Source: a virus. Taken from it: DNA of 64,000 nucleotides. The notes under the pieces were generated by a model. The model saw nothing but the letters and a program-made list of their open reading frames with translations, had not been told where the DNA came from and ran no database searches. Of this stretch, positions 1 through 64,000 are shown in pieces (position 1 is the stretch's first letter; each line of letters opens with the position of its first letter). The DNA lies in the IMG/VR virus record IMGVR_UViG_3300037851_000359, positions 64,001 through 128,000 of that record. The stretch is one strand, 5' to 3'. A program made the translations under genes and the position numbers.

Positions 1-189
1 ATAAATCCTGAATGTTTTATACGAATTAATTTAAAAGATCCTAAAAATTCATTAGATATTATAACAAACGCTATTAATAATAAAGAATGGGAAAAAAGAT
101 TGCCTATTATAAAACAAGAAAAACAAAAATTAATGAATGATATGAATCCATTAAATATTATTTGGAAAATTATTCATAAACAATTATAA
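1..189 (+). CDS. C-terminal fragment of a probable GT10-like glycosyltransferase (5'-truncated)
   Basis: Frame 1 is open to TAA at 187-189: INPECFIRINLKDPKNSLDIITNAINNKEWEKRLPIIKQEKQKLMN..., which resembles C-termini of viral GT10-like proteins; adjoins the glycan cluster. Confidence 0.45.
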   Translation: MNPECFIRINLKDPKNSLDIITNAINNKEWEKRLPIIKQEKQKLMNDMNPLNIIWKIIHKQL

Positions 190-905
190 GATTTCCATTT
201 TTCAATATAAGGCAAAAATTCATTATTATTATTAAAAAAATACGGAATATATCCATATCGTTCTGAAATAGCACAAAAATATGCCTCAAAAATATACCTA
301 TTATCAGGATTATTAAAATTCCCAGATAAAAAATATTCAGTACATTCATTTAAAAACTTATTTACAATATCAGACCGCATAATATAAAATGTATTCGGAA
401 TAAAAAACCCATCCATACATGAATATGGAAAACTTGCCCATTTATTTAATTCATTTTGTATATTCTTATTAGAATGAATTATATAATCAGTAGCAATGAT
501 TCCTATATATTCATTATTGTTAAAAATAGTTTCTACATCTTTTTGTTTATTCCAAAAATTCATTTCTAAATAATTACGAAAGTTTTTAGACATATCTAAA
601 TTACTATAACTAGCTCCCTTAGTATGGGCAAACCATATATAATCATTTTCACCAAACTTATAATTTCTCAAACATTGCATAAATCCCGGTACGTCAGAAG
701 TAATACTATCTTTATTAGTATCAATAAATACATTTTTATATTTTTGTCTAAGTATATCATGCCAGTTTACACAACAACCATAATTACATCCATGATAAAT
801 ATTTTCATTATTAAAAAAAGTGTCAATTATGTCGAGATAATATTTACCCAATTCTATACTTGTACTTGGAATCCATGATGAAAAAAATAATAAATGATTA
901 TACAT
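174..905 (-). CDS. Putative glycosyltransferase-related protein (RgpF/rhamnan synthesis-like)
   Basis: YIWFAHTKG motif and late R..FE...ER segment. Start moved to ATG 905, which overlaps the upstream stop. Confidence 0.45.
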   Translation of the reverse strand: MYNHLLFFSSWIPSTSIELGKYYLDIIDTFFNNENIYHGCNYGCCVNWHDILRQKYKNVFIDTNKDSITSDVPGFMQCLRNYKFGENDYIWFAHTKGASYSNLDMSKNFRNYLEMNFWNKQKDVETIFNNNEYIGIIATDYIIHSNKNIQNELNKWASFPYSCMDGFFIPNTFYIMRSDIVNKFLNECTEYFLSGNFNNPDNRYIFEAYFCAISERYGYIPYFFNNNNEFLPYIEKWKSYNCL

Positions 906-1518
906 AGCAAACGCCAATACCCCCCCACGATATTTCACCACCTTTATAAAATTTATCATATTGATCAATTGAAAATAAATTATTTTCATAATCTGAATAA
1001 AATAATTCAGTTTTATATTTTAATTGCAATTCTTTCCATAATGTTAATACAAATTTCCTATTTTCAAACATCAATTCATCAACAATATCATGAAAAACTA
1101 TAAGGCCACCAGATTTTACCAAAGGGGAAAATAATTCATAATCTTTTTTGGCACCTTCATAACTATGATCACCATCAATAAACAATACATCAATACTAGG
1201 CATTAAATTATATATTTCATTCTTTGTTTCTATTATTTGACTATTTCTTGACAAATATTTATAATTACAATATTGTTTAATTTGATTTATATCAAATCTT
1301 GCAGGATTAATACAATCTATAGTTATTAAATTCTTGCAAAATCGACATAAAGATATTGTTGTGCCCCCATCGTAACACCCAATTTCTAAAATATTATCAA
1401 CTTTTTCGGATTTTTTGTTTAAAATTTCCAAAAAACTAATCCATTCTTTTTTCTTTTGTTGAATTTTAAATATTTTACAATCATTCCATATCATATCCAG
1501 TTGTTCATTGTTATACAT
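898..1518 (-). CDS. Class I SAM-dependent methyltransferase (Methyltransf_24-like)
   Basis: ILEIGCYDGG, IDVLFIDGDHSYEG, GGLIVFHD motifs. Confidence 0.85.
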   Translation of the reverse strand: MYNNEQLDMIWNDCKIFKIQQKKKEWISFLEILNKKSEKVDNILEIGCYDGGTTISLCRFCKNLITIDCINPARFDINQIKQYCNYKYLSRNSQIIETKNEIYNLMPSIDVLFIDGDHSYEGAKKDYELFSPLVKSGGLIVFHDIVDELMFENRKFVLTLWKELQLKYKTELFYSDYENNLFSIDQYDKFYKGGEISWGGIGVCYV

Positions 1519-1519
1519 A

Positions 1520-2254
1520 TTATACCCTTTTAATTAAATGGGAATGATCAAAATATTTATTACGATGTGCATAAATTATCTGATCTGGAAATTGCGTTTG
1601 GGAAACCCATCCACCAAATTTAGAAATACTCTGTCTTGGGGCATTATACCTAATAGATAAAATAGAAAATATACTTTGGTCATGCCTATGAATGCTAATA
1701 TGACCATCAATACATTCTTTAATTTTTCCATACTCAAAAGCATCATCTATTATAACTTGATATTTGCCTTTTGATTTATAGCATTGGAATCCCGCCCATA
1801 AATGTTTTCCATTTATTTCAGGTTCGCTCACATTCATAATTTCGCGGCATTTATTATGGGTAAATTGATTATTTTTATGTGTATCTCCAACTAATAATAT
1901 ATCATCCCTATTTACAATATCATATACTTCTTGAGCATGGTTAACAAAACATGCACCGGCATCCATATAAAAAACAGTATTTCCAAAATTTTCAGTCAAC
2001 ATCTTCAATATATAAATTTTCCAAAAAAATATTTTTGGAACAATAACATGAGGATATAATTCAATAAAAGATTGTGAAATTTCTTTTATTTCAACATTTT
2101 TATAACTCTTTAATTCATCAATTTGATTTTGATCCAATCCAAGATTAAATATATAAATTTTTTCTATAAATGGAGCAAAATGATAACAAGATGATAACAA
2201 TGTTTTACATGAATTGAAAAATGAATTATTACAACCTGTTGCTAATATATTCAT
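1520..2254 (-). CDS. GT-A-like / DUF1647-like protein
   Basis: FNLGL, FWK, YMDAG and HRHDQSIFSIL motifs. Confidence 0.55.
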   Translation of the reverse strand: MNILATGCNNSFFNSCKTLLSSCYHFAPFIEKIYIFNLGLDQNQIDELKSYKNVEIKEISQSFIELYPHVIVPKIFFWKIYILKMLTENFGNTVFYMDAGACFVNHAQEVYDIVNRDDILLVGDTHKNNQFTHNKCREIMNVSEPEINGKHLWAGFQCYKSKGKYQVIIDDAFEYGKIKECIDGHISIHRHDQSIFSILSIRYNAPRQSISKFGGWVSQTQFPDQIIYAHRNKYFDHSHLIKRV

Positions 2255-2799
2255 TTTTTCTTAAATACCGTCAAACAAAAAATGGTTTCTAAATAATCTA
2301 CTCTTGAATCAAAAATTAAAGAATCTGCTAATTTGGAAGGACCATCCCACCAATATGGGCCTTTTCGGTTGGCGGCAGAATCATGAATAAGAATTATACC
2401 GTTTGTATTAACAAAAGGAAACCAACTTTCAAAATCATTAACAACGTCTTCATAAATATGACTGCCATCAATAAATAAATAATCTATTGGAACAGTCCAG
2501 GTTTTTACTACATTATAACTATAATCTTGTATAAATGTATAATCATGATTTTTAGTTTTCTGTTTAATTTCATTAATATTTCCTATTAATGATGTATTCA
2601 TTGAATCTGGAATTATTGGATCAATGCCATATATTTTTGATCCTGGTATAGAATGATCACATATAATTTTTGATGTATCGCCTTTTAATACTCCAATTTC
2701 TACAAAAATCCCCTTAATTGTTGAAGCATATTTAGCATGGCACAATGCTTCATCTTCTGGATTTCCAATTGACATATGTTGTGGTAAAAATTGCGACAT
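2251..2799 (-). CDS. Class I SAM-dependent methyltransferase (Methyltransf_24-like)
   Basis: FVEIGVLKG, IDYLFIDGSHIYEDV, GIILIHD. Confidence 0.85.
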   Translation of the reverse strand: MSQFLPQHMSIGNPEDEALCHAKYASTIKGIFVEIGVLKGDTSKIICDHSIPGSKIYGIDPIIPDSMNTSLIGNINEIKQKTKNHDYTFIQDYSYNVVKTWTVPIDYLFIDGSHIYEDVVNDFESWFPFVNTNGIILIHDSAANRKGPYWWDGPSKLADSLIFDSRVDYLETIFCLTVFKKK

Positions 2800-2802
2800 G
2801 TT

Positions 2803-3675
2803 TTATTCCTTATAATGATTTGAAATCATCCAATTTTTGACATAATTATATTCATCAGAATATTCTACTATGTTATTCTCAATTTTTTCAAAAATTTTTA
2901 AATATTGGTTCAATTTTTCATTTGAAAAATTATTAAAATCTTGAGGTTGTCTATAGGTTTCGAATAAAATTTCTTTAAATGATTTATTTTTAATGCCATT
3001 TTCATCTAAAAATATTTTTTGTGTTCTAGTTGTATCATGGGCGGTAGCGAACATTCCTATTTCATGAGACATTAATGGGTATTGATTCCAAATTCTTGGA
3101 AGATTATCATAAAAATTCATAAAAATATTACATATATGATTACTACATACATTAAAGGTATCGTGAACCATTAATGGATTATACCATATCATTAAATTAT
3201 TATGATAAAAATAATTTAAATCATTTAAAACATAATCAGGAATTGTTTTAAACATTATTGTATCTGGTCTGAAAATAATAATTCCATCATATTGTATATT
3301 ATTTTTTATTTCATACTCTTTTTTTAATTTAATAACTTCTCTAATTTTATAATTACGAGGCAAGGCTGAGGTTTTAATATAATACCACACTTGTTTATAT
3401 GAATCTACTAAAGAATCTTCCCATTGTTTATAATTTTCAACAATTAAGGTTTTTGGATTAAATTTATTCTGAATATCTGAAATATCAATATCTTCAATTT
3501 CATAATTTGTATTCAAATTGACCCGTTTAGAATATAATGATGCCCCTCTTTTATCCCAAATATGCATAAACACATCAGGATTTAAAGGGTTTAAAATATT
3601 ATTATAAACAGTTTCATAACATTTTTGATATTCTCTCACTTGTCCGTATATTAATAAGGCAATTTTTTTAGTCAC
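2803..3675 (-). CDS. Putative nucleotide-sugar transferase-like protein
   Basis: KIALLIYGQVR, DVFMHIW, YDGIIIFRPD; paralogous to 6074..6769. Confidence 0.55.
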   Translation of the reverse strand: MTKKIALLIYGQVREYQKCYETVYNNILNPLNPDVFMHIWDKRGASLYSKRVNLNTNYEIEDIDISDIQNKFNPKTLIVENYKQWEDSLVDSYKQVWYYIKTSALPRNYKIREVIKLKKEYEIKNNIQYDGIIIFRPDTIMFKTIPDYVLNDLNYFYHNNLMIWYNPLMVHDTFNVCSNHICNIFMNFYDNLPRIWNQYPLMSHEIGMFATAHDTTRTQKIFLDENGIKNKSFKEILFETYRQPQDFNNFSNEKLNQYLKIFEKIENNIVEYSDEYNYVKNWMISNHYKE

Positions 3676-4625
3676 GATAAAAATACCTTTTTAAATTTTT
3701 CCATTACCTTAGAGGCAGAAAAAGTTTCATATGAATTATTTGTATAATTTATAGGTTTTTGAAAATTCATAATTATATTATAAAAAGAATTATAATCATT
3801 ATAAGTAATAGCACAATCTTTAAGAATATGCAAATGAGATTGTTCTATACTATTACTATATGTGATAATAGGTTTATTTTTAATAGAAAATTCAGCAATT
3901 GCCAATCCAAAGGTTTCCCCTCTTGTTCTAGCATGGATCATAGCATCACAAGTATTAATAAAATTAACTTTCATATTAAGATCATGAGTTCCTGGCAAAT
4001 ATTTAATATTGTGATGATTATGAAAACTGTCAATATTCATAAAAATAAAATAAATATCATTTCTTACTGTTAAAATATTTTTTATTGATTGTTTCACAAA
4101 GTCAATATCAAATGAATCATTGCCCCCATAATATCCAAAAACTAATTTATCAATAGGTATTCCTAATACGGATCTTAAATTATCGTCATTATGAGGCAAT
4201 TCAACTATATGGGGAACAAACTCATAGTTATTGAGAGAATCACTTGGAACACTATAATTTCTTAACCATTCTGAAACATATACATAAGTATTTCCAAACG
4301 GTTGAAATGCCGGAAACACTACATGTATTCCAACCTTACAATTACTAGGAATAGGTTCGGGATACCCAGCACAAATTTTATATATACAATCTAATTGAAG
4401 TGTATGAACAATTGATTCTAATTCAGACATGGATTTATAACTATAAATATTATTAAATTCGTTTATAAATTTATTTCTTGCTGGGTTTTTATATTCTGGT
4501 TGATTTCCATTAATAATAATAAACGATTCATTATTTAATAAAATTTTATTATATTTAGCATAATCAAACAATGCTATTTCAGTGCCTCGTAATGATAAAT
4601 GCTCAGTTAAAAATCCTATTTTCAT
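3672..4625 (-). CDS. GT-B (GT4-like) glycosyltransferase
   Basis: LRGTEIALFDYA N-terminus; CDAMIHARTRGETFGLAIAEF (EX7E motif). Confidence 0.85.
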   Translation of the reverse strand: MKIGFLTEHLSLRGTEIALFDYAKYNKILLNNESFIIINGNQPEYKNPARNKFINEFNNIYSYKSMSELESIVHTLQLDCIYKICAGYPEPIPSNCKVGIHVVFPAFQPFGNTYVYVSEWLRNYSVPSDSLNNYEFVPHIVELPHNDDNLRSVLGIPIDKLVFGYYGGNDSFDIDFVKQSIKNILTVRNDIYFIFMNIDSFHNHHNIKYLPGTHDLNMKVNFINTCDAMIHARTRGETFGLAIAEFSIKNKPIITYSNSIEQSHLHILKDCAITYNDYNSFYNIIMNFQKPINYTNNSYETFSASKVMEKFKKVFLS

Positions 4626-5245
4626 TTAATTTTCCTAAAACAATCATCAGAATCAACTTTCTCTACAAATTCATATTTAAATTTTGATAAATATTCTCTT
4701 ATATCTAATTGATTATAATTATTTTCGATAATAAAATAATCAATATTAATTTTATCAAAATTAATTGATTTAATGATAGACATTTCGCCACCTTCTACAT
4801 CAATTGAACAAAAATCGAAATTGAAAATATTGTATTGTTCACATATAGTCATAAGAGTTTTTGATGGAATTTGAATTTTATTTAATGACCCACCATACAT
4901 AGATATTTCACGATTAATACGATCAATATGTTTAGGATCATAAAAATCATATATACCAGATAACATTTCTGAATATCCATCAATTTGAGCAAAGGTAACA
5001 TTTCCATTTATTTCAGATATACAGCAATTATCACAGATACACTTTCTATTCAATATCAATTTTGAATATATTTTAGGATTAGGTTCAATACAAATTCCAT
5101 TCCAATTCAATTCTTGTTCAAAAAATAATGTATTATTTATAGTAACCCCATCATTAGCCCCAATGTCTAAAAATACCCCATTAAGTTTATTTTTAAAAAT
5201 TTTTTCATTTAAATACTTATCTTGACCTACTTGAGAGTGATACAT
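4622..5245 (-). CDS. FkbM-family methyltransferase
   Basis: YHSQVGQD, FLDIGANDG, WNGICIEP, SIDVEGGE. Confidence 0.9.
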   Translation of the reverse strand: MYHSQVGQDKYLNEKIFKNKLNGVFLDIGANDGVTINNTLFFEQELNWNGICIEPNPKIYSKLILNRKCICDNCCISEINGNVTFAQIDGYSEMLSGIYDFYDPKHIDRINREISMYGGSLNKIQIPSKTLMTICEQYNIFNFDFCSIDVEGGEMSIIKSINFDKINIDYFIIENNYNQLDIREYLSKFKYEFVEKVDSDDCFRKIK

Positions 5246-5254
5246 AATTTTCCT

Positions 5255-6064
5255 TTATTGTTTTTCAATTGAACTATAAACGCATCCATTATATTTAGAT
5301 GAAAATTGCAATTTTACACGATTGCAATCTATAATATTATAATTCTCATATTTTATATTATAATTTCCTATTTTACTTCTATGAATTGCAAAATGATCAG
5401 CAGGATAATCAATCTTTGGTTGTAGTAAAATATATTGATAATTTAATAAATAGTTAATAATTTCTTGCGAAGAACTATTAAATTTATTTAAATATGGTTC
5501 TTCTAATTCTATACAAAAATTTGGAAAAAATTTATCAATAATATTAGACAAGGATACCAAAACTTTAAATTCATATCCTTGTATATCAAGTTTAATAAAA
5601 TCTATTTTTTCTAAATTTAAATCCATTAAACTTATAGTGTCAACTAGGTCTTCCCCATTTTCAACCGATAGCCCCCCTATATTAGTATAATTTTCAGTAA
5701 ATTGAATATTTGTCACCTTGACGCGGGTTTTAATATCAGATAATGCGTTATGATATGGAATCACATTATAACAACCATTCAATAAACAATTTGATAATAA
5801 TTGCCAATAAATGGTTCTAATGGGTTCAAACGAATATACTTTTCCTGCATTGCCAACTATTTTTGATAAATGTACGGTATGAAATCCTAAATTAGCACTA
5901 CAATCTATACAAGTATCGCCAAATTTAACAACAGAATTAACAAGATCTAAAAAATGATTCTCATAAATTGGATTGGTTTTTATTTCCAATCCAAGGGCAT
6001 CATACTTAGAAATTAAAAATTTATTTCCGTTTTTTTCAACAATTTCTAAAATATTATTATCCAT
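5255..6064 (-). CDS. FkbM-family methyltransferase
   Basis: IDCSANLGFHT (Gly replaced by Ser in motif I), VYSFEP, FIKLDIQGYE. Confidence 0.85.
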   Translation of the reverse strand: MDNNILEIVEKNGNKFLISKYDALGLEIKTNPIYENHFLDLVNSVVKFGDTCIDCSANLGFHTVHLSKIVGNAGKVYSFEPIRTIYWQLLSNCLLNGCYNVIPYHNALSDIKTRVKVTNIQFTENYTNIGGLSVENGEDLVDTISLMDLNLEKIDFIKLDIQGYEFKVLVSLSNIIDKFFPNFCIELEEPYLNKFNSSSQEIINYLLNYQYILLQPKIDYPADHFAIHRSKIGNYNIKYENYNIIDCNRVKLQFSSKYNGCVYSSIEKQ

Positions 6065-6073
6065 AATTATTCC

Positions 6074-6769
6074 TTATAATTTTGTAATATTAACCAAAAA
6101 TTCATTGGGGTCATGGAAACATATTTTTTTATGTTCTTTATTCAAATGATGGGTTAATACATGTTCATTTACCATTTTTATTTTATCTTCTAACCAATAT
6201 TTATTAATATTATTATATAATGACGAATAGTAATTCATATTTTCACTATTGCCCAACGCAAATTGATCATTACACAATGGCTTTATTTCCCCACTAACAT
6301 GAATATAATCTAAATCTAATTTTAAAAAATCTATTTTAAATTGATTAAACACAATATCAAAACGTAATCTTATAACAATATCATATATAAAAGCATATTC
6401 GGTTTCAAATTGTTTTTTTAATTCATTCGCTTGAAAAATAGAATACCACATACTATATAAAATATGCGGCGATTGTTGAGCAAAAAATGCCCCATTTAAA
6501 ATAGTTGTATCAAAAGATATATGAGGTTCAAATTTATATTTTTTAGGATTATACAATTCTAAAAGTTTAGCATCAGTATTCTCAACCCATGTTCCGGTCC
6601 TATTATTGGCATGCGGAGAAAAATCAAATCTTTGTCCAACGTATGATGAGTTCCACCAACAATGAAAAAATACATCTGGATTATATCTTTCTATTATCAA
6701 TTTTTTAATATTTGGATAACAAATATTAAAATATCTTGGTTGTCCTGATAAACATAATGCAATTTTCAT
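6074..6769 (-). CDS. Putative nucleotide-sugar transferase-like protein
   Basis: KIALCLSGQPR, DVFFHCW, YDIVIRLRFD, NDQFALG. Confidence 0.6.
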   Translation of the reverse strand: MKIALCLSGQPRYFNICYPNIKKLIIERYNPDVFFHCWWNSSYVGQRFDFSPHANNRTGTWVENTDAKLLELYNPKKYKFEPHISFDTTILNGAFFAQQSPHILYSMWYSIFQANELKKQFETEYAFIYDIVIRLRFDIVFNQFKIDFLKLDLDYIHVSGEIKPLCNDQFALGNSENMNYYSSLYNNINKYWLEDKIKMVNEHVLTHHLNKEHKKICFHDPNEFLVNITKL

Positions 6770-8652
6770 TTATTAATCATTCCTCGACCAATTAATTCAT
6801 AATAACGAATACATTTTTCATTATTATGTAATGGAATCAAAGTGTATAATAGACTATCCGTTATCATTCTAATATTATTAAGAACCTCAATATCATAATT
6901 CTCTAAAATAAATGAATCAAAACATCCAAGTAACTCATTAATATATGAATTATTTATTTCTTTATTATTAATTATGTAATCATATCCTATTATTGATTGA
7001 TATACTTTAGCATAATCATAAAATATATCACCATATATTGTTAATACATTGCCAATTTTTCCTCTCATATCAATAAATTTTAAATCATTATTATTTACTA
7101 GAATAATATTAGTTAATACTGGATCACCATGAATGACGCCTATTTTATATTTTTTATCATCTATATAAGATTGCAAACTATGTATTAAATAGGATTTTAC
7201 ATTATCATTATCTTTAAAAATATTATAATTATACGTTTGTATTCTATCCATTAATTTATTAATATAACAATCTTTTATATCAAAATTAATTACTGGCGGT
7301 ACTGATAAATGAATATCATTTAATGTTTTTAATAATTTTTTAAGTAGATCGCATGTTAATGAATTATTAATGTATAATAAAGACAATGGTATTCCATTTA
7401 TATATTCTATTTCAATCCGGTGTTTATCACAATCATATAAAATGGGAAATAAATTTTTTATAGAATTTGGAATATTATTATACCAATATATTTCTCCCGA
7501 CAAATCATTCACTGAGGTTTTAATAACCTTATTATTTTGAATTATTACATTATTAAACGATCTTGCTTCGATTACAGGATTATAAATTCCTATTTCTTTT
7601 TCCATATCATAATATGGATTAATAGCTAAATCATCAATATAAAAATCCGCATATGGTTTTCCAAAGTATAATTCATCATATGGAATGCCAAATTTTTCTA
7701 AAGTATTTATAGTGATTTTTCCAATATCAGCAATTATAGCACCAACATTTCCTTTATGGGTTCTCATACGCCTAGCAGTATAAATGATAATCGTACAACC
7801 TAATGATTTAAGAAATTTTAAATAATTAATATTATTTTTAATAGGCATTACAGATGAATAATCATCTTTAATTGTGGGAAAAGTTACTAAAGTATTATCT
7901 AAATCAAAACAAAATCTTTTGTTTCTTATCGTGGTATAATTAGAATAACAATATTTTTGCAATTGATTTGGGGTTCCTAAACAATTAAAATCTTCAATTT
8001 CTTTGGATTTAATAATTTGTGAATCATTAAGTAATAATTTATAAATATTTGAAATATAATATTCTTTAGTCGTTAATTCGGAATTTAAAACCTTTTGGCA
8101 ATATTCTTTTAATAATTTTCCTGTTTTAAAACAATATGCTCCAACATTGGCATTATTAGATATTTTTTGTTTTTCAACAATATCAACTACCGTATCGGTT
8201 TCAAGTTTAATATATGAATAAATTGGTTTATCATCATAATCTTTAAAATAAAATATACAATTATTATTAATTTTTTTACAATCATTTATAATATCGTGGT
8301 TATAAAATGTATCACAATCTATAGATAATGTCAATTTATTTAAATCTATTTCGGTTAGCGTATTCAATCCACAAAATACAGTTTCCGCCGCCCCTTTTGT
8401 ATAATAATTAATTGATACAAATTTAATTTGTTGATAATGCTTAAATTTAGAATAAATAATATCCTTAAAATTATATTTATCCAATTCTGAATTATATATG
8501 ATAATAATAGTATCATCATAGTCAATTTTTAAATTATCAAGAACATATAAAATTAAAGGCTTTCCAAAGACAGCTATTAACGGTTTTGGAAATCTGTATC
8601 CATCCTGTTTAAATCTTTCACCTTTTCCGCCAATTGGAATAATAATATTCAT
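6766..8652 (-). CDS. Tri-domain nucleotidyltransferase / HAD (capsule-type) phosphatase / APH-like kinase
   Basis: IIPIGGKGERF...PKPLI (NTP transferase); FDLDNTL, YTAR, GKPYADFYIDD (HAD); HGDPVLTNI...FIDMRG (phosphotransferase). Confidence 0.85.
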   Translation of the reverse strand: MNIIIPIGGKGERFKQDGYRFPKPLIAVFGKPLILYVLDNLKIDYDDTIIIIYNSELDKYNFKDIIYSKFKHYQQIKFVSINYYTKGAAETVFCGLNTLTEIDLNKLTLSIDCDTFYNHDIINDCKKINNNCIFYFKDYDDKPIYSYIKLETDTVVDIVEKQKISNNANVGAYCFKTGKLLKEYCQKVLNSELTTKEYYISNIYKLLLNDSQIIKSKEIEDFNCLGTPNQLQKYCYSNYTTIRNKRFCFDLDNTLVTFPTIKDDYSSVMPIKNNINYLKFLKSLGCTIIIYTARRMRTHKGNVGAIIADIGKITINTLEKFGIPYDELYFGKPYADFYIDDLAINPYYDMEKEIGIYNPVIEARSFNNVIIQNNKVIKTSVNDLSGEIYWYNNIPNSIKNLFPILYDCDKHRIEIEYINGIPLSLLYINNSLTCDLLKKLLKTLNDIHLSVPPVINFDIKDCYINKLMDRIQTYNYNIFKDNDNVKSYLIHSLQSYIDDKKYKIGVIHGDPVLTNIILVNNNDLKFIDMRGKIGNVLTIYGDIFYDYAKVYQSIIGYDYIINNKEINNSYINELLGCFDSFILENYDIEVLNNIRMITDSLLYTLIPLHNNEKCIRYYELIGRGMINK

Positions 8653-8663
8653 GGGATTCCTTT

Positions 8664-9494
8664 TTATCTATTATTCCAAAATGATTCTGCTTCTTTTATT
8701 TGATTGTCTATATTTGATTTAATAGCACCAGAATCCCGTTGACAAACCAGAACTTTCCATTTAGCATATTGCTCGTCATTTTCATGTGGATGTATGATAG
8801 AAATGCTATCTGACATTTGATAAGTAAAATTATTTAAATGAGTATCAAGTAAAAAATACGCATCATCACCGGCATAAACACCCATAATTCGATAGCCGCC
8901 AACTTTATCCCATAATTGTTTAGATATAAATAAACAACCTCCAGCAATACCAGAAGGATCATTAGGCCAAACTGCATGTTCTTTTATTATATCATTATTT
9001 ATTTGAATCGTATATTTATGGGAATTCTCATAAACAGTCTTATAATGACACCCATGACCCTGTTGATTCAATGAAATAAACCCAAATGGTTTTTGTTTTA
9101 AATTAGTAATATTTTCTGCCATCTGTATCAATCTTAAAAAAAAGTACTTTTCCTCTTCAATAAATATAATATCAGAATCTAATGATAAAATATACTGATA
9201 ATCATATTCATTATTAAAATCCGATATCAATTTATTAATGGTATATGCTTTCCCATAATTTTTATCTAATCTAATTGGATTTAAATTGCCATTAAATAAA
9301 TGCCGTATTTGGATTACAAATTCATTCCATAATTGATCAGTTTTAGCCCAACCGCCTATATTTATTCCTAAATTAACTTCTGATAGTCCATTTTTTTCTA
9401 TATAACTATTAAGAGATAATAATGAATTTACATTTCTATTTAATCTTGCCATATCTGGTAAAAAAATTGGCTGGACTAATAATATATTTTTCAT
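8664..9494 (-). CDS. GT2-like glycosyltransferase
   Basis: NYGKAY, LSLDSDI (DXD), GGCLFI...VGGY...YAGDD. Confidence 0.75.
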   Translation of the reverse strand: MKNILLVQPIFLPDMARLNRNVNSLLSLNSYIEKNGLSEVNLGINIGGWAKTDQLWNEFVIQIRHLFNGNLNPIRLDKNYGKAYTINKLISDFNNEYDYQYILSLDSDIIFIEEEKYFFLRLIQMAENITNLKQKPFGFISLNQQGHGCHYKTVYENSHKYTIQINNDIIKEHAVWPNDPSGIAGGCLFISKQLWDKVGGYRIMGVYAGDDAYFLLDTHLNNFTYQMSDSISIIHPHENDEQYAKWKVLVCQRDSGAIKSNIDNQIKEAESFWNNR

Positions 9495-10810
9495 TTTATT
9501 CCTTTTAATTCAGTAATATAACATTCTTTTCTCAATCCTTCATCCTTACATAATTTTACTAATTCTTCTATTTTTTTCTTCATTTCATGCAATCGGTCTT
9601 TTAATATATTTATCTCATCTTTTCCAAATTTATAAATAGGAGTTTGAATTATTTTTGAAATGTGTTTATCTTGAATATCATTATCTATTAATAATTTTTC
9701 AATTTCTTTTTTTGATAATTCTGGAAATTTTTTAAATAACGCTTTTTGAATAACAATTAGAAAATCTCTTTCATATTCAAATTTTTCTTTAAGTTCTAAG
9801 TATTGTAATTTAAAGCGTTTAAGATAAAATTCAAACCTATAATCTGTAAATTGTTTAATTATTTGAGAAACCGTCATATTTTTTATTTTACCATCAAATC
9901 CAATAACATTTATATTTTCATTTAATATCGTAAATAATTTAAATTTTTCAATTATTTCAGAATCATTTAATTCAGAATTTAAAATAATATTAAATTCAAA
10001 TTCTTTTTTACAATCATCAGTAAATGATTTAATAATATCTTTTTGTTCAAGATCATCTAGAATTTTTATAAAAGTTTCTCTATTATATCCAATAGGCAAC
10101 TCAGTTATGGTTAAATACTTACCTTCTTTTTTATAACATCCAATAGTTTTCCAAACATTATCGCCAATTTTTTCTATTGAACCATTAAACCCATCAAAAT
10201 ATGGTTTGGGTTCTCTAAACTCTTTATTATTTAAATATTGTAATTGACAATGAATAACATCTTCCAATTTTCGTGGATATATATTACAAGCGAACCCAAC
10301 AGCAATGCCTTGGACAGGATTTAAAATTACGGTAGGAACAATAGGCAGAAAATTTTTAGGTTCTTTTTCAGAATCATCATAATTTGAAATCATTTCAACC
10401 AATGCAGGATCGGTATTCATTATATTAAAAAATGTATCAGATAATTTAACGGAAACATACCGTGCCGCCCCAATACCATTAGATGGACCAGAACATTTTC
10501 CACCAAATGCACCAAACCCATCTAAATAGGTAATATTATTGGCTCCGCTAAATTTTTGGGCCATTAATGAACAAGCATCTTCGACACTAGTAGATGAATG
10601 TGGATGTAAAGACAAAGCAGAACCAGCAACTTTAACAACTTTTACTTTTTCATTTTTATAATACTTATACATCGTCCACAATATTCTTCTATGAACTGGT
10701 TTTAAGCCATCTATAATGCTTGGAATAGCTCTATTTTCTATTACATTGAATGAATATGCTTTGTATTGGGTGTTTATGATATCTGTTATATCAATATTTC
10801 TTATTTCCAT
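9491..10810 (-). CDS. gp52: Type II topoisomerase breakage-reunion subunit (T4 gp52-like)
   Basis: RAIPSIIDGLKPVHRRIL, AARY catalytic Tyr, GIAVGFA, ITELP. Confidence 0.93.
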   Translation of the reverse strand: MEIRNIDITDIINTQYKAYSFNVIENRAIPSIIDGLKPVHRRILWTMYKYYKNEKVKVVKVAGSALSLHPHSSTSVEDACSLMAQKFSGANNITYLDGFGAFGGKCSGPSNGIGAARYVSVKLSDTFFNIMNTDPALVEMISNYDDSEKEPKNFLPIVPTVILNPVQGIAVGFACNIYPRKLEDVIHCQLQYLNNKEFREPKPYFDGFNGSIEKIGDNVWKTIGCYKKEGKYLTITELPIGYNRETFIKILDDLEQKDIIKSFTDDCKKEFEFNIILNSELNDSEIIEKFKLFTILNENINVIGFDGKIKNMTVSQIIKQFTDYRFEFYLKRFKLQYLELKEKFEYERDFLIVIQKALFKKFPELSKKEIEKLLIDNDIQDKHISKIIQTPIYKFGKDEINILKDRLHEMKKKIEELVKLCKDEGLRKECYITELKGIK

Positions 10811-11889
10811 GTGGTTTGTCCTGTTATCATGGTTTTGAGTTTGATTAAACCAAGTTTTCCTTTAACGGTTTCTAATGTTCCATGTGGAACATTGCTAACA
10901 CCAAGATGTTTTGCCAGATCATTAATGTCTTTAATTGGATTATTATTTATATGTTTTGGTAACATAACACAAGTTTCATCCATTTCTAATAATTTAATTA
11001 TTTTTTCATACCCTGTTTTATCATGATATGGGGAATCAATGCACCATATTCTATTTTCTGAGTCTATTTCAGACCTTATAAAATCACTTTTTGCTCCAGA
11101 TACGTTACAATTACATAACGAAATGGCGTTATTTATAAACATAGAATCAATAATACCTTCACAGATATAAACTGGTCGATTTTTGCTAATTTGATACCAT
11201 CCATATATTTTTTCATCAGGAAATTCAAAATTTTCAAATAATGCAAATAAATATTTACGATCCCTTCTATATTCATTTGGTTTCGGATGAATATCTCTTG
11301 CTTGAAAATTATAATGTAATCCATTACCATCAATAAAGGGAATAATGACGCGCCAACAATAATCACCTTTATGACAAACATACATTTGATTTAAAAAATA
11401 ATCAGAAATTAACCTATCTTTCATCTTTTTTAAGGCATAATTTCGATATTTTTCCATATTTTTATTATCAGTAATTGGTTCTGTTAACTTTAAACAATTA
11501 TTTTTATAATATTCTTTTAAAAAATCGTCATATTTTTTATTTTCACGAATAATATTTATTTTATTAATAGGTGTTTCAAATGATGGATTGCATATTCTAT
11601 TTTTTACAATATCAAACATATCATTTTTGATACTATTGTATTTTTCTGGAAAATGTTCAGCTAACAACCCTTCAAAATTTGTAGAATATTCACAATTATG
11701 GCAATAAATAGTATAATGAGTATTTTTTTCGATACAATATAAACGAGATTTCTTTTTGTGTTTCTGACTATCCCCACAATGAGGACACCGACCGCATAAA
11801 ATCATAGAATTAGAACCAGATTTTATTATTCTGGCTTTTTCTATAATTTCACAAAAAATATTTTTTACTAACGATTGTGAGAGTTTCAT
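10801..11889 (-). CDS. gp61: DNA primase (gp61-like)
   Basis: Zn finger RCPHCGDS...CHNC, RVIIPF, FQAR, TOPRIM ICEGIIDS, KDIND. Confidence 0.9.
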   Translation of the reverse strand: MKLSQSLVKNIFCEIIEKARIIKSGSNSMILCGRCPHCGDSQKHKKKSRLYCIEKNTHYTIYCHNCEYSTNFEGLLAEHFPEKYNSIKNDMFDIVKNRICNPSFETPINKINIIRENKKYDDFLKEYYKNNCLKLTEPITDNKNMEKYRNYALKKMKDRLISDYFLNQMYVCHKGDYCWRVIIPFIDGNGLHYNFQARDIHPKPNEYRRDRKYLFALFENFEFPDEKIYGWYQISKNRPVYICEGIIDSMFINNAISLCNCNVSGAKSDFIRSEIDSENRIWCIDSPYHDKTGYEKIIKLLEMDETCVMLPKHINNNPIKDINDLAKHLGVSNVPHGTLETVKGKLGLIKLKTMITGQTTWK

Positions 11890-11920
11890 TATTGGATAAT
11901 ATTATATCATCTTAAATATT

Positions 11921-12304
11921 TTAATCAAGAATCAATTTTTTAGTAAATTTGAATTTATGTATAATTTCGTAATCTTTCTTTTCGTATTTTTTAAGAACTT
12001 TAATTTTTTCTGTTAAAATAGCATCTATTTCATTAACTGGTTCAACTAAATTCCAATTTGATAATAATTGAACAATAGTTTTTTGTCGTAATAAATCATT
12101 TTCATCAAAAGTTGATTCTTTATTATATAAACTAAATAATTCTTTAAAATGAACAATTTTATAAATATTTGGATCTTTAGTTGGCAAACAATAACAAGAT
12201 GGATAAAATTTTTTAGTTTTATTATTTCTAATTCCAATTCTTTCTAAAGTTTCTCTAATTATAGAAAAATCTTCTTTTAGTATTACCGCAAGTCCAATAC
12301 TCAT
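11921..12304 (-). CDS. regA: Translational repressor RegA
   Basis: DFSIIRETLERIGI, SCY, YKIVHFKELF, LLSNWNL; T4-like synteny after the gp62-like gene. Confidence 0.9.
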   Translation of the reverse strand: MSIGLAVILKEDFSIIRETLERIGIRNNKTKKFYPSCYCLPTKDPNIYKIVHFKELFSLYNKESTFDENDLLRQKTIVQLLSNWNLVEPVNEIDAILTEKIKVLKKYEKKDYEIIHKFKFTKKLILD

Positions 12305-12798
12305 GATTTTCTTCTTCCTTTTTTAAACCCTGTTTTTTCGCTTATTTCCTTAGCCCAGGATTCTCCCATCATTACAATATATTCAATTGCTTCAGTTTCA
12401 GAACATTCAAAATATTTTACTACATCTTCAATATACTTATGTTTTTCTGTTTGTTTATTTTTAATCCACGGATAAAATGAAAAATCCTTTTCAACAATAT
12501 GCAATAATAATTGATACATTTGCGATGGAGTTAAAACACCTATATATTTATTAACCAGATTACATAATAACACATCATCTTGTTTCATTGATAATCCTTG
12601 AACAATCATATATGAATTCCAAATATGTTTAGTATTTTCTGTTAATAAGTTTCCATTTTTATATTTTCTTATATCATTAATAAAATCAAAAATTGTTAAT
12701 GATTTTGTAGTTACTGAATCATCTTCAGTAACTACAACAGGTTCTTCCTTATCTTTTAATGCTTTACGAATATCTAAACAATTATCGTTATTAATCAT
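12301..12798 (-). CDS. gp62: Clamp loader small subunit (gp62-like)
   Basis: FDFINDI, YMIVQGLS, FYPWIK, KYFECSETEAIEY; upstream of regA. Start probably ATG 12798. Confidence 0.75.
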   Translation of the reverse strand: MINNDNCLDIRKALKDKEEPVVVTEDDSVTTKSLTIFDFINDIRKYKNGNLLTENTKHIWNSYMIVQGLSMKQDDVLLCNLVNKYIGVLTPSQMYQLLLHIVEKDFSFYPWIKNKQTEKHKYIEDVVKYFECSETEAIEYIVMMGESWAKEISEKTGFKKGRRKS

Positions 12799-12802
12799 GT
12801 TA

Positions 12803-13093
12803 TTAACCGATCCGTATTGCATCCTTATGGCCATCTTCAAACACCTTCAATCTGAAACGATCAAAATTAAAACCCAAATTAAAATCTGCATTTAATGGTC
12901 CAGACATACAATCCTCATAAGATGACCAGTATTCTTTATTGGATATCACTTCATCAACAGATGCATAGCATTCGTATTGACATTCGCAAGTTTCTTCGTC
13001 AAAACAACAAGTTCCGTAACCGGATGTTGCAATGCACTCAGCTATGACTTTCGAATCCGACATGGATTTTCCTTTTTTGGAAACGTAGTTCAT
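12803..13093 (-). CDS. Hypothetical Cys-rich small protein
   Basis: In-operon ORF; no recognised family. Confidence 0.5.
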   Translation of the reverse strand: MNYVSKKGKSMSDSKVIAECIATSGYGTCCFDEETCECQYECYASVDEVISNKEYWSSYEDCMSGPLNADFNLGFNFDRFRLKVFEDGHKDAIRIG

Positions 13094-13130
13094 AATAGTC
13101 TAAAGAACTATAAACGACGGATTTATATCA

Positions 13131-13502
13131 TTATACAATTGGTTTTCCTGATTGATCTAACAGAACTTTTTTTCCATTTGCTACATTACCAGCAGCATCT
13201 AAAATAGCGGGTTTTTGTTCTTCTGGTTCTGCTTGTCCTGAGAATGGGCAATTTTCTCTAATAGATTTCATTATTTTTTCTGGAATAGTACTAAAAATTG
13301 GCCCATCATTAAAACATGCTTCAAATTCTTCCTGTGCCATATTTTTTTTCATATTTTTTAATAACATCCACCAAGATTGCCATTCAAGTAATGTCAATTC
13401 CATGGAGGTTGCTAATTGAGATACTTGATCAAGTTTTTCAACTAACATTTTATTAGTTAAATTTCGTTGTTTTGGGTTTTTTCTAAATGCGCTTGCACTC
13501 AT
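13131..13502 (-). CDS. Hypothetical protein
   Basis: AAGGAG Shine-Dalgarno upstream; in operon. Confidence 0.65.
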   Translation of the reverse strand: MSASAFRKNPKQRNLTNKMLVEKLDQVSQLATSMELTLLEWQSWWMLLKNMKKNMAQEEFEACFNDGPIFSTIPEKIMKSIRENCPFSGQAEPEEQKPAILDAAGNVANGKKVLLDQSGKPIV

Positions 13503-13512
13503 TTGTTGCTCC

Positions 13513-14478
13513 TTATCTCATGGCTTTCAGTTTTAAGGCATTGTCAATGTTAGAATTTAATGGAATTGTCAATTTTTCTGGTCGGATAGTGAGGTCTGGT
13601 TTAGAATCATCAACAGAAAGTCCAGTTTGTTGAGACATTTCAGAATACTCAGCCTGAATTTTTTCTAGATATTCGGGTGATATAGTTCCATCTTGAGGTA
13701 TTTCCATCAAGTCCGCATCTGGAAGCATATATTTTTTAGCAATATCAGATTGATCAGATTCTTCAACCATCACGGTTTCCGTTAAATGAGCGCCCGTCTT
13801 TTTTAATAGTTCATATTGTTCTTGAGTTAACGTATCACTAGGACCACCAGTTTCCCTACGATTATTCAAATTCAAATTTTTGCCCGTAGCTGTATTAACC
13901 AAAAGATTAGTGCCTTCATCCATGTTTTCATTACGAGAAATACCCAAGCTAGATAATATTTGACGTTGTTCTTCGGATACGTTGTTGTTTTGGGTGGGAC
14001 TTTTATGTTCCTCCCGAAAAGACAATGAACGAGCATGATTTGGATTCATTGCAGTTGGTTTAGATACTACTACCTTTTTTTCTACTACAGGTTGAACATG
14101 GATAGTAGATTCTGTTATATTTTGTTCATTAGTTTTTTTTGGGATTTCATTTTGAGTAGTTACTGGTACTTCTACCGATTTCGTTTCAGATACTTTAGGT
14201 AAATTTAATTTTTTAACTGGCATAGTACCATTTAATGGGATAAAAGATAGTATAGGAAGGGTATTTGATTGTATTGATGATTGTTTTAATACTGGAAGAA
14301 TATCATTTATAGGATATACATAAATGCTATTGGCTATCACCTGGGCATATTGACTTGGAAAGGTTCTTAAAATTATTTGCATAGCATGTGTTTCATCAGT
14401 AGCTTCCACAAGATATGAATTCATGATACGCTTTTGTCTAGCGTCAAATATATTAACGTAATAGGGTTGGGTATGCAT
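13513..14478 (-). CDS. Hypothetical protein, largely low-complexity/disordered
   Basis: AGGAG precedes ATG 14478 (MHTQPYY), which is preferred over the track start. Confidence 0.65.
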   Translation of the reverse strand: MHTQPYYVNIFDARQKRIMNSYLVEATDETHAMQIILRTFPSQYAQVIANSIYVYPINDILPVLKQSSIQSNTLPILSFIPLNGTMPVKKLNLPKVSETKSVEVPVTTQNEIPKKTNEQNITESTIHVQPVVEKKVVVSKPTAMNPNHARSLSFREEHKSPTQNNNVSEEQRQILSSLGISRNENMDEGTNLLVNTATGKNLNLNNRRETGGPSDTLTQEQYELLKKTGAHLTETVMVEESDQSDIAKKYMLPDADLMEIPQDGTISPEYLEKIQAEYSEMSQQTGLSVDDSKPDLTIRPEKLTIPLNSNIDNALKLKAMR

Positions 14479-14560
14479 TATTTTTCTCCTGAAAAAATGT
14501 TTTATCTTCTCTATTATACCAAAATTCCTAAAATATACATCATAATCAAAATATTTCATT

Positions 14561-15481
14561 TCAATTTTTTAATATTCTCATTAATTCTAATAAACATGCT
14601 ATAAAATTCAATTCTTTATTAACATGTATAACATTTTTATATTGATAATCCGCCAAGGTTATTAAAATTTCTGATATTTTTTCTTCATTATTTGTTATTA
14701 ATTTCACATTTTCAAAAATTTTCTGATATAAAATATCATAATCCATTTTTTGAGTTAAAACATTTTCTCTAATTGATTTAATGGATTTATTTATAATATT
14801 ATAGATTAATAGTTGAATAAGTTCATCTTGACAATTATCAATATAATTTAATTTATTATTAGCACAGCATTTTTGCAATGTATTAATAATTAATCGAATA
14901 TCAGGATAATAATTTTTAATAATTTTAACAATTATATTTTTTCCTTCTGCATCAATTTCGATATTTTTAGCTTTTAATATTGAAACACATTTTTTTGCAA
15001 TTTCGTTTTTATCAGCAACCGCAAAATTAAATAATTGGAACCGTGACCGAACAGGTTCAATTATCTTATTTTCATAATTGGCAGTTAAAATAAATCTTGT
15101 ACCCTTTGCATATTGTTCTGTTACTGCCCTTAATATTTTTTGAGCATCTACTGTCAACCCATCAGCTTCATCCAAAATTATTATTTTTAAGTCAGAAAAT
15201 AATGACACAGAACAAAAATCTTGAACTTTATTTCTAATAGTGTCCATTCCTCGTTCATCAGAGGCATTAATATACAAATATGCATCTTGAGCAATGGTTT
15301 TTGCTAAGATCTTCGCAACGGTAGTCTTTCCGGTTCCTGGTGGGCCAAGAAATAATAAATGAGGAATTGAATTGTTTTTTATATAATCTTCAAATTTTGA
15401 TAAATTCTCTTGAATTCCTATAACATCTGATATATTATTTGGTCTAAATTCTTCCACCCATGGAAAATTTATATCAGTCAT
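14561..15481 (-). CDS. gp44: Clamp loader large subunit (gp44/RFC-like AAA+)
   Basis: PWVEEFRP, GPPGTGKTT, INASDERG, IILDEAD, SRF; SD before ATG 15481. Confidence 0.93.
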   Translation of the reverse strand: MTDINFPWVEEFRPNNISDVIGIQENLSKFEDYIKNNSIPHLLFLGPPGTGKTTVAKILAKTIAQDAYLYINASDERGMDTIRNKVQDFCSVSLFSDLKIIILDEADGLTVDAQKILRAVTEQYAKGTRFILTANYENKIIEPVRSRFQLFNFAVADKNEIAKKCVSILKAKNIEIDAEGKNIIVKIIKNYYPDIRLIINTLQKCCANNKLNYIDNCQDELIQLLIYNIINKSIKSIRENVLTQKMDYDILYQKIFENVKLITNNEEKISEILITLADYQYKNVIHVNKELNFIACLLELMRILKN

Positions 15482-15743
15482 TAGATTTCCTTTCTTGTCG
15501 AATAACATCTTCTACATGATTTAAAAATATTGTATCTTCCTCTTTAATACAGTCAATAGCAGTTTCAATAATAATTAAATCCATCACGCTGTATGAGGTA
15601 GGATTATTTTTAACTTCAAATAATACATCATCTAGTTTTTGCAATATAGTTGGATCATCAGTTTGAATATTACCGCATAATTTTTGAAGTTTTTCACTTA
15701 TCGCAAAAGTTAAAAATATAGGATGTTCAGTTAATATACTCAT
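15474..15743 (-). CDS. Hypothetical protein
   Basis: Overlaps both neighbours (ATGA-type coupling). Confidence 0.55.
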   Translation of the reverse strand: MSILTEHPIFLTFAISEKLQKLCGNIQTDDPTILQKLDDVLFEVKNNPTSYSVMDLIIIETAIDCIKEEDTIFLNHVEDVIRQERKSND

Positions 15744-16486
15744 ATAATTGCCTTTGCAACACAGAAAATCATGTCAAAATCTTTGTCTTCGCACTCAATC
15801 AATGAAAATTTATCAGAGACACTAATTTTCATAGTATTAAATGAATTTCCTAAAATAGTTTGAAAGGTATCCTTTTTAAATACTGTTTCAAAACTTGTTG
15901 TAAGATATGCAGGAATTTCAACGGAATAACTATTTATAGACACTCCTGTATTTTTTATAGTAAGAATTAAATTATTATTTGTATTATAACCATTAATAAA
16001 CACAAATGGTTCATTTGACAATACAGACATAGCTTTAGTAAATTTTGAAAAATTATCATCATAATTAAAGGTGCACAACCAATTTACATTTGCTAAATTT
16101 TTTGTGAATTCTTTACAAACATCTAAATCTGCGGTTTGGTATGTTATTTTATTCTTATTTTGTGATATAGAGAATGATTTATCTTTTCCAAAATTTATTT
16201 TTATTGCATCTTCCTCAAATACAGAAAACAAATTAATAAATTCAGTCAGTTTAACAATCCCAATTTTTATTTCTTCTTCATCAAATTTAAAATCATCAAA
16301 AATATTTTTATAATTAATAAAAATTACTGAACCATTATTTAATGTTGAGATTTTTCCAATTATCTTATCATTTTTCCTTTTAATATTAAGAATAACACCC
16401 GTATTTTCAACGAATGCTGATAATATTTTAAGAGGCTTACAGAAAGATTTTACATCATTTTTAGTCTTAAATGTTCCTGAAAACAT
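15740..16486 (-). CDS. gp45: Sliding clamp (gp45-like)
   Basis: 248-aa beta-rich protein, IGIVKLTEFINLFSVF resembles gp45; upstream of gp44. Confidence 0.75.
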   Translation of the reverse strand: MFSGTFKTKNDVKSFCKPLKILSAFVENTGVILNIKRKNDKIIGKISTLNNGSVIFINYKNIFDDFKFDEEEIKIGIVKLTEFINLFSVFEEDAIKINFGKDKSFSISQNKNKITYQTADLDVCKEFTKNLANVNWLCTFNYDDNFSKFTKAMSVLSNEPFVFINGYNTNNNLILTIKNTGVSINSYSVEIPAYLTTSFETVFKKDTFQTILGNSFNTMKISVSDKFSLIECEDKDFDMIFCVAKAII

Positions 16487-16507
16487 AATAACCCTTCTTG
16501 TTGTTCA

Positions 16508-16535
16508 ATTTTAACAGTATATTTATTAAAGTCAA
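16508..16535 (-). promoter_or_regulatory. Sigma70-type promoter for the clamp operon
   Basis: TTGACT-N16-TAAAAT with a TG extension. Confidence 0.6.
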
Positions 16536-18424
16536 GTGGATAACCATACTTTACGAACAGTAGGATCATCGCCAAATGCTAATTTAAGACTTTCTTTAGA
16601 TTTAGAATCATTACTGACTTTTATTAAATTTGGATTTTGATTCAACATATAATCCCACGCTTCCGTTCCACATGATCCCAATCCTTTAAAATATGATATT
16701 TCATATGCTGATGAATGCCTACCCTTCATATATTCTTCAAAGGTTCCTTTATTATAAAAATAATTAACATTTTTATTTTTATCAATAACTTCATATAAAG
16801 GCGATTCTAAAATATAAATCATACCATATTCAAATAATTCAGGCCAAAATTTATAAAAAAAGTTAATAAGCAAACATCTAATAGCATAACCGTCCATATC
16901 CTGGTCAGTCGCAATAATTATTTTTCCATAATTTAAATTGTGTGAAAACCCATCACTATGAGGTTTTATTGGTCGTTCGCCTATCTTCAATCCTACAACA
17001 GCCATGATTGATTGCAATTCTTTATTATCAACAACATCCTTAATTGGGCTTTCATGAACATTTAAAATCTTTCCTCGTAAAGGCAGTCCTGCCATCAACT
17101 TAGAGTCACGAACCATAGATAAATTTGATATTGCCGAATCGCCTTCTGTAATATATAAACTACATTTATTCCTATCACGATGGGAACATTCTATTAATTT
17201 TGGAATTCTTTTACGATCTAAATTCTTTTGTTTCTTTTTAATCTCAGATAATAATTTTATATCATTCTTTTCATTAACATCTGTAACTATCTTTTCTATC
17301 ATTTTTGGCAAATTATTTAGCATGATATTAATTCTACGAGTAGAAAATAAATCATTAAAATAATTTTCGAAATCTTTTCTATCATTTACTAATTTTTCTT
17401 TAGTCTGTCCTTCAAATACAGGGGATTTCCAATTTAATAATACAATCATAAACATATTTTTTGATACATCTTGTGTAGTTATTTCTAATTTATTTTCTTT
17501 TTTAATTTTTTCTTTAATTGTAGAAATAAATACATCTTTAAAATAATCAATATGTGTACCACCACGATAAGTATCAGCACCATTAACATTTGAAATAAAA
17601 TCAAATATTTCTTCTTTATTTTTACAAATCGCTATTCGAATACCATCTTTAACTGATTCATATATTGAAAATTCATCAGAGAATTTTTTAATTAATTCTT
17701 CAAATTTTGGATTATAAAAATTATAAGTCTTAATAGTATTGTCTGCATTAATTATTTCTAATTTAAATTCAATCTTTGGAAACATATAAGACAATTCAAA
17801 ACACCGTTTAACAATAAGTTTAGGATTTATGGGTATTTGAAAAATTTTAGAATCAGGTTTAAAAATGATTTTGGTTCCAGTATTTCTTGATTTATGATCC
17901 ACTATTTTAGGTTTAGAAATCTTTGAAAGATTGTTTTCGTATTTTTGGGTATAAATTTTATTATCTCGTTTAATTTCGATAGTAAATTGTTCTGAGAATA
18001 TAGCAGTTAATGAAGCACCAACACCATTCATACCAACTGACATTCTATTATCGTCAGAGAAGTTGCTTCCAGACCGCAATTGAGTAAATACTACTTGCGG
18101 AGTAGGTATTTTGGCATCTTTATGTATCTCAATAGGTATTCCTCTTGCATTATCAGAAACCGTAATAAATCCAGTTTGTTGATTGTATTCAATACAAATT
18201 CGATCCCCATGCCCTTTAATATGTTCATCAACACAGTTATCAACAATTTCGCAAAATATTTTATATTCTCCTGGGATATAATCTAAATTTTCTTTAATTA
18301 ATTCTTGATTATCATTTAAAATCCAGAATGGTTGATTTGTTATTTTTTTTGAACCAATATACATTTCACTACGCAAAATACAATGTTCAACATCATTTAA
18401 TATTTTTATGTCTTGCCCGGTCAT
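16532..18424 (-). CDS. gp39: Type II topoisomerase ATPase/TOPRIM subunit (gp39+60 fused)
   Basis: MYIGS, EIVDNCVDE, GMNGVGAS, TEGDSA, PLRGKILN, DQDMDG, YFKGLGS. Confidence 0.95.
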   Translation of the reverse strand: MTGQDIKILNDVEHCILRSEMYIGSKKITNQPFWILNDNQELIKENLDYIPGEYKIFCEIVDNCVDEHIKGHGDRICIEYNQQTGFITVSDNARGIPIEIHKDAKIPTPQVVFTQLRSGSNFSDDNRMSVGMNGVGASLTAIFSEQFTIEIKRDNKIYTQKYENNLSKISKPKIVDHKSRNTGTKIIFKPDSKIFQIPINPKLIVKRCFELSYMFPKIEFKLEIINADNTIKTYNFYNPKFEELIKKFSDEFSIYESVKDGIRIAICKNKEEIFDFISNVNGADTYRGGTHIDYFKDVFISTIKEKIKKENKLEITTQDVSKNMFMIVLLNWKSPVFEGQTKEKLVNDRKDFENYFNDLFSTRRINIMLNNLPKMIEKIVTDVNEKNDIKLLSEIKKKQKNLDRKRIPKLIECSHRDRNKCSLYITEGDSAISNLSMVRDSKLMAGLPLRGKILNVHESPIKDVVDNKELQSIMAVVGLKIGERPIKPHSDGFSHNLNYGKIIIATDQDMDGYAIRCLLINFFYKFWPELFEYGMIYILESPLYEVIDKNKNVNYFYNKGTFEEYMKGRHSSAYEISYFKGLGSCGTEAWDYMLNQNPNLIKVSNDSKSKESLKLAFGDDPTVRKVWLST

Positions 18425-19077
18425 TCTAGCCCCATTTCTTTGTATGCTTGGTTTCTTGCTTCAATAATTTTTTTCATATCGTTTTCATTTCCGCCAAAAT
18501 CAGGATGGCATTTTTTAGCTAATTCTCTAAATTTTTTATTTATAAGTTCTTTATTTACAATAGTTTCGGTTATTTGTAATGTTTGCCTCCATAATATTTT
18601 AGTTGGTTCTGGTTGTTTTGGTGGTGGTTGATTATAAGTCTTTGATCTATTATTGTCAAATTTTTTATTTTTTTGTTCTTGTTGTTTTAATTTTTCATCA
18701 GCTAATTTCAATGCTTGCCTGAACAAACTATTCGGTCCATAATATGAACTAACGTCTGTATCCCAATTAATACGATTTAAATGATCGTAATCATTATTAA
18801 CAATTTTTGGAAGTACTGATGTGTGACTAGTAAATAAATTATCATATTCCTTTTTTTGATTTATTAAATGTTTTTTTAATAATTCTGCCTGAGTATCTGA
18901 AAATTTATGTTCAATTTCTCGGACAATCAATGATGCAATTTTATATCTACATTTTTCATCATTAATATTTAACGAAGTTTTGATATTATTTGGGGCGGAA
19001 TCCCACCATTCTTGTATTTCATAGAATGTAATGGGAATCCCATTTACTTCATAAATTGCATCACCAACTCTATTCAT
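18421..19077 (-). CDS. Protein with a C-terminal DnaJ (J) domain
   Basis: INKKFRELAKKCHPDFGG...MKKIIEARNQA (HPD motif). Confidence 0.8.
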   Translation of the reverse strand: MNRVGDAIYEVNGIPITFYEIQEWWDSAPNNIKTSLNINDEKCRYKIASLIVREIEHKFSDTQAELLKKHLINQKKEYDNLFTSHTSVLPKIVNNDYDHLNRINWDTDVSSYYGPNSLFRQALKLADEKLKQQEQKNKKFDNNRSKTYNQPPPKQPEPTKILWRQTLQITETIVNKELINKKFRELAKKCHPDFGGNENDMKKIIEARNQAYKEMGLE

Positions 19078-20374
19078 GTGCTATTGAATTAACTTTCTTT
19101 AAAATATTGTCATTACAATCTAATTTTATAAATTTTCTGGTATAAAATAATTGGGGATTATTAACAACATCTGGAGTATCAATATAATGAATATTAGCAT
19201 CATTTATTTTGAAAAATTCCGTTAAAATCATTTCAATTGTATATGGGATTCCAGAAACATTTGTAATAGTTGAATAAAAATTAAAATCATGTATAAATTT
19301 TTTGCTAATAAATTCTGATATATCATCAACATCAGTCAACATTATTTTTAAATTCTTCGGAATTGAAATTTTATTATTCTTATAAGCATTATATAACTTA
19401 TTAATAGCATTATGAGTATCATTCTTATCTTGTGAAAATAAATTTGCCAATCTAATTATTTTTATATATTTTTCTGCATTAGCAATCACATTAATATCTG
19501 GAAACACTAATATTTGATCAAACCAAGTTTCTAATTCTTTTTTAGACTTTGTATAATTTCCAATTTTTCCTTGTTGATATACATAATCAGTAGAAAAATG
19601 TAATAAATATATAGAATTATGAATACATAATTCTATTAAATGCTTTGGCACCAAATAATTCGAAAAATCAAACAAAGATTCATCATTATTTTGAACATTT
19701 GTTTTACCAATACAATTTATAATATAATTCGGAATTTTTGATTTAGTTGCTTTTATATTATTAATAAAAGTTGTTATATCTTCAATTTTTTCAAACTTTT
19801 GTGTAACCGGAATTACATGATAATTATATTTATGCATATCTTTATACAATTTCGCAACGACAGATTTTCCAAGACGGCCAGATGCCCCTAATACATATAT
19901 ATTCTTACTTGGAGTAATAGTGTGTTCATGTCGAATTTCATCAACCTCTTCAGCCTTATTAACACCTTTATATAACGAAGACGGAAAGTTTGCCGTGACC
20001 GCAATATTTGAATATGATGTATTAATATATGAATGAATAATTTCAGGTTCAACCTTAATTCGATAAACTTTATTGGGATCAGTCATAAAATATTCAAACT
20101 TTTCTCCATCTGAAAATATATAAACCATTGATGAACAAATAGTTAGAAACCAATCACATTGTTCTTTGTGCTCATGAGGACCACGCATCACCAATGGATT
20201 TGTATAGGAAAAATAACACATCTTTGGATCAAATTTTCCATCTTGATAAACATCGTCATCTATTCGCCATAATTCACTAACCCAACCACGGGTATCTGTG
20301 TAATTTTTTATAACATCAATCTTAACTTTATTATCAAAATAATTTATAATGTTTTCGGTTTCTATTGTTTTCAT
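19070..20374 (-). CDS. RmlC-like epimerase (cupin) fused to an RmlD-like reductase
   Basis: N-terminal DTRGWVSE...RGPHEH cupin; C-terminal VLGASGRLG, STDYVY, YTKSK (SDR YxxxK). Confidence 0.8.
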   Translation of the reverse strand: MKTIETENIINYFDNKVKIDVIKNYTDTRGWVSELWRIDDDVYQDGKFDPKMCYFSYTNPLVMRGPHEHKEQCDWFLTICSSMVYIFSDGEKFEYFMTDPNKVYRIKVEPEIIHSYINTSYSNIAVTANFPSSLYKGVNKAEEVDEIRHEHTITPSKNIYVLGASGRLGKSVVAKLYKDMHKYNYHVIPVTQKFEKIEDITTFINNIKATKSKIPNYIINCIGKTNVQNNDESLFDFSNYLVPKHLIELCIHNSIYLLHFSTDYVYQQGKIGNYTKSKKELETWFDQILVFPDINVIANAEKYIKIIRLANLFSQDKNDTHNAINKLYNAYKNNKISIPKNLKIMLTDVDDISEFISKKFIHDFNFYSTITNVSGIPYTIEMILTEFFKINDANIHYIDTPDVVNNPQLFYTRKFIKLDCNDNILKKVNSIAHE

Positions 20375-20652
20375 AATTCATTGCTCTGTTTATGGGAAAA
20401 AATGTATGGTTTATATCCTTCAGGAGTATAAACCGCAAAAAATACCATATTTAATCCATGATGATATAAAGAAACTCTTAAAGTATCATTATAATTCCTA
20501 GAATGATATATATAATTTGAATTAAATTTTTTCATATCATTCTCAATTTTTTTATGATCATAAGAACCATTATAGGATACAATAGATGGTATAATATGAT
20601 TATTAAAAAAATCAATAAATGATTGTCGTAAATCATCAATTGTTTTCGACAT
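20371..20652 (-). CDS. Hypothetical protein
   Basis: In-operon ORF with AAGGA SD. Confidence 0.55.
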   Translation of the reverse strand: MSKTIDDLRQSFIDFFNNHIIPSIVSYNGSYDHKKIENDMKKFNSNYIYHSRNYNDTLRVSLYHHGLNMVFFAVYTPEGYKPYIFSHKQSNEL

Positions 20653-21634
20653 GCCACAATTCCTTATAATATTTAATTGTTTCTTCTAAGGATTGCTCAA
20701 ATGGAGTATCATATAATGAAGATATATTAGAATCCGTAGTTAACGCATACATTAAATCATGCCCTTTCCGATCAGTAATATATTCAACTTTTGAATCAAT
20801 ATTAAAACTATTTTTAACATAATTTTGTATTTTTTGAACAATTTGATTATTAGTGAATAAGTTTTTTTCATCTGCAATATGAATTATATTAGGATTGAAA
20901 GTACTTTCCAATTCTATATATTTTTTAAGTATCTTAACGGTATCCTTAACATAAGTCCATTGTCTAATATTATTTCCAGTACCGTAAATTAAAATTGGAG
21001 ATTTAGTAAATATTCTATAAAGAGTTGCGGGAATCATTTTTTCATAATGTTGGTGCAATCCGAATTGATTAGCAAGCCTAAATATTACTAATTTCATTCC
21101 AAATGTATGGGAAATAGAATTTAAAAAAGATACTTGAGCGGTTTTTGATGCTGCATACGGGTTGCTTGGTCTATATGGATCAGTAATTTTGAACCATTTT
21201 TCTTTCGGAGTATCCAATTCTAGACTTCCATAATTTTCGTCAGTATCAATGTGATAAAAAATATCAATCTTGTCCATTCCTATCCAAGAAACTAAATCAC
21301 TCGTCAGCAAAGCGTTTTCATTATATAGACCAAATGGATTTTTGATAGAATTATCAACATGAGATTCAGATGCAAAATTTACAACATCACATTTATATCC
21401 AATACGATAATCTGTCATTGCTTTACAGCTTTGAATACTTATATTAAGCATTTCAATATTATTTTCATAACATAGTTTTGCATAATTGTGTTTATTTAAT
21501 TGGGCGGCATATCCCATTTTATCAACAGAAATTACTCCTACATATTTTTTAATAAAACCAGTCTCACATATATGCTTCAAAAAATTAAATCCTATGAATC
21601 CTGCACAACCAGTTAAAATTAAAAGTTTTTGCAT
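20636..21634 (-). CDS. rmlB: dTDP-glucose 4,6-dehydratase
   Basis: TGCAGFIG, NFASESHVDNSI, TDE, NPYAASK, DRKGHD. Confidence 0.9.
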   Translation of the reverse strand: MQKLLILTGCAGFIGFNFLKHICETGFIKKYVGVISVDKMGYAAQLNKHNYAKLCYENNIEMLNISIQSCKAMTDYRIGYKCDVVNFASESHVDNSIKNPFGLYNENALLTSDLVSWIGMDKIDIFYHIDTDENYGSLELDTPKEKWFKITDPYRPSNPYAASKTAQVSFLNSISHTFGMKLVIFRLANQFGLHQHYEKMIPATLYRIFTKSPILIYGTGNNIRQWTYVKDTVKILKKYIELESTFNPNIIHIADEKNLFTNNQIVQKIQNYVKNSFNIDSKVEYITDRKGHDLMYALTTDSNISSLYDTPFEQSLEETIKYYKELWHVENN

Positions 21635-21656
21635 AGTCTGAATCCTTTATAAAAGT

Positions 21657-21690
21657 TAAACCCCACGGTATTATTTTACCGTGGGGTTTA
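21657..21690 (-). terminator. Rho-independent terminator after gp32
   Basis: 14-bp inverted repeat TAAACCCCACGGTA / TACCGTGGGGTTTA followed by T-rich sequence on the minus strand. Confidence 0.8.
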
Positions 21691-21714
21691 TTAAAATCAA
21701 TAGGAAATTATTTT

Positions 21715-22716
21715 TCAACCTTCAGGGATATTAAAATCTGCATCATCAAAATTTATAGAATCAGGATCTACTTTAGTTTCCGCATGGGCCGTTGCTAATG
21801 GAGCAGGAGTTGATTTTTTAGGTTCGCCAAAATCAGGTTTAGGTGTAGTTTTAACAGGGGTCGGTTTTGATGCTGGTTGATTAGATAAATCATGTACCTC
21901 TTTATCACTACCAGTACTGCCATCCTTCATACCACCATTTAAATACTCTTCCAATTGTTCGACGGTTGGAATACCGCCTAATTTTTGTATGATATAATCT
22001 TTAAACGTTGTGTATGTGTATTTTTCAACTTCGGCCCACACTCTGGACAATTCATCTTCATCTTTTGCTATTGGACTATCACGACGATCAAAGTTAGAAG
22101 CACTATAATCGGGTTGGACCTTGCCTTGAAGGTCTTTCTTCGGATTGGCGGTTAAAATAAAATCAGTACCATTCTCAGGATGAGTAAAATCTAGATTATG
22201 AGTCGCTATAGCTTGTTCAATAATTTTCTTTATTTGCTCGCCGCTTTCAAAGGGTATAACTTTTCCAATTAAATCTTTCTGATGTTCAGGAGCATCTTTA
22301 ATGTAAATCAGGGTAAATATTCGCAATTTTGATCGAATGGTTGCGGACTGTTGTTTATCTAAAGAATTTTCACTCTTATATAAGTCCCATCCTAACTTAG
22401 CAATAGGATTATTGGCTTTCTTATCGAAAGTAGTGGTATCAATGCACTTAATGCGACGATTATCACCAGCACGATTAAACATATGAATTCGTACTTCGAA
22501 CCAATGTTTACCAGTTGGGCTATCTAGGAGAGGAAGAAACCGAATCTTCCAAGTCGTTTGTTCTGCAACTTTTTTATCATTAATTTTGAGTACTGGATTG
22601 AATTTCCAAGACTCTTTCACTTCGTTTTCTTTAGGTTCTTTTACAGATTCTTTTGCTATAGTTTCTTTGACTTTATCAAAAGAAGATTTGTAGGTTTTCC
22701 AGTTTGAGTTTGACAT
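21715..22716 (-). CDS. gp32: Single-stranded DNA-binding protein (gp32-like)
   Basis: IRFLP, GTDFIL, DYSASNF, acidic C-terminal tail; downstream of the gp59-like gene. Confidence 0.85.
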   Translation of the reverse strand: MSNSNWKTYKSSFDKVKETIAKESVKEPKENEVKESWKFNPVLKINDKKVAEQTTWKIRFLPLLDSPTGKHWFEVRIHMFNRAGDNRRIKCIDTTTFDKKANNPIAKLGWDLYKSENSLDKQQSATIRSKLRIFTLIYIKDAPEHQKDLIGKVIPFESGEQIKKIIEQAIATHNLDFTHPENGTDFILTANPKKDLQGKVQPDYSASNFDRRDSPIAKDEDELSRVWAEVEKYTYTTFKDYIIQKLGGIPTVEQLEEYLNGGMKDGSTGSDKEVHDLSNQPASKPTPVKTTPKPDFGEPKKSTPAPLATAHAETKVDPDSINFDDADFNIPEG

Positions 22717-22761
22717 AAGGTTCCTTTAAGTTTAAGGAGGGTTTATGAGGTTTAACTAAGT

Positions 22762-23364
22762 TTATTTTACCGTGAAAAAAGAGAAAAGCAAGCCTTTTAA
22801 TTGTTCGACTCTTTTTTCTATCACAGTCACAAGTTTTGGGTTTTCTTTAATCCTCCTTTCTATTTTTTTATATTGCATTATATAAGGCTTAAACATAATG
22901 CGGTCTATGGTGTTTAATTTATTTATATCAATCATATTATAATAAACAGCAATAATCCAGTCAAACTTTTTTTCTCTTATATGTTTAGGTGCATATTTTT
23001 TAATATAATCTTCAAAAGTTTTAATATTATTTTTCAAACAATAATTTTCTATAAATATAATATCTTTAATAACAGAATCATAATATTCTTGTTCAGTTAA
23101 TGCCCTTTTATTTTTAAATTCTTTAAATAATTCGTAACATTCCTCATTCATCAAAGAAAATGGTGAAAATGAATCTGGATTTTTTTCATGATTTGAAATA
23201 ATATATAATTTAATATCTTTATCAGTCATTTCACGTTTTTTAACAAAATAATCTAGTAATAAATAATAAAAATTTTTTTCAGTTAATTCATCAAATTTTT
23301 GTTTTTCTAGCTTAGACCATTTTCTAACCGATCTACAAAAATTATATAATGAATGTGGAGTCAT
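22762..23364 (-). CDS. Helicase loader (gp59-like), tentative
   Basis: Size and T4 synteny (33-59-32); only weak sequence resemblance. Confidence 0.5.
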   Translation of the reverse strand: MTPHSLYNFCRSVRKWSKLEKQKFDELTEKNFYYLLLDYFVKKREMTDKDIKLYIISNHEKNPDSFSPFSLMNEECYELFKEFKNKRALTEQEYYDSVIKDIIFIENYCLKNNIKTFEDYIKKYAPKHIREKKFDWIIAVYYNMIDINKLNTIDRIMFKPYIMQYKKIERRIKENPKLVTVIEKRVEQLKGLLFSFFTVK

Positions 23365-23675
23365 TGATTTTTCTTTAATCTCTTTTTCATATTAAATAAA
23401 TTTTTATCTAAATCTTTTTCCATAAAAGTTAATAAAGATTTTTTATGATCAGAGTTTAATTTTTTAAATAATTGATTAGCATCAATATTTAATGTTTCGC
23501 ATAATGCATAAGCAATTTCAACGGGATTCATTTTTTTAACAGTCAACATTGTTACGAACATTTTATTCAATGCTTCTTTTTCAATTTTATGAACCTGTTG
23601 TGGAGTCAATTTTAACAATTTTCCTATTTGATTATACGTCATATTTTTTGAAATTTTCATTTTTTTGTCTTTCAT
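23361..23675 (-). CDS. Sigma70 region-4-like HTH plus gp33-like late coactivator domain
   Basis: MTYNQIGKLLKLTPQQVHKIEKEALNKM matches the sigma r4.2 pattern; C-half resembles gp33; occupies the gene 33 position. Confidence 0.55.
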   Translation of the reverse strand: MKDKKMKISKNMTYNQIGKLLKLTPQQVHKIEKEALNKMFVTMLTVKKMNPVEIAYALCETLNIDANQLFKKLNSDHKKSLLTFMEKDLDKNLFNMKKRLKKNQ

Positions 23676-23678
23676 AAC

Positions 23679-25085
23679 TTATAACTCCAAGGTTTTTTGT
23701 TCTGCGAAGACAGATTCTTGTTCTGTTTCATTACTTATTTTTGTTACATTTTGTTTATCATTTATATGAGTAACATATTGTGAATTTTCAGAAAGATCTA
23801 CAATTCTCATGTAATCATATTCAAATCTCACAAAGAAACTAAAATTGCGTTTACTAAATCGTGATTTGGCTATAGTCAAACATACTTCATTATTTTGGTC
23901 AGATTCTTTAGTTCTAGCAATTGTAACCACAGCATCAGCAGTTTGAATAATTCCCAACGAATCAGAAATATCTTCCATTCCAATTTCTTTAGAATTGAAA
24001 GAAGTACGATTAGTTTGTGATGCTGTTATTACACATATATTATGAAGACATGCTAATGCTCTAAGTTCTTCGCTAACCGTGGTTAATTTACCATAGGTAT
24101 TGTCACTAAATGATTTTCCATTTGGCCTAACAAGTTTAAGATAATCGACAATAACGAAATCATATTTAATATTTCTTTGTAATTCAATTTTTTTCATTAC
24201 TGCGATAATATCATTCGTGCAAACTTCATTTGGAGCATAATTTATATAAGAAAGAACCCCACGTTTTTTGCTTGAAGATTTTAATTGATCCCGCAATGCG
24301 ATAGCTTTTTTAATTGCTAAATGAGGGTTTTTATTTATTTCATTTAATGTAATATCAGTAAATTTGGCATCAGTTCGTTGCGCTATATAATCTTCTGATA
24401 ATTCACAAGAAATATATAACACATTATATCCATCTAAACACAAATTAACCGCAGAATCATTTAAAAACAATGATTTGCCACTATTGGAAGGACCAGCATA
24501 AATAAATAATGCTTTCTTTCTATATCCACCACCCAAATTTTCATCTAATGTGTTAATGCCAGTTGAATATACTTCTGGTCTTATAGATGTTCTCAATAAA
24601 CGACTTTCCAAATCTTCAAAGTATTCAATACCAAGATTTTCTTCAAAACTAATTCTAAATGCTTTTTCCATAATAGAAGCAACTTCATCAGCTTTACCTT
24701 CTTCTATTTTAGGAAATGCTTCAACGACAGCATTCATTATTCTTTTGGTTTTAATATATTTCTTAGTTTCTTCATGCAACCATTCTAAAGCAGAGTTAAT
24801 ATCAAAATTTAATATTGATATATTATTTAAAATATCAATACATTTTTGTTGTTCATCTGGATTTTTGCATAATTGAGGAATTGCTTTATCTTCTAAAATT
24901 TTTATTGGTGGCAGTTTGCTGTATTTTTTATAAAATATTAGAATAGCTTTGACAATCACCCCCGAAGAATATGAAAATAATTCATGTGTTATTCTGGATG
25001 AATAAAACCTAAGATATTCTGAATCTGTTAACATACCCTTTAGGATATAATATTCTATTTTATCTTGTACTTCGGGGGGTTGCAT
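23679..25085 (-). CDS. gp41: Replicative DnaB-like helicase (gp41)
   Basis: GPSNSGKS, YISCEL, VIVDYL, TASQTNR, SDSLG, KSRF. Confidence 0.93.
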   Translation of the reverse strand: MQPPEVQDKIEYYILKGMLTDSEYLRFYSSRITHELFSYSSGVIVKAILIFYKKYSKLPPIKILEDKAIPQLCKNPDEQQKCIDILNNISILNFDINSALEWLHEETKKYIKTKRIMNAVVEAFPKIEEGKADEVASIMEKAFRISFEENLGIEYFEDLESRLLRTSIRPEVYSTGINTLDENLGGGYRKKALFIYAGPSNSGKSLFLNDSAVNLCLDGYNVLYISCELSEDYIAQRTDAKFTDITLNEINKNPHLAIKKAIALRDQLKSSSKKRGVLSYINYAPNEVCTNDIIAVMKKIELQRNIKYDFVIVDYLKLVRPNGKSFSDNTYGKLTTVSEELRALACLHNICVITASQTNRTSFNSKEIGMEDISDSLGIIQTADAVVTIARTKESDQNNEVCLTIAKSRFSKRNFSFFVRFEYDYMRIVDLSENSQYVTHINDKQNVTKISNETEQESVFAEQKTLEL

Positions 25086-25105
25086 TGGTTTCCTTATTAG
25101 TATAA

Positions 25106-25133
25106 ATTATAGCAATACCAACATTTATAGCAA
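25106..25133 (-). promoter_or_regulatory. Sigma70-type promoter upstream of gp41
   Basis: TTGCTA-N16-TATAAT with extended TG. Confidence 0.6.
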
Positions 25134-25136
25134 TAC

Positions 25137-26279
25137 TCAGGGTTCGGTGGCTGAGGATTCAGTATTAGAATTTTCAATAAAATCTAATTCATCAGTATCA
25201 ACATCATGCTCCGCATATTTATGGATTTCTTCAATTTTTTGATTTAATGGTTTTAATATAGGTTGCCATACTTCTTTTGTATATAAATCTTTTTCACGGA
25301 TTTTTTTATCCAAATGTTTAACATTATACCAAGCCCCAGATTTTTCAATGAAACCATGTTCTATAGCATCATCCAATAATCCATAAACCGGATTTACCCC
25401 ACGCTTAAAGTCAATATACATATAAGAACGAGTTCCAACAGGAACGAGTCTGTTCTTGTCTGATTTGGCTATTACTAAACTACCTTTTGTATCAATAACT
25501 TTTCGGTTTTCGGAATCTTTATCGCCAGAATCTTCCTTCATTAATTTTGATTCAAGAATAATAATACCACTTGACGCATACACGAACCCTTCACCGCCAC
25601 CCATCTTAATAGTTGGAGCGCCCATCATATTTTGTTGTTCATAAGTATGATTTGTAACTATTAATGGAACAGAATTTTCGGCGCATTCACAGGTTAATAC
25701 TCTAGCTGTTCCTCGTAATTCTTTTGCCCGTTGTCCCATATCAGAGGCAGATTTATCAGCTTCCACATCGTTTAACTCTTTAGTGCCAACTAGATTACCA
25801 ACAGAATCCATGAACATTATTAATGGTATATTTTTTGTATCATCATTCGTTCGCCATTCTCTCATAAAAGCAACAGATTCATTTCTAAATTGTGAAATTG
25901 TTTTTACTGGTATATGGATTAAACTATCAGCATCAACCCCTAAATTTGTAGCAAAATTCTTATCAATAGCATTTTCAGAATCAAAATAAACAACCTGATA
26001 TCCCTTCTTTTGTGCTTCTCTAGCCGTTGATAAGCATAAATAAGTTTTGCCTGCTTTTGATGGCCCAGCTATAACCATTACGCGATTATTAGGAAAGCCT
26101 TTAAAGTATGACCCACTAATAACTTTATTCATTCCGTATGATCCTGAACTTATATATTCAGAAATATTTGACAATCTTGATTCTGTTAATATGGAAGCTA
26201 ATTTATTTTTTCCTTTAAATTTTTCTAAAAATTTATTAGCCTTTTCTCTATTTTCTTTTATTGTTTTTTCATCTGTCAT
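25137..26279 (-). CDS. uvsX: RecA-like recombinase UvsX
   Basis: AGPSKAGKT, YFDSE, DSVGNL, DMGQRAK, TNHTY, MGGG. Confidence 0.93.
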   Translation of the reverse strand: MTDEKTIKENREKANKFLEKFKGKNKLASILTESRLSNISEYISSGSYGMNKVISGSYFKGFPNNRVMVIAGPSKAGKTYLCLSTAREAQKKGYQVVYFDSENAIDKNFATNLGVDADSLIHIPVKTISQFRNESVAFMREWRTNDDTKNIPLIMFMDSVGNLVGTKELNDVEADKSASDMGQRAKELRGTARVLTCECAENSVPLIVTNHTYEQQNMMGAPTIKMGGGEGFVYASSGIIILESKLMKEDSGDKDSENRKVIDTKGSLVIAKSDKNRLVPVGTRSYMYIDFKRGVNPVYGLLDDAIEHGFIEKSGAWYNVKHLDKKIREKDLYTKEVWQPILKPLNQKIEEIHKYAEHDVDTDELDFIENSNTESSATEP

Positions 26280-26352
26280 AGAATGCTCCTTATGAAGTGT
26301 TTTTGGTTCTGTATATTTTATCTTTTTAATTATTTAAATCAAGTATTTTTTA

Positions 26353-26535
26353 TTAATTTTTATTTTCATCAATTTCAGTTAAATAATTAGTTACCATTTC
26401 GGAAAAAAATACCATAAGTTGTTGTTTATTTATTATGGTATCGTCAAACGATAATACAATATTTCCGTCTGGTTTTATTTTTAATTCAGCAACTATAGTA
26501 TCTTTTATAATATCTTTAGCATTGGTTTTTTTCAT
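26353..26535 (-). CDS. Small hypothetical protein
   Basis: AAAGGA SD; lies between the polymerase C-half and uvsX. Confidence 0.5.
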   Translation of the reverse strand: MKKTNAKDIIKDTIVAELKIKPDGNIVLSFDDTIINKQQLMVFFSEMVTNYLTEIDENKN

Positions 26536-26549
26536 ATTTTTTTCCTTTG

Positions 26550-27518
26550 TTAATCTAAAAACATGTCCTCTATGTCAATTATATCGAATCGTGGAAGTGA
26601 CCATTTTAAAACATCATAAATTTTTGTAAGACAAGCAACGAATACTTTCTGCAACATTGTATCATAGTCTACTATTATATTCAATTCTTTTGGAAAGTCA
26701 TCTTTAAATGCTATTGAATCAATTTCCAAATCTAAACATTTGCATGATTTTATATATACAACTTTGACTTTATCACCTTCATTAATATAATCATATTTAT
26801 TTTCAAGATTCATCTTTTTTATTAACATATTATAAAAAATACATCCTTTTATATGCTGAGGACAACCTTTAATGGGGAATCCTGTAGATGGATCTGTATA
26901 TTTTGAAATATTATTAGCGGAAGATACTTTAGCTATTTCACTTGGGGTCAATTTCTTTAATTCATCATAAGTATTTCTTAAATAATTTTTAATTTGGGTT
27001 TCATTATTAATTTGAAGAACATTTTTATAAAAATCTTTTAATTTATCTCTAATAATATCAGGAATATTTGATCTTACTGATTCAAGACCTTTAACTTCAA
27101 TTTCGTGTTCGTCGCCTGCTGGAACGGGTCCATCTTCACCAATTATAACCCAAGCAGAATATCTTTTTTTAGCGATATAAAATGCCCGGCGAGCAATCAT
27201 TTCCCGTTTAAATATTAATTTATTATCTGGGCAATTCATCATTTTTATAGTTAATTTTTTCATAGCAGAATCAATAATTGCCGTTAATAATTTATTAATA
27301 TTATTATTAATAAATTCAGATGCTTTTTGATTATCATTATAATATTGATAATTGAATGATTTTAAAATTTTACCAACATTAACATAACACGAATTATGAA
27401 CCAAAATGTCATTGGCAAAAAAGGTATGCGGGGTATCTTTCATTCCAATATCATATACATCTTGATATTCATCTGATATTTCTTCTATAGATACAATTTC
27501 ATCAATTTCTGGAATCAT
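26550..27518 (-). CDS. gp43: DNA polymerase B C-terminal half with an N-terminal split-intein C fragment (42 aa)
   Basis: IntC VYDIGM...HTFFANDILVHN followed by Ser+1 (SCYVN); FKREMI, KKRY, VKGLESVRS polB motifs. Confidence 0.93.
   Translation of the reverse strand: MIPEIDEIVSIEEISDEYQDVYDIGMKDTPHTFFANDILVHNSCYVNVGKILKSFNYQYYNDNQKASEFINNNINKLLTAIIDSAMKKLTIKMMNCPDNKLIFKREMIARRAFYIAKKRYSAWVIIGEDGPVPAGDEHEIEVKGLESVRSNIPDIIRDKLKDFYKNVLQINNETQIKNYLRNTYDELKKLTPSEIAKVSSANNISKYTDPSTGFPIKGCPQHIKGCIFYNMLIKKMNLENKYDYINEGDKVKVVYIKSCKCLDLEIDSIAFKDDFPKELNIIVDYDTMLQKVFVACLTKIYDVLKWSLPRFDIIDIEDMFLD
27393..27518 (-). mobile_element. Split intein C-fragment (IntC)
   Basis: Blocks F and G ending HN|S. Confidence 0.9.
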
Positions 27519-27519
27519 A

Positions 27520-28635
27520 TTACCCTTTCAAGAAGGAAATAGTTTTAGTTAAAATGAGATCTGGATTTTCAGTCCAGTCATTTTCCCATATCACCAATAT
27601 ATCAGAAACTTCATTAGTTTCAAGGATTTTTTTTATACGAATATCATCGTACAACCATATGTCTTTTGCAATTTTACAACACTTATTTGGATAGTGAATT
27701 AATTCATCGGAATCATACATAGATGGATTAGCATGCCAATAATTTCCAAAAAATTCAATTGCTCGTTTATTGTTTTCGCAATAAAAATCAAGATAATAAC
27801 AAGAATTATCTTTTGCAATTATTAATTTTTCGCCATTATGAGAATTATAAAAACAATTATAAAACAAATTATTATCATTTAAACGCGAAAAAATTGAATC
27901 AAATAAAATTTTTGACGAATTTGATACTGAATAGGTTTTAAAATTATTATTTTCTCTCTTATTCAAAAATTCTAAATATTTAATCTTCCCTATTTCAGGT
28001 CCGAATTTATATACATAGGTTTCATATGAATGGGATTTTAAAAAATTGACTAATTTATATTTTTTCTCCCCCTTTTCTTTGCCATATTTTTCAATAAAAT
28101 ACTCCAATTTATTTGTATATGCTTGTTGACTGCAATAACGATTCCATTTTTCTAATCCAATTTCCTTTCCCCATTTTTTTATTAAATTTTCTTTTGTAAC
28201 GGATCTAGATTTATTAAATTCATCAAATTTTTTTTCATCCCATCCATATTTTTGTTTTTTATATTCATAGGTATTTTTTATTCTTTGTTTTTCACAATAT
28301 GTTTCCCATTTTTTAGTTCCTTCTTGTTTTCCATGTTTTTTAATAAAATTATCCAAAGTAACAGAATGATCATTTGCCCATTTAATTTTATTGATACTAG
28401 CATTTTCATGATTATCATTTTTAAAAATTCGAAAATATTCATAACTGCCCGGAATTCTTGACTTTGTAATAACTTCTGCTGTAGATTGTTCAAACCCTCT
28501 CAATAACCAATACTTTATATTCCGACAACTAATCCTTGATTTATTTTCACCATTATTTAATTTTATATTTTTTAATTTCCCCTCATTATGCAGATTTTTG
28601 ACAATAATTATTATTTTTTCATATTCAGTGTCCAT
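27520..28635 (-). CDS. Free-standing homing endonuclease, Vsr-like/EDxHD type, with N-terminal repeats
   Basis: C-terminal GEK..YYLDFYC..AIEFFGNYWH..DDIR..LVIWE; four K[HWYF]G..[EI]G..K[WY] repeats; sits between the split polymerase halves. Confidence 0.8.
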   Translation of the reverse strand: MDTEYEKIIIIVKNLHNEGKLKNIKLNNGENKSRISCRNIKYWLLRGFEQSTAEVITKSRIPGSYEYFRIFKNDNHENASINKIKWANDHSVTLDNFIKKHGKQEGTKKWETYCEKQRIKNTYEYKKQKYGWDEKKFDEFNKSRSVTKENLIKKWGKEIGLEKWNRYCSQQAYTNKLEYFIEKYGKEKGEKKYKLVNFLKSHSYETYVYKFGPEIGKIKYLEFLNKRENNNFKTYSVSNSSKILFDSIFSRLNDNNLFYNCFYNSHNGEKLIIAKDNSCYYLDFYCENNKRAIEFFGNYWHANPSMYDSDELIHYPNKCCKIAKDIWLYDDIRIKKILETNEVSDILVIWENDWTENPDLILTKTISFLKG

Positions 28636-28669
28636 ATTTTACTCCGACAGAACTACCTGTGTCCGTATA

Positions 28670-28677
28670 TATTTATA
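28670..28677 (-). promoter_or_regulatory. T4-type late promoter for the endonuclease
   Basis: TATAAATA ~35 nt upstream of ATG 28635; GGAG SD at 28642-28645. Confidence 0.65.
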
Positions 28678-28688
28678 AAAATAAACTA

Positions 28689-30854
28689 TCATTTTATACA
28701 AATTATTTTATCTCCCGGTGTTATTTCTTTTGGGGTTTTTTGTTTTAATATATCATTGACTAATATCATACAAGAATGATCTTCTGTTACATCTATATAT
28801 TTTCCAGATTTTGTTTTAATTCTATACATTTTCTTTTTTACAAAATGTCTTTCTATGAATTCAACCTTACCATATTTTATAATTTTTGATTCTTCATCAT
28901 AATATGGCAACGTCAATTTATCTGGAATTATATATTCTCTTCCGTTTGAATCAATATGATAAGTGTCAAAATTTTCATTTCCTAATACATTAAACAATTC
29001 TTTAATCTGCAATTTTTTTCCATCTTCAAGAGTTACTATAGAACCCCCCGCAATAGAATCTGTATCTTGATATATCATAACGCCATCATTAATATTTTTT
29101 GCATTATATGATTTTCCAATATTTGACAATTCCCAATTATTTTTAAAATAATTATCCAAAGCATCCCCTGATGCTACAATAGCTTGCTGTCCCGTTGAGG
29201 TTACGGCTAAAGCATTATCAATGTCAAACAATCTACTAAATTTTGACCCGACATAACCATACACAGAATTAATTAATATTTTATAATTTTTCTGTAATAA
29301 TTTATGAAGATTTTCATTTACATGATCCCCACTATCATGGCATTCAAATTGTTTTTTCTTATGATATTTTCTCTTCTCAAACCATTCTTTAACGAATTTA
29401 GGAACAATTCCAGTTTTTGATTGATCATAAACAGCACCATTAGTTGCAATTGAATATTTATTAGTTTTAATTAAATCAATTATATTTTTAACAGTATTTC
29501 CTAAATTATCAGCAATTTTATTTTCATTTTCTTCAGATAAGGTTTCACCATTTAATGCTTTCATGATATAAGGCACTATAAAATCAAAACATTTTCTAAC
29601 TTTAGTTTCTGGAGATATATTATGCATCATCATAATTGATGGATATAGAGAGGCAGCATCATATGACACTACCCAATCATGGCATCCCAAAACGGGATCA
29701 CGAACGAAAGCCCCCTCATATTCACCTTCTGCGGATCTATCGCAATCAGGCAAAATAATATGATCCAAGTATAATTTGGATAAAAAAGCTCCGTCTAGAA
29801 CTTTTGTAGTTTTTTCAAAATTTTCAAATTGTACTAAGCATCCATAAGATATAGATGCCAATAATTGCAAGAATCCATTTTTAATTTCTATTAAATTTAA
29901 AAGATTAACGTCTTGAATGTTATATTCGCAATATCGTTGCCAATCATTGTTATATAAATCTTTTAACGACCCTTCATATTCTAATTTAGCCCCCACCTTT
30001 TCAACTTTTGATGCTATATAATCCAGTTTAAATGAAGGTTGTTCTTTTTGTGTATATTTTTTATATAAATCAATATATTCAATAATATTAATTCCAACAA
30101 TTTCATAAATTTTAGTTTCTTTTACATTACCTTTTCCAAATTTAACTTGCTTAATACGTTCTCTAATATAACCTATTGGCGATAGCTTATTAACCATATT
30201 TTCGCTTAATAATTGTTTAGCTCTATTAATGATATAAGGAATATCGAATCGTGTTATATTCCATCCAGTTATAATGTCAGGATGTTGATTATTAATTACT
30301 GTTATAAACTTTTTTAGTAATGCTTCTTCGGTTCTACAAATAAATATTTCATCATTCGATGTTAATAATGGCCGACCTTTAATATCTTTTATATTAGTAT
30401 CGAATTCTTTTTCTGCAAAAACAAAATATTTTTTTTGCTTTGTTGAATATATGGTAATAATGGTTATAGGATGTTTTGCTTCTTCAGCATTAGGGAATCC
30501 AACTTCTGAATGGACCTCAATATCAATGAAAAATATATCAAGAACAGGTGGTTTAAATGGCATTCCAGCCCATTTTTGCATTATATATTTTGTTTCAATA
30601 TCAACATCAGATTCAAACATTTTTCTATTTGCTTCTTGATACATTTCTCGGGTTTCTTTATATTTACCCCAAGAATCAAATTCCATTTTTCGGACATAAT
30701 CACCGAAAATACTTTTATAATCAGTTTTTGAATCTGATTTTACATAAAAATATAGGGGGGCATCATCCTTGACATGAATTTTTTCCCCCCGATCATTATA
30801 TTCCCAAGAATGAATCTTATTTGATGATCGTGAAAAATAGATATAAGAAAACAT
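28689..30854 (-). CDS. gp43: DNA polymerase B N-terminal half (exonuclease + palm) with a C-terminal split-intein N fragment (122 aa)
   Basis: DIEV (ExoI), GWNITRFDIPY, YNIQDV, SYDAASLYPS, KILINSVYG, YQDTD|SIAGGS...TEDH. Confidence 0.95.
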   Translation of the reverse strand: MFSYIYFSRSSNKIHSWEYNDRGEKIHVKDDAPLYFYVKSDSKTDYKSIFGDYVRKMEFDSWGKYKETREMYQEANRKMFESDVDIETKYIMQKWAGMPFKPPVLDIFFIDIEVHSEVGFPNAEEAKHPITIITIYSTKQKKYFVFAEKEFDTNIKDIKGRPLLTSNDEIFICRTEEALLKKFITVINNQHPDIITGWNITRFDIPYIINRAKQLLSENMVNKLSPIGYIRERIKQVKFGKGNVKETKIYEIVGINIIEYIDLYKKYTQKEQPSFKLDYIASKVEKVGAKLEYEGSLKDLYNNDWQRYCEYNIQDVNLLNLIEIKNGFLQLLASISYGCLVQFENFEKTTKVLDGAFLSKLYLDHIILPDCDRSAEGEYEGAFVRDPVLGCHDWVVSYDAASLYPSIMMMHNISPETKVRKCFDFIVPYIMKALNGETLSEENENKIADNLGNTVKNIIDLIKTNKYSIATNGAVYDQSKTGIVPKFVKEWFEKRKYHKKKQFECHDSGDHVNENLHKLLQKNYKILINSVYGYVGSKFSRLFDIDNALAVTSTGQQAIVASGDALDNYFKNNWELSNIGKSYNAKNINDGVMIYQDTDSIAGGSIVTLEDGKKLQIKELFNVLGNENFDTYHIDSNGREYIIPDKLTLPYYDEESKIIKYGKVEFIERHFVKKKMYRIKTKSGKYIDVTEDHSCMILVNDILKQKTPKEITPGDKIICIK
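28692..29057 (-). mobile_element. Split intein N-fragment (IntN, Ser1)
   Basis: Begins SIAGGSIV directly after DTD; block B VTEDHS; ends at the stop codon with no C-terminal Asn. Confidence 0.9.
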
Positions 30855-30862
30855 GATTACTA

Positions 30863-31315
30863 TTATACTCCGGTTGATCCAAATCCGTTGGTCCCACGTT
30901 CAACATTATTAGGTTCATGATTAATAGGGGTCAACACAATTTTTGGAAGTTTATTGAAAACCATTTGAGCTATTCTATCTCCAATTTTAACGACAAAATC
31001 AGTATTTCCATTATTAAATAAAATAACTTGAATATACCCGGTATAAGTGCAATCAATCGTACCAGGAGAATTTAAAACAAATACTTGATTTTTTGCTGCA
31101 AGACCGGATCGTGAACGAATTTGACACTCCCATCCTAATGGCATCTGTAATTTAATGCCAGTATTAATTACCATTGAAGATTTTGGCTTTATTATGCCTT
31201 CTATTGCCGAATGAATATCCCATCCAGCATCAGAACTATATTTTTGATAAGGGGCCTTTGCTTCTGGAAATATTATTGAATCAATATAAAAGCCTATCTC
31301 TGTTATTTCTTGCAT
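30863..31315 (-). CDS. dut: Trimeric dUTPase
   Basis: DAGWD, RSRSGLA, NSPGTID.TYTG, GDRIAQ, RGTNGFGSTG. Confidence 0.95.
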   Translation of the reverse strand: MQEITEIGFYIDSIIFPEAKAPYQKYSSDAGWDIHSAIEGIIKPKSSMVINTGIKLQMPLGWECQIRSRSGLAAKNQVFVLNSPGTIDCTYTGYIQVILFNNGNTDFVVKIGDRIAQMVFNKLPKIVLTPINHEPNNVERGTNGFGSTGV

Positions 31316-31336
31316 ATATTATTTTCCTTAAATATT

Positions 31337-31678
31337 TCAATTTGGTTGTTCGGTGATTTCAGGATTTATACCTTTAAGTTCCTGAGAGGTTGCGGTTGGT
31401 TTGTCATTCTTTTCTGAATAAAACATATCAACACCAGTATACATGGCTATTTGCTGGGTAATACCAAATGCAGACATACCTTGACGCTTTAAGCATTCAA
31501 TAAACTTTTCTGAGTCTAATGGACCACATAACGAGGGTGCCCCGCGACCAGTACCATTTCTCCGGTATTCCCGTATATCACAATCAACTTCGCTATCATC
31601 CCAAACTACGATCTTTATCATATAAGCCTTCTTTGGCTTTTCTTCTTTTATCTGCTCGGCATCTTCGTGTTTTCCCAT
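31337..31678 (-). CDS. Hypothetical protein
   Basis: GGAGGA SD before ATG 31678 (MGKHED). Confidence 0.6.
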   Translation of the reverse strand: MGKHEDAEQIKEEKPKKAYMIKIVVWDDSEVDCDIREYRRNGTGRGAPSLCGPLDSEKFIECLKRQGMSAFGITQQIAMYTGVDMFYSEKNDKPTATSQELKGINPEITEQPN

Positions 31679-31783
31679 ATATCCTCCATGGTTAGGGTTA
31701 TTGGTTGGGATTATCAATTCTAAGTCATTATTTATTAATGTCAAGGCATGATTAAAACTTGAGGTTGTTTGTTATAATAAATT

Positions 31784-32182
31784 ATGAAAAAATGCAAAAA
31801 ATGCGGAAAACCTATCACAAAAAGAACGGTATGTGAATCTTGCCGAAAAAAACATAACAGAGAGTTAAAAAGAGATTTTATTTTTAATATAACAGGAAAT
31901 AAATGTTGGTTATGCGGATATAATAAAGAACAATTTACTAAATTCCTATTATCATTCCATCATATGGAAAATAAAGAATTTTCAATAGCATTATCTAATA
32001 GTTTGAGACGACGAAATTTTTCAAAAATAATTAGAGAAATTAAAAAATGTATCTTGGTTTGTCATAACTGCCATGCGGAAATTCATAATACAAATTTAAT
32101 AAATCAAAATAAAATTTTAAAAATATATAAACAAAAATGGAAACAAATTATTAAACGATTTCCAGAATTAGAAAGTTTCTAA
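31784..32182 (+). CDS. HNH endonuclease with Zn ribbons
   Basis: CKKC..CESC, CWLCGY, SFHH..KEF, KCILVCHNCHAEIH; opposite strand to neighbours; own TGTTATAAT 5 nt before ATG. Confidence 0.8.
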   Translation: MKKCKKCGKPITKRTVCESCRKKHNRELKRDFIFNITGNKCWLCGYNKEQFTKFLLSFHHMENKEFSIALSNSLRRRNFSKIIREIKKCILVCHNCHAEIHNTNLINQNKILKIYKQKWKQIIKRFPELESF

Positions 32183-32422
32183 CGAAACATTTCCATTCTT
32201 TTTATCGTTTCTCAATTGTTTTCTTAATAATATTTCATTAATTATTTTTTTACGTTTTAATTCTGGTATTGATCTAATTATTTGAGCGATTTGAATAAAG
32301 CAATAAGATGATTTTTCGTATTTTTCTTTTTTCAATTTATCTTGACCTTCCGATAATAATTTCATAACGGCATCAATACAATCGTCTTCAGACCAATTTT
32401 TTGGAACTTTAAAATACGCCAT
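32168..32422 (-). CDS. Hypothetical protein
   Basis: GAAGGGG SD before ATG 32422. Confidence 0.5.
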   Translation of the reverse strand: MAYFKVPKNWSEDDCIDAVMKLLSEGQDKLKKEKYEKSSYCFIQIAQIIRSIPELKRKKIINEILLRKQLRNDKKNGNVSLETF

Positions 32423-32456
32423 AAAATCCCCTTCAATTATATTTATAATAAGAAGA

Positions 32457-33494
32457 TCAAGAATAAACTTTTTTATATAATTCAATATTTTCTGGATTTT
32501 CTAACCATCGTGTTGATACATAATCATGTTGTTTATTAATAACTTCATAATATTTTTCTTCATTTCCCAATAAATCTTTAATCGCATTATACCAATCATC
32601 AATAGTATTATTTACGGTATAGGCCTTAGCCTGATCATATGGCCCAATACCATTTCCAATAGATGAACAAATTGATGGGATATTCATAGCGGCATATTCC
32701 AGATATTTTAAATCTGATTTCGCATAATTAAATAATGAATCTCTAATAGGAGCAATTGCTAAATCTGCCTTTATACTCTGCATCATTCTTGGATATTCAT
32801 AGAAATTAGTCCAATTCATAAATGATATTTTACCATTATTCTTTAAATGATCCAATTTAGGTGGGCAGCATCCAACGAATAACCATTCAAATTCATCTAC
32901 AGTTTTTTCTATTAATGGCAATAAAAATTCCAAATCACCACCTGGACCAACATGTGAAGCAGACCCAGCCCATAAAATAACAGGTTTTGATTTATATGGT
33001 TTTTTATCAACACTAAAATCTGGATTCCATAAAAATTTTGGTACGAAATTTGGAACAACTACAGAATTAGTGATATTAAATTCTTTTTCATAAAAATGTT
33101 TTAAAAATTTTGTTGAAAATGTTACAAGATTCATCATTTTCATAATATCAATAACATTTTGGCGACGAGTTTTGGTATAAAATTGATAAGCCATTATATT
33201 ATGTGGTTCAATTCCATGAACAATATCATCCAATTCATACACCAATTCACATTTTGATTTAATAGAATCAATACATCGTCTATATTCTATGATACAACGT
33301 TTTTGTTTATCTGTGCATTGTCTTTGAAATCGAATTTTATTACTGGTATTAATTAAATTTAAATCAAATACAAACTGAAACACTAAATTAATATTCCAAT
33401 TTTCCATAACAGCAGAACAATAACCAAGTGGTACAATTGTTCTATAAAATCCACAACCATTTTTATCAGATGGAAAACATAAAATGTTATTCAT
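32457..33494 (-). CDS. GT-B glycosyltransferase
   Basis: GCGFYR, YELDD, WAGSASH, DLAIAPI..FNYAKSDLKYLEY; late TATAAATA boxes at 33545-33552 and 33571-33578. Confidence 0.85.
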   Translation of the reverse strand: MNNILCFPSDKNGCGFYRTIVPLGYCSAVMENWNINLVFQFVFDLNLINTSNKIRFQRQCTDKQKRCIIEYRRCIDSIKSKCELVYELDDIVHGIEPHNIMAYQFYTKTRRQNVIDIMKMMNLVTFSTKFLKHFYEKEFNITNSVVVPNFVPKFLWNPDFSVDKKPYKSKPVILWAGSASHVGPGGDLEFLLPLIEKTVDEFEWLFVGCCPPKLDHLKNNGKISFMNWTNFYEYPRMMQSIKADLAIAPIRDSLFNYAKSDLKYLEYAAMNIPSICSSIGNGIGPYDQAKAYTVNNTIDDWYNAIKDLLGNEEKYYEVINKQHDYVSTRWLENPENIELYKKVYS

Positions 33495-33602
33495 ATTTAA
33501 TCCTTTTAGATTATTATAACAATCATTTAAAAATTTTATTTATGTATTTATATTTAAAAATTATACTTATTATTTATAATATTATAAATAGGAGACATTT
33601 AT

Positions 33603-34265
33603 ATGTTCAATGATAAAACATTATTTAATAATTCAGGAGTTAAAAAAGAAAGAAAACGTGGAAAAGGTGTATCAAAACCCATTAAAAAAATACATGTAGA
33701 TAATAAAGAATTACGAGAAGAATTAACAAAATTTAGACATACAGTTTTAGAACAAAGGGCCAATAAAGAACAAAAATTAAAAGCATTAAAAACGGATTTA
33801 TCAAAATTAGAAAAAAATTATAAAACCTATAAAAAATTAATAAGACCAAGAAAAGAAGTTATTGAAAAATATTTAAATGATATTCGATCATTAAACGAAC
33901 AACTAGAACAAGTCAGGGATCAAGAATGCAATGGACAAGCATCAGAACGGTTAGGGGAATTATTTTTACAATTAGTCGATAATTTTGCAACAAAAACAAA
34001 CTTTTCAAATTATCCATATTTAGAAGAAATGAAATCCCGCGCTATATTCTTCCTGCTAAAATATAGCCACTCTTACGACATAAATAAACTTAATTCTGTT
34101 GGACAAATACCTTCTGCCTTCTGTTATTGCACACAAATAGTCCATAATGCATTTAGACAAGTTATCAAAAAAGAAAAGAAAAAATTAGCATCTAAAAAAG
34201 AATTTATTGATGATTATTTCCAAAATAATCATTTTAATAGAAAATCTGAAAACCTTATGGGATGA
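33603..34265 (+). CDS. gp55: Late-transcription sigma factor (gp55-like)
   Basis: HVDNKEL, NFSNYPYLEEM, AFCYCTQIVHNAFRQVIKKEKK match gp55 blocks. Confidence 0.88.
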   Translation: MFNDKTLFNNSGVKKERKRGKGVSKPIKKIHVDNKELREELTKFRHTVLEQRANKEQKLKALKTDLSKLEKNYKTYKKLIRPRKEVIEKYLNDIRSLNEQLEQVRDQECNGQASERLGELFLQLVDNFATKTNFSNYPYLEEMKSRAIFFLLKYSHSYDINKLNSVGQIPSAFCYCTQIVHNAFRQVIKKEKKKLASKKEFIDDYFQNNHFNRKSENLMG

Positions 34266-36255
34266 TTGACTTAAAAATACTTTGTAATGTATTATTTTTA
34301 ATATTATTTAATAATAATTTTGCTTTATCTATATTCTTTATATTAATGTTATATATAATCAATGATATATAATCATAATCATTTTCACATTTATAAGAAT
34401 CATAAATAGTATTTATTTGAATGTCAGTTAAATCATCCCATTGAACAGAAGTTTTAATTGTGGCTTTTTCAATTTTAACTGATATTATTATTTCTGTATC
34501 ATTAACTGATGATAATATGCCTGTTATAATACCTCTATTATTAGTATCGAATGATACTTCGGAACTCAATTTAAAATAATTCAATTTATATTGTTTTAAT
34601 TTTTCATAATTAATAACAATTTCTTTAAAATTATTTTTTACAATTTCATTATCTGGATAATTCATAATTGTATTATCTATTATAGTATTACACGTTTGAA
34701 CGTTTAAAGAAAGTAATACAGGCATTATTTTAGAAATAAAATTATTCAATTCAATAGTTTTAAGATGAATCTCATTATTTTTAATTGTTTGTAAATTATA
34801 TTTAATATTATCTATAAGTCCTTTATTTTCTTCCATTTTCGATATATATTTAATATCATCAATTAATTTTAAATTATTTTCTATAATAGAAATGTTTTTA
34901 CTTGTTTTGCAAGTATCAATTAAATTGTTAAAATATTTATTAAAATGGTCATCAACTATTTTGATATAAGATTCTAATGTATCTTTGATATAATCATTCA
35001 TATTTTTATTAATAACTGCAATAGCAGCATCATAATCATGAATATTCAAAAAATTATTGAGATTATCTGTAATGATTTTATGAGAGTCTTTAATAAATTT
35101 TTGTTTATTTAATTCATTATCAGTAAGTTCTTTAATTATATTTGGTAGGATTGAAGAATGTTCATTATATTTTTTAGCAATCAATAATAATTCATTAATT
35201 TTATTAAATTTTATTGGGTTATTAGTTTTAAATATAATGGCGTGTTGAAATAATACTTCATTATTATCATTTTTTTCAGTATTCTCTATTAGTTGAGGAA
35301 CAACTTCAACAACCGGGATTGAATGTGATAAATAAAATTGTATATAACCAATAATCATCAAAAGACTTATAATTATTACCCACAATGATAAGAGATAATA
35401 ATTAAAATTCTTTTTTATTTTTTTATAAGGCAAAAAAATTGTTTTAGAATCTATTTTATCTAAATCATCATATAAATCTTGTCCTGATTGATATCTATCA
35501 TCAGGATTTTTTTGTAATAATTTAATAATAATATTATTAATATTTTTTGATAATTTAGGGTTATGATCTGTAAGATTTTTAGGCAATTCCGTAACATGTT
35601 TAACTAATAAAGCAGATGCTATTTCTGAATCAAAAACCGGGACACCAGTTAGCAATAAATAGAAGGTTGCTCCCAAACTATATAAATCTGATCTGCCATC
35701 AAGTTTTTGTCCTGACGCTTGTTCAGGAGAAACATAGGCTGGTGTGCCCAAGAATTTACCTTCTAAGGTAATATCAGAATCCCCATTTAATGATCTTGCT
35801 AGTCCCAGGTCTGCTAATTTTGGATTGTCGAAATGATCTAAAATAATATTTTCTGGTTTAATATCACGATGGATAATATCTTTTGAATGAATAAAATGTA
35901 ATCCTATAGCCAATTTTTTAAGATATTCAATAGCAACAATTTCAGGAATTGGACCAGTATCTTTAAATACTTGTTTTAATGTTTTTCCAGAAACATACTC
36001 CATTGAAAAATAGTAATAAGGATCAGAAAATCCGCAATCATATACAGATACTATATAAGGATGATTAATTTTCCCCGCAGATTTAGATTCTCGTAAAAAA
36101 CGTTTAACGAATTGTTCATCTTTTGAAAATTTTGGAGGAAGTATTTTTAATGCTACAAAACGATCCAATGATAATTGTTTGGCTTTAAAGACGGCACCCA
36201 TACCGCCTTGGCCTAGTTTTTCGATAATTTTATAGCCTGGGATAGTTAAATGCAT
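34255..36255 (-). CDS. Hanks-type Ser/Thr protein kinase (PknB-like) with a TM helix and long C-terminal domain
   Basis: LGQGGMGAVF, VALK, HRDIKPEN, DLG, GTPAYVSPEQ, SDLYSLG; TM LLSLWVIIISLLMIIGYI. Start ATG 36255. Confidence 0.92.
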   Translation of the reverse strand: MHLTIPGYKIIEKLGQGGMGAVFKAKQLSLDRFVALKILPPKFSKDEQFVKRFLRESKSAGKINHPYIVSVYDCGFSDPYYYFSMEYVSGKTLKQVFKDTGPIPEIVAIEYLKKLAIGLHFIHSKDIIHRDIKPENIILDHFDNPKLADLGLARSLNGDSDITLEGKFLGTPAYVSPEQASGQKLDGRSDLYSLGATFYLLLTGVPVFDSEIASALLVKHVTELPKNLTDHNPKLSKNINNIIIKLLQKNPDDRYQSGQDLYDDLDKIDSKTIFLPYKKIKKNFNYYLLSLWVIIISLLMIIGYIQFYLSHSIPVVEVVPQLIENTEKNDNNEVLFQHAIIFKTNNPIKFNKINELLLIAKKYNEHSSILPNIIKELTDNELNKQKFIKDSHKIITDNLNNFLNIHDYDAAIAVINKNMNDYIKDTLESYIKIVDDHFNKYFNNLIDTCKTSKNISIIENNLKLIDDIKYISKMEENKGLIDNIKYNLQTIKNNEIHLKTIELNNFISKIMPVLLSLNVQTCNTIIDNTIMNYPDNEIVKNNFKEIVINYEKLKQYKLNYFKLSSEVSFDTNNRGIITGILSSVNDTEIIISVKIEKATIKTSVQWDDLTDIQINTIYDSYKCENDYDYISLIIYNINIKNIDKAKLLLNNIKNNTLQSIFKSIIP

Positions 36256-36262
36256 AGCCAAT

Positions 36263-36290
36263 ATAATACAAGCAAAAACACCATTGTCAA
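36263..36290 (-). promoter_or_regulatory. Sigma70-type promoter for the kinase (leaderless)
   Basis: TTGACA-N16-TATTAT-N7-ATG, no SD. Confidence 0.65.
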
Positions 36291-36326
36291 CAATTTATGT
36301 AAGTATATTGATATAAATAATTTATA

Positions 36327-38339
36327 TCATTTTTTAATTTTTCTTAATAATTGATTTGACAATTTTTTCATTTGTTCTAAGATAAGATTTTCATCCAAAG
36401 GTTTTTGGCGATGTTCGTATTTTTTTGTTGAGCAAGAATAAAAGTTTTCAGATAAGAATTTAGCGCATTCTTTTAATGTTGCATAAGGTCCGATTGCCTT
36501 TTTTCTTGCACTATTTCGGTCGCACATTGAGCAACCTTCGGATTCATTTAAAGGATCAATTTGATTTTCTATTTTTTCTGCAATCAAATGACGATTTAAA
36601 TTTGGGGCAGATTCATTTAATACTAACGGAACATCAACTTTAAACATTTCATTTAATCTTGATTTAGTGGTTCCAATTCTTGAATAAACTGGAGCGATAC
36701 CTTGGGTGGCATTAATAGCTTGGTTTGTCGTACCGTCCGCAACTCCTGGCCCAGCTACAGATGCAGTTCCGCCTTCTTCAGTAATTGGGTCTAATGATTT
36801 GGAAGCGTCTTGTATTGCATCTTCTTCAGAATCAAAGGGTTGTGAGGTTTTGATAGGATTTCCATTATCATCTAATTTTTTCCATCCAAATTTTCCTGAT
36901 TCAAGTTGATATACAGAAATATTATTATTTATTAACATTGATTTTGGATCATTGGTGTCTTCTGCTAAAACAGGAGGATAATCAGCTTTCCATAATTCCA
37001 TCATCCGTTCGACTTCAATTGGATTTGTAAATAATTGCCAAACATCCCCATATTGATCTTTGACTGTATCAGAGGGGGTATATTCAGGTCCAAATATTTC
37101 AGGATTGACATATACGCCTTCTTTTCTTATTTTAATAAGACCATCTTTTTCCATATCAACAAACATTTTATGAACATCTTTAACTCTCTTGTCTAAATAA
37201 TTCTGTTCTGCTTGATCTATTTCATCATGATTAGTAGGATCATCATCTATTAATTCCTCTTCATTTTCATCCCTAACCTGATTAATAGATTTAGGGGGAG
37301 TAATATCATCCATAGAAATAAATTTTTGTCTCACTTCTTCTAACGCTTCCATTTCTGATTCAAATGGGATTGATGATTGATTAATTATATCATCAGTTGC
37401 TCCGTATTGAAACCATCCCCATTTTCCAAGATTATTTTGTTTAATTGAAATCTTTTTTTCAATTAATTGTTTTTCATCATCTTCTGTAATAACACCTTTT
37501 GGTTTAAATGAAGTATCATCAGCATCCAAATTATCATAATGATTATCTAAATCATTATAATTAACATCATCAGATTCTACATCAGGATTAAAATGTATAG
37601 GGGTTTTATTTATATTTTCTAAATCTTCTAAAAGATTTTTAAAATGTTTTCTTAATAAGTCGAAATTATCTTGTTTAACATCTTCATGTGATTCAGAGGC
37701 AACCTTAACATTATTTTGTTTATATTTATCAAACATTTTTGGGTCCATAGTTGTTTGACATTCTGAAACTTGACAAACTTTAGGATCAGCTTTAAAATTC
37801 AATCCTTTTTCTTCCCATTGTGATTCATTATCAGCTTGAGCTACGAATTGATCTGCTGCTAATTTATCATCAAATGGTCCATGTTTAATATTGGGATCTT
37901 TTGTAGAAACCACATAGAATCCTAAATCATCTTCTATGATTTTCCATTCTCCATCTTCCATTAATGGTTGATTTGCAATTTTTTGTTGCTGTTGTTGAGA
38001 ATTTTTAAATCCTTTAGCTTGCAATTTAGAAATTTCTTCTTCTTTTTTAGCTATATCCTGTTTTAATTGAGCAATTTTTTGAGCAATATTCGGATCAATA
38101 GCAATATCTTCTTTTAAATCTTTAGGAGTATTAAATGTTTCTTTGATGCTCTTATCAGGGGTTTCTTTAACTTCTTTAATATCATGAGTTTGTTTAAGAG
38201 GTTTTTCTTTAGGAGTATCAAATACAACATCTTCTTTTAATACTCTTTTAACATATCCATACCCTTCAAGAGTAACATATTTAGAATTTTTATTATCATC
38301 TTTGACATTAAACCATTGATTTTGATATTTAGCTTTCAT
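36327..38339 (-). CDS. Acidic late protein with repeated YegP/DUF1508-like modules; putative head-internal protein
   Basis: GKWGW..PFESEMEA and GKFGW..PFDSEEDA repeats; many (I/L)xE sites; TATAAATA at 38363-38370. Confidence 0.55.
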   Translation of the reverse strand: MKAKYQNQWFNVKDDNKNSKYVTLEGYGYVKRVLKEDVVFDTPKEKPLKQTHDIKEVKETPDKSIKETFNTPKDLKEDIAIDPNIAQKIAQLKQDIAKKEEEISKLQAKGFKNSQQQQQKIANQPLMEDGEWKIIEDDLGFYVVSTKDPNIKHGPFDDKLAADQFVAQADNESQWEEKGLNFKADPKVCQVSECQTTMDPKMFDKYKQNNVKVASESHEDVKQDNFDLLRKHFKNLLEDLENINKTPIHFNPDVESDDVNYNDLDNHYDNLDADDTSFKPKGVITEDDEKQLIEKKISIKQNNLGKWGWFQYGATDDIINQSSIPFESEMEALEEVRQKFISMDDITPPKSINQVRDENEEELIDDDPTNHDEIDQAEQNYLDKRVKDVHKMFVDMEKDGLIKIRKEGVYVNPEIFGPEYTPSDTVKDQYGDVWQLFTNPIEVERMMELWKADYPPVLAEDTNDPKSMLINNNISVYQLESGKFGWKKLDDNGNPIKTSQPFDSEEDAIQDASKSLDPITEEGGTASVAGPGVADGTTNQAINATQGIAPVYSRIGTTKSRLNEMFKVDVPLVLNESAPNLNRHLIAEKIENQIDPLNESEGCSMCDRNSARKKAIGPYATLKECAKFLSENFYSCSTKKYEHRQKPLDENLILEQMKKLSNQLLRKIKK

Positions 38340-38382
38340 TTTTTATCCTTTTTGGGAAGTTCTATTTATATTTATATTTTTA

Positions 38383-38862
38383 TTATAAAATTTTAAATAT
38401 TACTTCATGCATATTATCGCCACTCCAATCCCATTCGGAATCTCTAATCATTTTTATTTTTTGTTTCTTTTTAATAATAATCAACAATCTATAACTTGTC
38501 GTTTCTCTTAAATCAGCTTTAACAATCCAGCCTGTATATTTTGAAAATATTTCTTCGACTTTTTTAATTAATGTACTACCGAAATTTCCAGCCATATCAA
38601 CGACTTCGATAGTTTTTTTATTTGGAAATTCAGATATAAGAATATACCATTCTTTATTATCGTCAATATGAATTTTTATATCTTTACTATTATAATTTTC
38701 TACATAATCTTTTATATCATCAATAGATTCCATGTCCTGAAAGAACCACATATCTGAATTATTATAAAATTTTCTTTCTAATTGTTTTACTAATTCAATT
38801 TCATCAATTCGTAAATTGTCTACAGTTACCAGTTTTTCAAAAATTGTATTAATATTTGACAT
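38383..38862 (-). CDS. Hypothetical late protein
   Basis: TATAAATA at 38880-38887; AAAGGA SD; N-terminal IFE motif. Confidence 0.6.
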   Translation of the reverse strand: MSNINTIFEKLVTVDNLRIDEIELVKQLERKFYNNSDMWFFQDMESIDDIKDYVENYNSKDIKIHIDDNKEWYILISEFPNKKTIEVVDMAGNFGSTLIKKVEEIFSKYTGWIVKADLRETTSYRLLIIIKKKQKIKMIRDSEWDWSGDNMHEVIFKIL

Positions 38863-38882
38863 ATAATTCCTTTAATATATAT

Positions 38883-39395
38883 TTATAATAATTTATAATA
38901 AGATAATCCAATACAAATAGCGTCAGCAATGCCATTATGGGCAACAGAAGATCGTTTTGAAGCAATCAAATTAGCTGATGGATAATTATCTTGACAAAAT
39001 TGAATAGTTCCCGTTTTTTCCGTATGATCATATTTTTCACCAAGAATAAGTTTTTTCCAGGTTTGCGGTGATACTTCTTTATAAGGAATATCTAATGCTT
39101 GTAATACCCCTTCAACTATTCCAACCCCCTTTCCAAAGTTAAACATTGATACAGTACCTTGATCTGGTCTTGCTGATACTAATTCAAAAATGGCATATTC
39201 AACATTATTTTCGGTTAAATATCTACCTAATATAGATCCGTTTATTTTTTTCTGAATTTTTTTATTCTTTTTAATTTTTAAAATAGGCATTCTAAAACAA
39301 TCTATTATTTTTTGGTTTTCTATTAAGGCAACTCCACCAGAAAACCCAGGATCAATACCAACTATTCTCACAAAGTCCTTTCTAATTTTGGCCAA
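38883..39395 (-). CDS. ruvC: RuvC-like Holliday junction resolvase
   Basis: IVGIDPG, IFELV, FNFGKGVG, PQTWKK, GIADAICI. Confidence 0.88.
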   Translation of the reverse strand: MAKIRKDFVRIVGIDPGFSGGVALIENQKIIDCFRMPILKIKKNKKIQKKINGSILGRYLTENNVEYAIFELVSARPDQGTVSMFNFGKGVGIVEGVLQALDIPYKEVSPQTWKKLILGEKYDHTEKTGTIQFCQDNYPSANLIASKRSSVAHNGIADAICIGLSYYKLL

Positions 39396-39949
39396 AGTTT
39401 TTCAGGAATTGATTTATCAAAAATTATCAATAATTCATTCGGATCAGTTTTTAAACTTTTTTCATCAAAATATTTAAATGTTTTTGATTTTTCATTATAA
39501 TTAAAGGGTATTCCAATTTTTGGTAATAATCTTATCCAATGATTAAATGCATTTCCATAAAAAGTATCATCTGATAAGATTATTTTAAAATGTTTTAAAG
39601 CATACTTATATAACATTTCAGCAAACCCTTTATTTCGATACCGGGTATCAGTCGCTATTCGTCTCAATTGAAATACTTTATCAACATTTAAATTTAAATC
39701 TGTTCCATCAATAATTTCAAAATCTGCCGCACAAACAATTAAATCATTTTTTAATATAGCAATTTGTTTAAAAGTATCAGCAAATGGCCCATACGTTACT
39801 ACAATATTATAACCGTCTTGGGAATCTATCTTTTTATATTCATCTATTAAAATGTCGGACGGTTGCCAATCTTTAACTAAATCACCATCATCATCGGTAT
39901 AAGTCATTAATTTAACATCTTCTTTTAAACAATATTTTTTTAAATTCAT
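39368..39949 (-). CDS. GNAT-like acetyltransferase
   Basis: IATDTRYRNKGFAEMLY (acetyl-CoA motif A), ILSD. Confidence 0.6.
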   Translation of the reverse strand: MNLKKYCLKEDVKLMTYTDDDGDLVKDWQPSDILIDEYKKIDSQDGYNIVVTYGPFADTFKQIAILKNDLIVCAADFEIIDGTDLNLNVDKVFQLRRIATDTRYRNKGFAEMLYKYALKHFKIILSDDTFYGNAFNHWIRLLPKIGIPFNYNEKSKTFKYFDEKSLKTDPNELLIIFDKSIPEKLWPKLERTL

Positions 39950-40344
39950 ACAATTCCCATTTTTTGAAAAATTTTATGATTTTCAAATGATTCTTTTATA
40001 TATTGTAATTTTTCTGGGGGGAAATAATTTTTTTTAATCATTTTTTTATCATCAGTAAAAAAGTATTGGTGTCTACAATTAATAATATGTTTATCAGGAA
40101 TAATTTTATAATAAGTTAATAATTTTTTTAATTCCTCTTCGATCACCAAATAATATTCATTATATAAGGTTTGAATAAGGATTTTATAAGAATATAAGAT
40201 AGGATTTAATTCAATATCATTAATACATAATATGTCAAATATATAATCTATATCATCAAGAGTTAAAATATTATTTATTTCTTTGCGTTTTTCATAGGAT
40301 ATAATTTTTAATTTTTCATCTAACTTATTAACCATCAATGACAT
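39946..40344 (-). CDS. Hypothetical protein
   Basis: AAGGA SD; TATAAATA at 40388-40395. Confidence 0.55.
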   Translation of the reverse strand: MSLMVNKLDEKLKIISYEKRKEINNILTLDDIDYIFDILCINDIELNPILYSYKILIQTLYNEYYLVIEEELKKLLTYYKIIPDKHIINCRHQYFFTDDKKMIKKNYFPPEKLQYIKESFENHKIFQKMGIV

Positions 40345-40421
40345 AAATTATCCTTATTAGAATAAATTGTTTAAAGTTATTATATAATATTTATATAAAT
40401 TTTAAATAACAGGAGGCTCTT

Positions 40422-40928
40422 ATGTATACCGAACAAGAATTAGCAAAATATGAAAATAAAGATATGGTTAAAAATTATGTAGAAAAGATGGGGGAATTAT
40501 CAAAGAAATTACATGCTAAATTTGCTGATCATAGACAATTTATAGAAAATTTATTAAATCCTATTGAACGATCAAATATTATTGGGGAATCTAATAAGAA
40601 TATTGATTTTTATCATAAAATCAATACCAGATTAGCAGAAGAACGTATTAAATTACACGAATATAAAGATAAATCCACTGAAATTGAAAGTCAAATATAC
40701 GATTATTTTAAAAATCATTCTGATATAAGTTCACAATTAAAATCCGAAACAGCAATAACACATTATGTAGAAGGGCATCCTTGCCATAGAGCTATAAATA
40801 ATATCGTCGTAATACAACAAACTCTTGTCCAATATTTAGAAACTGCCTTAAATTCAGTAAGGGATAGAGGTTATGCAATTAAAAATATTATTGAAGCTAT
40901 TAAGATTGAGTTGGGAATAACTTCATGA
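40422..40928 (+). CDS. uvsY: Recombination mediator UvsY-like
   Basis: Helical protein with C-terminal YLETALNSVRDRGYAIKNIIE; directly upstream of uvsW. Confidence 0.75.
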   Translation: MYTEQELAKYENKDMVKNYVEKMGELSKKLHAKFADHRQFIENLLNPIERSNIIGESNKNIDFYHKINTRLAEERIKLHEYKDKSTEIESQIYDYFKNHSDISSQLKSETAITHYVEGHPCHRAINNIVVIQQTLVQYLETALNSVRDRGYAIKNIIEAIKIELGITS

Positions 40929-42376
40929 ATTATTGGGTTAAGATAGAAAAAATTAATAACATTAACGCAATATTAAAAACTAATTATCCTTCATTAATAG
41001 AAATGTTATATAATTATTTATCAGCATATGCTAATAACTATAAATTTATGCCAAAATATAAAATGAAAATTTGGGATGGTAAAATTTATTTTTTTAATAA
41101 AATGGGGGTATTTCCTATTGGACTGTTAAAATATGTTTATAAATTTTTAGAGTCAGAACCAAATTTATCAATTGAAATTGACCCACTGTTATTAAAAACC
41201 GAAGATTCATTTGAAGATTTTGAAGATATAACGGAATTGTGGCTTAATAAAGAAATAATACCAAGACCCTATCAAATAGATGGAGCATTAAAAGGATTAA
41301 TTTACAAAAGATGCACCTTAGAACATGCTACAGCATCCGGCAAATCGTTAACCATTGCAATGATAATTATGTATCATTACATTAAAAAACTTCATCAAAA
41401 ATTTGTTGTTCTTGTTCCAAATGTAAGTTTAGTACACCAAATGTTTAATGACTTTATATCATATGGGGTTCCTACTGATATTATCGGAAAGTTTTATGAA
41501 GAACAACGTGATACTGATAAATGTATTACTATTTCAACTTGGCAATCCTTGCAAGATTTTCCAGATTTCGCAAAAAATTTCGATTTTTTTATATGCGATG
41601 AAGTTCATCAAATAAAAGGAAATACTGTTAAAACTGTAGCTAATAGCATAATTAATGCAGATTATAGAATCGGTTTAACTGGATCAATGCCTGACAATAA
41701 AGCGGATTGTTGGTCAATTGAAGGCGCAATCGGAACCGTTGTCGATATTGTAAAATTAAAACAATTACAAGAAGGTAAATATATATCAGATATTGTTATC
41801 AATATTATTTATTTACTCCATAAGCAAGATATTCTGGACAAATTAAAATTAGTTACGGATTTCAAATTAGAACAAGATTTTCTTGAACAATATCAACCAA
41901 GAAATAAAGTTATTAAATTTATCACGGAAAAACATATTCAAAAAAATCATAATGTATTGGTGTTAGCAGAACATAAAGACCATATTAAAGAACTTTATAA
42001 TTTAATATCACAAATAAAAGATGCACAAGTATTTGTAGTTACTGGAGATATGGATTCAATAGAACGAGAAAAAACAAGACAATATGTTAATAATAATAAA
42101 AATTGTGTAATAATTGCAACTCTTGGTGTATTTTCTACTGGTATTTCAATTAATAGACTACATACAGTTATTTTTACCGTTATAGGAAAATCAAAAATAA
42201 GAATTTTGCAATCAATTGGTCGCGGATTAAGATTGCATAAAGAAAAAAAACATCTTTTCTTGTATGATATTGCTGATGACACCCATTTTTCTAAAACACA
42301 TCTTAAAGAAAGAATTAAATTATACATAAATGCGGAGTTTGATATTAAAACCACAGAAATTAATTTGGATAAATAA
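40925..42376 (+). CDS. uvsW: SF2 DNA helicase UvsW
   Basis: WDGKI, PRPYQ, ATASGKS, DEVH, GLTGS, FSTGISI, QSIGRGLR. Confidence 0.93.
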   Translation: MNYWVKIEKINNINAILKTNYPSLIEMLYNYLSAYANNYKFMPKYKMKIWDGKIYFFNKMGVFPIGLLKYVYKFLESEPNLSIEIDPLLLKTEDSFEDFEDITELWLNKEIIPRPYQIDGALKGLIYKRCTLEHATASGKSLTIAMIIMYHYIKKLHQKFVVLVPNVSLVHQMFNDFISYGVPTDIIGKFYEEQRDTDKCITISTWQSLQDFPDFAKNFDFFICDEVHQIKGNTVKTVANSIINADYRIGLTGSMPDNKADCWSIEGAIGTVVDIVKLKQLQEGKYISDIVINIIYLLHKQDILDKLKLVTDFKLEQDFLEQYQPRNKVIKFITEKHIQKNHNVLVLAEHKDHIKELYNLISQIKDAQVFVVTGDMDSIEREKTRQYVNNNKNCVIIATLGVFSTGISINRLHTVIFTVIGKSKIRILQSIGRGLRLHKEKKHLFLYDIADDTHFSKTHLKERIKLYINAEFDIKTTEINLDK

Positions 42377-42378
42377 AC

Positions 42379-44283
42379 ATGGCAATTTTTAAAAATACAA
42401 CCAATTCTAATATATATGTTTCTATTAATGGAACTAGAAAAGAAATAGCACCAGGAAAAACGGTATACGGACCAGATTCATTATCATCTATTCAAGGATT
42501 AACTCTCTTAAATACAGCAAAACCAACAAAAATTTTAGGACCAATTAATCAAAATTTATCAGTTGCTAATCCAAAGTCTCCAGATAATTTAAATAATCTA
42601 ATTTCAAATTATAAATCTTCTCAGCAATCAAACTTTTCCCAACAAATAAATGAAACTATTGATTATTTAACAAAAATAAAAAATATTGGTCATAATCCTT
42701 CAGTGTCTATCGCAATATTAACAAAAGATAAATATGATCTTATTAAAAATTGTATTTTTTCAATTATCGAAAAAGTTAAATATCGTCCAATAACAATTTG
42801 TGTGTGTGATACAGGATCTTCAGAACAAAAAGTTCTTGACTTATATAAATCATTACCAGAAACATTATCACATAATAATATTTCATATAAATTTATTCAG
42901 TTACCATATTATCAATTTAGTGAAAATTATAATACTATTTCAGAATATATTGATACCGATTATTTTTTAATACAAAATAATGATACCGTTGCAATTAATG
43001 ATTATATTACCGAAATGATGAATATTGCTATGATTCCCCACGTTGGATCTGTTGGATGTAGAATGTTTTATCCAGATGGAAGAATACAACATGACGGTCA
43101 ATTTATATTTCAGCCAAATGGTTTTCATATGACTGCGACAGCAGGGCATCTTAACCTTACTGTTAGACCTGATCAATTACCAAATAAAGAACATGAAATA
43201 AAATTAGTGGATGGTAATACTGCCGCAGGATGCTTAATAAGAACAGAAGATTACAAAAAACTTAAAGGATTTGATACTAAATTTAAAGATATTTTTCAAG
43301 ATGTTGATTTAATGATTAGAATACCACAAGTATTAAATAAATTTAATTATTGTAATAGACAATCTCATATTATTCATTTAGATAATGCTTCAAGAGTTGC
43401 AAATAGTAAAATTGATCCTAAAAGATTGCAACAAATGAGAGAAGATACATTATATTTAAAACATAAATGCGATACATTTAATTGGAAAAAGAAAATTCCT
43501 GAACAAGTAGATTTTAGTATTATTACAACAGTTTATAATTTAGATAATTATAAAGATTTATTAAAATCTTTAGAAAATCAAAATGGAAATCATACTATTG
43601 AAATTATTCCAATTCCAAATTTTTATAACCATTTCGATAATATGTATAAAGCTCTTAATTGTGGAATTGAAGTAAGTAATGGAAAACAATTAATATTTGC
43701 ACATGATGATATTGTGGTATCACCAGAATTTTTAAATCAAATTAAATATAATATACAATTATTAAATAATGCTAATATACAATATGGAGTATTGGGACCA
43801 GCAGGAGTATTATTAGATCAACATAAATTTTCATATTATTTATTAGATGAGAATTTAAACAAAATTGAAATCCCTGGAAATAATATTAATAATACTTCTT
43901 TAAATGAAGTTCATTCTTTAGATGAAATGTGTCTTATAATTAATAAATATTCAGGATTAAAATTTAATGATAGACAATTATCTGGATTCCATTTTTATGG
44001 AATAAATTTATGTCTTAATGCTAAATTACATGGATTGAGAAATTATTCAATTAATTGTTTTTGTCATCATAAATCAGATGGTAATAAAAATTTAAATTCT
44101 AAAGAAAAATTTGAATCATTTGTAGACCAAGCCTTAAAATTTACACATTTTGCAAAAAATATTGGAGTTACCAATTGGAGGTCTACTACGACACATTGTA
44201 CAAAAGGACATTTAGTTATTTATGCTATTCCTCCTATTATTAAAGAATCTCTTAATAAAGATACCTTGGTTATAAAAATATAG
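42379..44283 (+). CDS. Double GT2-family glycosyltransferase
   Basis: VSIAILT..DTGS..NNDT..QDVDL domain, then FSIIT..NCG..HDD..FHFYG domain. Confidence 0.85.
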   Translation: MAIFKNTTNSNIYVSINGTRKEIAPGKTVYGPDSLSSIQGLTLLNTAKPTKILGPINQNLSVANPKSPDNLNNLISNYKSSQQSNFSQQINETIDYLTKIKNIGHNPSVSIAILTKDKYDLIKNCIFSIIEKVKYRPITICVCDTGSSEQKVLDLYKSLPETLSHNNISYKFIQLPYYQFSENYNTISEYIDTDYFLIQNNDTVAINDYITEMMNIAMIPHVGSVGCRMFYPDGRIQHDGQFIFQPNGFHMTATAGHLNLTVRPDQLPNKEHEIKLVDGNTAAGCLIRTEDYKKLKGFDTKFKDIFQDVDLMIRIPQVLNKFNYCNRQSHIIHLDNASRVANSKIDPKRLQQMREDTLYLKHKCDTFNWKKKIPEQVDFSIITTVYNLDNYKDLLKSLENQNGNHTIEIIPIPNFYNHFDNMYKALNCGIEVSNGKQLIFAHDDIVVSPEFLNQIKYNIQLLNNANIQYGVLGPAGVLLDQHKFSYYLLDENLNKIEIPGNNINNTSLNEVHSLDEMCLIINKYSGLKFNDRQLSGFHFYGINLCLNAKLHGLRNYSINCFCHHKSDGNKNLNSKEKFESFVDQALKFTHFAKNIGVTNWRSTTTHCTKGHLVIYAIPPIIKESLNKDTLVIKI

Positions 44284-44311
44284 TTGATTTTTTAAAAAGG
44301 TTCGCTATAAT
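44284..44311 (+). promoter_or_regulatory. Sigma70-type promoter driving a non-coding transcript
   Basis: TTGATT-N16-TATAAT with no sizeable downstream ORF. Confidence 0.65.
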
Positions 44312-44317
44312 CAAAAA

Positions 44318-44610
44318 AGACCTTGATGCTTAGGTCTATAAAGTCAGCATCAAACCCTTTTTTATAGGCATTCCTCTTGACGCTTATAAAAATTGTACAA
44401 GGTAGGTTTCCTAATTCCTTCCTTAGTGTGTTAAACACTTAAAATAGTCTGGAAGCAGGATTAAGAATATTAGGAGGGGGCTATAAGAGTTACTAATTAT
44501 CTCTTATAGTTTTAGCGTCTACAGTCCAGGTGCAATTCCTTGGCAGGGGATAGACGACAAATTAGAAAACTTATTATTTTTATACCCTCATTTGGGGGTT
44601 AGGGGGGTAT
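44318..44610 (+). ncRNA. Candidate structured ncRNA (~290 nt), family unassigned
   Basis: Stems 44323-30/44346-53, 44359-69/44382-92, 44403-16/44560-73 (closing a multiloop), 44481-89/44501-09, 44516-21/44551-56 enclosing T-loop-like GGTGCAATTCC, and 44582-89/44603-10; more GC-rich than its flanks. Confidence 0.55.
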
Positions 44611-44617
44611 TGTTTAT

Positions 44618-44775
44618 ATTATTGAAATTATTATTAATTATTGAAATTATTATTAATTATTGAAATTATTATTAATTATTGAAATTATTATTAATTATTG
44701 AAATTATTATTAATTATTGAAATTATTATTAATTATTGAAATTATTATTAATTATTGAAATTATTATTAATTATT
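44618..44775. repeat. Perfect 19-bp tandem repeat x8 (ATTATTGAAATTATTATTA) plus a partial copy
   Basis: The single G recurs at 44624, 44643, ... 44757 (period 19). Confidence 0.95.
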
Positions 44776-44778
44776 TCT

Positions 44779-44857
44779 TAAAAATAAAATATTTAAATAA
44801 CTTATGTAAAAATAAAATATTTAAATAACTTATGTAAAAATAAAATATTTAAATAAC
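44779..44857. repeat. 28-bp tandem repeat, ~2.8 copies (TAAAAATAAAATATTTAAATAACTTATG)
   Basis: C recurs at 44801, 44829 and 44857. Confidence 0.9.
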
Positions 44858-44878
44858 AACACTAAAATTAAGTTATAG

Positions 44879-44953
44879 GTCAAGGCGAAGAACGAAGTCG
44901 TAGCCTTGACAAGGTTTTTGGTAATGAAGCGTAGCGCAATGGACAAAAACCTT
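44879..44953. other. Two adjacent hairpins with GNA-triloop motifs
   Basis: GTCAAGGC/GCCTTGAC (44879-44910) enclosing ACGAAGT; AAGGTTTTTG/CAAAAACCTT (44911-44953) enclosing GCGTAGC. Confidence 0.75.
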
Positions 44954-44982
44954 AAACTATTGAAAATAAAACATTTAAAGTA

Positions 44983-45558
44983 TCAAAAACTTCTTTTAGC
45001 AACAGAACCAACAGCAATTCCACCAAAAGTTCCAGTATTGACATGAGATAACTTTATATCTTTAAAGGTTTCAGATTCCCAAGTTTTTCTTTCTTTAATA
45101 TTAATTGGATTGATTTCATTTTGATTAAATATAAGAATATTTTCAAACCATGGAATTTCATTAAAATAATTTTTTAATATTTGAATTGAGTTATTATCAA
45201 TAATTCCATTATTAGATAATATTAATTTATCATTTCCTTTTTTATTTCCATTTGGATGTGGAATCTGATTGGCATTATCTTTAATTTTAATAATTCCAAT
45301 TAATTTTAAATCTTTTGAATATTTAGAATTAGGTTCTATTATGAAATCCCATCCCATATTATCTGCGGGATTGATACAATTTGGAAATTCCCCATAATCA
45401 AATGGAATAACATTTGGATTATTCCATTTTTTAGTACTTCCTTTATATTCTTGAATATTTATTTCAGGCATTTTAGAATTACATTGTTCGATAATTTCAT
45501 TTAAATTATAGAATCTTTTTATTGATTCAGTTAAAAAATATTGTTTAAATGTTTTCAT
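44983..45558 (-). CDS. Divergent family I inorganic pyrophosphatase-like protein with a T4-like capsid-targeting N-terminus
   Basis: IPFDYGEFP..PADNMGWDFII..GIIKIKD..NDKLI resembles the sPPase signature; starts MKTFKQYFLTES. Confidence 0.55.
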   Translation of the reverse strand: MKTFKQYFLTESIKRFYNLNEIIEQCNSKMPEINIQEYKGSTKKWNNPNVIPFDYGEFPNCINPADNMGWDFIIEPNSKYSKDLKLIGIIKIKDNANQIPHPNGNKKGNDKLILSNNGIIDNNSIQILKNYFNEIPWFENILIFNQNEINPINIKERKTWESETFKDIKLSHVNTGTFGGIAVGSVAKRSF

Positions 45559-46570
45559 TATTTTTTACCTTTTTAACAAATATTCTCATGTCTTTATATA
45601 ATTGTTCTAAATCAAAATATAATTCATTCATTTCTTTTGTTGCATCTTCAATAGATTCAATAAATTCGTCATATGTTTGTTCTGGTAATCTCTCTGGATA
45701 TATATCATAATTATCTTGTGGTATTTTATCATATATTTTTTTATAATCATCATATAATTCAGGATCGTTTTTAATAATTTTAAAATTATTATTAATAAAA
45801 TTCTCAACTTTTTCAAATAATTCTGATAATTCATCATAAGCCTGCATTAATTCATTTGTATATTCTTCAGATTCTTGTTCTTGTTCTCGTTTAAATTGAA
45901 TATCATGATCCCTTGTATTTATTTCTAACATTTCATCATTATTATGTTGTGCATAATAATCATTTATAGTATCAATTATTTCTTTTATTTCATTTAAATC
46001 ATTTTGCGAATCAAATTCACCAATTGATATTGATTCCCATTTAATATTTTTTAATTTAACAAATGATTCATCCCAATCTTTTTCACCTTTTCTTCTTTGT
46101 AGAGCATTTGGAATTTTTATGAATGAATTTTTATATGGTTCAATAGTTGAATAAATATCAACATCGAAATAATATTCTAATTTTCCATAACCTTTTAATA
46201 TAATAGCATTTTTATAATCCCATATAGTATTTAGAGATACAGATATTTCTTGATTATCTACATTATTTTCATATGGAAACAATAGATACGATAATACTTT
46301 TTCGAGATCATTTATTCTATTTAATGAAATCATATGCATAATTTCTGGAAATTTTCCAGTTTTTAATTTTGATTCTTTATTTTTTATTTGAGCATCATTA
46401 TATGCTTTGATCATTTTTTGTTTTATGTCATTTTTTGATAATACTGATGAATCTTTATTAACATTTATAGTTGTTTTTACTCTTTTTCGTAAATCTTTCT
46501 TTGATTCTTCTTGAAAAATATTCTTTAATCTCGTATCAAATGATTCAAAAATTTTTTGGAGGTTTTTCAT
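45545..46570 (-). CDS. Late protein with a putative ADP-ribosyltransferase-like domain
   Basis: MHMIS..QEISVS..ILKGYG..FDVDIYS..WDESFV; paralogous core to 54018..55307; TATAAATA 6 nt before ATG. Confidence 0.45.
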   Translation of the reverse strand: MKNLQKIFESFDTRLKNIFQEESKKDLRKRVKTTINVNKDSSVLSKNDIKQKMIKAYNDAQIKNKESKLKTGKFPEIMHMISLNRINDLEKVLSYLLFPYENNVDNQEISVSLNTIWDYKNAIILKGYGKLEYYFDVDIYSTIEPYKNSFIKIPNALQRRKGEKDWDESFVKLKNIKWESISIGEFDSQNDLNEIKEIIDTINDYYAQHNNDEMLEINTRDHDIQFKREQEQESEEYTNELMQAYDELSELFEKVENFINNNFKIIKNDPELYDDYKKIYDKIPQDNYDIYPERLPEQTYDEFIESIEDATKEMNELYFDLEQLYKDMRIFVKKVKNNENI

Positions 46571-46606
46571 AATAGTTATTTATATTATTTTGATTATTTT
46601 TGCCTA

Positions 46607-46634
46607 TTGCAATAAATAAAAATCGTCCTATAAT
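46607..46634 (+). promoter_or_regulatory. Sigma70-type promoter upstream of nrdJ
   Basis: TTGCAA-N16-TATAAT. Confidence 0.6.
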
Positions 46635-46735
46635 AAAAAACTATGTCAAAAATCACTAAAAATAAAAATCATTCAAAACTAATCTAAAACAAACATAAAT
46701 AAACTCACCACCATTTTTTAAAAAAAGGATAACTA

Positions 46736-49700
46736 ATGGGTTATACAAGAGACGAAGCTATACAAGCGTCAACCAAATACTTTAATGGCGATGAATTGGC
46801 CGCAAAAGTATTCGTTGATAAATATTCACTCAAAAATAATAATGATGAATATTTAGAATTAACTCCTGATGATATGCATAAACGTCTTGCTAAAGAATTT
46901 GCAAGAATTGAACAAAAATACCCCAACCCATTGTCAGAACAAGAAATATATCATTTTTTCAAAAATTTTAAATATATTGTTCCTCAAGGTTCGCCAATGT
47001 CAGCTATTGGAAATAATCATTTTATTCAATCTACTTCAAATTGTTTTGTTTTGGAATCCCCAAGTGATTCATATGGTGGAATTTTGAAAACCGATCAAGA
47101 ACAAGCACAATTAATGAAGCGGCGTGGTGGTGTTGGTTTTGATATTTCAACTATTCGACCAAAAGGATTGCCCACAAAAAATGCCGCTAAAACAACGGAT
47201 GGTATTGCTCTATTTATGGAACGATTTAGCAATACAACCCGTGAAGTTGCCCAAGGAGGTCGGCGTGGTGCCTTATTAATGTCAATATCTGTTCATCACC
47301 CAGAAATTGAAACTTTTATTAATATTAAAAAAGATAAAACAAAGGTTACTGGTGCAAATATTTCAGTTAAAGTTACTGATGAATTTATGAATGCGGTTAA
47401 AAATAATTCAGATTATGAACAACGCTGGCCAATTAATTCAAAAAATCCTTCAATAATTAAAAAAGAAAATGCTAAAAAAATATGGGATATGTTAATATCT
47501 GCTGCTTGGGAAAGTGCGGAACCTGGAATTCTATTTTGGGATACTGCTCAAAAATATACCCCATCAGATATTTATAAAGATTTTGGGTTTGAATCGGTTT
47601 CGACAAATCCTTGTTTAGTTGGAGATACTAAAGTTTATGTTGCTGATGGAAGAGGCGAAGTTGCTATTAAAGAACTTGCTGAAATTGGAAATGATGTTGA
47701 TGTATTTTGTTACGATAATAATGGAAAAATAGTAATTCGAAAAATGAGAAATCCAAGAATCACTGGATATGATCAAAAAATATTTAAAGTTACTTTTGAT
47801 GATGGAAATTCCATTGAATGTACCGAAAATCATAAATTGAGAATGATTGATGGTACTTACAAAGAAATTAAAAATATTCAAATTGGGGAACAAGTTGGTA
47901 TTATAACTAAATATGAAGAATCCATAAATAACACTATCACTAAAACGCCAAAAAATGGTAAAGATTATTATTGGTTAAAAAATGGAAATAATACTATATG
48001 TGAGCATCGACTTATTGCAAGTCATAATAACGGAAACAATTTAGATTATAATATGGTAGTTCATCATAAAGATTATAATACAAAAAACAATTGCCCAGAC
48101 AATTTACAGATAATGTCAAAAAAAGAGCATGATTTACTTCATGCTCAGGATATGATTGGTGATAATAATCCAATGAGAAGAGCAAAAACTGAATGGTCTG
48201 CGGAAAAATGGGAACAATATTCAAAAAATATGTCAGCATCAGTTTCCGGCAAAAAAAATGGACGATATTGTGGAAAAGATAATAATGAATTAAAGAGACA
48301 TGCTATTATACTAACTAAATTATTGAATAGAAGATTTACTTATATGGAATGGAATGAATATGCGGAAAAAAATAATTTACCAAAAAATTTCTCAAAATAC
48401 AGAAAACAAGAATTTGGAAATGTAATAGAATTTTCTAAAATGGCTGCCAAAGAGTGCGGTATTGAATATATAGATGAAGATCCTCGACTTGTAACAACTC
48501 TTAACAAAGCTATTGAACAAGGGTATGAATCTATAATAGAAAATAATGAAGTATTAGTTAAACGTATTTGTGAAAGTTGCAAGACTGAATATTTTATTAA
48601 TTATAGTCAGCGGGAATCCGCGTATTGTTCTCCGAAATGTGTTAAAGGAAATAATGCTTTTATTACTCTTAATAATGATCCTAAATTTCAAGAAAATCGA
48701 CAAAGAAAAGTACGGGAATCATATTCAGAAAAAATGAAAAATATAAAAAGAAAACAGTTAGATTTGTACACAAAACTTAAATTTGAAATGGGTGAAGAAC
48801 CATTATTAAAAGATTTTTATAAAAAATGTCAGGAAATAAATCTTTCATGTAGATTCAAAACAAAATTTGGATTTGCATCATATAAAGAATTACAACAAGA
48901 AGCATCATTACATAATCATCGAATTTCAAAAATTGAATACCTTAGAAATGATACAGTTTACAATGGCACTGTAGATGAATATCATAATTTTTTCATAGGT
49001 GGATTTGAAGGCATCCACACAAACGGAAAACGTAAGTCTTGTTATATCAATAATTTGAATTGCGGTGAGATAGTTTTGTCAAACGCGGATTCTTGCCGCT
49101 TAATTTCTATGAATCTTTTAAATTTTGTTGATAATCCTTTTACTGAAAAGGCTTTATATAATTTTAAGAATTTTTCTGATGCTGTTAATATTGCTCAACG
49201 ATTAATGGATGATATGATTGATCTTGAATTAGAAAAAGTTAATTTAATAATCAATAAAATAAAATCAGATCCAGAATCAGAAGATGTTAAAAGCATTGAA
49301 TTAAAATTATGGGAAAATATTAAAAATGCTTGTCAAAATGGTCGTCGTACTGGTCTTGGTATAACTGCTCTAGGAGACACTATTGCTGCTCTTGGGGTAA
49401 AATATGGTTCAGAAGAATCAATAAAAATAACAGAAGAAATATATAAAACTTTAGCAATAAATTCTTATAAATCATCAATTATTATGGCAAAAGAACGGGG
49501 ATCATTCCCAATTTGGAATTTAGAATTAGAAAAAAAACATCCATTCTTAGATCGTATTTTAAATGAATTAGATGCTGATACTATTAAAATATATAAACAA
49601 TATGGCCGTAGAAATATTGCAAATACAACAACTGCTCCGACTGGATCAGTTTCTATTATGACACAAACCACATCAGGAATTGAGCCTGCATTCCTGGTTA

Positions 49701-50641
49701 AATATACCAGACGGAAAAAGATTTCTGAAAATGAAAAACATATTAAACCAGACTTTGTTGACGCAATGGGTGATAAATGGCAAGAGTTTGAAGTATATCA
49801 TCATCAATTTAAAAAATGGATGGAAATAACTGGAAAAAATAAAATCGAAGAATCCCCTTATCATAACGCAATGTCAAATGATATTAATTGGGTTAATGGG
49901 GTTAAAATTCAATCGGTTGCTCAAAAATGGATAGATCATTCAATAAGTAAAACATGTTGTCTTCCAAATAGTGTAACTAAAGAACAAGTTGCAGAAGTCT
50001 ATATGGCTGCTTGGGAACATAAATGCAAAGGATTTACTGTTTATCGTGACGGTTGCAGGGATGGGGTTCTTGTATCAACTACTAAAAAAGAAACTTCAAA
50101 TAAAATTTTAAAAACCAATGCTCCAAAACGTCCTAAAGAATTACCTTGTGATATTCATCATGTTAAAATTGTTAAAAAATTAGATAAGATTCGTTCATTA
50201 GAATATATTGTTATTGTTGGATTATTAAATGATGATCCTTATGAAATTTTTGTCTTTGAAAATAGTGCTTTGGATAAAAAATATACTAATGCAATTCTTG
50301 TTAAAAAATCAAGAGGAAAATATTCTATAAAGTTGGACGAAAACGTTGAAATTGAAGATATTATGAAGAATCAAACTGAAGAAGAGGAAATGATTACGAG
50401 GCTTGCTTCTACTGCTTTACGGCATGGTACTGATATTTCATTCTTAGTTCATCAATTAGAAAAAGTTAAAGGTGATCATATTGGATCATTTACTAAAGTT
50501 ATGGGTAGAACCCTCAAGAAATATATTAAAGATGGTACTAAAATATCTGGAAGTAAATGCCCCGAATGCGGACAAGAATCATTAATTCGTGAAAATGGTT
50601 GCACTATTTGTAAAAATTGTGGCAATTCTAAATGCGGTTAG
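46736..50641 (+). CDS. nrdJ: Class II (B12-dependent) ribonucleotide reductase with an intein
   Basis: PQGSP, SNCFV, RGGVG, GRRGALL, EPG, TNP|C...N|CGEI, RRTGLG, TAPTGS, SISKT, KGFTVYRDG, C-terminal Zn ribbon. Confidence 0.92.
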   Translation: MGYTRDEAIQASTKYFNGDELAAKVFVDKYSLKNNNDEYLELTPDDMHKRLAKEFARIEQKYPNPLSEQEIYHFFKNFKYIVPQGSPMSAIGNNHFIQSTSNCFVLESPSDSYGGILKTDQEQAQLMKRRGGVGFDISTIRPKGLPTKNAAKTTDGIALFMERFSNTTREVAQGGRRGALLMSISVHHPEIETFINIKKDKTKVTGANISVKVTDEFMNAVKNNSDYEQRWPINSKNPSIIKKENAKKIWDMLISAAWESAEPGILFWDTAQKYTPSDIYKDFGFESVSTNPCLVGDTKVYVADGRGEVAIKELAEIGNDVDVFCYDNNGKIVIRKMRNPRITGYDQKIFKVTFDDGNSIECTENHKLRMIDGTYKEIKNIQIGEQVGIITKYEESINNTITKTPKNGKDYYWLKNGNNTICEHRLIASHNNGNNLDYNMVVHHKDYNTKNNCPDNLQIMSKKEHDLLHAQDMIGDNNPMRRAKTEWSAEKWEQYSKNMSASVSGKKNGRYCGKDNNELKRHAIILTKLLNRRFTYMEWNEYAEKNNLPKNFSKYRKQEFGNVIEFSKMAAKECGIEYIDEDPRLVTTLNKAIEQGYESIIENNEVLVKRICESCKTEYFINYSQRESAYCSPKCVKGNNAFITLNNDPKFQENRQRKVRESYSEKMKNIKRKQLDLYTKLKFEMGEEPLLKDFYKKCQEINLSCRFKTKFGFASYKELQQEASLHNHRISKIEYLRNDTVYNGTVDEYHNFFIGGFEGIHTNGKRKSCYINNLNCGEIVLSNADSCRLISMNLLNFVDNPFTEKALYNFKNFSDAVNIAQRLMDDMIDLELEKVNLIINKIKSDPESEDVKSIELKLWENIKNACQNGRRTGLGITALGDTIAALGVKYGSEESIKITEEIYKTLAINSYKSSIIMAKERGSFPIWNLELEKKHPFLDRILNELDADTIKIYKQYGRRNIANTTTAPTGSVSIMTQTTSGIEPAFLVKYTRRKKISENEKHIKPDFVDAMGDKWQEFEVYHHQFKKWMEITGKNKIEESPYHNAMSNDINWVNGVKIQSVAQKWIDHSISKTCCLPNSVTKEQVAEVYMAAWEHKCKGFTVYRDGCRDGVLVSTTKKETSNKILKTNAPKRPKELPCDIHHVKIVKKLDKIRSLEYIVIVGLLNDDPYEIFVFENSALDKKYTNAILVKKSRGKYSIKLDENVEIEDIMKNQTEEEEMITRLASTALRHGTDISFLVHQLEKVKGDHIGSFTKVMGRTLKKYIKDGTKISGSKCPECGQESLIRENGCTICKNCGNSKCG
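47612..49060 (+). mobile_element. Cis intein (483 aa) with an HNH endonuclease at the RNR NPCGE active site
   Basis: CLVGDT start, TENH block B, EHRLIA..VHHKDYNTKNNCPDNL HNH, VYNGTVDEYHNF block F, ends NLN|C. Confidence 0.92.
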
Positions 50642-50662
50642 GATAATTTTTAACGATTTCAT

Positions 50663-50700
50663 ATACCCTACGGTCAATTGATCGTAGGGTATTATTTTTA
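50663..50700 (+). terminator. Rho-independent terminator after nrdJ
   Basis: ATACCCTACG/CGTAGGGTAT stem followed by a T-rich tract. Confidence 0.8.
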
Positions 50701-50704
50701 ACAA

Positions 50705-50733
50705 TTGACAATAATAGTATATTATTGTATAAT
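50705..50733 (+). promoter_or_regulatory. Consensus sigma70 promoter (leaderless gp46)
   Basis: TTGACA-N17-TATAAT-N7-ATG. Confidence 0.75.
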
Positions 50734-50740
50734 ACTGCCT

Positions 50741-52504
50741 ATGAAATTAGAGATAAAAGAAATAGAGATTAAGAATTTTTTTAGTGTTGGTTCAAAACCC
50801 ATTAAAATAATTTATGAACCAGGATTACATGCTGTTACAGGTAGAGTTATAGGACAACCCACGAATAATGGTGTTGGTAAAAGTGCTATTTTTATTGATT
50901 CATTAATTTTTGGATTCTTTGGAAAAAGTGTCCGTGGATTAACCCAATCTGGAATTGTTAATAGTATTAATGAAAAAGATTGTTATGTTCATATAAAATT
51001 TATTTTAGATAATATACCCTATCGTATTGAACGGGGATTAAAACCAAATTATTTATACCTTATCAATGAAACTGAAGATAATAAAGAACATAATGCTAAG
51101 AAATTGACTCAAGATGATATTAATAATTTATTAAATATTAATTATACAAGTTTTATTAATATGATTACATTAAATATTAACTATTCACAATCATTTTTCA
51201 AAATGAAAGCTGAACAAAAGAGAGATTTTTTAGAAAATTTATTAAATATATCAATATATGCAAAAATGTTTGATAATTGTAAAGAGGATTTTAATGATTT
51301 AAAACATTCAATAAATACTCAAGAAGCAGTTTTAAAAACAGAAATACAAGCATATAAATCTAAATTGGATTCTTATAAAAAAATTGATGAATTAAAACAA
51401 CAATTTGAACAACAACAAAAATTATCTATAGAAAAAATAACTAATGATATTAAAAAATTAGAAGATCAATTAAATTCAATTAATATTTCAGATGTTAATT
51501 ATGATGATGTTCTAGATAATTTAAATAATGATATAAATGAACAGGTAAGAATTATTAATGTATTAAATATAAATATTTCAAATAATAAAAAAGAAATTAC
51601 TAACAATGATAATTTAATTAAAAAGTTGACGGCATCCCCTGTATGTTCAGAATGTGGAACCCCAACAACTTCAGATCATGTTACAAGTCATATTAAATCA
51701 TTACAAGATAATAATTTAGAGTTAAAAAATAAAAATATTGAAGATCAAAATAAAATTGACTCTCATACTGTTAATAAAACTAAATTAACAACCGAATTTT
51801 ATACTATTAAAGATAAAAAGGATAAAAAGAATAATCAAGTAACTCAAAAAAATATTATTGTAAATAATATTAATAATTTAAAAAATAATTTAAAAAATGA
51901 ACAGAATAAATCATTTAATATGTCAATAATATCCAAAGATGAATTAATAACTATGAAATCTGCCATAGAAGAACGTAAGAAAACTTATGATGATCAAAAG
52001 AAACAATTTAAAATATCTGAATATATGAAAGATGTATTAGGTGATAAAGGGGTTAAAAAATTTGTTATTTCCAAAATATTGCCATTATTAAACAAGAAAA
52101 TGAATCATCATTTAGCTATTTTAAAAGCCCATTATACTATAAAATTTGATAATGAATTAAATGAAGTTATTAAATCAAGAAATCGTGATGTATTTTGTTA
52201 TGAAAACTTCTCTGCTGGTGAACAAAAAAGAATTGATTTGGCTTGGATGTTTACTATATTAGATATTTCAAAATTAAGAAATTCTGTAGAATGTAATGTA
52301 TTGATTATGGATGAAATTTTAGATTCTTCTATGTGTGCTAATGGTATTGATTCATTAATGAATTACATTAAATTGGACTTTAAAACTGTTAATAAAGACA
52401 TGTGTATTTATGTTATAACTCATAAAAATGAAATAAATAATGAAATGTTTGATAATGTTATAAAACTTAAAAAAGAAAATCACTTTACTAAATTGGACGT
52501 TTAA
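50741..52504 (+). CDS. gp46: Rad50/SbcC-like recombination ATPase (gp46)
   Basis: IKNFFSVG, NGVGKS, CSECG hook, FSAGEQKRIDLA, IMDE, VITH. Confidence 0.93.
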   Translation: MKLEIKEIEIKNFFSVGSKPIKIIYEPGLHAVTGRVIGQPTNNGVGKSAIFIDSLIFGFFGKSVRGLTQSGIVNSINEKDCYVHIKFILDNIPYRIERGLKPNYLYLINETEDNKEHNAKKLTQDDINNLLNINYTSFINMITLNINYSQSFFKMKAEQKRDFLENLLNISIYAKMFDNCKEDFNDLKHSINTQEAVLKTEIQAYKSKLDSYKKIDELKQQFEQQQKLSIEKITNDIKKLEDQLNSINISDVNYDDVLDNLNNDINEQVRIINVLNINISNNKKEITNNDNLIKKLTASPVCSECGTPTTSDHVTSHIKSLQDNNLELKNKNIEDQNKIDSHTVNKTKLTTEFYTIKDKKDKKNNQVTQKNIIVNNINNLKNNLKNEQNKSFNMSIISKDELITMKSAIEERKKTYDDQKKQFKISEYMKDVLGDKGVKKFVISKILPLLNKKMNHHLAILKAHYTIKFDNELNEVIKSRNRDVFCYENFSAGEQKRIDLAWMFTILDISKLRNSVECNVLIMDEILDSSMCANGIDSLMNYIKLDFKTVNKDMCIYVITHKNEINNEMFDNVIKLKKENHFTKLDV

Positions 52505-52740
52505 TGAAAAATCTAAAAACTATTATTGTTAATGATGTATTTTATTCTTCTGAAAGTTTTGTTGTTAGCTGTTGTTATAACTATATTTATATTCCATTTT
52601 TTAATATTTTTTCTTCTACTGTTAAGCGAACTATTAAAAGTAATGTTTGGGAATCAGTTAGAACAAAATTAATTCACCGGCATTTTTCTAATAATAATTT
52701 AGATTTTAATGCTTTGCAACAATATAAGGAGAATTTATGA
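52504..52740 (+). CDS. Small hypothetical protein
   Basis: Coupled ORF ending NALQQYKENL. Confidence 0.5.
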   Translation: MKNLKTIIVNDVFYSSESFVVSCCYNYIYIPFFNIFSSTVKRTIKSNVWESVRTKLIHRHFSNNNLDFNALQQYKENL

Positions 52741-52957
52741 AAACTATATATCATCATATTCAAGGAAAACAGGAATCCAAATGTTATAACAATTTTTTAG
52801 CGATTGATTATTACTATTTTGTTATAAGCGACTATATATCAAGAAAAGTTAATATACCTCTTTTGGTTATGCGGTCACATAATTTAAATTCTATGTATTC
52901 AAATTTTAGATTAATTAAATATAATGCTTTACAACAATATAAGGAGAATTTATGAAA
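52707..52957 (+). repeat. 36-bp direct repeat (35/36 identical) flanking a 215-bp gene unit
   Basis: TAATGCTTT[G/A]CAACAATATAAGGAGAATTTATGAAA at 52707-52742 and 52922-52957. Confidence 0.9.
52737..52955 (+). CDS. Small hypothetical protein
   Basis: AAGGAG SD; ends NALQQYKENL. Confidence 0.5.
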   Translation: MKTIYHHIQGKQESKCYNNFLAIDYYYFVISDYISRKVNIPLLVMRSHNLNSMYSNFRLIKYNALQQYKENL

Positions 52958-53989
52958 CTTTTATTATTTTCAGATGTTCATTTAGGTGTTAGAAGAAATT
53001 CTTTATTATATATGGAGATTATTGAAAAATTCTTTAAAAATATTCACGATGTTATTCAAAATGAAAAAATTGATCATATATGGATACTTGGGGATCTTTT
53101 TGAAGATCAACATTTTATTAATTCATATATACTTAATAAAGCATTCGCTATTTTTGATGATTTATTAAATAATTTTAAAAATCTTCATATTAATATTATT
53201 ACTGGAAATCATGATATGTATTTTAAAAATGATTTATCAATAACTTCATTAAAGATGTTTATGAATTATCATAAAAATTTAAAAATAATCAATAAGATTG
53301 AGGAAGTGGATTATAATGGTTATAAAGTTATTGCGTATCCATGGTTATTTAAAAACAGTGAGGAATCAAAACAATTTAAAGAGAATACAAAATCCTATGA
53401 TTTATGTTTAGGTCATTTTGATATAACTGGATTTGAGTTAATAAAAGGTGTTGAATATTCAGGTGGTATGGTAGTAGATGATTTTAAATATTATGACATG
53501 GTATTTTCTGGTCATTTTCATATTAAGCAAACTAGAGGAAAGATAAATTATTGTGGGTGTCCTTATGAATTAAATTGGGGCGATTGTAATGATGAAAAAG
53601 GGGTATATGTTATAGATACCAATACAAAAAATGTTAAATTTATTAAAAATGATTATTCACCGAAACATATTAAGGCTAAATGTTCTCAAGTTGATTATTC
53701 TAATATTACGAATAATTTTATAAAATTATTTATTGATATTCCCATTAAGGATGATGTTCGTTTAAATATTATTACAAAAATTGAATCATTAAATCCTTTA
53801 GAATTATTAATTGAGGATGAGATTGAAGGTATTGAAGATACTCTTGAAGAAATTGATGATGAACAATTTGAAGGCAATGAAGTTCAATATATTAATAAGT
53901 ATATTGATCAGATTATTTTAAATGATCCTATTATTACTAAAGATGATCTAAAATTATATGCTAAATCTTTATATGATAAAAATTTATAA
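52952..53989 (+). CDS. gp47: Mre11/SbcD-like nuclease (gp47)
   Basis: SDVHLG, LGDLF, GNHD, GHF, SGHFH. Confidence 0.92.
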   Translation: MKLLLFSDVHLGVRRNSLLYMEIIEKFFKNIHDVIQNEKIDHIWILGDLFEDQHFINSYILNKAFAIFDDLLNNFKNLHINIITGNHDMYFKNDLSITSLKMFMNYHKNLKIINKIEEVDYNGYKVIAYPWLFKNSEESKQFKENTKSYDLCLGHFDITGFELIKGVEYSGGMVVDDFKYYDMVFSGHFHIKQTRGKINYCGCPYELNWGDCNDEKGVYVIDTNTKNVKFIKNDYSPKHIKAKCSQVDYSNITNNFIKLFIDIPIKDDVRLNIITKIESLNPLELLIEDEIEGIEDTLEEIDDEQFEGNEVQYINKYIDQIILNDPIITKDDLKLYAKSLYDKNL

Positions 53990-54017
53990 ATTATATTTAA
54001 AAATATAAATATATGGT

Positions 54018-55307
54018 ATGTATTATTTTAAAAATAAATTAAAACAATTGTTTGAAAATGTTGATGATCGTCAATCATTTATAAATTTAGCTGATGATAA
54101 AAAAGAAGATTATATTAAAGATCATTTTAAGTCAGGAAAAGAAATTCCAGGATGGTTATTAAATGATATTAAAAATGATGATAATTTAAAACAAATATAT
54201 TTTAGTGGTATATTTTTGTATGCTAAAAACAAAGAAATCCCTGAATGGATGTTGTCTTTTATTAAAAATAATGACTCTGTTAAACCTGCATATATTAACT
54301 TATTGATAAAAAATAATACTATAATTCCAAAATGGTTGTTAAATGATATTAAAAATGATGATTATTTAAAACATGCTTATATTTCTGAATTGATATTTAA
54401 TGCATCAGATATTCCTGAATGGTTGATACCAAGTTTAACCGATGAACAGATACGAAGATATTTATCTCGTATTATAAATCATGATAAAACTATACCAGAA
54501 TGGGCAATACCATCATTAAATACAGATCAATTCAGAACATATATTGAAACTTTATCAAAAACAAATACAGAGATTCCAGAATGGATAATTTCAAAATTAT
54601 CTAACGAAAGCAAAACATATTATGATAATTTCATTGCTAATCCCAAAAAATTAGCTGAAGAATATAATAAAAATTTTCATGGTTATTTTTTCCATACTGC
54701 TAATTATGCTCAAATTTTATATACTTTAAAAAACAGTAAAGATAAAATGTTATCGCCTGAAATATGTGTATGTTCTTTTGATTCCGAACGAATATTTAGA
54801 CCACAATATATTTTAGTTGGTAAAGGAAATTTAAGAATGTTATTTGATTTTGATTGTTATTCTGGTATTACCGATGACGGCATACATAGATATGCTACCG
54901 AACCCGTAAATGGTATTGATTTAGAAAAAACAAAAGTAGAAAGAATTGCAACTATTGGGGCTGAAATTATTCATAGTGAATATCATGATGAAGGATTTAT
55001 CAAACCTAAAGATGCTGAATTCTTTATATTATCACATGCTACTAAATCCAGAAACGATCCAGAAATACAAAAAATATTAAAAAATTATCCAGAACTACAT
55101 TGGATGGATTATAAAACATTCATGGCTAAATTAATAACACCACAATGGGATAAAACCTTACCAATATTGGATAAATTATATTATGGGGAAAATATTCCTC
55201 AAGATGACGAAAAATACAAACTTAAATCTCGACATAACAATGATTTAGATGAATCACAACTATTACAAGAAAAAATACAAAATATTTTTAGTCAATTAAA
55301 GTTTTGA
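54018..55307 (+). CDS. Late protein with six IPxW helical repeats and a putative ART-like domain
   Basis: IPGW/IPEW/IPKW repeats; FFHT..EICVCS..ILVGKG..FDFDCYS..HDEGFI; TATAAATA at 54004-54011. Confidence 0.5.
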   Translation: MYYFKNKLKQLFENVDDRQSFINLADDKKEDYIKDHFKSGKEIPGWLLNDIKNDDNLKQIYFSGIFLYAKNKEIPEWMLSFIKNNDSVKPAYINLLIKNNTIIPKWLLNDIKNDDYLKHAYISELIFNASDIPEWLIPSLTDEQIRRYLSRIINHDKTIPEWAIPSLNTDQFRTYIETLSKTNTEIPEWIISKLSNESKTYYDNFIANPKKLAEEYNKNFHGYFFHTANYAQILYTLKNSKDKMLSPEICVCSFDSERIFRPQYILVGKGNLRMLFDFDCYSGITDDGIHRYATEPVNGIDLEKTKVERIATIGAEIIHSEYHDEGFIKPKDAEFFILSHATKSRNDPEIQKILKNYPELHWMDYKTFMAKLITPQWDKTLPILDKLYYGENIPQDDEKYKLKSRHNNDLDESQLLQEKIQNIFSQLKF

Positions 55308-55632
55308 CATTTTTAATAGGAATTAATTGTTTAATATCAACGCCAGAATTATTGAAATCAATAATAGAATTATTATTATCAAATAATTTTCCATTATGAG
55401 CAATAATAGAGAATATTTGTAATTTATTATTGATATAATCATAACAAATAGATAATTTATTTGCAATAAGATTATAAGTTTTCTTTTTATCTAATGAAGG
55501 TATATTTAATTTAATATTTTTAATAGTTTTAACGCACCCTGTATAAGTTTTTGGTGGTTTGATTAACCTATTATAATAAAATATTTCAAGATTCGTACAT
55601 CGTGGTACGTCATCATCCTCTTTTTTAATCAT
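55288..55632 (-). CDS. Hypothetical protein
   Basis: AAAGGA SD. Confidence 0.5.
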   Translation of the reverse strand: MIKKEDDDVPRCTNLEIFYYNRLIKPPKTYTGCVKTIKNIKLNIPSLDKKKTYNLIANKLSICYDYINNKLQIFSIIAHNGKLFDNNNSIIDFNNSGVDIKQLIPIKNVKTLID

Positions 55633-55646
55633 ATTTTCAATCCTTT

Positions 55647-56372
55647 TTAAAGGTCATAAATAATTGAGTTGTTTTCTTGTTTTCCGAATGATTTAACAAT
55701 TTGTCCTGCGATACTATTTGCATCATCTTCAATTTTACCACCAACATCAGGAATTTTATCTTGTTTTAATTGTCCCGTGATATTTTGATTATGATGTACT
55801 AATTCATGGGCTAATGATCGTAAAATATCAGCAATGCTTCTATTTTTGCAATAAACATGAGCTTGTTCATTATCAATATCATAACATCCTGCGGTCATTC
55901 CTTTATTTCTATTTGATGTGAATATTATAGAAGGCAATTTATCCCAATTGAACCAATTTCCTACGAATGTTAAGAATTTATTAATAATATCTTTTTTAAC
56001 ATCATCAAATTCTATTTCAGGATCAATATGTACTTTTTCCAGAATAGTTTGGTTGAATGATTTTGTTTGAGGATGAGAAACGGCAGTCCATGAAACATTT
56101 TCTTTAATCATTGTACCTATTTTAGTAGTGTTATCATACATTTCAATCCATATTTTTTTATTTGGGTATTTTTCTTGTAGGATATTAGCTATTTTTTTAG
56201 CTTTATGTTCAACGAAATAATCTCCTAATGTTAATCCATTTGGATCATTTTTTGAGGTTGTTTTCAATTTATAATTAATAATTTTATGATTATTAATTGT
56301 AGAATTTTTCAATTCTTCAGAAAATTTTTCAATTAATGATTTGTCTATCGTTACTAATGGAGGAAGTTTCAT
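55647..56372 (-). CDS. Zincin-like metallopeptidase domain protein
   Basis: LRSLAHELVHHNQ (HExxH) and downstream EDDAN; TATAAATA at 56379-56386. Confidence 0.7.
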   Translation of the reverse strand: MKLPPLVTIDKSLIEKFSEELKNSTINNHKIINYKLKTTSKNDPNGLTLGDYFVEHKAKKIANILQEKYPNKKIWIEMYDNTTKIGTMIKENVSWTAVSHPQTKSFNQTILEKVHIDPEIEFDDVKKDIINKFLTFVGNWFNWDKLPSIIFTSNRNKGMTAGCYDIDNEQAHVYCKNRSIADILRSLAHELVHHNQNITGQLKQDKIPDVGGKIEDDANSIAGQIVKSFGKQENNSIIYDL

Positions 56373-56420
56373 AATTATTATTTATATTATATCAGCAAGT
56401 TTCAAGATATAAATAAAAAT

Positions 56421-58385
56421 ATGAAAATAAAAAATCTTTTTGAAGAAATATTAAATGAGTCAAGAATTGAACAAGAGTCCCGGCGAATTAATAAAGCCTT
56501 TGGAATGGATCTTGCTAAATTATTAAAAAATACTATTCCAGAACAAAATTCTAAACATTTATCAAAAGCAGTTGATTTATTTATTAATGAATATAAAAAT
56601 AATACTAATATTATTGGCCCCTTTTTACAATTTGTTAAAATGTATAGAATTTATTCTGAATTATATGCTGGACTTGATTGGCCATATAAAAATTACCAAG
56701 ATTTTGAACGAGAATTTGAAAAAATAGATTATAATTATTTTATAAATGATGTATTACCAACGATTTATAATAATACAAAAAATAAACAAAAAGACCTAAA
56801 GTTATTGAGAAAATTTTTAATAGACAATCCAGGGATTGAATTAGAATATGTTAATGATATATTTTCAAGATATTATGACACTGATTTGCCTCATGATAAT
56901 TTAAAAAATATTACATTTCCTGAATTTGAAAAACTTGTCAATTATAATTTTAATGCAAAAATTGAAAATTCTGATGAAAATTTTAATACTTCCAGTTTTG
57001 GAGAACCGCATTACGAAGATGAGAATTTTAAAATTTTTAAAGGAAAAGGACCAGAATTAACAAAAAAATTATGTGGACGTGGAAATCCGTATCATTTATG
57101 CATTGCTTCAAGTTCTTATAAATATCATTATTATGATTATAAATTAACATATGGTATGACTGATTATTTTGTTTATTTCAAAAATAATGAAATAAAAAAT
57201 AGATTTGAAAATGTTCCTTTTATTATAGTTGAAACATTATTATATGATAAAAAATATAAATTAAATAATATAAAATCAAATGCTGATGATGAAATTTCTG
57301 AGTATTATTTGAAAAAATATTTACCGGAATTAAAAGATAAAATCACTAATATTTTTAAATTTGAATTGCCATCTGATGATGAACTAAAATTAATGTTAGA
57401 TGAAAATTTTATTAATGATATCATCAGAGATAATGATACTATCATTACTATGAAAGAAAATTATATTAGATATATTTTTGAAACAACTAAAATAGACTTA
57501 AATAATATTCCAAAATTTATCAATGAATTGCTAATAACGCCACCAATGCCAGATAAAGAGGATTTAATATTTCTTATTATTGACTATCAATTAAACTCAC
57601 TCAATGATTTTTTAAACCTTCCTATTGAATATCAAAAAAAATTAATCACTTATGATTGTTTTGTTTCACGATTTTTAAGTAAATTTCATAATATTCCTGC
57701 CGAAATATTAAATTCGCTACCCAATAATGTTGCATATTCGGATTATATATATAACAGGAGAAACAAAATTCATATTAAAAATCTTCCCTTTATATATTTA
57801 AATAAAGTAAATGATTATGGCGATGGCGGAATAATAATTAAAGATTTGATTAATCAAACTGATAATTTTGAAGAATTAATGCCTGAATTATTAAAATACA
57901 ATATATCTTCAAAAGCATTTGAATTTATCTATATCTATGCTAAATTTTCGCATAACATACCAATTCCAGAAGAATTATGGAAAAAATTATTTCAAAATAA
58001 GGAAAAATCATTATCGTTATCTGCGTTATTTACGAATATAACTCAAAAGGATCCAACTTTAAACCATATCCCGCCTTTTGTTTTCGATTTATTAAATACA
58101 AATCAATTAGAGTATCTTTATAAGATTTCCCCTTATTATAACTCCCCCAATACTTGGAATTTAATAAACAAAAATCTTAAAAAGAATTTACTTTATAAAA
58201 ATCCTAAATATGCCTGGATATATTTTAAATATTTAAAATTTAATAATATCCCTAAAAAATTGTGGGATCATTTTACACAATCTGAATTATATACTGAATA
58301 TTATAAAGATGCGATTCCTGACCATATAACATTTTCGGACGATGAAACATTAGAAGAAAAAGTCAAAAAAATTTTTAACAGTTGA
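56421..58385 (+). CDS. Large hypothetical late protein (putative head-internal)
   Basis: TATAAATA at 56408-56415; MKIKNLFEEILNES start; C-terminal LEEKVKKIFNS. Confidence 0.6.
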   Translation: MKIKNLFEEILNESRIEQESRRINKAFGMDLAKLLKNTIPEQNSKHLSKAVDLFINEYKNNTNIIGPFLQFVKMYRIYSELYAGLDWPYKNYQDFEREFEKIDYNYFINDVLPTIYNNTKNKQKDLKLLRKFLIDNPGIELEYVNDIFSRYYDTDLPHDNLKNITFPEFEKLVNYNFNAKIENSDENFNTSSFGEPHYEDENFKIFKGKGPELTKKLCGRGNPYHLCIASSSYKYHYYDYKLTYGMTDYFVYFKNNEIKNRFENVPFIIVETLLYDKKYKLNNIKSNADDEISEYYLKKYLPELKDKITNIFKFELPSDDELKLMLDENFINDIIRDNDTIITMKENYIRYIFETTKIDLNNIPKFINELLITPPMPDKEDLIFLIIDYQLNSLNDFLNLPIEYQKKLITYDCFVSRFLSKFHNIPAEILNSLPNNVAYSDYIYNRRNKIHIKNLPFIYLNKVNDYGDGGIIIKDLINQTDNFEELMPELLKYNISSKAFEFIYIYAKFSHNIPIPEELWKKLFQNKEKSLSLSALFTNITQKDPTLNHIPPFVFDLLNTNQLEYLYKISPYYNSPNTWNLINKNLKKNLLYKNPKYAWIYFKYLKFNNIPKKLWDHFTQSELYTEYYKDAIPDHITFSDDETLEEKVKKIFNS

Positions 58386-58409
58386 CAATAATAAATAAAT
58401 TATTATAAT
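58382..58409 (+). promoter_or_regulatory. Consensus sigma70 promoter (leaderless rnh)
   Basis: TTGACA-N16-TATAAT-N7-ATG. Confidence 0.75.
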
Positions 58410-58416
58410 TATTTTC

Positions 58417-59376
58417 ATGAATAAAATTTTCATAGATTACAGAAACATGGCATATCGTAACTATTTTAAGGGTAAAAACGATATTTCAAGTATTGGCTAT
58501 TCATATTTTAAATATCTTATAATAAAGGAAATTTTTGATTATATTAAAAATTTTAGGGCAGATGAAATTGTTGTGGTAAATGATTCTACATTGAATTGGA
58601 GAAAAAAGATATATCCAGATTATAAAGGACAACGATCAAAAAATAGAGAAAAACAAGAAGATGTTGATTGGGAAACAGTTTTTAAAGAATTTGATTCATT
58701 ATTTTCGGAAATTAAACAATTTTTTCCATTCGTATCTTTAAATATTAATTATTGTGAAGCAGATGATATTATTGCGGTATTATCTAAATATGAAGATCAA
58801 TCTAAAAAAATTATAATTTCAACGGATGGCGATTACGTTCAATTATTAAAATATAACAATGTTAAAATTTATGATCCGAAAACTTGCACGATTGTAAAAT
58901 GTGATGATCCAGAAAAAGAATTAAAAATAAAAATATATTCCGGTGATGGTGGAGATAATATACCAAATATTTTAAAACGACACGTTGGGGACAAAATTAT
59001 TAACAAACGATTTGGGAAAGAAACTGCTAAAGAATATATTGATGGTTCTAAATCATTTAAACAATTATTAGAAGACACGACTCCAGTTATTGAAGATGGA
59101 AAACAAGTTTTAGTAGAAGGGCAGCAATTAACAGTTGGGTTGCAAGCTAAAATAGGATTAAAACGGAATACTATATTAATTGACCATAATTATATTCCTA
59201 CAAAATTGCAAGAAGTAATTAAAAAGGAATATGATAATTATGTAACTCCTTATGGGTCAAGTATTTATAATTATATTTCATATTATAATATGAGAGACTT
59301 GATAGATAATATTCAAATATATGAACCTTATATTAAAACATTATTAGAATATCAAGAAAATAAAAAAGTTTTTTAA
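58417..59376 (+). CDS. rnh: T4 RNase H-like 5'-3' exonuclease / flap endonuclease
   Basis: WRKKIYPDYKGQR, EADDIIA, STDGDYVQL, GDGGDNIPNI. Confidence 0.92.
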   Translation: MNKIFIDYRNMAYRNYFKGKNDISSIGYSYFKYLIIKEIFDYIKNFRADEIVVVNDSTLNWRKKIYPDYKGQRSKNREKQEDVDWETVFKEFDSLFSEIKQFFPFVSLNINYCEADDIIAVLSKYEDQSKKIIISTDGDYVQLLKYNNVKIYDPKTCTIVKCDDPEKELKIKIYSGDGGDNIPNILKRHVGDKIINKRFGKETAKEYIDGSKSFKQLLEDTTPVIEDGKQVLVEGQQLTVGLQAKIGLKRNTILIDHNYIPTKLQEVIKKEYDNYVTPYGSSIYNYISYYNMRDLIDNIQIYEPYIKTLLEYQENKKVF

Positions 59377-59834
59377 ATATTCAAATCTTTTTCAGTTAGA
59401 ATTTTAAATCCTATTCCTCTTTTATCACAAAATTCTTTTGCTGCCTCCCATTTGGCTTTATTTATTTGCCAGATTCTAGTTTCTGTTAATAAAGTGCTTT
59501 TCTTTTTGTTTCCATGATTCGTGGGTTCTTTAGTTTGTTTTTTAGGTTTTATTTCAATAACTTCAATATGTTCTTGTCCCGTCTTATCTACATATTTAAC
59601 GATAAAATCTGGATAGTACCGGCAATATTGTGCCTTTAATGGGTTATAATATGATATTGCTATAGCTTCAGAACTCCATTCAATAACATTATCTGAAACA
59701 TCTAAGAACCTCATAAATTTTAATTCATATGATGATCTATATACAGGAACCTTTTTTCCTTTAAATTTTTGAGGATTTAAAGGTCTATAAATACCTTTTT
59801 TAAAATCTTTGACGCTATTTCCCATTTTTATCAT
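59373..59834 (-). CDS. gp4: Head completion nuclease (gp4-like, TnsA-like fold)
   Basis: PLNPQKFKG, YRSSYELKFM, WSSE, RYYPDF, IEIKP, NKAKWEAA, FKILTE. Confidence 0.9.
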   Translation of the reverse strand: MIKMGNSVKDFKKGIYRPLNPQKFKGKKVPVYRSSYELKFMRFLDVSDNVIEWSSEAIAISYYNPLKAQYCRYYPDFIVKYVDKTGQEHIEVIEIKPKKQTKEPTNHGNKKKSTLLTETRIWQINKAKWEAAKEFCDKRGIGFKILTEKDLNI

Positions 59835-60363
59835 CTTCTAAAGATATTTTTGTTATTTCTTCTATCAATGTTAGTATTTTTGAATTGTTTGATTGTGGTT
59901 CTAAAACATAATCAAATTTTAATATTTTAATTTTATCTGCAATTTCTGGTTTTAATTCTCTGTATTCTTGATCTGCTTCGCCTAAGTGTCCAATAGCTAA
60001 ATGCATACAAATTTCTGGCAAATAATTTGTAAATTGAATATGAGATACGGATTCTATTAAATCCAAAATATTTGGTAACGTTTCTACAAACTCTCCATTA
60101 ATATAATAAATATATTTTAATCTCATATCTCTTATTATTTGGGAAATTTTTTTATCATAATTTAATAATTTATTTTCTAAATTTGCTAAATGTCCTATAG
60201 CTAACCATCCGTGACTCGGATAACCCAATTCAAATTCTTCCATGAGTATTTTTGCCTGGGTTATATGCATAATTGGGGTAAATGGTCCGCATTGCGATTC
60301 TAAGATATAAATTTCTGCCTGTGATAAATGTTTTCTAGTACAATCTGGACAAAAATTTCTCAT
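59815..60363 (-). CDS. Hypothetical protein with internal duplications
   Basis: HLSQAEI/HITQAKI and LAIGHL x2; N-terminal CPDC. Confidence 0.6.
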   Translation of the reverse strand: MRNFCPDCTRKHLSQAEIYILESQCGPFTPIMHITQAKILMEEFELGYPSHGWLAIGHLANLENKLLNYDKKISQIIRDMRLKYIYYINGEFVETLPNILDLIESVSHIQFTNYLPEICMHLAIGHLGEADQEYRELKPEIADKIKILKFDYVLEPQSNNSKILTLIEEITKISLEDDKNGK

Positions 60364-60415
60364 AAAAAATCCTCTATGCTATTTATTATAATCTTTATTT
60401 TATTATTTTCAAAAA

Positions 60416-60429
60416 TATTTATATAAATA
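60416..60429. promoter_or_regulatory. Overlapping divergent late promoters
   Basis: Palindrome TATTTATATAAATA gives TATAAATA on both strands, between the gp4 operon and the portal gene. Confidence 0.7.
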
Positions 60430-60485
60430 ACATTATGGAAAATTTTAATATTAGAGTTAAAATAATCCTAAAAAGGACTTAATAA

Positions 60486-62264
60486 ATGGCCGCAGATTTA
60501 TTTAGAAAAGTTATACAACCGTTTGTGAAACGGAATAATTGGTCTAAAGCAGCCCAACAACAACATTTTAATCGTTTATATAAAATCTTTGATAAGCAAG
60601 GCAAAAAATATCATAATAAAAATATTCCTGGTGCAACTGATATGGTGGATGTTACAACCACCACCCCAGAATTCCAAAAACAAATTGGTCAATGGAATAC
60701 TTTCGTCTATCAAGCAGAACCAGGAAAAATAAACAGATTAAAAGTTTGGCGGGATATGTCATTCTTTCCCCCACTTGCATTTGCTCTAGGGGAATTTGAA
60801 GACGAAGCAATAACATTAGATTCAAATAATAATCATGTAATTTTTGAAATAAATAATTTAAGACTTAATCAAAATGAAAATATAGTTAAAAATTTAGCAA
60901 AAGAATGGAATTATATCAGTAAAGATGTTTTTAAAATAACTCAAAATATTAATATGTGGTTTAATGAATTCATGATAGATGGCGAAATAATGTTTGAAAA
61001 AGTTATTGACCCTATTAATGCTAAAGAAAGAGGGATCATAAAAATTAAAAGATTACGACCAGAATTTACTTATCCTATATGGGAAGAATTGGAAAATGAT
61101 AATATTTATCAATTTGTAATTAAAAATAATGAAAATATAATGATTATGCCGCCAGAATCAATTGCCTATGCTAATTCTGGTATATATGTGTATGAAGATA
61201 GATTCACAAAAACCGTAATATCATATCTTGATAGAGCTAAAATAAATTATCGAAAATTAAAACAGATGGAAGATTCATTAGTTATTTATAGATTGATTAA
61301 AGGATATGAAAAACGTGTATTCAATATTGAAATGGGTAATCTTCCCAATCCAAAACAAAAACAATATCTGCATGATATTATTAGAAAATATAGACAACGA
61401 AAAACATTTAATCCTGAATCCGGTGAAACATCAGAAGCATATGATGCTCAAGCATTGGTTGAAGACTTCTTCTTTGCTAAACAAAATGGTCGAGGCAGTT
61501 CAGTTGAAGTACTGCCCGGTGGCGATCACTTGGATGAAATCAAAGATGTTGAATACTTTTTACGACAGTTATATATAGGATTAAGAATACCATTATCAAG
61601 AATTAGTTCGGATTCATCGTTTTCATTAGGTGATACTTCAGATATTACTAGAGAAGAAGTTAGATTTCATAAAATGGTTCAAAAATATGTTTTACGATTT
61701 TCAGAAGTATTTAAACAAGTATTTATGACACATTTAAAATTAAAAGGGTATGCAGATGAATATGGTATTCAAGATCGTGATATTACTGTAAAAGTAGTAT
61801 CTGATAACTTATTTCAAGAATACATTGAATCCAATATTACAACTATCAGAACAGAAAATCTTGAAAAATTAATTCCATATACAGAATCAGAAAATGGAAA
61901 ACCTTTATTATCCAAAAAATTTATTCTCAAGAAATATTTGAAACTCACCCCAGAAGAAATGGCTGAAAATGACGCTTTGAAGAAAACGGAAGAAAATGTT
62001 TCGTTAAGTGGTGGTGGGGGGGGAATGGATTCGATGGGTGGTGGAGGCGGGATGGGGGGCCTTGATTTAGGTGGGGATTCAGGTGGTGATATGGGGGATA
62101 TGGGTGGTGGGGGCGGTAGTAGCCCATCAGATTTAGGTGGTGATGAAGGATCTGAAGTCGATTCTGCATTAAACTCAGAATCACCAGATAATGTTGATCT
62201 ATCATCAACTGACAATAAAAATGCAGATGAACCAGAAATTGACTTGGAAACCTTTGCTAAATAG
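60486..62264 (+). CDS. gp20: Portal vertex protein (gp20)
   Basis: IDG, SYLDRA..LKQMEDSLVIYRL, RVFNIEMGNLP, EDFFF, LPGG, ITREEVRF; Gly/Asp-rich tail. Confidence 0.95.
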   Translation: MAADLFRKVIQPFVKRNNWSKAAQQQHFNRLYKIFDKQGKKYHNKNIPGATDMVDVTTTTPEFQKQIGQWNTFVYQAEPGKINRLKVWRDMSFFPPLAFALGEFEDEAITLDSNNNHVIFEINNLRLNQNENIVKNLAKEWNYISKDVFKITQNINMWFNEFMIDGEIMFEKVIDPINAKERGIIKIKRLRPEFTYPIWEELENDNIYQFVIKNNENIMIMPPESIAYANSGIYVYEDRFTKTVISYLDRAKINYRKLKQMEDSLVIYRLIKGYEKRVFNIEMGNLPNPKQKQYLHDIIRKYRQRKTFNPESGETSEAYDAQALVEDFFFAKQNGRGSSVEVLPGGDHLDEIKDVEYFLRQLYIGLRIPLSRISSDSSFSLGDTSDITREEVRFHKMVQKYVLRFSEVFKQVFMTHLKLKGYADEYGIQDRDITVKVVSDNLFQEYIESNITTIRTENLEKLIPYTESENGKPLLSKKFILKKYLKLTPEEMAENDALKKTEENVSLSGGGGGMDSMGGGGGMGGLDLGGDSGGDMGDMGGGGGSSPSDLGGDEGSEVDSALNSESPDNVDLSSTDNKNADEPEIDLETFAK

Positions 62265-62275
62265 GAGAAACCATT

Positions 62276-62470
62276 ATGGCAAATGACTCATTAAAATATT
62301 TTTTATCAGCATTATCCCGTGATGATTACATTGAAGCTGATAAACATTTTTCAAGTGTTGTAAAAAATGCTGTAAATAATGTTATAAATAAAAAGAAAGG
62401 GGCAGTATTAGATTCAATCAACGCAAAAGCAAATCAAATGGCAACAGAAATGATAAAAAAAGAAGGGTGA
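62276..62470 (+). CDS. Small prohead core protein (gp67-like position)
   Basis: Small helical ORF between the portal and protease genes; AGGAG SD. Confidence 0.55.
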   Translation: MANDSLKYFLSALSRDDYIEADKHFSSVVKNAVNNVINKKKGAVLDSINAKANQMATEMIKKEG

Positions 62471-62471
62471 A

Positions 62472-63179
62472 ATGACTTTAATACTTATAACTGAAGCGTC
62501 TGATTTTGATAATAGAATTGTTGAACCATTGATTGAAAAAGTTAAAATGTCAGATGGTTCATACAAAGAATCATATTATATTATTGGGCCATATATTCAA
62601 TGTGATGTTAAAAATAGAAATGGTCGAAAATATCCAAAAGAATTAATGATGAATTGTGTCGAAAAATATAAATCGGAAAGAATGAATCCAAAATTTGGGT
62701 TTAGATCATATGGAGAACTAGGGCATCCTGAAGGTACTGATATTAATTTAGATAAAGTATGTATCTATATTCAAGATTTACAATGGCAAGGAAATGATTG
62801 TATTGGAAAATCAAAAGTAATCGAAAAAAATCCTTGCGGTCGTATTTTAGCCTCTTTATTAGAAGAAAAATTACGAGTTGGCGTATCTACACGGGGCGTC
62901 GGAACATTGTCAGAAGAAACTGATCATGAAAATTGCAAAATTGTTGAATCATATACTATGATAGCTGAAGATGTTGTTGCGGACCCTTCTGCTCCAAAAG
63001 GTTTCGTTCAAGGTATATTAGAACATAAACAATATATCATTGGAAATGATGGTATTATTACAGAATGTTATAATTCATTAGAACAAAAATTGAAAGTTTT
63101 ACCTAAAAAATCTGATGAAAGAGCTAAATTATTTGTTGAATGTTGCCAATCATTTTTAAATGATATTAAAAATTCATAA
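62472..63179 (+). CDS. gp21: Prohead protease (gp21)
   Basis: LITE, KNRNGRKYP, GELGHP, GVSTRGVG, DVVADPSAP. Confidence 0.95.
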   Translation: MTLILITEASDFDNRIVEPLIEKVKMSDGSYKESYYIIGPYIQCDVKNRNGRKYPKELMMNCVEKYKSERMNPKFGFRSYGELGHPEGTDINLDKVCIYIQDLQWQGNDCIGKSKVIEKNPCGRILASLLEEKLRVGVSTRGVGTLSEETDHENCKIVESYTMIAEDVVADPSAPKGFVQGILEHKQYIIGNDGIITECYNSLEQKLKVLPKKSDERAKLFVECCQSFLNDIKNS

Positions 63180-63208
63180 AATTTTTTTAAAAACTTTGAT
63201 TAACAATT

Positions 63209-63216
63209 TATAAATA
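63209..63216 (+). promoter_or_regulatory. Late promoter upstream of gp22
   Basis: TATAAATA followed by AGGAG SD. Confidence 0.7.
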
Positions 63217-63248
63217 ATAAATATAAGTTAAATGCATAGGAGAATATT

Positions 63249-64000
63249 ATGTCTCAACCTGAAAAAAATATTTTAGACCTTCTCTTAGAAGGCACCGATT
63301 ATGGGGCTGTTCTTACCGAACAGCAAAAACAAAAGGTAACACAATTAATCAACGAAACTGTTGATTCCCGTGTTACTGCTAAAGAAAAACTATTATCAGA
63401 ATCCTTTGCACAAAAAGAAACTGAATTAACTGAATCATTCAAGAAACAAAAAGAAGAACTTGAAGCAAAAATTAAAGATGATGAAAAAACTTTAATTCTT
63501 GAAGCTGAAAATTTTAAAAAGATCATTGAAGCAACTACTCTCAAAGAAGCACAAGAATTTAAAAATGAAGTTGAAAAGAAAGTTAATGAAAAAGCCGAAC
63601 TTTATAAGAATGAATTAGATGGAATCTTAATTAAAGAAGCAAAAGACTATAAAGAAAAACAAGATAAAGCCCTTGTTGAAGAGGTTCAAAAATTCAAGGA
63701 TACATTAATTGAACGTGTTAGCGACTACTTGGACGCTAAACTTCAAGAATGCATCCCGTCTGAAACATTAGAGGCTGCTACTAAACTCAGTGTATATGAA
63801 CCATTGGTTCAAAGTATCATGGAAGGGTTCTCAAGAAACTATGTTAAACTTGATGACACTTCATATCAATTAATCAAAGAATCTAAAAATGAGTTAGCAA
63901 GACTTGAAAATGAATTACAAACGTCAAAGAAACAAATTGTTTCTTTGACTAAAGAGAAGAAAGAAGTTGAACGAAATTATAAAATCAAGTCTTTAACAGA
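63249..64000 (+). CDS. gp22: Prohead scaffold protein (gp22-like), 3'-truncated
   Basis: Open frame missing from the track: MSQPEKNILDLLLEG...; coiled coil, ERVSDYLD motif; follows gp21. Confidence 0.85.
   Translation, partial: MSQPEKNILDLLLEGTDYGAVLTEQQKQKVTQLINETVDSRVTAKEKLLSESFAQKETELTESFKKQKEELEAKIKDDEKTLILEAENFKKIIEATTLKEAQEFKNEVEKKVNEKAELYKNELDGILIKEAKDYKEKQDKALVEEVQKFKDTLIERVSDYLDAKLQECIPSETLEAATKLSVYEPLVQSIMEGFSRNYVKLDDTSYQLIKESKNELARLENELQTSKKQIVSLTKEKKEVERNYKIKSLT

Follow-up and report, generated by a model that had tools for sequence, protein, structure and literature searches.

How could a phage obtain an intact DNA polymerase from a gene that is broken inside catalytic motif C? 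The question is raised by a locus in the 64,000-nucleotide stretch of viral DNA analysed here (the window), where the ORF list shows three consecutive minus-strand ORFs of 721 aa, then 371 aa, then 322 aa. The first (28689-30854) encodes the N-part of PolB followed by an N-terminal half-intein (IntN), the second an endonuclease, and the third (26550-27518) a C-terminal half-intein (IntC) followed by the polymerase C-part. An earlier note had described a 122-aa IntN, a 371-aa endonuclease and a 42-aa IntC ending in HN/S (the slash marks the break), and its coordinates and lengths all match the ORF list. The phage is uncultured and T4-like, and its fractured polB (gp43-type) is a real feature whose family is published and very common. 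In all probability, the whole is best explained as a polB gene interrupted at xDTD/S by a class 1 intein, which is itself split by a Vsr-like endonuclease gene and would be trans-spliced.

The identity of the two polymerase parts is clear from homology. The N-extein (residues 1-599; 29058..30854, minus strand) comprises the exonuclease domain and the palm and fingers up to motif C, and it matched Pfam DNA_pol_B (E 4.1e-30) and DNA_pol_B_exo1 (E 2.8e-28), the DNA polymerase family phrog_262 (E 7.8e-144) and the RB69/T4 gp43 structures (E 3e-56). Its last residues, YQDTD, are residues 595-599 of the 721-aa ORF, and the remaining 122 residues start with SIAGGS. In the 322-aa ORF, the first 42 residues end in ILVHN and are followed by SCYVNV, the start of a 280-aa C-extein (26550..27392, minus strand) with Ser at +1 and Cys at +2 that covers the thumb and the C-terminal part. 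This C-extein aligned with positions 581-844 of 856 in phrog_262 (E 4.2e-57) and with residues 623-881 of RB69 gp43 (E 1.2e-17), where query Ser43 lies opposite RB69 Ser624. Judged by these alignments, the insertion point immediately follows the catalytic Asp in motif C (xDTD/S). The YQDTD form had been thought notable, which was not borne out because the residue before DTD varies widely (G, S, I, C, M, V, T, N or A) in 69 related N-parts; Q was not seen at this position among those 69.

The sequences on either side of the break correspond to the two halves of an intein. IntN (28692..29057, minus strand; 122 aa, with the stop codon of its ORF at 28689-28691) aligned through residues 607-718 with profile positions 1-93 of 155 of Pfam Intein_splicing (30.2 bits), and IntC (27393..27518, minus strand; 42 aa) aligned through C-part residues 6-42 with positions 121-155 (16.7 bits). 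The cut-off of this profile is 35.8 bits, and either half alone falls under it, as half a domain would be expected to. A PDB sequence search with IntN gave PI-PkoII (2CW7, E 2.4e-5) as the best match, together with the solved Aes123 PolB1 intein (9HTH, E 3.1e-5). IntN carries Ser1, an NX Arg70-His71 pair and the block B residues Thr91 and His94, and IntC has an Asp in block F (VYDIGM...) and the sequence ILVHN as block G. Across 57 distinct relatives, Ser1 and His71 were each conserved in 56, and Arg or Lys at position 70, Thr91, Asp93 and His94 in all 57. D23, G25, M26, P30-A35, I38-N42 and S43 of IntC were invariant in its motif alignment (alignment A1), and D23, H41, N42 and S43 were invariant in 14 sequences. 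The net charge of IntC is -10, and the C-terminal lobe of IntN is basic, with +6 over the last 52 residues.

Two Cys residues are present in IntN (Cys96 and Cys120) and none in IntC. Position 96 is L20/C11/V10/I9 and position 120 is T/S/V/N in the 57 distinct relatives, and these non-conserved positions agree with the earlier view that both residues are non-catalytic. On this analysis, the split intein should join the polymerase halves independent of cysteine. The proposal of a new, potentially cysteine-free split intein thus holds in part: the variable Cys positions speak for it, but homologous inteins at the same site have been published from Aes123, CP21 and MIJ3. It is one more candidate cysteine-less split intein, by its sequence a member of a known family.

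A non-covalent clasp is the presumed mode of action of some split gp43 enzymes and degenerate half-inteins. If the same applied here, the intein halves would be splicing-dead and the polymerase would be a two-chain enzyme, which we consider very improbable. In its favor, the accessible part of PMC2677866 mentions an intein-free split gp43 of Aeromonas phages, and splicing of relatives in vitro is incomplete in the portions available of PMC11923092 and PMC12707363. However, all residues for class 1 Ser-dependent splicing are present (Ser1, Arg70-His71, Thr91, His94, the block F Asp, His41-Asn42 and Ser+1), and the splicing residues are conserved at 56-57 of 57 relatives. Moreover, the catalytic Asp and the residue that follows it in motif C are on opposite sides of the break, where an unspliced insert of 164 residues would occupy the active site. 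Trans-splicing, which the earlier note took to be needed for an active polymerase, is supported as the way in which motif C would be expected to be restored.

We infer splicing by homology with the characterised relatives, and a plausible course can be proposed. The division into the 122-aa IntN and the 42-aa IntC falls where inteins usually carry their homing endonuclease, and the acidic IntC would capture the basic C-terminal lobe of IntN, so that the pair folds into a Hint domain. Ser1 would then undergo an N-O acyl shift, aided by Thr91/His94 and the NX His71 (the function of the NX histidine is treated in PMC10189870), and the resulting oxyester would be attacked by Ser+1. Asn42 would cyclise with help from His41, and an O-N shift would give an 879-aa polymerase with the motif YQDTD-SCYVNV restored. 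The C-part would be translated from its own ribosome-binding word, located in the 3'-terminal part of the endonuclease gene; the IntC ATG lies 1 nt past the endonuclease stop codon and is preceded by AAGGG.

The middle gene (27520..28635, minus strand; free-standing, 371 aa) is, on profile and alignment evidence, a Vsr-like homing endonuclease from a large family, with 3183 cluster representatives at E <= 0.001. Its N-terminal part has repeated K-[YW]-G-x-E-x-G-x-x-K-[WY] modules, and its C-terminal nuclease core contains D283, E294, H301, D330 and W350-E351. It matched phrog_22677 (E 4e-53) and, by tblastn, the gene annotated as 'putative VSR endonuclease' in Aeromonas phages Aes123/Aes509/Aes144, with E of 1e-22 to 7e-23. 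A profile of 27 homologues (alignment A2) matched 3HRL in the PDB (E 0.0035) and Vsr entries at E of about 1; 13 of these 27 matched PF18741 and nine matched DUF559. The core aligns with Vsr D51, H69 and D97, with an extra Glu at the position of Vsr F62. I-Bth0305I (3R3P), the prototype of the EDxHD/Vsr-like homing endonuclease family (PMC3239194), was not retrieved by sequence or profile search with this endonuclease. A homologue is present in 47 phage records, 11 of which are from Pseudomonas phages.

Upstream of this gene lies a 53-nt spacer (28636..28688, minus strand) with the T4-type late-promoter word TATAAATA at 28670-28677 and the ribosome-binding word GGAG. The spacer can also form a weak hairpin of 5 bp, whose stability showed no gain over shuffled sequences (z 0.75). 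The late-promoter word occurs 43 times in the AT-rich window against 33.4 expected, with at least 43 in three of 100 shuffles, a weak enrichment; it stands within 120 nt upstream of 14 of 29 homologous endonuclease genes. The endonuclease would probably be made late, from this word, and would cut endonuclease-free alleles and copy itself into them by recombination.

It is also conceivable, but unlikely, that the intein splices while the endonuclease is decaying or inactive and the element is fixed instead of mobile. Position 298 is Asn in the window's endonuclease, compared with Asp in 25 of 27 aligned homologues and 128 of 149 representatives, and members of the family have often lost the endonuclease: 17 of 82 related loci are split without the gene, and one (L064), whose IntN does not differ from that of L063, retains only a remnant of it. 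On the other side, the 371-aa frame is open and the invariant family residues of alignment A2 (D283, E294, G297, H301, N303 and W350) are all kept. Asn298 looks tolerated because Asn recurs there in eight of 149 full-length homologues, and in the Vsr profile alignment this column corresponds to the Cys of HGCFWH, not to the Asp/His called catalytic by Taylor et al. A decayed endonuclease is compatible with the trans-splicing reading for the polymerase.

The arrangement could in principle have arisen through faulty assembly or through the joining of two phage strains into a chimera, which we find barely credible. The record is a metagenome assembly, and none of the contigs compared bridged the two junctions. 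Nevertheless, the order of N-part with IntN, homologous endonuclease gene and IntC with C-part recurs in 25 of the 82 related loci, six further loci share it with an IntN under the BLAST threshold, and cultured phages Aes123 and Campylobacter phage F379 have it too. The reading frames, the 1-nt stop/start spacing and the ribosome-binding words are all coherent. An IntC ending in HN/S stands at the start of 78 among the best 120 C-part homologues listed. On the intein tree, the split forms with endonuclease, the split-only forms and the contiguous forms seen among the 82 loci are interspersed. The polB N-part and the endonuclease gene are each single-copy in the 136.8-kb record; since this record is only 53% complete by CheckV, a second, uninterrupted polymerase may exist elsewhere in the genome.

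Alignment with known PolB split inteins, a check suggested earlier, placed the intein as homologous to that of Aes123, at the same DTD/S site, with 31.6% identity over IntN plus IntC; identity to F379, a Campylobacter phage like CP21, was 34.7%. A new kind of element was rejected on the homology with the Aes123 PolB1, CP21 PolB1 and MIJ3 split inteins. The background cited earlier, fractured genes with Vsr-like/EDxHD endonucleases and PolB split-intein tools, is correct as far as the accessible text of PMC2677866, PMC11923092 and PMC12707363 goes. Aes123 represents T4-like Aeromonas salmonicida phages, and the annotation of GenBank record JN377899.1 follows the order of the window: gp43B1 and its N-intein, then a putative VSR endonuclease, then gp43B2 and its C-intein. 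Both systems have polB as host gene and the xDTD/S site, are divided at the position of the endonuclease, and share Ser1/Ser+1, the NX Lys/Arg-His, T..DH and ILVHN motifs and homologous endonuclease genes between the halves. The lengths differ slightly (IntN 120 vs. 122 aa and IntC 39 vs. 42 aa in Aes123 and the window, respectively), as does block F (VYDIEV..NHNFF vs. VYDIGM..TPHTFFAN type). In Aes123, polB consists of three pieces (gp43A, gp43B1 and gp43B2) and the endonuclease gene overlaps both neighbours, whereas the window has two pieces and spacers of 53 nt and 1 nt. The engineered inteins CL and CLm derive from the Aes123 intein, which spliced to about 30% in vitro, according to the accessible part of PMC11923092.

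The available text of PMC12707363 describes the cysteine-less split inteins CP21 PolB1, LCGC14 PolB2 and GOM-OPS-1 PolB2, from T4-like phages or marine-sediment metagenomes, and aligns the latter two with Aes123/CP21/MIJ3. Set beside the window by that description, they share Ser1/Ser+1 and the NX histidine, with IntN of 115-120 aa and IntC of 39-46 aa (122 and 42 aa here), one non-conserved Cys each (two in IntN here) and 31.7-52.4% identity to Aes123, the range of the 31.6% found here; GOM-OPS-1 also has Cys at +2. Splicing there was about 40% for CP21, 59% for GOM-OPS-1 and 95% for LCGC14. Characterised relatives thus often splice incompletely in vitro (30-59%; PMC11923092 and PMC12707363, in their accessible parts). 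Pseudomonas jumbo phage MIJ3 likewise has a split polB with an endonuclease gene between the halves, and its printed blocks, the only part compared (B ..VTEDHS.., F VYDIGM.. and G ..ILVHNS), match the window motifs; its authors called the endonuclease HNH-family, in contrast to the Vsr-like one here (PMC6892783). In the portion available of Dassa et al. 2009 (PMC2677866), the fractured genes also have intein-part-bearing halves with a free-standing, same-strand Vsr-like endonuclease gene between them, TATAAATA upstream of that gene and its 3' end abutting the IntC start. In that portion, PolB-type polymerase is absent from the enzyme types listed, and the downstream coding overlap is 6-69 bp in 15 loci, compared with a 1-nt gap here; a further difference is that the hairpin in the window is weak.

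The archaeal PolB intein PI-PkoII of Thermococcus kodakarensis (2CW7) differs from the split intein of the window in being contiguous, with 537 aa and an in-frame endonuclease domain. It presumably occupies the same motif C site. PI-TkoII is listed among the Ser1/Ser+1(Thr+1) cis-inteins (PMC10189870).

The interrupted polB gene of this T4-like phage is carried by three consecutive ORFs on the minus strand. The N-part (721 aa, 28689-30854) reads YQDTD at residues 595-599 and continues with 122 residues beginning SIAGGS, the IntN; the middle ORF (371 aa, 27520-28635) encodes the endonuclease; and the C-part (322 aa, 26550-27518) opens with 42 residues ending in ILVHN, the IntC, followed by SCYVNV. 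Every length, coordinate and junction that the earlier note had given for polB, IntN, endonuclease and IntC was correct. The N-part is a family B polymerase with an exonuclease domain and a palm (Pfam E 2.8e-28 and 4.1e-30, respectively), matching phrog_262 (E 7.8e-144) and the RB69/T4 gp43 structures (E 3e-56), and the rest of the polymerase is found on the C-part, which aligns with positions 581-844 of the 856 in the phrog_262 profile. Ser43 of the C-part was aligned opposite Ser624 of RB69 gp43, and therefore the break directly follows the final Asp of motif C. The layout is that of a fractured gene, with two same-strand polB halves that each bear one part of the split intein and flank a free-standing endonuclease gene. 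A group I intron was also considered as the cause of the interruption and was rejected, as the blocks of the intein keep the reading frame and the endonuclease has an ORF of its own.

The source record is an IMG/VR virus of 136,758 bases with a CheckV completeness of 53%, and the G+C content of the window is about 25-30%. According to the annotation of neighbouring genes, polB is surrounded by a T4-like replication module, comprising a DnaB-like helicase (phrog_19, E 1.7e-87), a UvsX-like recombinase (phrog_97, E 3.2e-62), a dUTPase, the large subunit of topoisomerase II, a gp32-like single-strand DNA-binding protein and ribonucleotide reductase. Among the sequencing runs listed as matching the record, none was of RNA, and one (X1) contained all sampled words and may be the source. 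Contigs from sequencing runs X2, X3 and X4 matched the extein-coding parts at 90-99% likeness and 27510-29051 only in scattered short stretches, the gaps being uninformative; few pieces from run X1 could be placed, none of them across 27480-27560 or 28600-29100, an uncovered part that proves nothing. Four contig joints in X1-X4 were read as spurious, their sides being just 21-27 letters long. Loose ends of contigs from X3 and X4 start at 29052/29053, two codons inside IntN. By hand translation, the 30 letters of the X3 loose end are in-frame C-extein-like sequence and not intein; this was given no weight, and any related intein-free phage sharing the short conserved stretch may be its source.

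To place the intein residues among relatives, the N-parts of 69 related inteins were taken from 82 related loci and reduced to 57 distinct rows, window included. Position 1, Ser600 of the N-part directly after YQDTD, is Ser in 56 of the 57 rows and Thr in the remaining one. Block B (N3) reads T91-E-D-H94 in the window, with Thr91, Asp93 and His94 each present in 57/57, and the NX motif R70-H71 is equally well conserved (Arg or Lys at 70 in 57/57, His71 in 56/57). The NX motif is a signature of Ser1/Ser+1 (Thr+1) inteins, in which the His always follows Arg or Lys (PMC10189870). On the C-terminal side, the block F Asp (D23), block G (H41-N42) and the +1 residue (S43) are invariant in all 14 sequences of the C-part alignment A1, and the Pfam family Intein_splicing covers both pieces, with the 122 residues of IntN at profile positions 1-93 and C-part residues 6-42 at positions 121-155. 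The insertion site is likewise shared, since the N-extein ends in DTD and is followed by Ser in 68 of the 69 related N-parts and by Thr in one. Judged from this residue conservation, the NX motif and the block F and G residues, nothing that class 1 oxyester splicing requires at the level of sequence is missing, and we infer that the window intein would splice. The net charge is -10 for IntC and +6 for the last 52 residues of IntN, opposite charges that fit an electrostatic "capture and collapse" assembly as reported for Aes123 and other split inteins (PMC11923092).

Several published inteins are evidently kin to this one. Searched against the PDB, IntN residues 1-120 matched the Aes123 PolB1 intein (9HTH, E 3.1e-5) and PI-PkoII (E 2.4e-5), and N-part residues 520-718 matched phrog_27191 (E 3.8e-20). 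The alignment with known PolB split inteins that had been proposed as a check bore out the homology, with global identities of 31.6% to Aes123 and 34.7% to F379; as a control of the method, Aes123 and F379 were 51.2% identical in our alignment, near the 52.4% published for CP21 versus Aes123 (PMC12707363). The gene order is also the same. In Aes123 (GenBank JN377899.1), "gp43B1, includes putative N-intein" is followed by "putative VSR endonuclease" and "gp43B2, includes putative C-intein", an order identical to that of the window, and Campylobacter phage F379 has N-part, endonuclease and C-part, all three as in the window. The split PolB intein reported for the Pseudomonas jumbo phage MIJ3 contains the blocks ..VTEDHS.., VYDIGM.. 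and ..ILVHNS, which match the window motifs (PMC6892783). The CP21 PolB1, LCGC14 PolB2 and GOM-OPS-1 PolB2 inteins are described as having Ser at positions 1 and +1, an IntN of 115-120 aa, an IntC of 39-46 aa, one non-conserved Cys each and the NX histidine, with trans-splicing of about 40%, 95% and 59%, respectively (PMC12707363); the range reported among characterised relatives is 30-95% (PMC11923092, PMC12707363). Thus, the mechanism proposed in the earlier note, in which the polymerase halves are joined by a Ser1/Ser+1 split intein, stands on catalytic residues, layout and homology, with the splicing step predicted from sequence, and the novelty that it implied falls away, because the intein is not of a new kind but homologous to a family that is very widespread, already published and characterised by experiment. 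The closest C-part homologue listed is 57% identical, and by this measure the window intein is a new sequence.

The same note had singled out YQDTD as a variant of YGDTD at the junction. A manual tally of the residue before DTD in the 69 related N-parts gave G (26), I (14), S (9), M (6), C (4), V (3), N (3), T (2) and A (1), with one further row reading ..GDTD and then Thr. Gln was seen in none of these 69, but the position ahead of DTD clearly tolerates variation, and we do not regard YQDTD as a notable variant. The assignment of the two IntN cysteines as non-catalytic was supported, as both positions vary among the 57 distinct relatives: position 96 is occupied by L (20), C (11), V (10) and I (9), and position 120 mostly by T, S, V and N.

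Cysteine-less split inteins are wanted for ligating proteins under oxidising conditions. Aes123 PolB1 is reported to be a cysteine-less split intein and has been used as a tool, engineered into the CL and CLm forms (PMC11923092), and a 2025 report puts near-quantitative splicing in just two cysteine-less split inteins (PMC12707363). The orthogonal LCGC14 intein has 35% identity to Aes123/CLm, and the window intein, at about 32%, is equally distant. With about 32-35% identity to the characterised inteins, this natural variant is a reasonable candidate to test. That it would provide a third efficient, mutually orthogonal and fully cysteine-less split intein seems to us unlikely; it is conceivable because of the distance from Aes123/CLm, the strongly acidic, Cys-free IntC and the occurrence of only two Cys, both at variable positions. 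If true, four-segment, thiol-independent protein assembly would be possible.

The product of the middle gene belongs to a large family. It matched phrog_22677 (E 4e-53). When 1.84 billion cluster representatives were searched exhaustively, 3183 scored E <= 0.001, of which 1126 reached E <= 1e-10 and 384 reached E <= 1e-30; the closest of these relatives has 43% identity. By tblastn, matches were found in 47 phage records (Prevotella Lak 14, Pseudomonas 11, Aeromonas 9, Campylobacter 4 and others), among them the "putative VSR endonuclease" of Aes123, Aes509 and Aes144 (E 1e-22 to 7e-23, 31% identity over residues 91-366). Six residues, D283, E294, G297, H301, N303 and W350, are invariant in the alignment of 27 endonuclease homologues (A2), and D330 lies within a conserved IW..D..K stretch. 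A Vsr-type core is expected to contain an Asp (Vsr D51), an extra Glu (at the position of Vsr F62), a His acting as general base (Vsr H69) and a second Asp (Vsr D97), with I-Bth0305I as the EDxHD prototype (PMC3239194). The profile of A2 matched an endonuclease-like protein in the PDB (3HRL, E 0.0035) and aligned weakly with Vsr itself (1ODG, 1VSR and 1CW0, E 1.1-1.5); in this weak alignment, D283 stood opposite the Asp of DFV, E..G...H opposite ..HGCFWH, and the Asp of IW..D opposite the Asp of ERD. I-Bth0305I (3R3P) was absent among PDB matches up to E 10, whether the single endonuclease sequence or the A2 profile was used, and the single sequence gave just a chance match (4N1J, E 0.48). In a Pfam scan of the 27 family members, REase_MTES_1575 (PF18741) was detected in 13 and DUF559 in nine, and the window endonuclease itself had neither at E <= 0.05. 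We call the endonuclease Vsr-like because its homologues are so annotated and because of the weak profile evidence; it appears to be Vsr-like, and its membership of the EDxHD family is not thereby proven.

The window endonuclease has Asn at position 298, where 25 of the 27 homologues in A2 have Asp. A significant active-site loss through D298N was considered and rejected, as Asn recurs in eight of 149 representatives with the motif (D 128, T 6, others 7), and Asn298 looks like a tolerated variant. The N-terminal half of the protein, at residues about 96-226, consists of about five modules of 22-25 aa with the pattern K-[YWF]-G-x-E-x-G-x-x-K-[WY]..Y, whose Gly and Tyr positions are invariant across the 27 homologues. 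The modules had no match in Pfam and presumably form the DNA-binding part.

The IntN stop codon and the endonuclease ATG are separated by a 53-nt spacer, in which the late-promoter word TATAAATA lies at 28670-28677 (minus strand) and a GGAG nine bases ahead of the ATG. The window contains TATAAATA 43 times where 33.4 would be expected, a count reached by 3 of 100 shuffles, and the single occurrence in the spacer is therefore only suggestive. The word was found at most 120 nt upstream in 14 of 29 homologous endonuclease genes. The best hairpin in the spacer has 5 bp, and its RNA fold was no better than that of shuffles (z 0.75); Dassa et al. (2009) examined 16 such endonuclease genes and report an upstream hairpin for 15, which contained TATAAATA in 10 cases (PMC2677866). 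A scan for sigma-70 promoters and terminators, which gave 53 promoter-like sites against 40.5 expected, was uninformative in this AT-rich DNA. At the other end of the gene, only 1 nt separates the endonuclease stop codon (27520-27522) from the IntC ATG (27516-27518), and AAGGG lies shortly before this ATG. In the fractured genes of Dassa et al. (2009), the 3' end of the endonuclease gene is described as overlapping the IntC gene by 6-69 bp at 15 loci, a frequent and not obligatory feature (PMC2677866), whereas the window has the 1-nt gap and no such coding overlap.

The window intein is one of very many. At E <= 1e-10, 169 C-part homologues were obtained, and among the best 120 of them, which were classified, 78 have an IntC ending in HN followed by Ser, six an IntC ending in HN followed by Cys, 14 are contiguous inteins (with a later junction and DTD[STC] upstream) and 22 are without a junction. 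Relatives were found on 157 viral contigs of IMG/VR when alignment A1 was used as query, and a search of viral contigs with the single C-part sequence found none. Eighty of the 157 contigs were kept, which together with two GenBank loci gave the 82 loci classified; any count of Ser+1 in this set is biased, because the locus pattern demanded HN and then Ser. A split intein with a homologous endonuclease gene was found at 25 loci, an endonuclease gene with IntN below the BLAST threshold at six, a split intein without endonuclease at 17, a split intein with a different insert at three and a contiguous intein at 25, with no IntN match at the other six. Locus L004, for example, encodes a contiguous 1055-aa polymerase with a mini-intein. 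Locus L005 (4500-5957) has the most similar N-extein (56%), yet a different gene of 485 aa occupies its gap, as also in L003. This gene has three CP.HGEF..Q......H.SG.GC..C repeats, a similar, nuclease-like core (..IEYNG.FWH) and an extra C-terminal domain, and at L005 and L003 one endonuclease may have been replaced by another at the same intein gap.

On a maximum-likelihood tree of IntN (quick search, 119 columns, 70 rows), which is short and trustworthy only in its broad pattern, the locus states were barely clustered: 29 changes were needed, where shuffled labels required 33.8, and on the well-supported branches alone each state must have changed at least 5-7 times. The window intein falls in a group of 15 rows with 97% support, in which five are contiguous, five have the endonuclease, three are without it and two have another insert. 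Still closer pairs differ in the same way: L063, with endonuclease, and L064 have identical IntN sequences, and L064 keeps a short remnant matching endonuclease residues 147-180; L020, with no endonuclease, differs by 0.006 on the IntN tree from L011 and L014, which have it. Comparison of the sequences at these loci points to endonuclease genes that were gained or lost recently. A gain-and-loss cycle is proposed in the gene-breaking model of Dassa et al. (2009) (PMC2677866), and the mixture of forms among close intein relatives, as read from these alignments, supports that model and does not extend it. The locus represents a clean example of the homing cycle, with contiguous, split, endonuclease-bearing and endonuclease-lost forms intermixed in close relatives.

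Further mobile elements were seen in the same record. The large subunit of ribonucleotide reductase (1301 aa, 46736-50641, plus strand) contains a contiguous intein of about 483 aa at about 47612-49060, which begins with Cys1 (..STNP before CLVGD..), ends in ..NNLN before CGEIV (Cys+1) without a penultimate His, and has a nested HNH_3 domain; in Pfam, the ORF matched Ribonuc_red_lgC (E 3.7e-84), Intein_splicing (E 8.2e-13) and HNH_3 (E 8.6e-08). This intein and that of polB were the only two found in the 136.8-kb record, and thus a Cys-type maxi-intein occurs in the same phage as a Ser-type split intein. On the opposite strand, about 0.9 kb upstream of polB, is a free-standing HNH endonuclease gene (31784-32182, plus strand; phrog_2255, E 6.7e-18); judged by its profile match, it adds another mobile nuclease to the replication module. 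Finally, six of the best 120 C-part homologues (P0015, P0019, P0021, P0022, P0023 and P0027) have a short IntC ending in ILVHN and then CDTDS, and therefore a related intein lies one residue before DTD, with Cys+1. Judged from these junctions, the six homologues mark a second insertion site, adjacent within the same motif, where the predicted chemistry differs.

Follow-up and report, generated by a model that had tools for sequence, protein, structure and literature searches.

The stretch considered here (positions 44284-44982) belongs to an uncultured T4-like phage with a record length of 136,758 bases, and lies between two converging genes beside the uvsY/uvsW block. The window, that is, the whole 64,000-nucleotide stretch of DNA that was analysed, has a G+C content of about 25%. 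To the left of the locus, the plus strand carries uvsY (40422-40928; Pfam UvsY, 5.3e-07; PHROG UvsY-like, 5.5e-11), uvsW (40925-42376; Pfam UvsW_N, 2.6e-10; PHROG DNA helicase, 1.7e-81) and a two-domain, family-2 glycosyltransferase of 634 amino acids (42379-44283; Pfam Glycos_transf_2, 1.3e-12, and Glyco_tranf_2_5, 2.7e-07). This last gene is conserved as the left-hand border in every relative, where its homologues are 34-56% identical. The downstream flank is a converging gene on the minus strand (44983-45558), which codes for a protein of 191 amino acids with homologues at the right border of 8 of the 10 loci compared (31-46% identity). The relatives' homologues show a weak similarity to NT5C-like 5'-nucleotidases (E 2.8e-4 and 3.3e-4, below the Pfam cut-off), and the window's own 191-residue protein has no NT5C hit in Pfam. 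In the ORF map, transcription switches divergently at about 40.35-40.42 kb, with uvsY and uvsW just to the right of the switch. An earlier reading of this DNA, made from the letters alone (hereafter, the sequence-only reading), had placed mostly leftward genes left of about 40.4 kb and mostly rightward genes beyond it, with uvsY and uvsW close by; the map and the Pfam and PHROG matches agree with both statements. Within 44284-44982 there is no ORF of at least 60 amino acids, the small ORFs being one of 48 amino acids on the minus strand (44292-44438) and three others of 30-46 amino acids.

A sigma-70-type promoter-like site, TTGATT-16-TATAAT (44284-44311, plus strand), begins one base past the glycosyltransferase stop codon and matches 10 of the 12 consensus positions. 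The promoter without an ORF described in the sequence-only reading is indeed present as a sequence match. Of note, an equivalent site (at least 10/12) is found in 8 of the 10 loci, starting between -3 and +24 nt from the glycosyltransferase stop. Promoter-like sites are frequent in this AT-rich DNA (35 found versus 18.4 expected), and many -10-like sites occur within the repeats described below; given this frequency, the presence of the features does not establish that the promoter fires.

Behind the promoter, a structured non-coding transcript of about 300 nt is predicted on the plus strand (44312-44617). This region contains 63 G and 48 C, and its G+C content is 36%, compared with about 25% for the window. 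The nested stems of about 290 nt seen in the sequence-only reading are recovered in the MFE fold of 44312-44625 (-84.5 kcal/mol, z -2.68), and 1 of 100 shuffles folded as well. The minus strand of the same region reaches -66.7 kcal/mol (z -2.40). The first hairpin of the predicted RNA, AGACCT...AGGTCT on the plus strand, is followed on the minus strand by TTTTTT and is terminator-like for leftward transcription (44318-44337). A terminator scan of 43500-45500 returned only this site (minus strand, 44337-44318) and no clear intrinsic terminator on the plus strand between the predicted RNA and the AT tract.

The predicted RNA has no detectable homologue. No Rfam 15 family matched the whole window at gathering thresholds; within 44200-45050, RmaA on the minus strand scored best, at 21.3 bits (cut-off 57 bits; E 0.46). 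Searches for tRNA and tmRNA were negative. Positions 44250-45000 had no blastn match among 50,697 phage records, the 699-bp stretch gave only short A/T-rich blastn matches to the whole records of eight relatives, and an 18-mer from the RNA had no match in IMG/VR. A model built from the window's own predicted fold (R3) reached at best E 0.3, at an unrelated place. Since there is no homologue, the helices of this RNA are predictions from folding. Sequence conservation could be followed in DNA runs: 44401-44551 is spanned by a 151-nt contig that differs at a single position, as against 10/151 at the 3' end of the glycosyltransferase gene. This contig comes from runs X3 and X4, which have the same size and are perhaps a single data set. 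The contigs of the four DNA runs cover parts of 43900-44617 only, and none extends over 44552-44617. All public sequencing runs found to contain the stretch were DNA runs, with no RNA run among them.

The 3' end of the predicted RNA carries the G5-TTA-G6 tract GGGGGTTAGGGGGG (44594-44607, plus strand), exactly as it had been read from the sequence. Three of the runs of at least five G in the 136,758-base record fall within 131 nt here, and in the MFE fold the tract pairs with the C/U-rich positions 44372-44381. A search of IMG/VR with this 14-mer gave at least 120 chance matches and, among the matches listed, no similarity beyond the motif.

The RNA is followed by two perfect tandem arrays, namely 8.3 copies of the 19-bp unit ATTATTGAAATTATTATTA (44618-44775; TRF score 316) and 2.8 copies of a 28-bp A/T-rich unit (44779-44857; TRF score 158), both with 100% identity. 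They rank first and third among the repeat scores of the whole record, and correspond to the 8 x 19-bp and roughly 3 x 28-bp near-pure A/T repeats of the sequence-only reading. The lowest G+C content over 150 bp anywhere in the record (4.7% versus 11.3% for the next) falls within this tract, the most easily melted DNA of the record. Arrays that are perfect and abutting, as these are, are typical of recent slippage rather than of spaced iterons.

Beyond the arrays, the two stems with GAA/GTA motifs that had been noticed at the outset were located at 44879-44910 and 44911-44953. In hairpin 1, an 8-bp stem formed by GTCAAGGC (44879-44886) and GCCTTGAC (44903-44910) encloses a 16-nt loop with ACGAAGT and CGTAG, and is followed on the plus strand by the terminator-like sequence AAGGTTTTTGG. 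Hairpin 2 has a 10-bp stem, AAGGTTTTTG (44911-44920) paired with CAAAAACCTT (44944-44953), and a 23-nt loop with GCGTAGC. This second loop contains the 19-nt motif AATGAAGCGTAGCGCAATG (44923-44941), which is the same in L239, nearly so in G005, and has 40 exact matches in IMG/VR contigs. The motif coincides with the opening six codons (MKRS[EA]M) in a family of small phage proteins and could mark a gene remnant. The idea that it acts as an antisense regulator was not supported, no member of the MKRSEMI...GMLPP family being found in G000, G001 or G004. Motifs of the ACGAAGT(G) type recur at the corresponding locus of G004, G005 and L239, with L237 showing the inverted form, and have no genome-wide enrichment; CGNAG mini-hairpins are likewise not enriched in the record (46 observed versus 76 in shuffles). 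In G004, the ACGAAGTG motif is confined to this locus (2/2 copies in 198 kb).

To place the window among its relatives, we compared 10 loci, the window counted, with sequence downstream of the uvsY-uvsW-glycosyltransferase block. L242 and L243 (no sequence past the glycosyltransferase), G002 (no glycosyltransferase match) and G006 (a 28% partial match elsewhere) were dropped, and the 30-row UvsW alignment (A1) omits P0017, P0018 and P0031. Single-protein locus searches of IMG/VR with the glycosyltransferase or UvsW gave no relatives, and the UvsY homologue search gave only one. The gap is free of genes in all ten loci and measures 499-699 bp. A very AT-rich tract begins 312-460 nt into it in 7 of the 10 loci, and the initial 300-400 nt mostly exceed the tract behind them in G+C content. 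The repeats at the locus are unrelated in sequence among relatives (L240, for example, has 18 copies of AGTTACT/AGTAACT), and the syntenic AT tract is only the sixth-lowest place in G+C in G001 and is not among the ten lowest in G004. As for the module order read from the window, the promoter, about 300 nt of G+C-richer sequence and an AT-rich, repeat-prone tract recur syntenically, whereas the CGAAG/CGTAG hairpins are found in 5/10 loci, in one of them in inverted orientation, and two adjacent G-runs near the 3' end, read by eye, in the window and G005 only. With a counterpart in just 2/10 loci, the paired G-runs are thus not conserved. The window's gap sequence could not be aligned with that of any relative. 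When the ten gaps were aligned locally in pairs, significance was reached only by G003-G007 (z 54) and by G001 against either of these two (z about 4); this comparison is insensitive, as it missed G004 and L237, true members of the RNA family described next.

Half of the gaps (G007, G003, G001, G004 and L237) contain one RNA family, which we term type A. A model built from G007 alone (R1) recovers three others, with scores of 88.9 (G003), 43.5 (G001) and 14.1 bits (G004). Moreover, model R2 finds L237, a syntenic locus outside its training set, at 21.7 bits (E 0.009). Of 27 base pairs, 14 change on both sides, with 98.9% of cells paired, a result reached by 0/500 shuffles and counted on four sequences in an alignment fitted to the model. 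The loop sequences are invariant across members, and the conserved G-U pairs place the RNA on the glycosyltransferase strand. G001 (331,849 bases) and G004 (198,442 bases), scanned whole, hold one significant copy each; a weak R2 match at about 49.1 kb of G001 was rejected, since it falls within what looks like coding sequence and leaves the third helix unpaired. R2 was also run on 907 kb from 89 further loci, 80 of them T4-like uvsW loci, without a hit at E <=1. Rfam families did not match G007, G003 or G005 at E <=1, and RF02932 gave 0 hits in G000, G001, G003, G004, G005 and G007.

The type A RNA is about as long as the window's RNA and probably pseudoknotted. We propose that its 5' end pairs with the loop of the second helix, the complements being ACAACU/AGUUGU, CAACUCA/UGAGUUG, AUCCG/CGGAU, UUGUUA/UAACAA and UUGUCC/GGACAA. 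A loop-shuffle test of this pairing was significant in only 2 of the 5 sequences (11 and 4 of 1000), and for G007 and L237 another segment gave the best match. Membership in type A was judged by model R2, that is, by a five-helix core including the hairpin with the CAUAAG(G/A)C loop, together with the GUCACAUA box. With filters off and E <=10, R2 had no hit at 44284-44982 and gave hits of 7.9-9.4 bits elsewhere. As it matches neither the type A family nor any relative, the fold of the window's RNA is only predicted. By eye, the window helix AGCGTCTA...TAGACGA resembles the third helix of type A.

Given the layout kept in relatives, the RNA locus is real, and a role as a replication start site is plausible, though unproven. 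The locus is a conserved structured-RNA locus, in which the window's own RNA fold is a prediction. As an explanation of the stretch we favor a conserved non-coding transcription unit, with a probability of about one in two. Host RNA polymerase would start at the sigma-70-type promoter past the glycosyltransferase stop, presumably early in infection, and the product would be a folded RNA of about 300 nt, encoding no protein and orphan in sequence in this phage. In half of the relatives, the slot is occupied by a different, covariation-supported and probably pseudoknotted RNA of similar length. The AT tract, with its slippage-expanded perfect repeats, would form a boundary zone toward the converging gene; both hairpins would lie within this zone, and hairpin 1 with its U-run is a likely stop for rightward transcripts. 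Because the relatives' family keeps its loop sequences invariant, the RNA is taken to act as an RNA, via a bound partner or a tertiary fold, rather than only as a primer. Read-through transcripts may also open the AT tract, which is compatible with a transcription unit.

In support of this view are the position of the promoter in 8/10 loci, the gene-free gap in 10/10 and the type A RNA in 5/10; in the window itself, the folding energy (z -2.68), the raised G+C content (36% versus 25%) and the single difference in 151 nt, compared with 10/151 in coding DNA, point in the same direction. On the other hand, the z value is modest and nearly equalled by that of the minus strand (-2.40). It is also odd for an RNA with a fixed job to be replaced by an unrelated sequence in half of the relatives, and the extreme AT tract and the unrelated repeat arrays of the relatives look like more than a passive spacer.

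The strongest alternative is a transcription-primed origin, which we regard as a serious but lesser possibility. An early promoter would give rise to a folded pre-primer RNA, and the purine- and G-rich 3' end of this transcript would run into the AT repeats, acting as the unwinding element; the resulting R-loop, possibly with an RNA-DNA G-quadruplex at G5-TTA-G6, would prime the leading strand and be removed later by UvsW. Such a role can coexist with another job for the RNA. In T4, oriF lies in uvsY, and nothing beyond a promoter plus an unwinding element is known to be needed at an origin. According to the review PMC3016281, oriF and oriG each combine a promoter with an AT-rich unwinding element at which an R-loop forms; no particular sequence is required. 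The same review describes oriE as dependent on an early promoter and as carrying clustered 12-nt direct repeats of undefined role, places oriE, oriF and oriG near transcription and skew switches, and reports that UvsW unwinds origin R-loops (PMC3016281).

The locus resembles oriF, or ori(uvsY), and oriG in its promoter directed into A+T-rich DNA, in the uvsY/uvsW neighborhood and in the proximity to a switch in gene direction, where the skew minimum also falls, and oriE in its early-type promoter and direct-repeat array near such a switch. An origin role resembling oriE or oriF is plausible, albeit against the odds. As far as the review describes them, oriF and oriG use MotA-dependent middle promoters, with the unwinding element directly after the promoter in a minimal origin of about 100 bp, whereas the window has a plain sigma-70-type site followed by about 300 nt of predicted folded RNA, both recognized here from sequence alone. 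The lowest-G+C 150 bp consequently lies about 300 nt downstream, a spacing unlike that of T4, and a folded RNA of this size between promoter and AT tract is without precedent in the T4 origins so described. The repeats of oriE are evenly spaced 12-mers; those of the window are perfect, abutting 19-bp and 28-bp units of nearly pure A/T, wholly different in sequence from those of the relatives. The sequence-only reading did not recognize the architecture as one described for T4-like phages. With regard to T4, this holds for the folded RNA, but a promoter with an AT-rich unwinding element forming an R-loop is already known from oriF and oriG (PMC3016281).

Several observations from the phages themselves favor an origin: the promoter aims into the lowest-G+C DNA of the record, the AT-rich tract recurs at similar depth in 7/10 loci, repeats of unrelated sequence recur in relatives, the locus adjoins uvsY and uvsW, and both copies of the ACGAAGTG motif in G004 sit here. 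The cumulative GC-skew minimum, which had been put forward as a check on the origin, is at about 103-104 kb in the record (element at 108.3 kb), 106 kb in G001 (element at 112.0 kb) and 191 kb in G004 (element at 187.6-188.1 kb). It is thus about 4-6 kb off in 3/3 genomes, but at the divergent uvsY switch and not at the element. As it coincides with the change in gene direction, the skew minimum cannot separate replication from transcription. Against an origin also stand the AT tracts of G001 and G004, which are not the lowest in G+C of their genomes, the scarcity of paired G-runs, the 300 nt of intervening RNA, the slippage-like repeats, and invariant loops in the relatives' RNA that are not expected of a mere primer. 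Finally, direct repeats as in an iteron origin are present (8.3 x 19 bp), but no initiator-like gene was recognized beside them, a Rep-like domain being absent from the ten neighboring proteins scanned, two of which (191 and 341 amino acids) have no family.

ColE1 RNA II pre-primer and mitochondrial LSP/CSB II combine a promoter, a folded transcript of several hundred nt and G-runs near a persistent RNA-DNA hybrid. The two G-runs of the window recall the hybrid-quadruplex idea for CSB II; unlike in those systems, G-runs are kept in only 2/10 loci and the downstream DNA is G-poor. There is no sequence or family relationship to either system, the likeness being one of architecture. In ColE1, the primer is subject to RNase H processing and antisense control, and in the window only the minus-strand hairpin at 44337-44318 hints at leftward transcription. 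From the ColE1- or mitochondria-like R-loop origin advanced in the sequence-only reading, what survives is the module order, the meltable AT tract and a nearby skew minimum; the paired G-runs (2/10), the hairpins (5/10), the absence of a homologue for the window's RNA and the off-element position of the skew minimum speak against it. More speculative, and in our opinion doubtful, is the extension to a clade of large T4-like phages that would start replication beside uvsY/uvsW by such a device, with an early promoter, a folded pre-primer RNA of about 300 nt and an A+T-rich, repeat-prone unwinding tract. The architecture would be kept and the RNA swapped between lineages, with G5-TTA-G6 anchoring the hybrid in this phage.

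An improbable alternative is that the stretch is a hypervariable spacer whose RNA would have no role in this phage: a cassette between the converging genes that has decayed or been replaced, with chance promoter and folding, neutral slippage repeats, and hairpins that are ordinary terminators. The unalignable sequence, the frequency of promoter-like sites, the modest z values on both strands and the possible gene remnant in the 19-nt motif would all fit a spacer. However, it accounts poorly for a promoter at the same position in 8/10 loci, for a G+C-richer segment of similar length ahead of the AT tract, for the 150/151 identity of 44401-44551 in another sample compared with 141/151 in adjacent coding DNA, and for a covariation-supported RNA in the same slot of 5/10 loci. 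Very improbable is a functional product of the minus strand, either a leftward RNA from the AT tract to the hairpin at 44337-44318, which might be antisense to the plus-strand RNA as in ColE1 RNA I/RNA II, or a long 3' untranslated region of the converging gene: the sole terminator-like site in 43500-45500, with its T6 tail, the minus-strand fold and the many -10-like sites within the repeats would suit it, but the plus-strand fold is better by 18 kcal/mol, the relatives' family with its conserved G-U pairs is on the glycosyltransferase strand, the position-conserved promoter is that of the plus strand, and a pure A/T repeat can be expected to yield promoter matches through its composition.

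Returning to the non-coding transcription unit, a parallel may be sought among the GOLLD/ROOL class of large structured phage RNAs, which are promoter-driven, several hundred nt long, probably pseudoknotted, of unknown function and represented in Rfam. The RNAs of this locus share the phage setting, the candidate promoter, the length and, in relatives, the probable pseudoknot, but differ in that no Rfam family matches the window, G007, G003 or G005.

To our knowledge, the replication origins of T4-like phages other than T4 are essentially unmapped. Judged from its listings, a literature search turned up no publication on this module. With a folded RNA set between a promoter and an unwinding tract, such a conserved module would give a candidate structured origin transcript for T4-like phages that can be put to the test. 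Independently of the origin question, the relatives hold a covariation-supported RNA family that is absent from Rfam and single-copy in the two genomes scanned whole. Since sister phages fill one slot with unrelated folded RNAs, one may ask what selective force calls for an RNA of this length there, and such gaps merit annotation as RNA loci instead of being left blank.

The gap at 44284-44982, between a glycosyltransferase gene and a converging gene for a 191-aa protein, is best explained as the gene of a structured RNA with its own promoter, behind which come an AT-rich boundary zone and hairpins at the end; to this reading we give a probability of about one half. All the elements listed for this locus in the sequence-only reading, which had interpreted them as a candidate RNA-primed replication origin, are found in the sequence. 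A promoter-like TTGATT-16-TATAAT (44284-44311; 10/12 positions match) starts one base past the glycosyltransferase stop, and 44312-44625 is predicted to fold as a plus-strand RNA at -84.5 kcal/mol (z = -2.68), the minus strand giving -66.7 kcal/mol (z = -2.40). The G-tract, GGGGGTTAGGGGGG, occupies 44594-44607, and three of the runs of at least five Gs in the whole record fall inside 131 nt of the locus. Two tandem arrays, a 19-mer in 8.3 perfect copies (44618-44775) and a 28-mer in 2.8 perfect copies (44779-44857), form a repeat tract with the highest tandem-repeat score of the record and with its lowest-G+C 150-bp window (4.7% vs 11.3% for the next). The loops of hairpin 1 (44879-44910) and hairpin 2 (44911-44953) carry ACGAAGT, CGTAG and GCGTAGC. 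Nothing in the locus matched an Rfam family, a tRNA or a tmRNA. Other high-scoring tandem repeats occur in the window's record (48 bp x 2.2 at 8280-8387, outside the window) and in the relative G001 (129 bp x 2.0 and 84 bp x 3.5, at 1-256 and 36533-36827).

Gene content marks the window, with a G+C of about 25%, as part of a distant T4-like myovirus, whose UvsW shares just 33-36% identity with that of the nearest named phages. The IMG/VR record, of which the window covers 64001-128000, has 136,758 bases and an estimated completeness of 53%. UvsY (40422-40928) and UvsW (40925-42376) precede the two-domain family-2 glycosyltransferase (42379-44283), and an SbcC-like protein is also encoded. The switch in gene direction noticed earlier is borne out, with leftward genes left of ~40.35 kb and mostly rightward genes on its right. 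The ribonucleotide reductase large-subunit gene (46736-50641) is interrupted by an intein (Pfam Intein_splicing 8.2e-13), which holds an HNH endonuclease domain (HNH_3 8.6e-08). A second gene-free gap, ~450 bp long (52504-52952), separates the SbcC-like gene from the rightward gene after it. The minus strand at 34255-36261 encodes a 668-aa Hanks-type (eukaryote-type Ser/Thr) kinase with a full domain (Pkinase 3.5e-54), which to our knowledge is unusual for a T4-like phage.

Simple searches for relatives of the locus found nothing. A UvsW homologue search led to a clade at 46-53% identity, and a clade-specific UvsW peptide block, picked because none of 80 other T4-like loci matched it, was back-translated and scanned, which yielded seven IMG/VR stretches. 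Glycosyltransferase alignment yielded ten JGI loci. Once duplicates and loci without downstream sequence were removed, ten loci were compared, namely the window, G001 (331,849 bases, 92% complete), G003, G004 (198,442 bases, 84% complete), G005, G007, L237, L239, L240 and L241. Glycosyltransferases of the relatives share 34-56% identity with that of the window. The layout is kept across these loci, and its conservation argues that the locus is functional. Directly after the glycosyltransferase, all ten have a gap of 499-699 bp without genes. On the right it is bordered by a converging gene, homologous to the one for the window's 191-aa protein (44983-45558, minus strand) in eight loci and SbcC-like in L240 and L241. 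The converging gene encodes 160-561 aa across the relatives (for example, L226:736-2421 on the plus strand and L203:8968-10113 on the minus strand); its long forms are weakly similar to NT5C (5'-nucleotidase), under Pfam's cut-off, and the 191-aa protein itself matched no family. A sigma-70-type site of at least 10/12 starts -3 to +24 nt from the glycosyltransferase stop in 8/10 loci, with no such site there in G004 and L237. G+C is mostly higher over the initial 300-400 nt of a gap than in the tract after, and in seven of the ten a 50-nt window of at most 14% G+C starts 312-460 nt into the gap. The AT tract of several relatives contains direct repeats, unrelated in sequence from one relative to the next. 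In the more distant relative L240, the same slot, 3' of the sigma-70-type promoter, holds 18 heptamers AGTTACT/AGTAACT in 612 bp (2875-3486), set within ~3.5 copies of a ~63-bp repeat, an arrangement that resembles a series of binding sites for a protein.

Five of the ten loci share an RNA of ~300-325 nt, which we call type A: G007, G003, G001, G004 and L237. Its spans, not listed in that order, are L226:2619-2943 (minus), L227:2611-2935 (minus), L203:7707-8031 (plus), L206:4044-4335 (minus) and L237:4946-5256 (plus). Blocks that the five have in common include GUCACAUA and, within the loop of a hairpin, CAUAAG(G/A)C. A covariance model, R1, built from the G007 sequence alone with five hand-drawn helices, matched G003 (88.9 bits), G001 (43.5 bits) and G004 (14.1 bits). 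In the alignment of just these four sequences, which was fitted to the model, the five helices covary, with both sides changed in 14 of 27 pairs and 98.9% of cells paired; neither shuffles (0/500) nor slid registers came near this result. Model R2, rebuilt from the alignment, found L237, outside its training set, at the syntenic place (21.7 bits, E 0.009), and one significant copy each in G001 and G004. Type A RNA was not found in 89 other loci, 80 of them other T4-like uvsW loci, and had no Rfam match; RF02932 matched none of G000 (the window's own record), G001, G003, G004, G005 and G007. Conserved G-U pairs place the RNA on the glycosyltransferase strand. On this comparative evidence, the slot in half of the relatives holds a genuine RNA family. 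Helix-swapping complementarity in 5/5 sequences suggests that the 5' end pairs with the second-helix loop in a pseudoknot, which a shuffle test backs in just 2/5.

The window's own predicted RNA is an orphan among the compared loci. Neither R2 (filters off, E <= 10) nor blastn nor pairwise alignment linked it to the relatives, and a model from its own predicted fold matched none of them. Slot sequences in G005, L239, L240 and L241 are also unrelated; the window has just the short words ACAAGGTAGG and GCA(A)TTCCTTG in common with G005. One helix is similar by eye to the third helix of type A. Since no homologue was found, what speaks for the fold is the prediction itself, the composition of the sequence and the conserved position of the promoter, with a weak hint from a 151-nt contig of another sample: it spans 44401-44551 with one difference, while the glycosyltransferase 3' end in that sample has 10 in 151 nt. 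Among sequencing runs, a search for the stretch gave DNA runs and no RNA run.

Hairpins bearing CGAAG/CGTAG are specific to the locus. The GNA hairpins proposed earlier are present in the window, and such hairpins occur in 5/10 loci (inverted in L237). The record as a whole shows no enrichment of CGNAG mini-hairpins. In G004, both copies of ACGAAGTG (2/2 in 198 kb) lie at the locus only. The plus strand 3' of hairpin 1 reads AAGGTTTTTGG, so that rightward transcripts could stop near 44920. The loop of hairpin 2 contains a 19-nt motif, AATGAARCGWAGYGMAATG (44923-44941), also present in L239 and nearly so in G005. IMG/VR contains 40 exact matches to its degenerate form. In 12 of them the motif makes up the six opening codons (MKRSEM) of a small protein (57-85 aa) from a family MKRSEMI...GMLPP...WEPED with no member in G000, G001 or G004; by eye, a ribosome-binding site precedes several of these starts. 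Some other matches form stubs of 8-18 codons, located where unrelated phages have gene-free DNA rich in repeats. Stretches with the motif include L282:9811-10041 and 10470-10712, L278:354-590, L279:9306-9329 and L302:8092-8115.

A transcription-primed origin of the T4 oriE/oriF kind, with a folded pre-primer, is compatible with the RNA gene and is a tentative second reading. According to the T4 review PMC3016281, oriF and oriG consist of a promoter and an A+T-rich unwinding element, form an R-loop and have no specific sequence needs; oriE requires an early promoter and has 12-nt direct repeats of undefined role; transcription and skew switches lie near all three, and UvsW unwinds origin R-loops. 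The locus agrees with this picture in position and parts. However, the cumulative GC-skew minimum falls 4-6 kb off the element in 3/3 genomes, at the divergent uvsY switch, where it is inseparable from gene direction. Moreover, in G001 and G004 the genome's lowest G+C lies outside the syntenic AT tract, and a pair of G-runs like the window's G5-TTA-G6 is seen in just 2/10 loci, the window and G005. The invariant loops of the type A RNA in the relatives point to a role for this RNA beyond priming.
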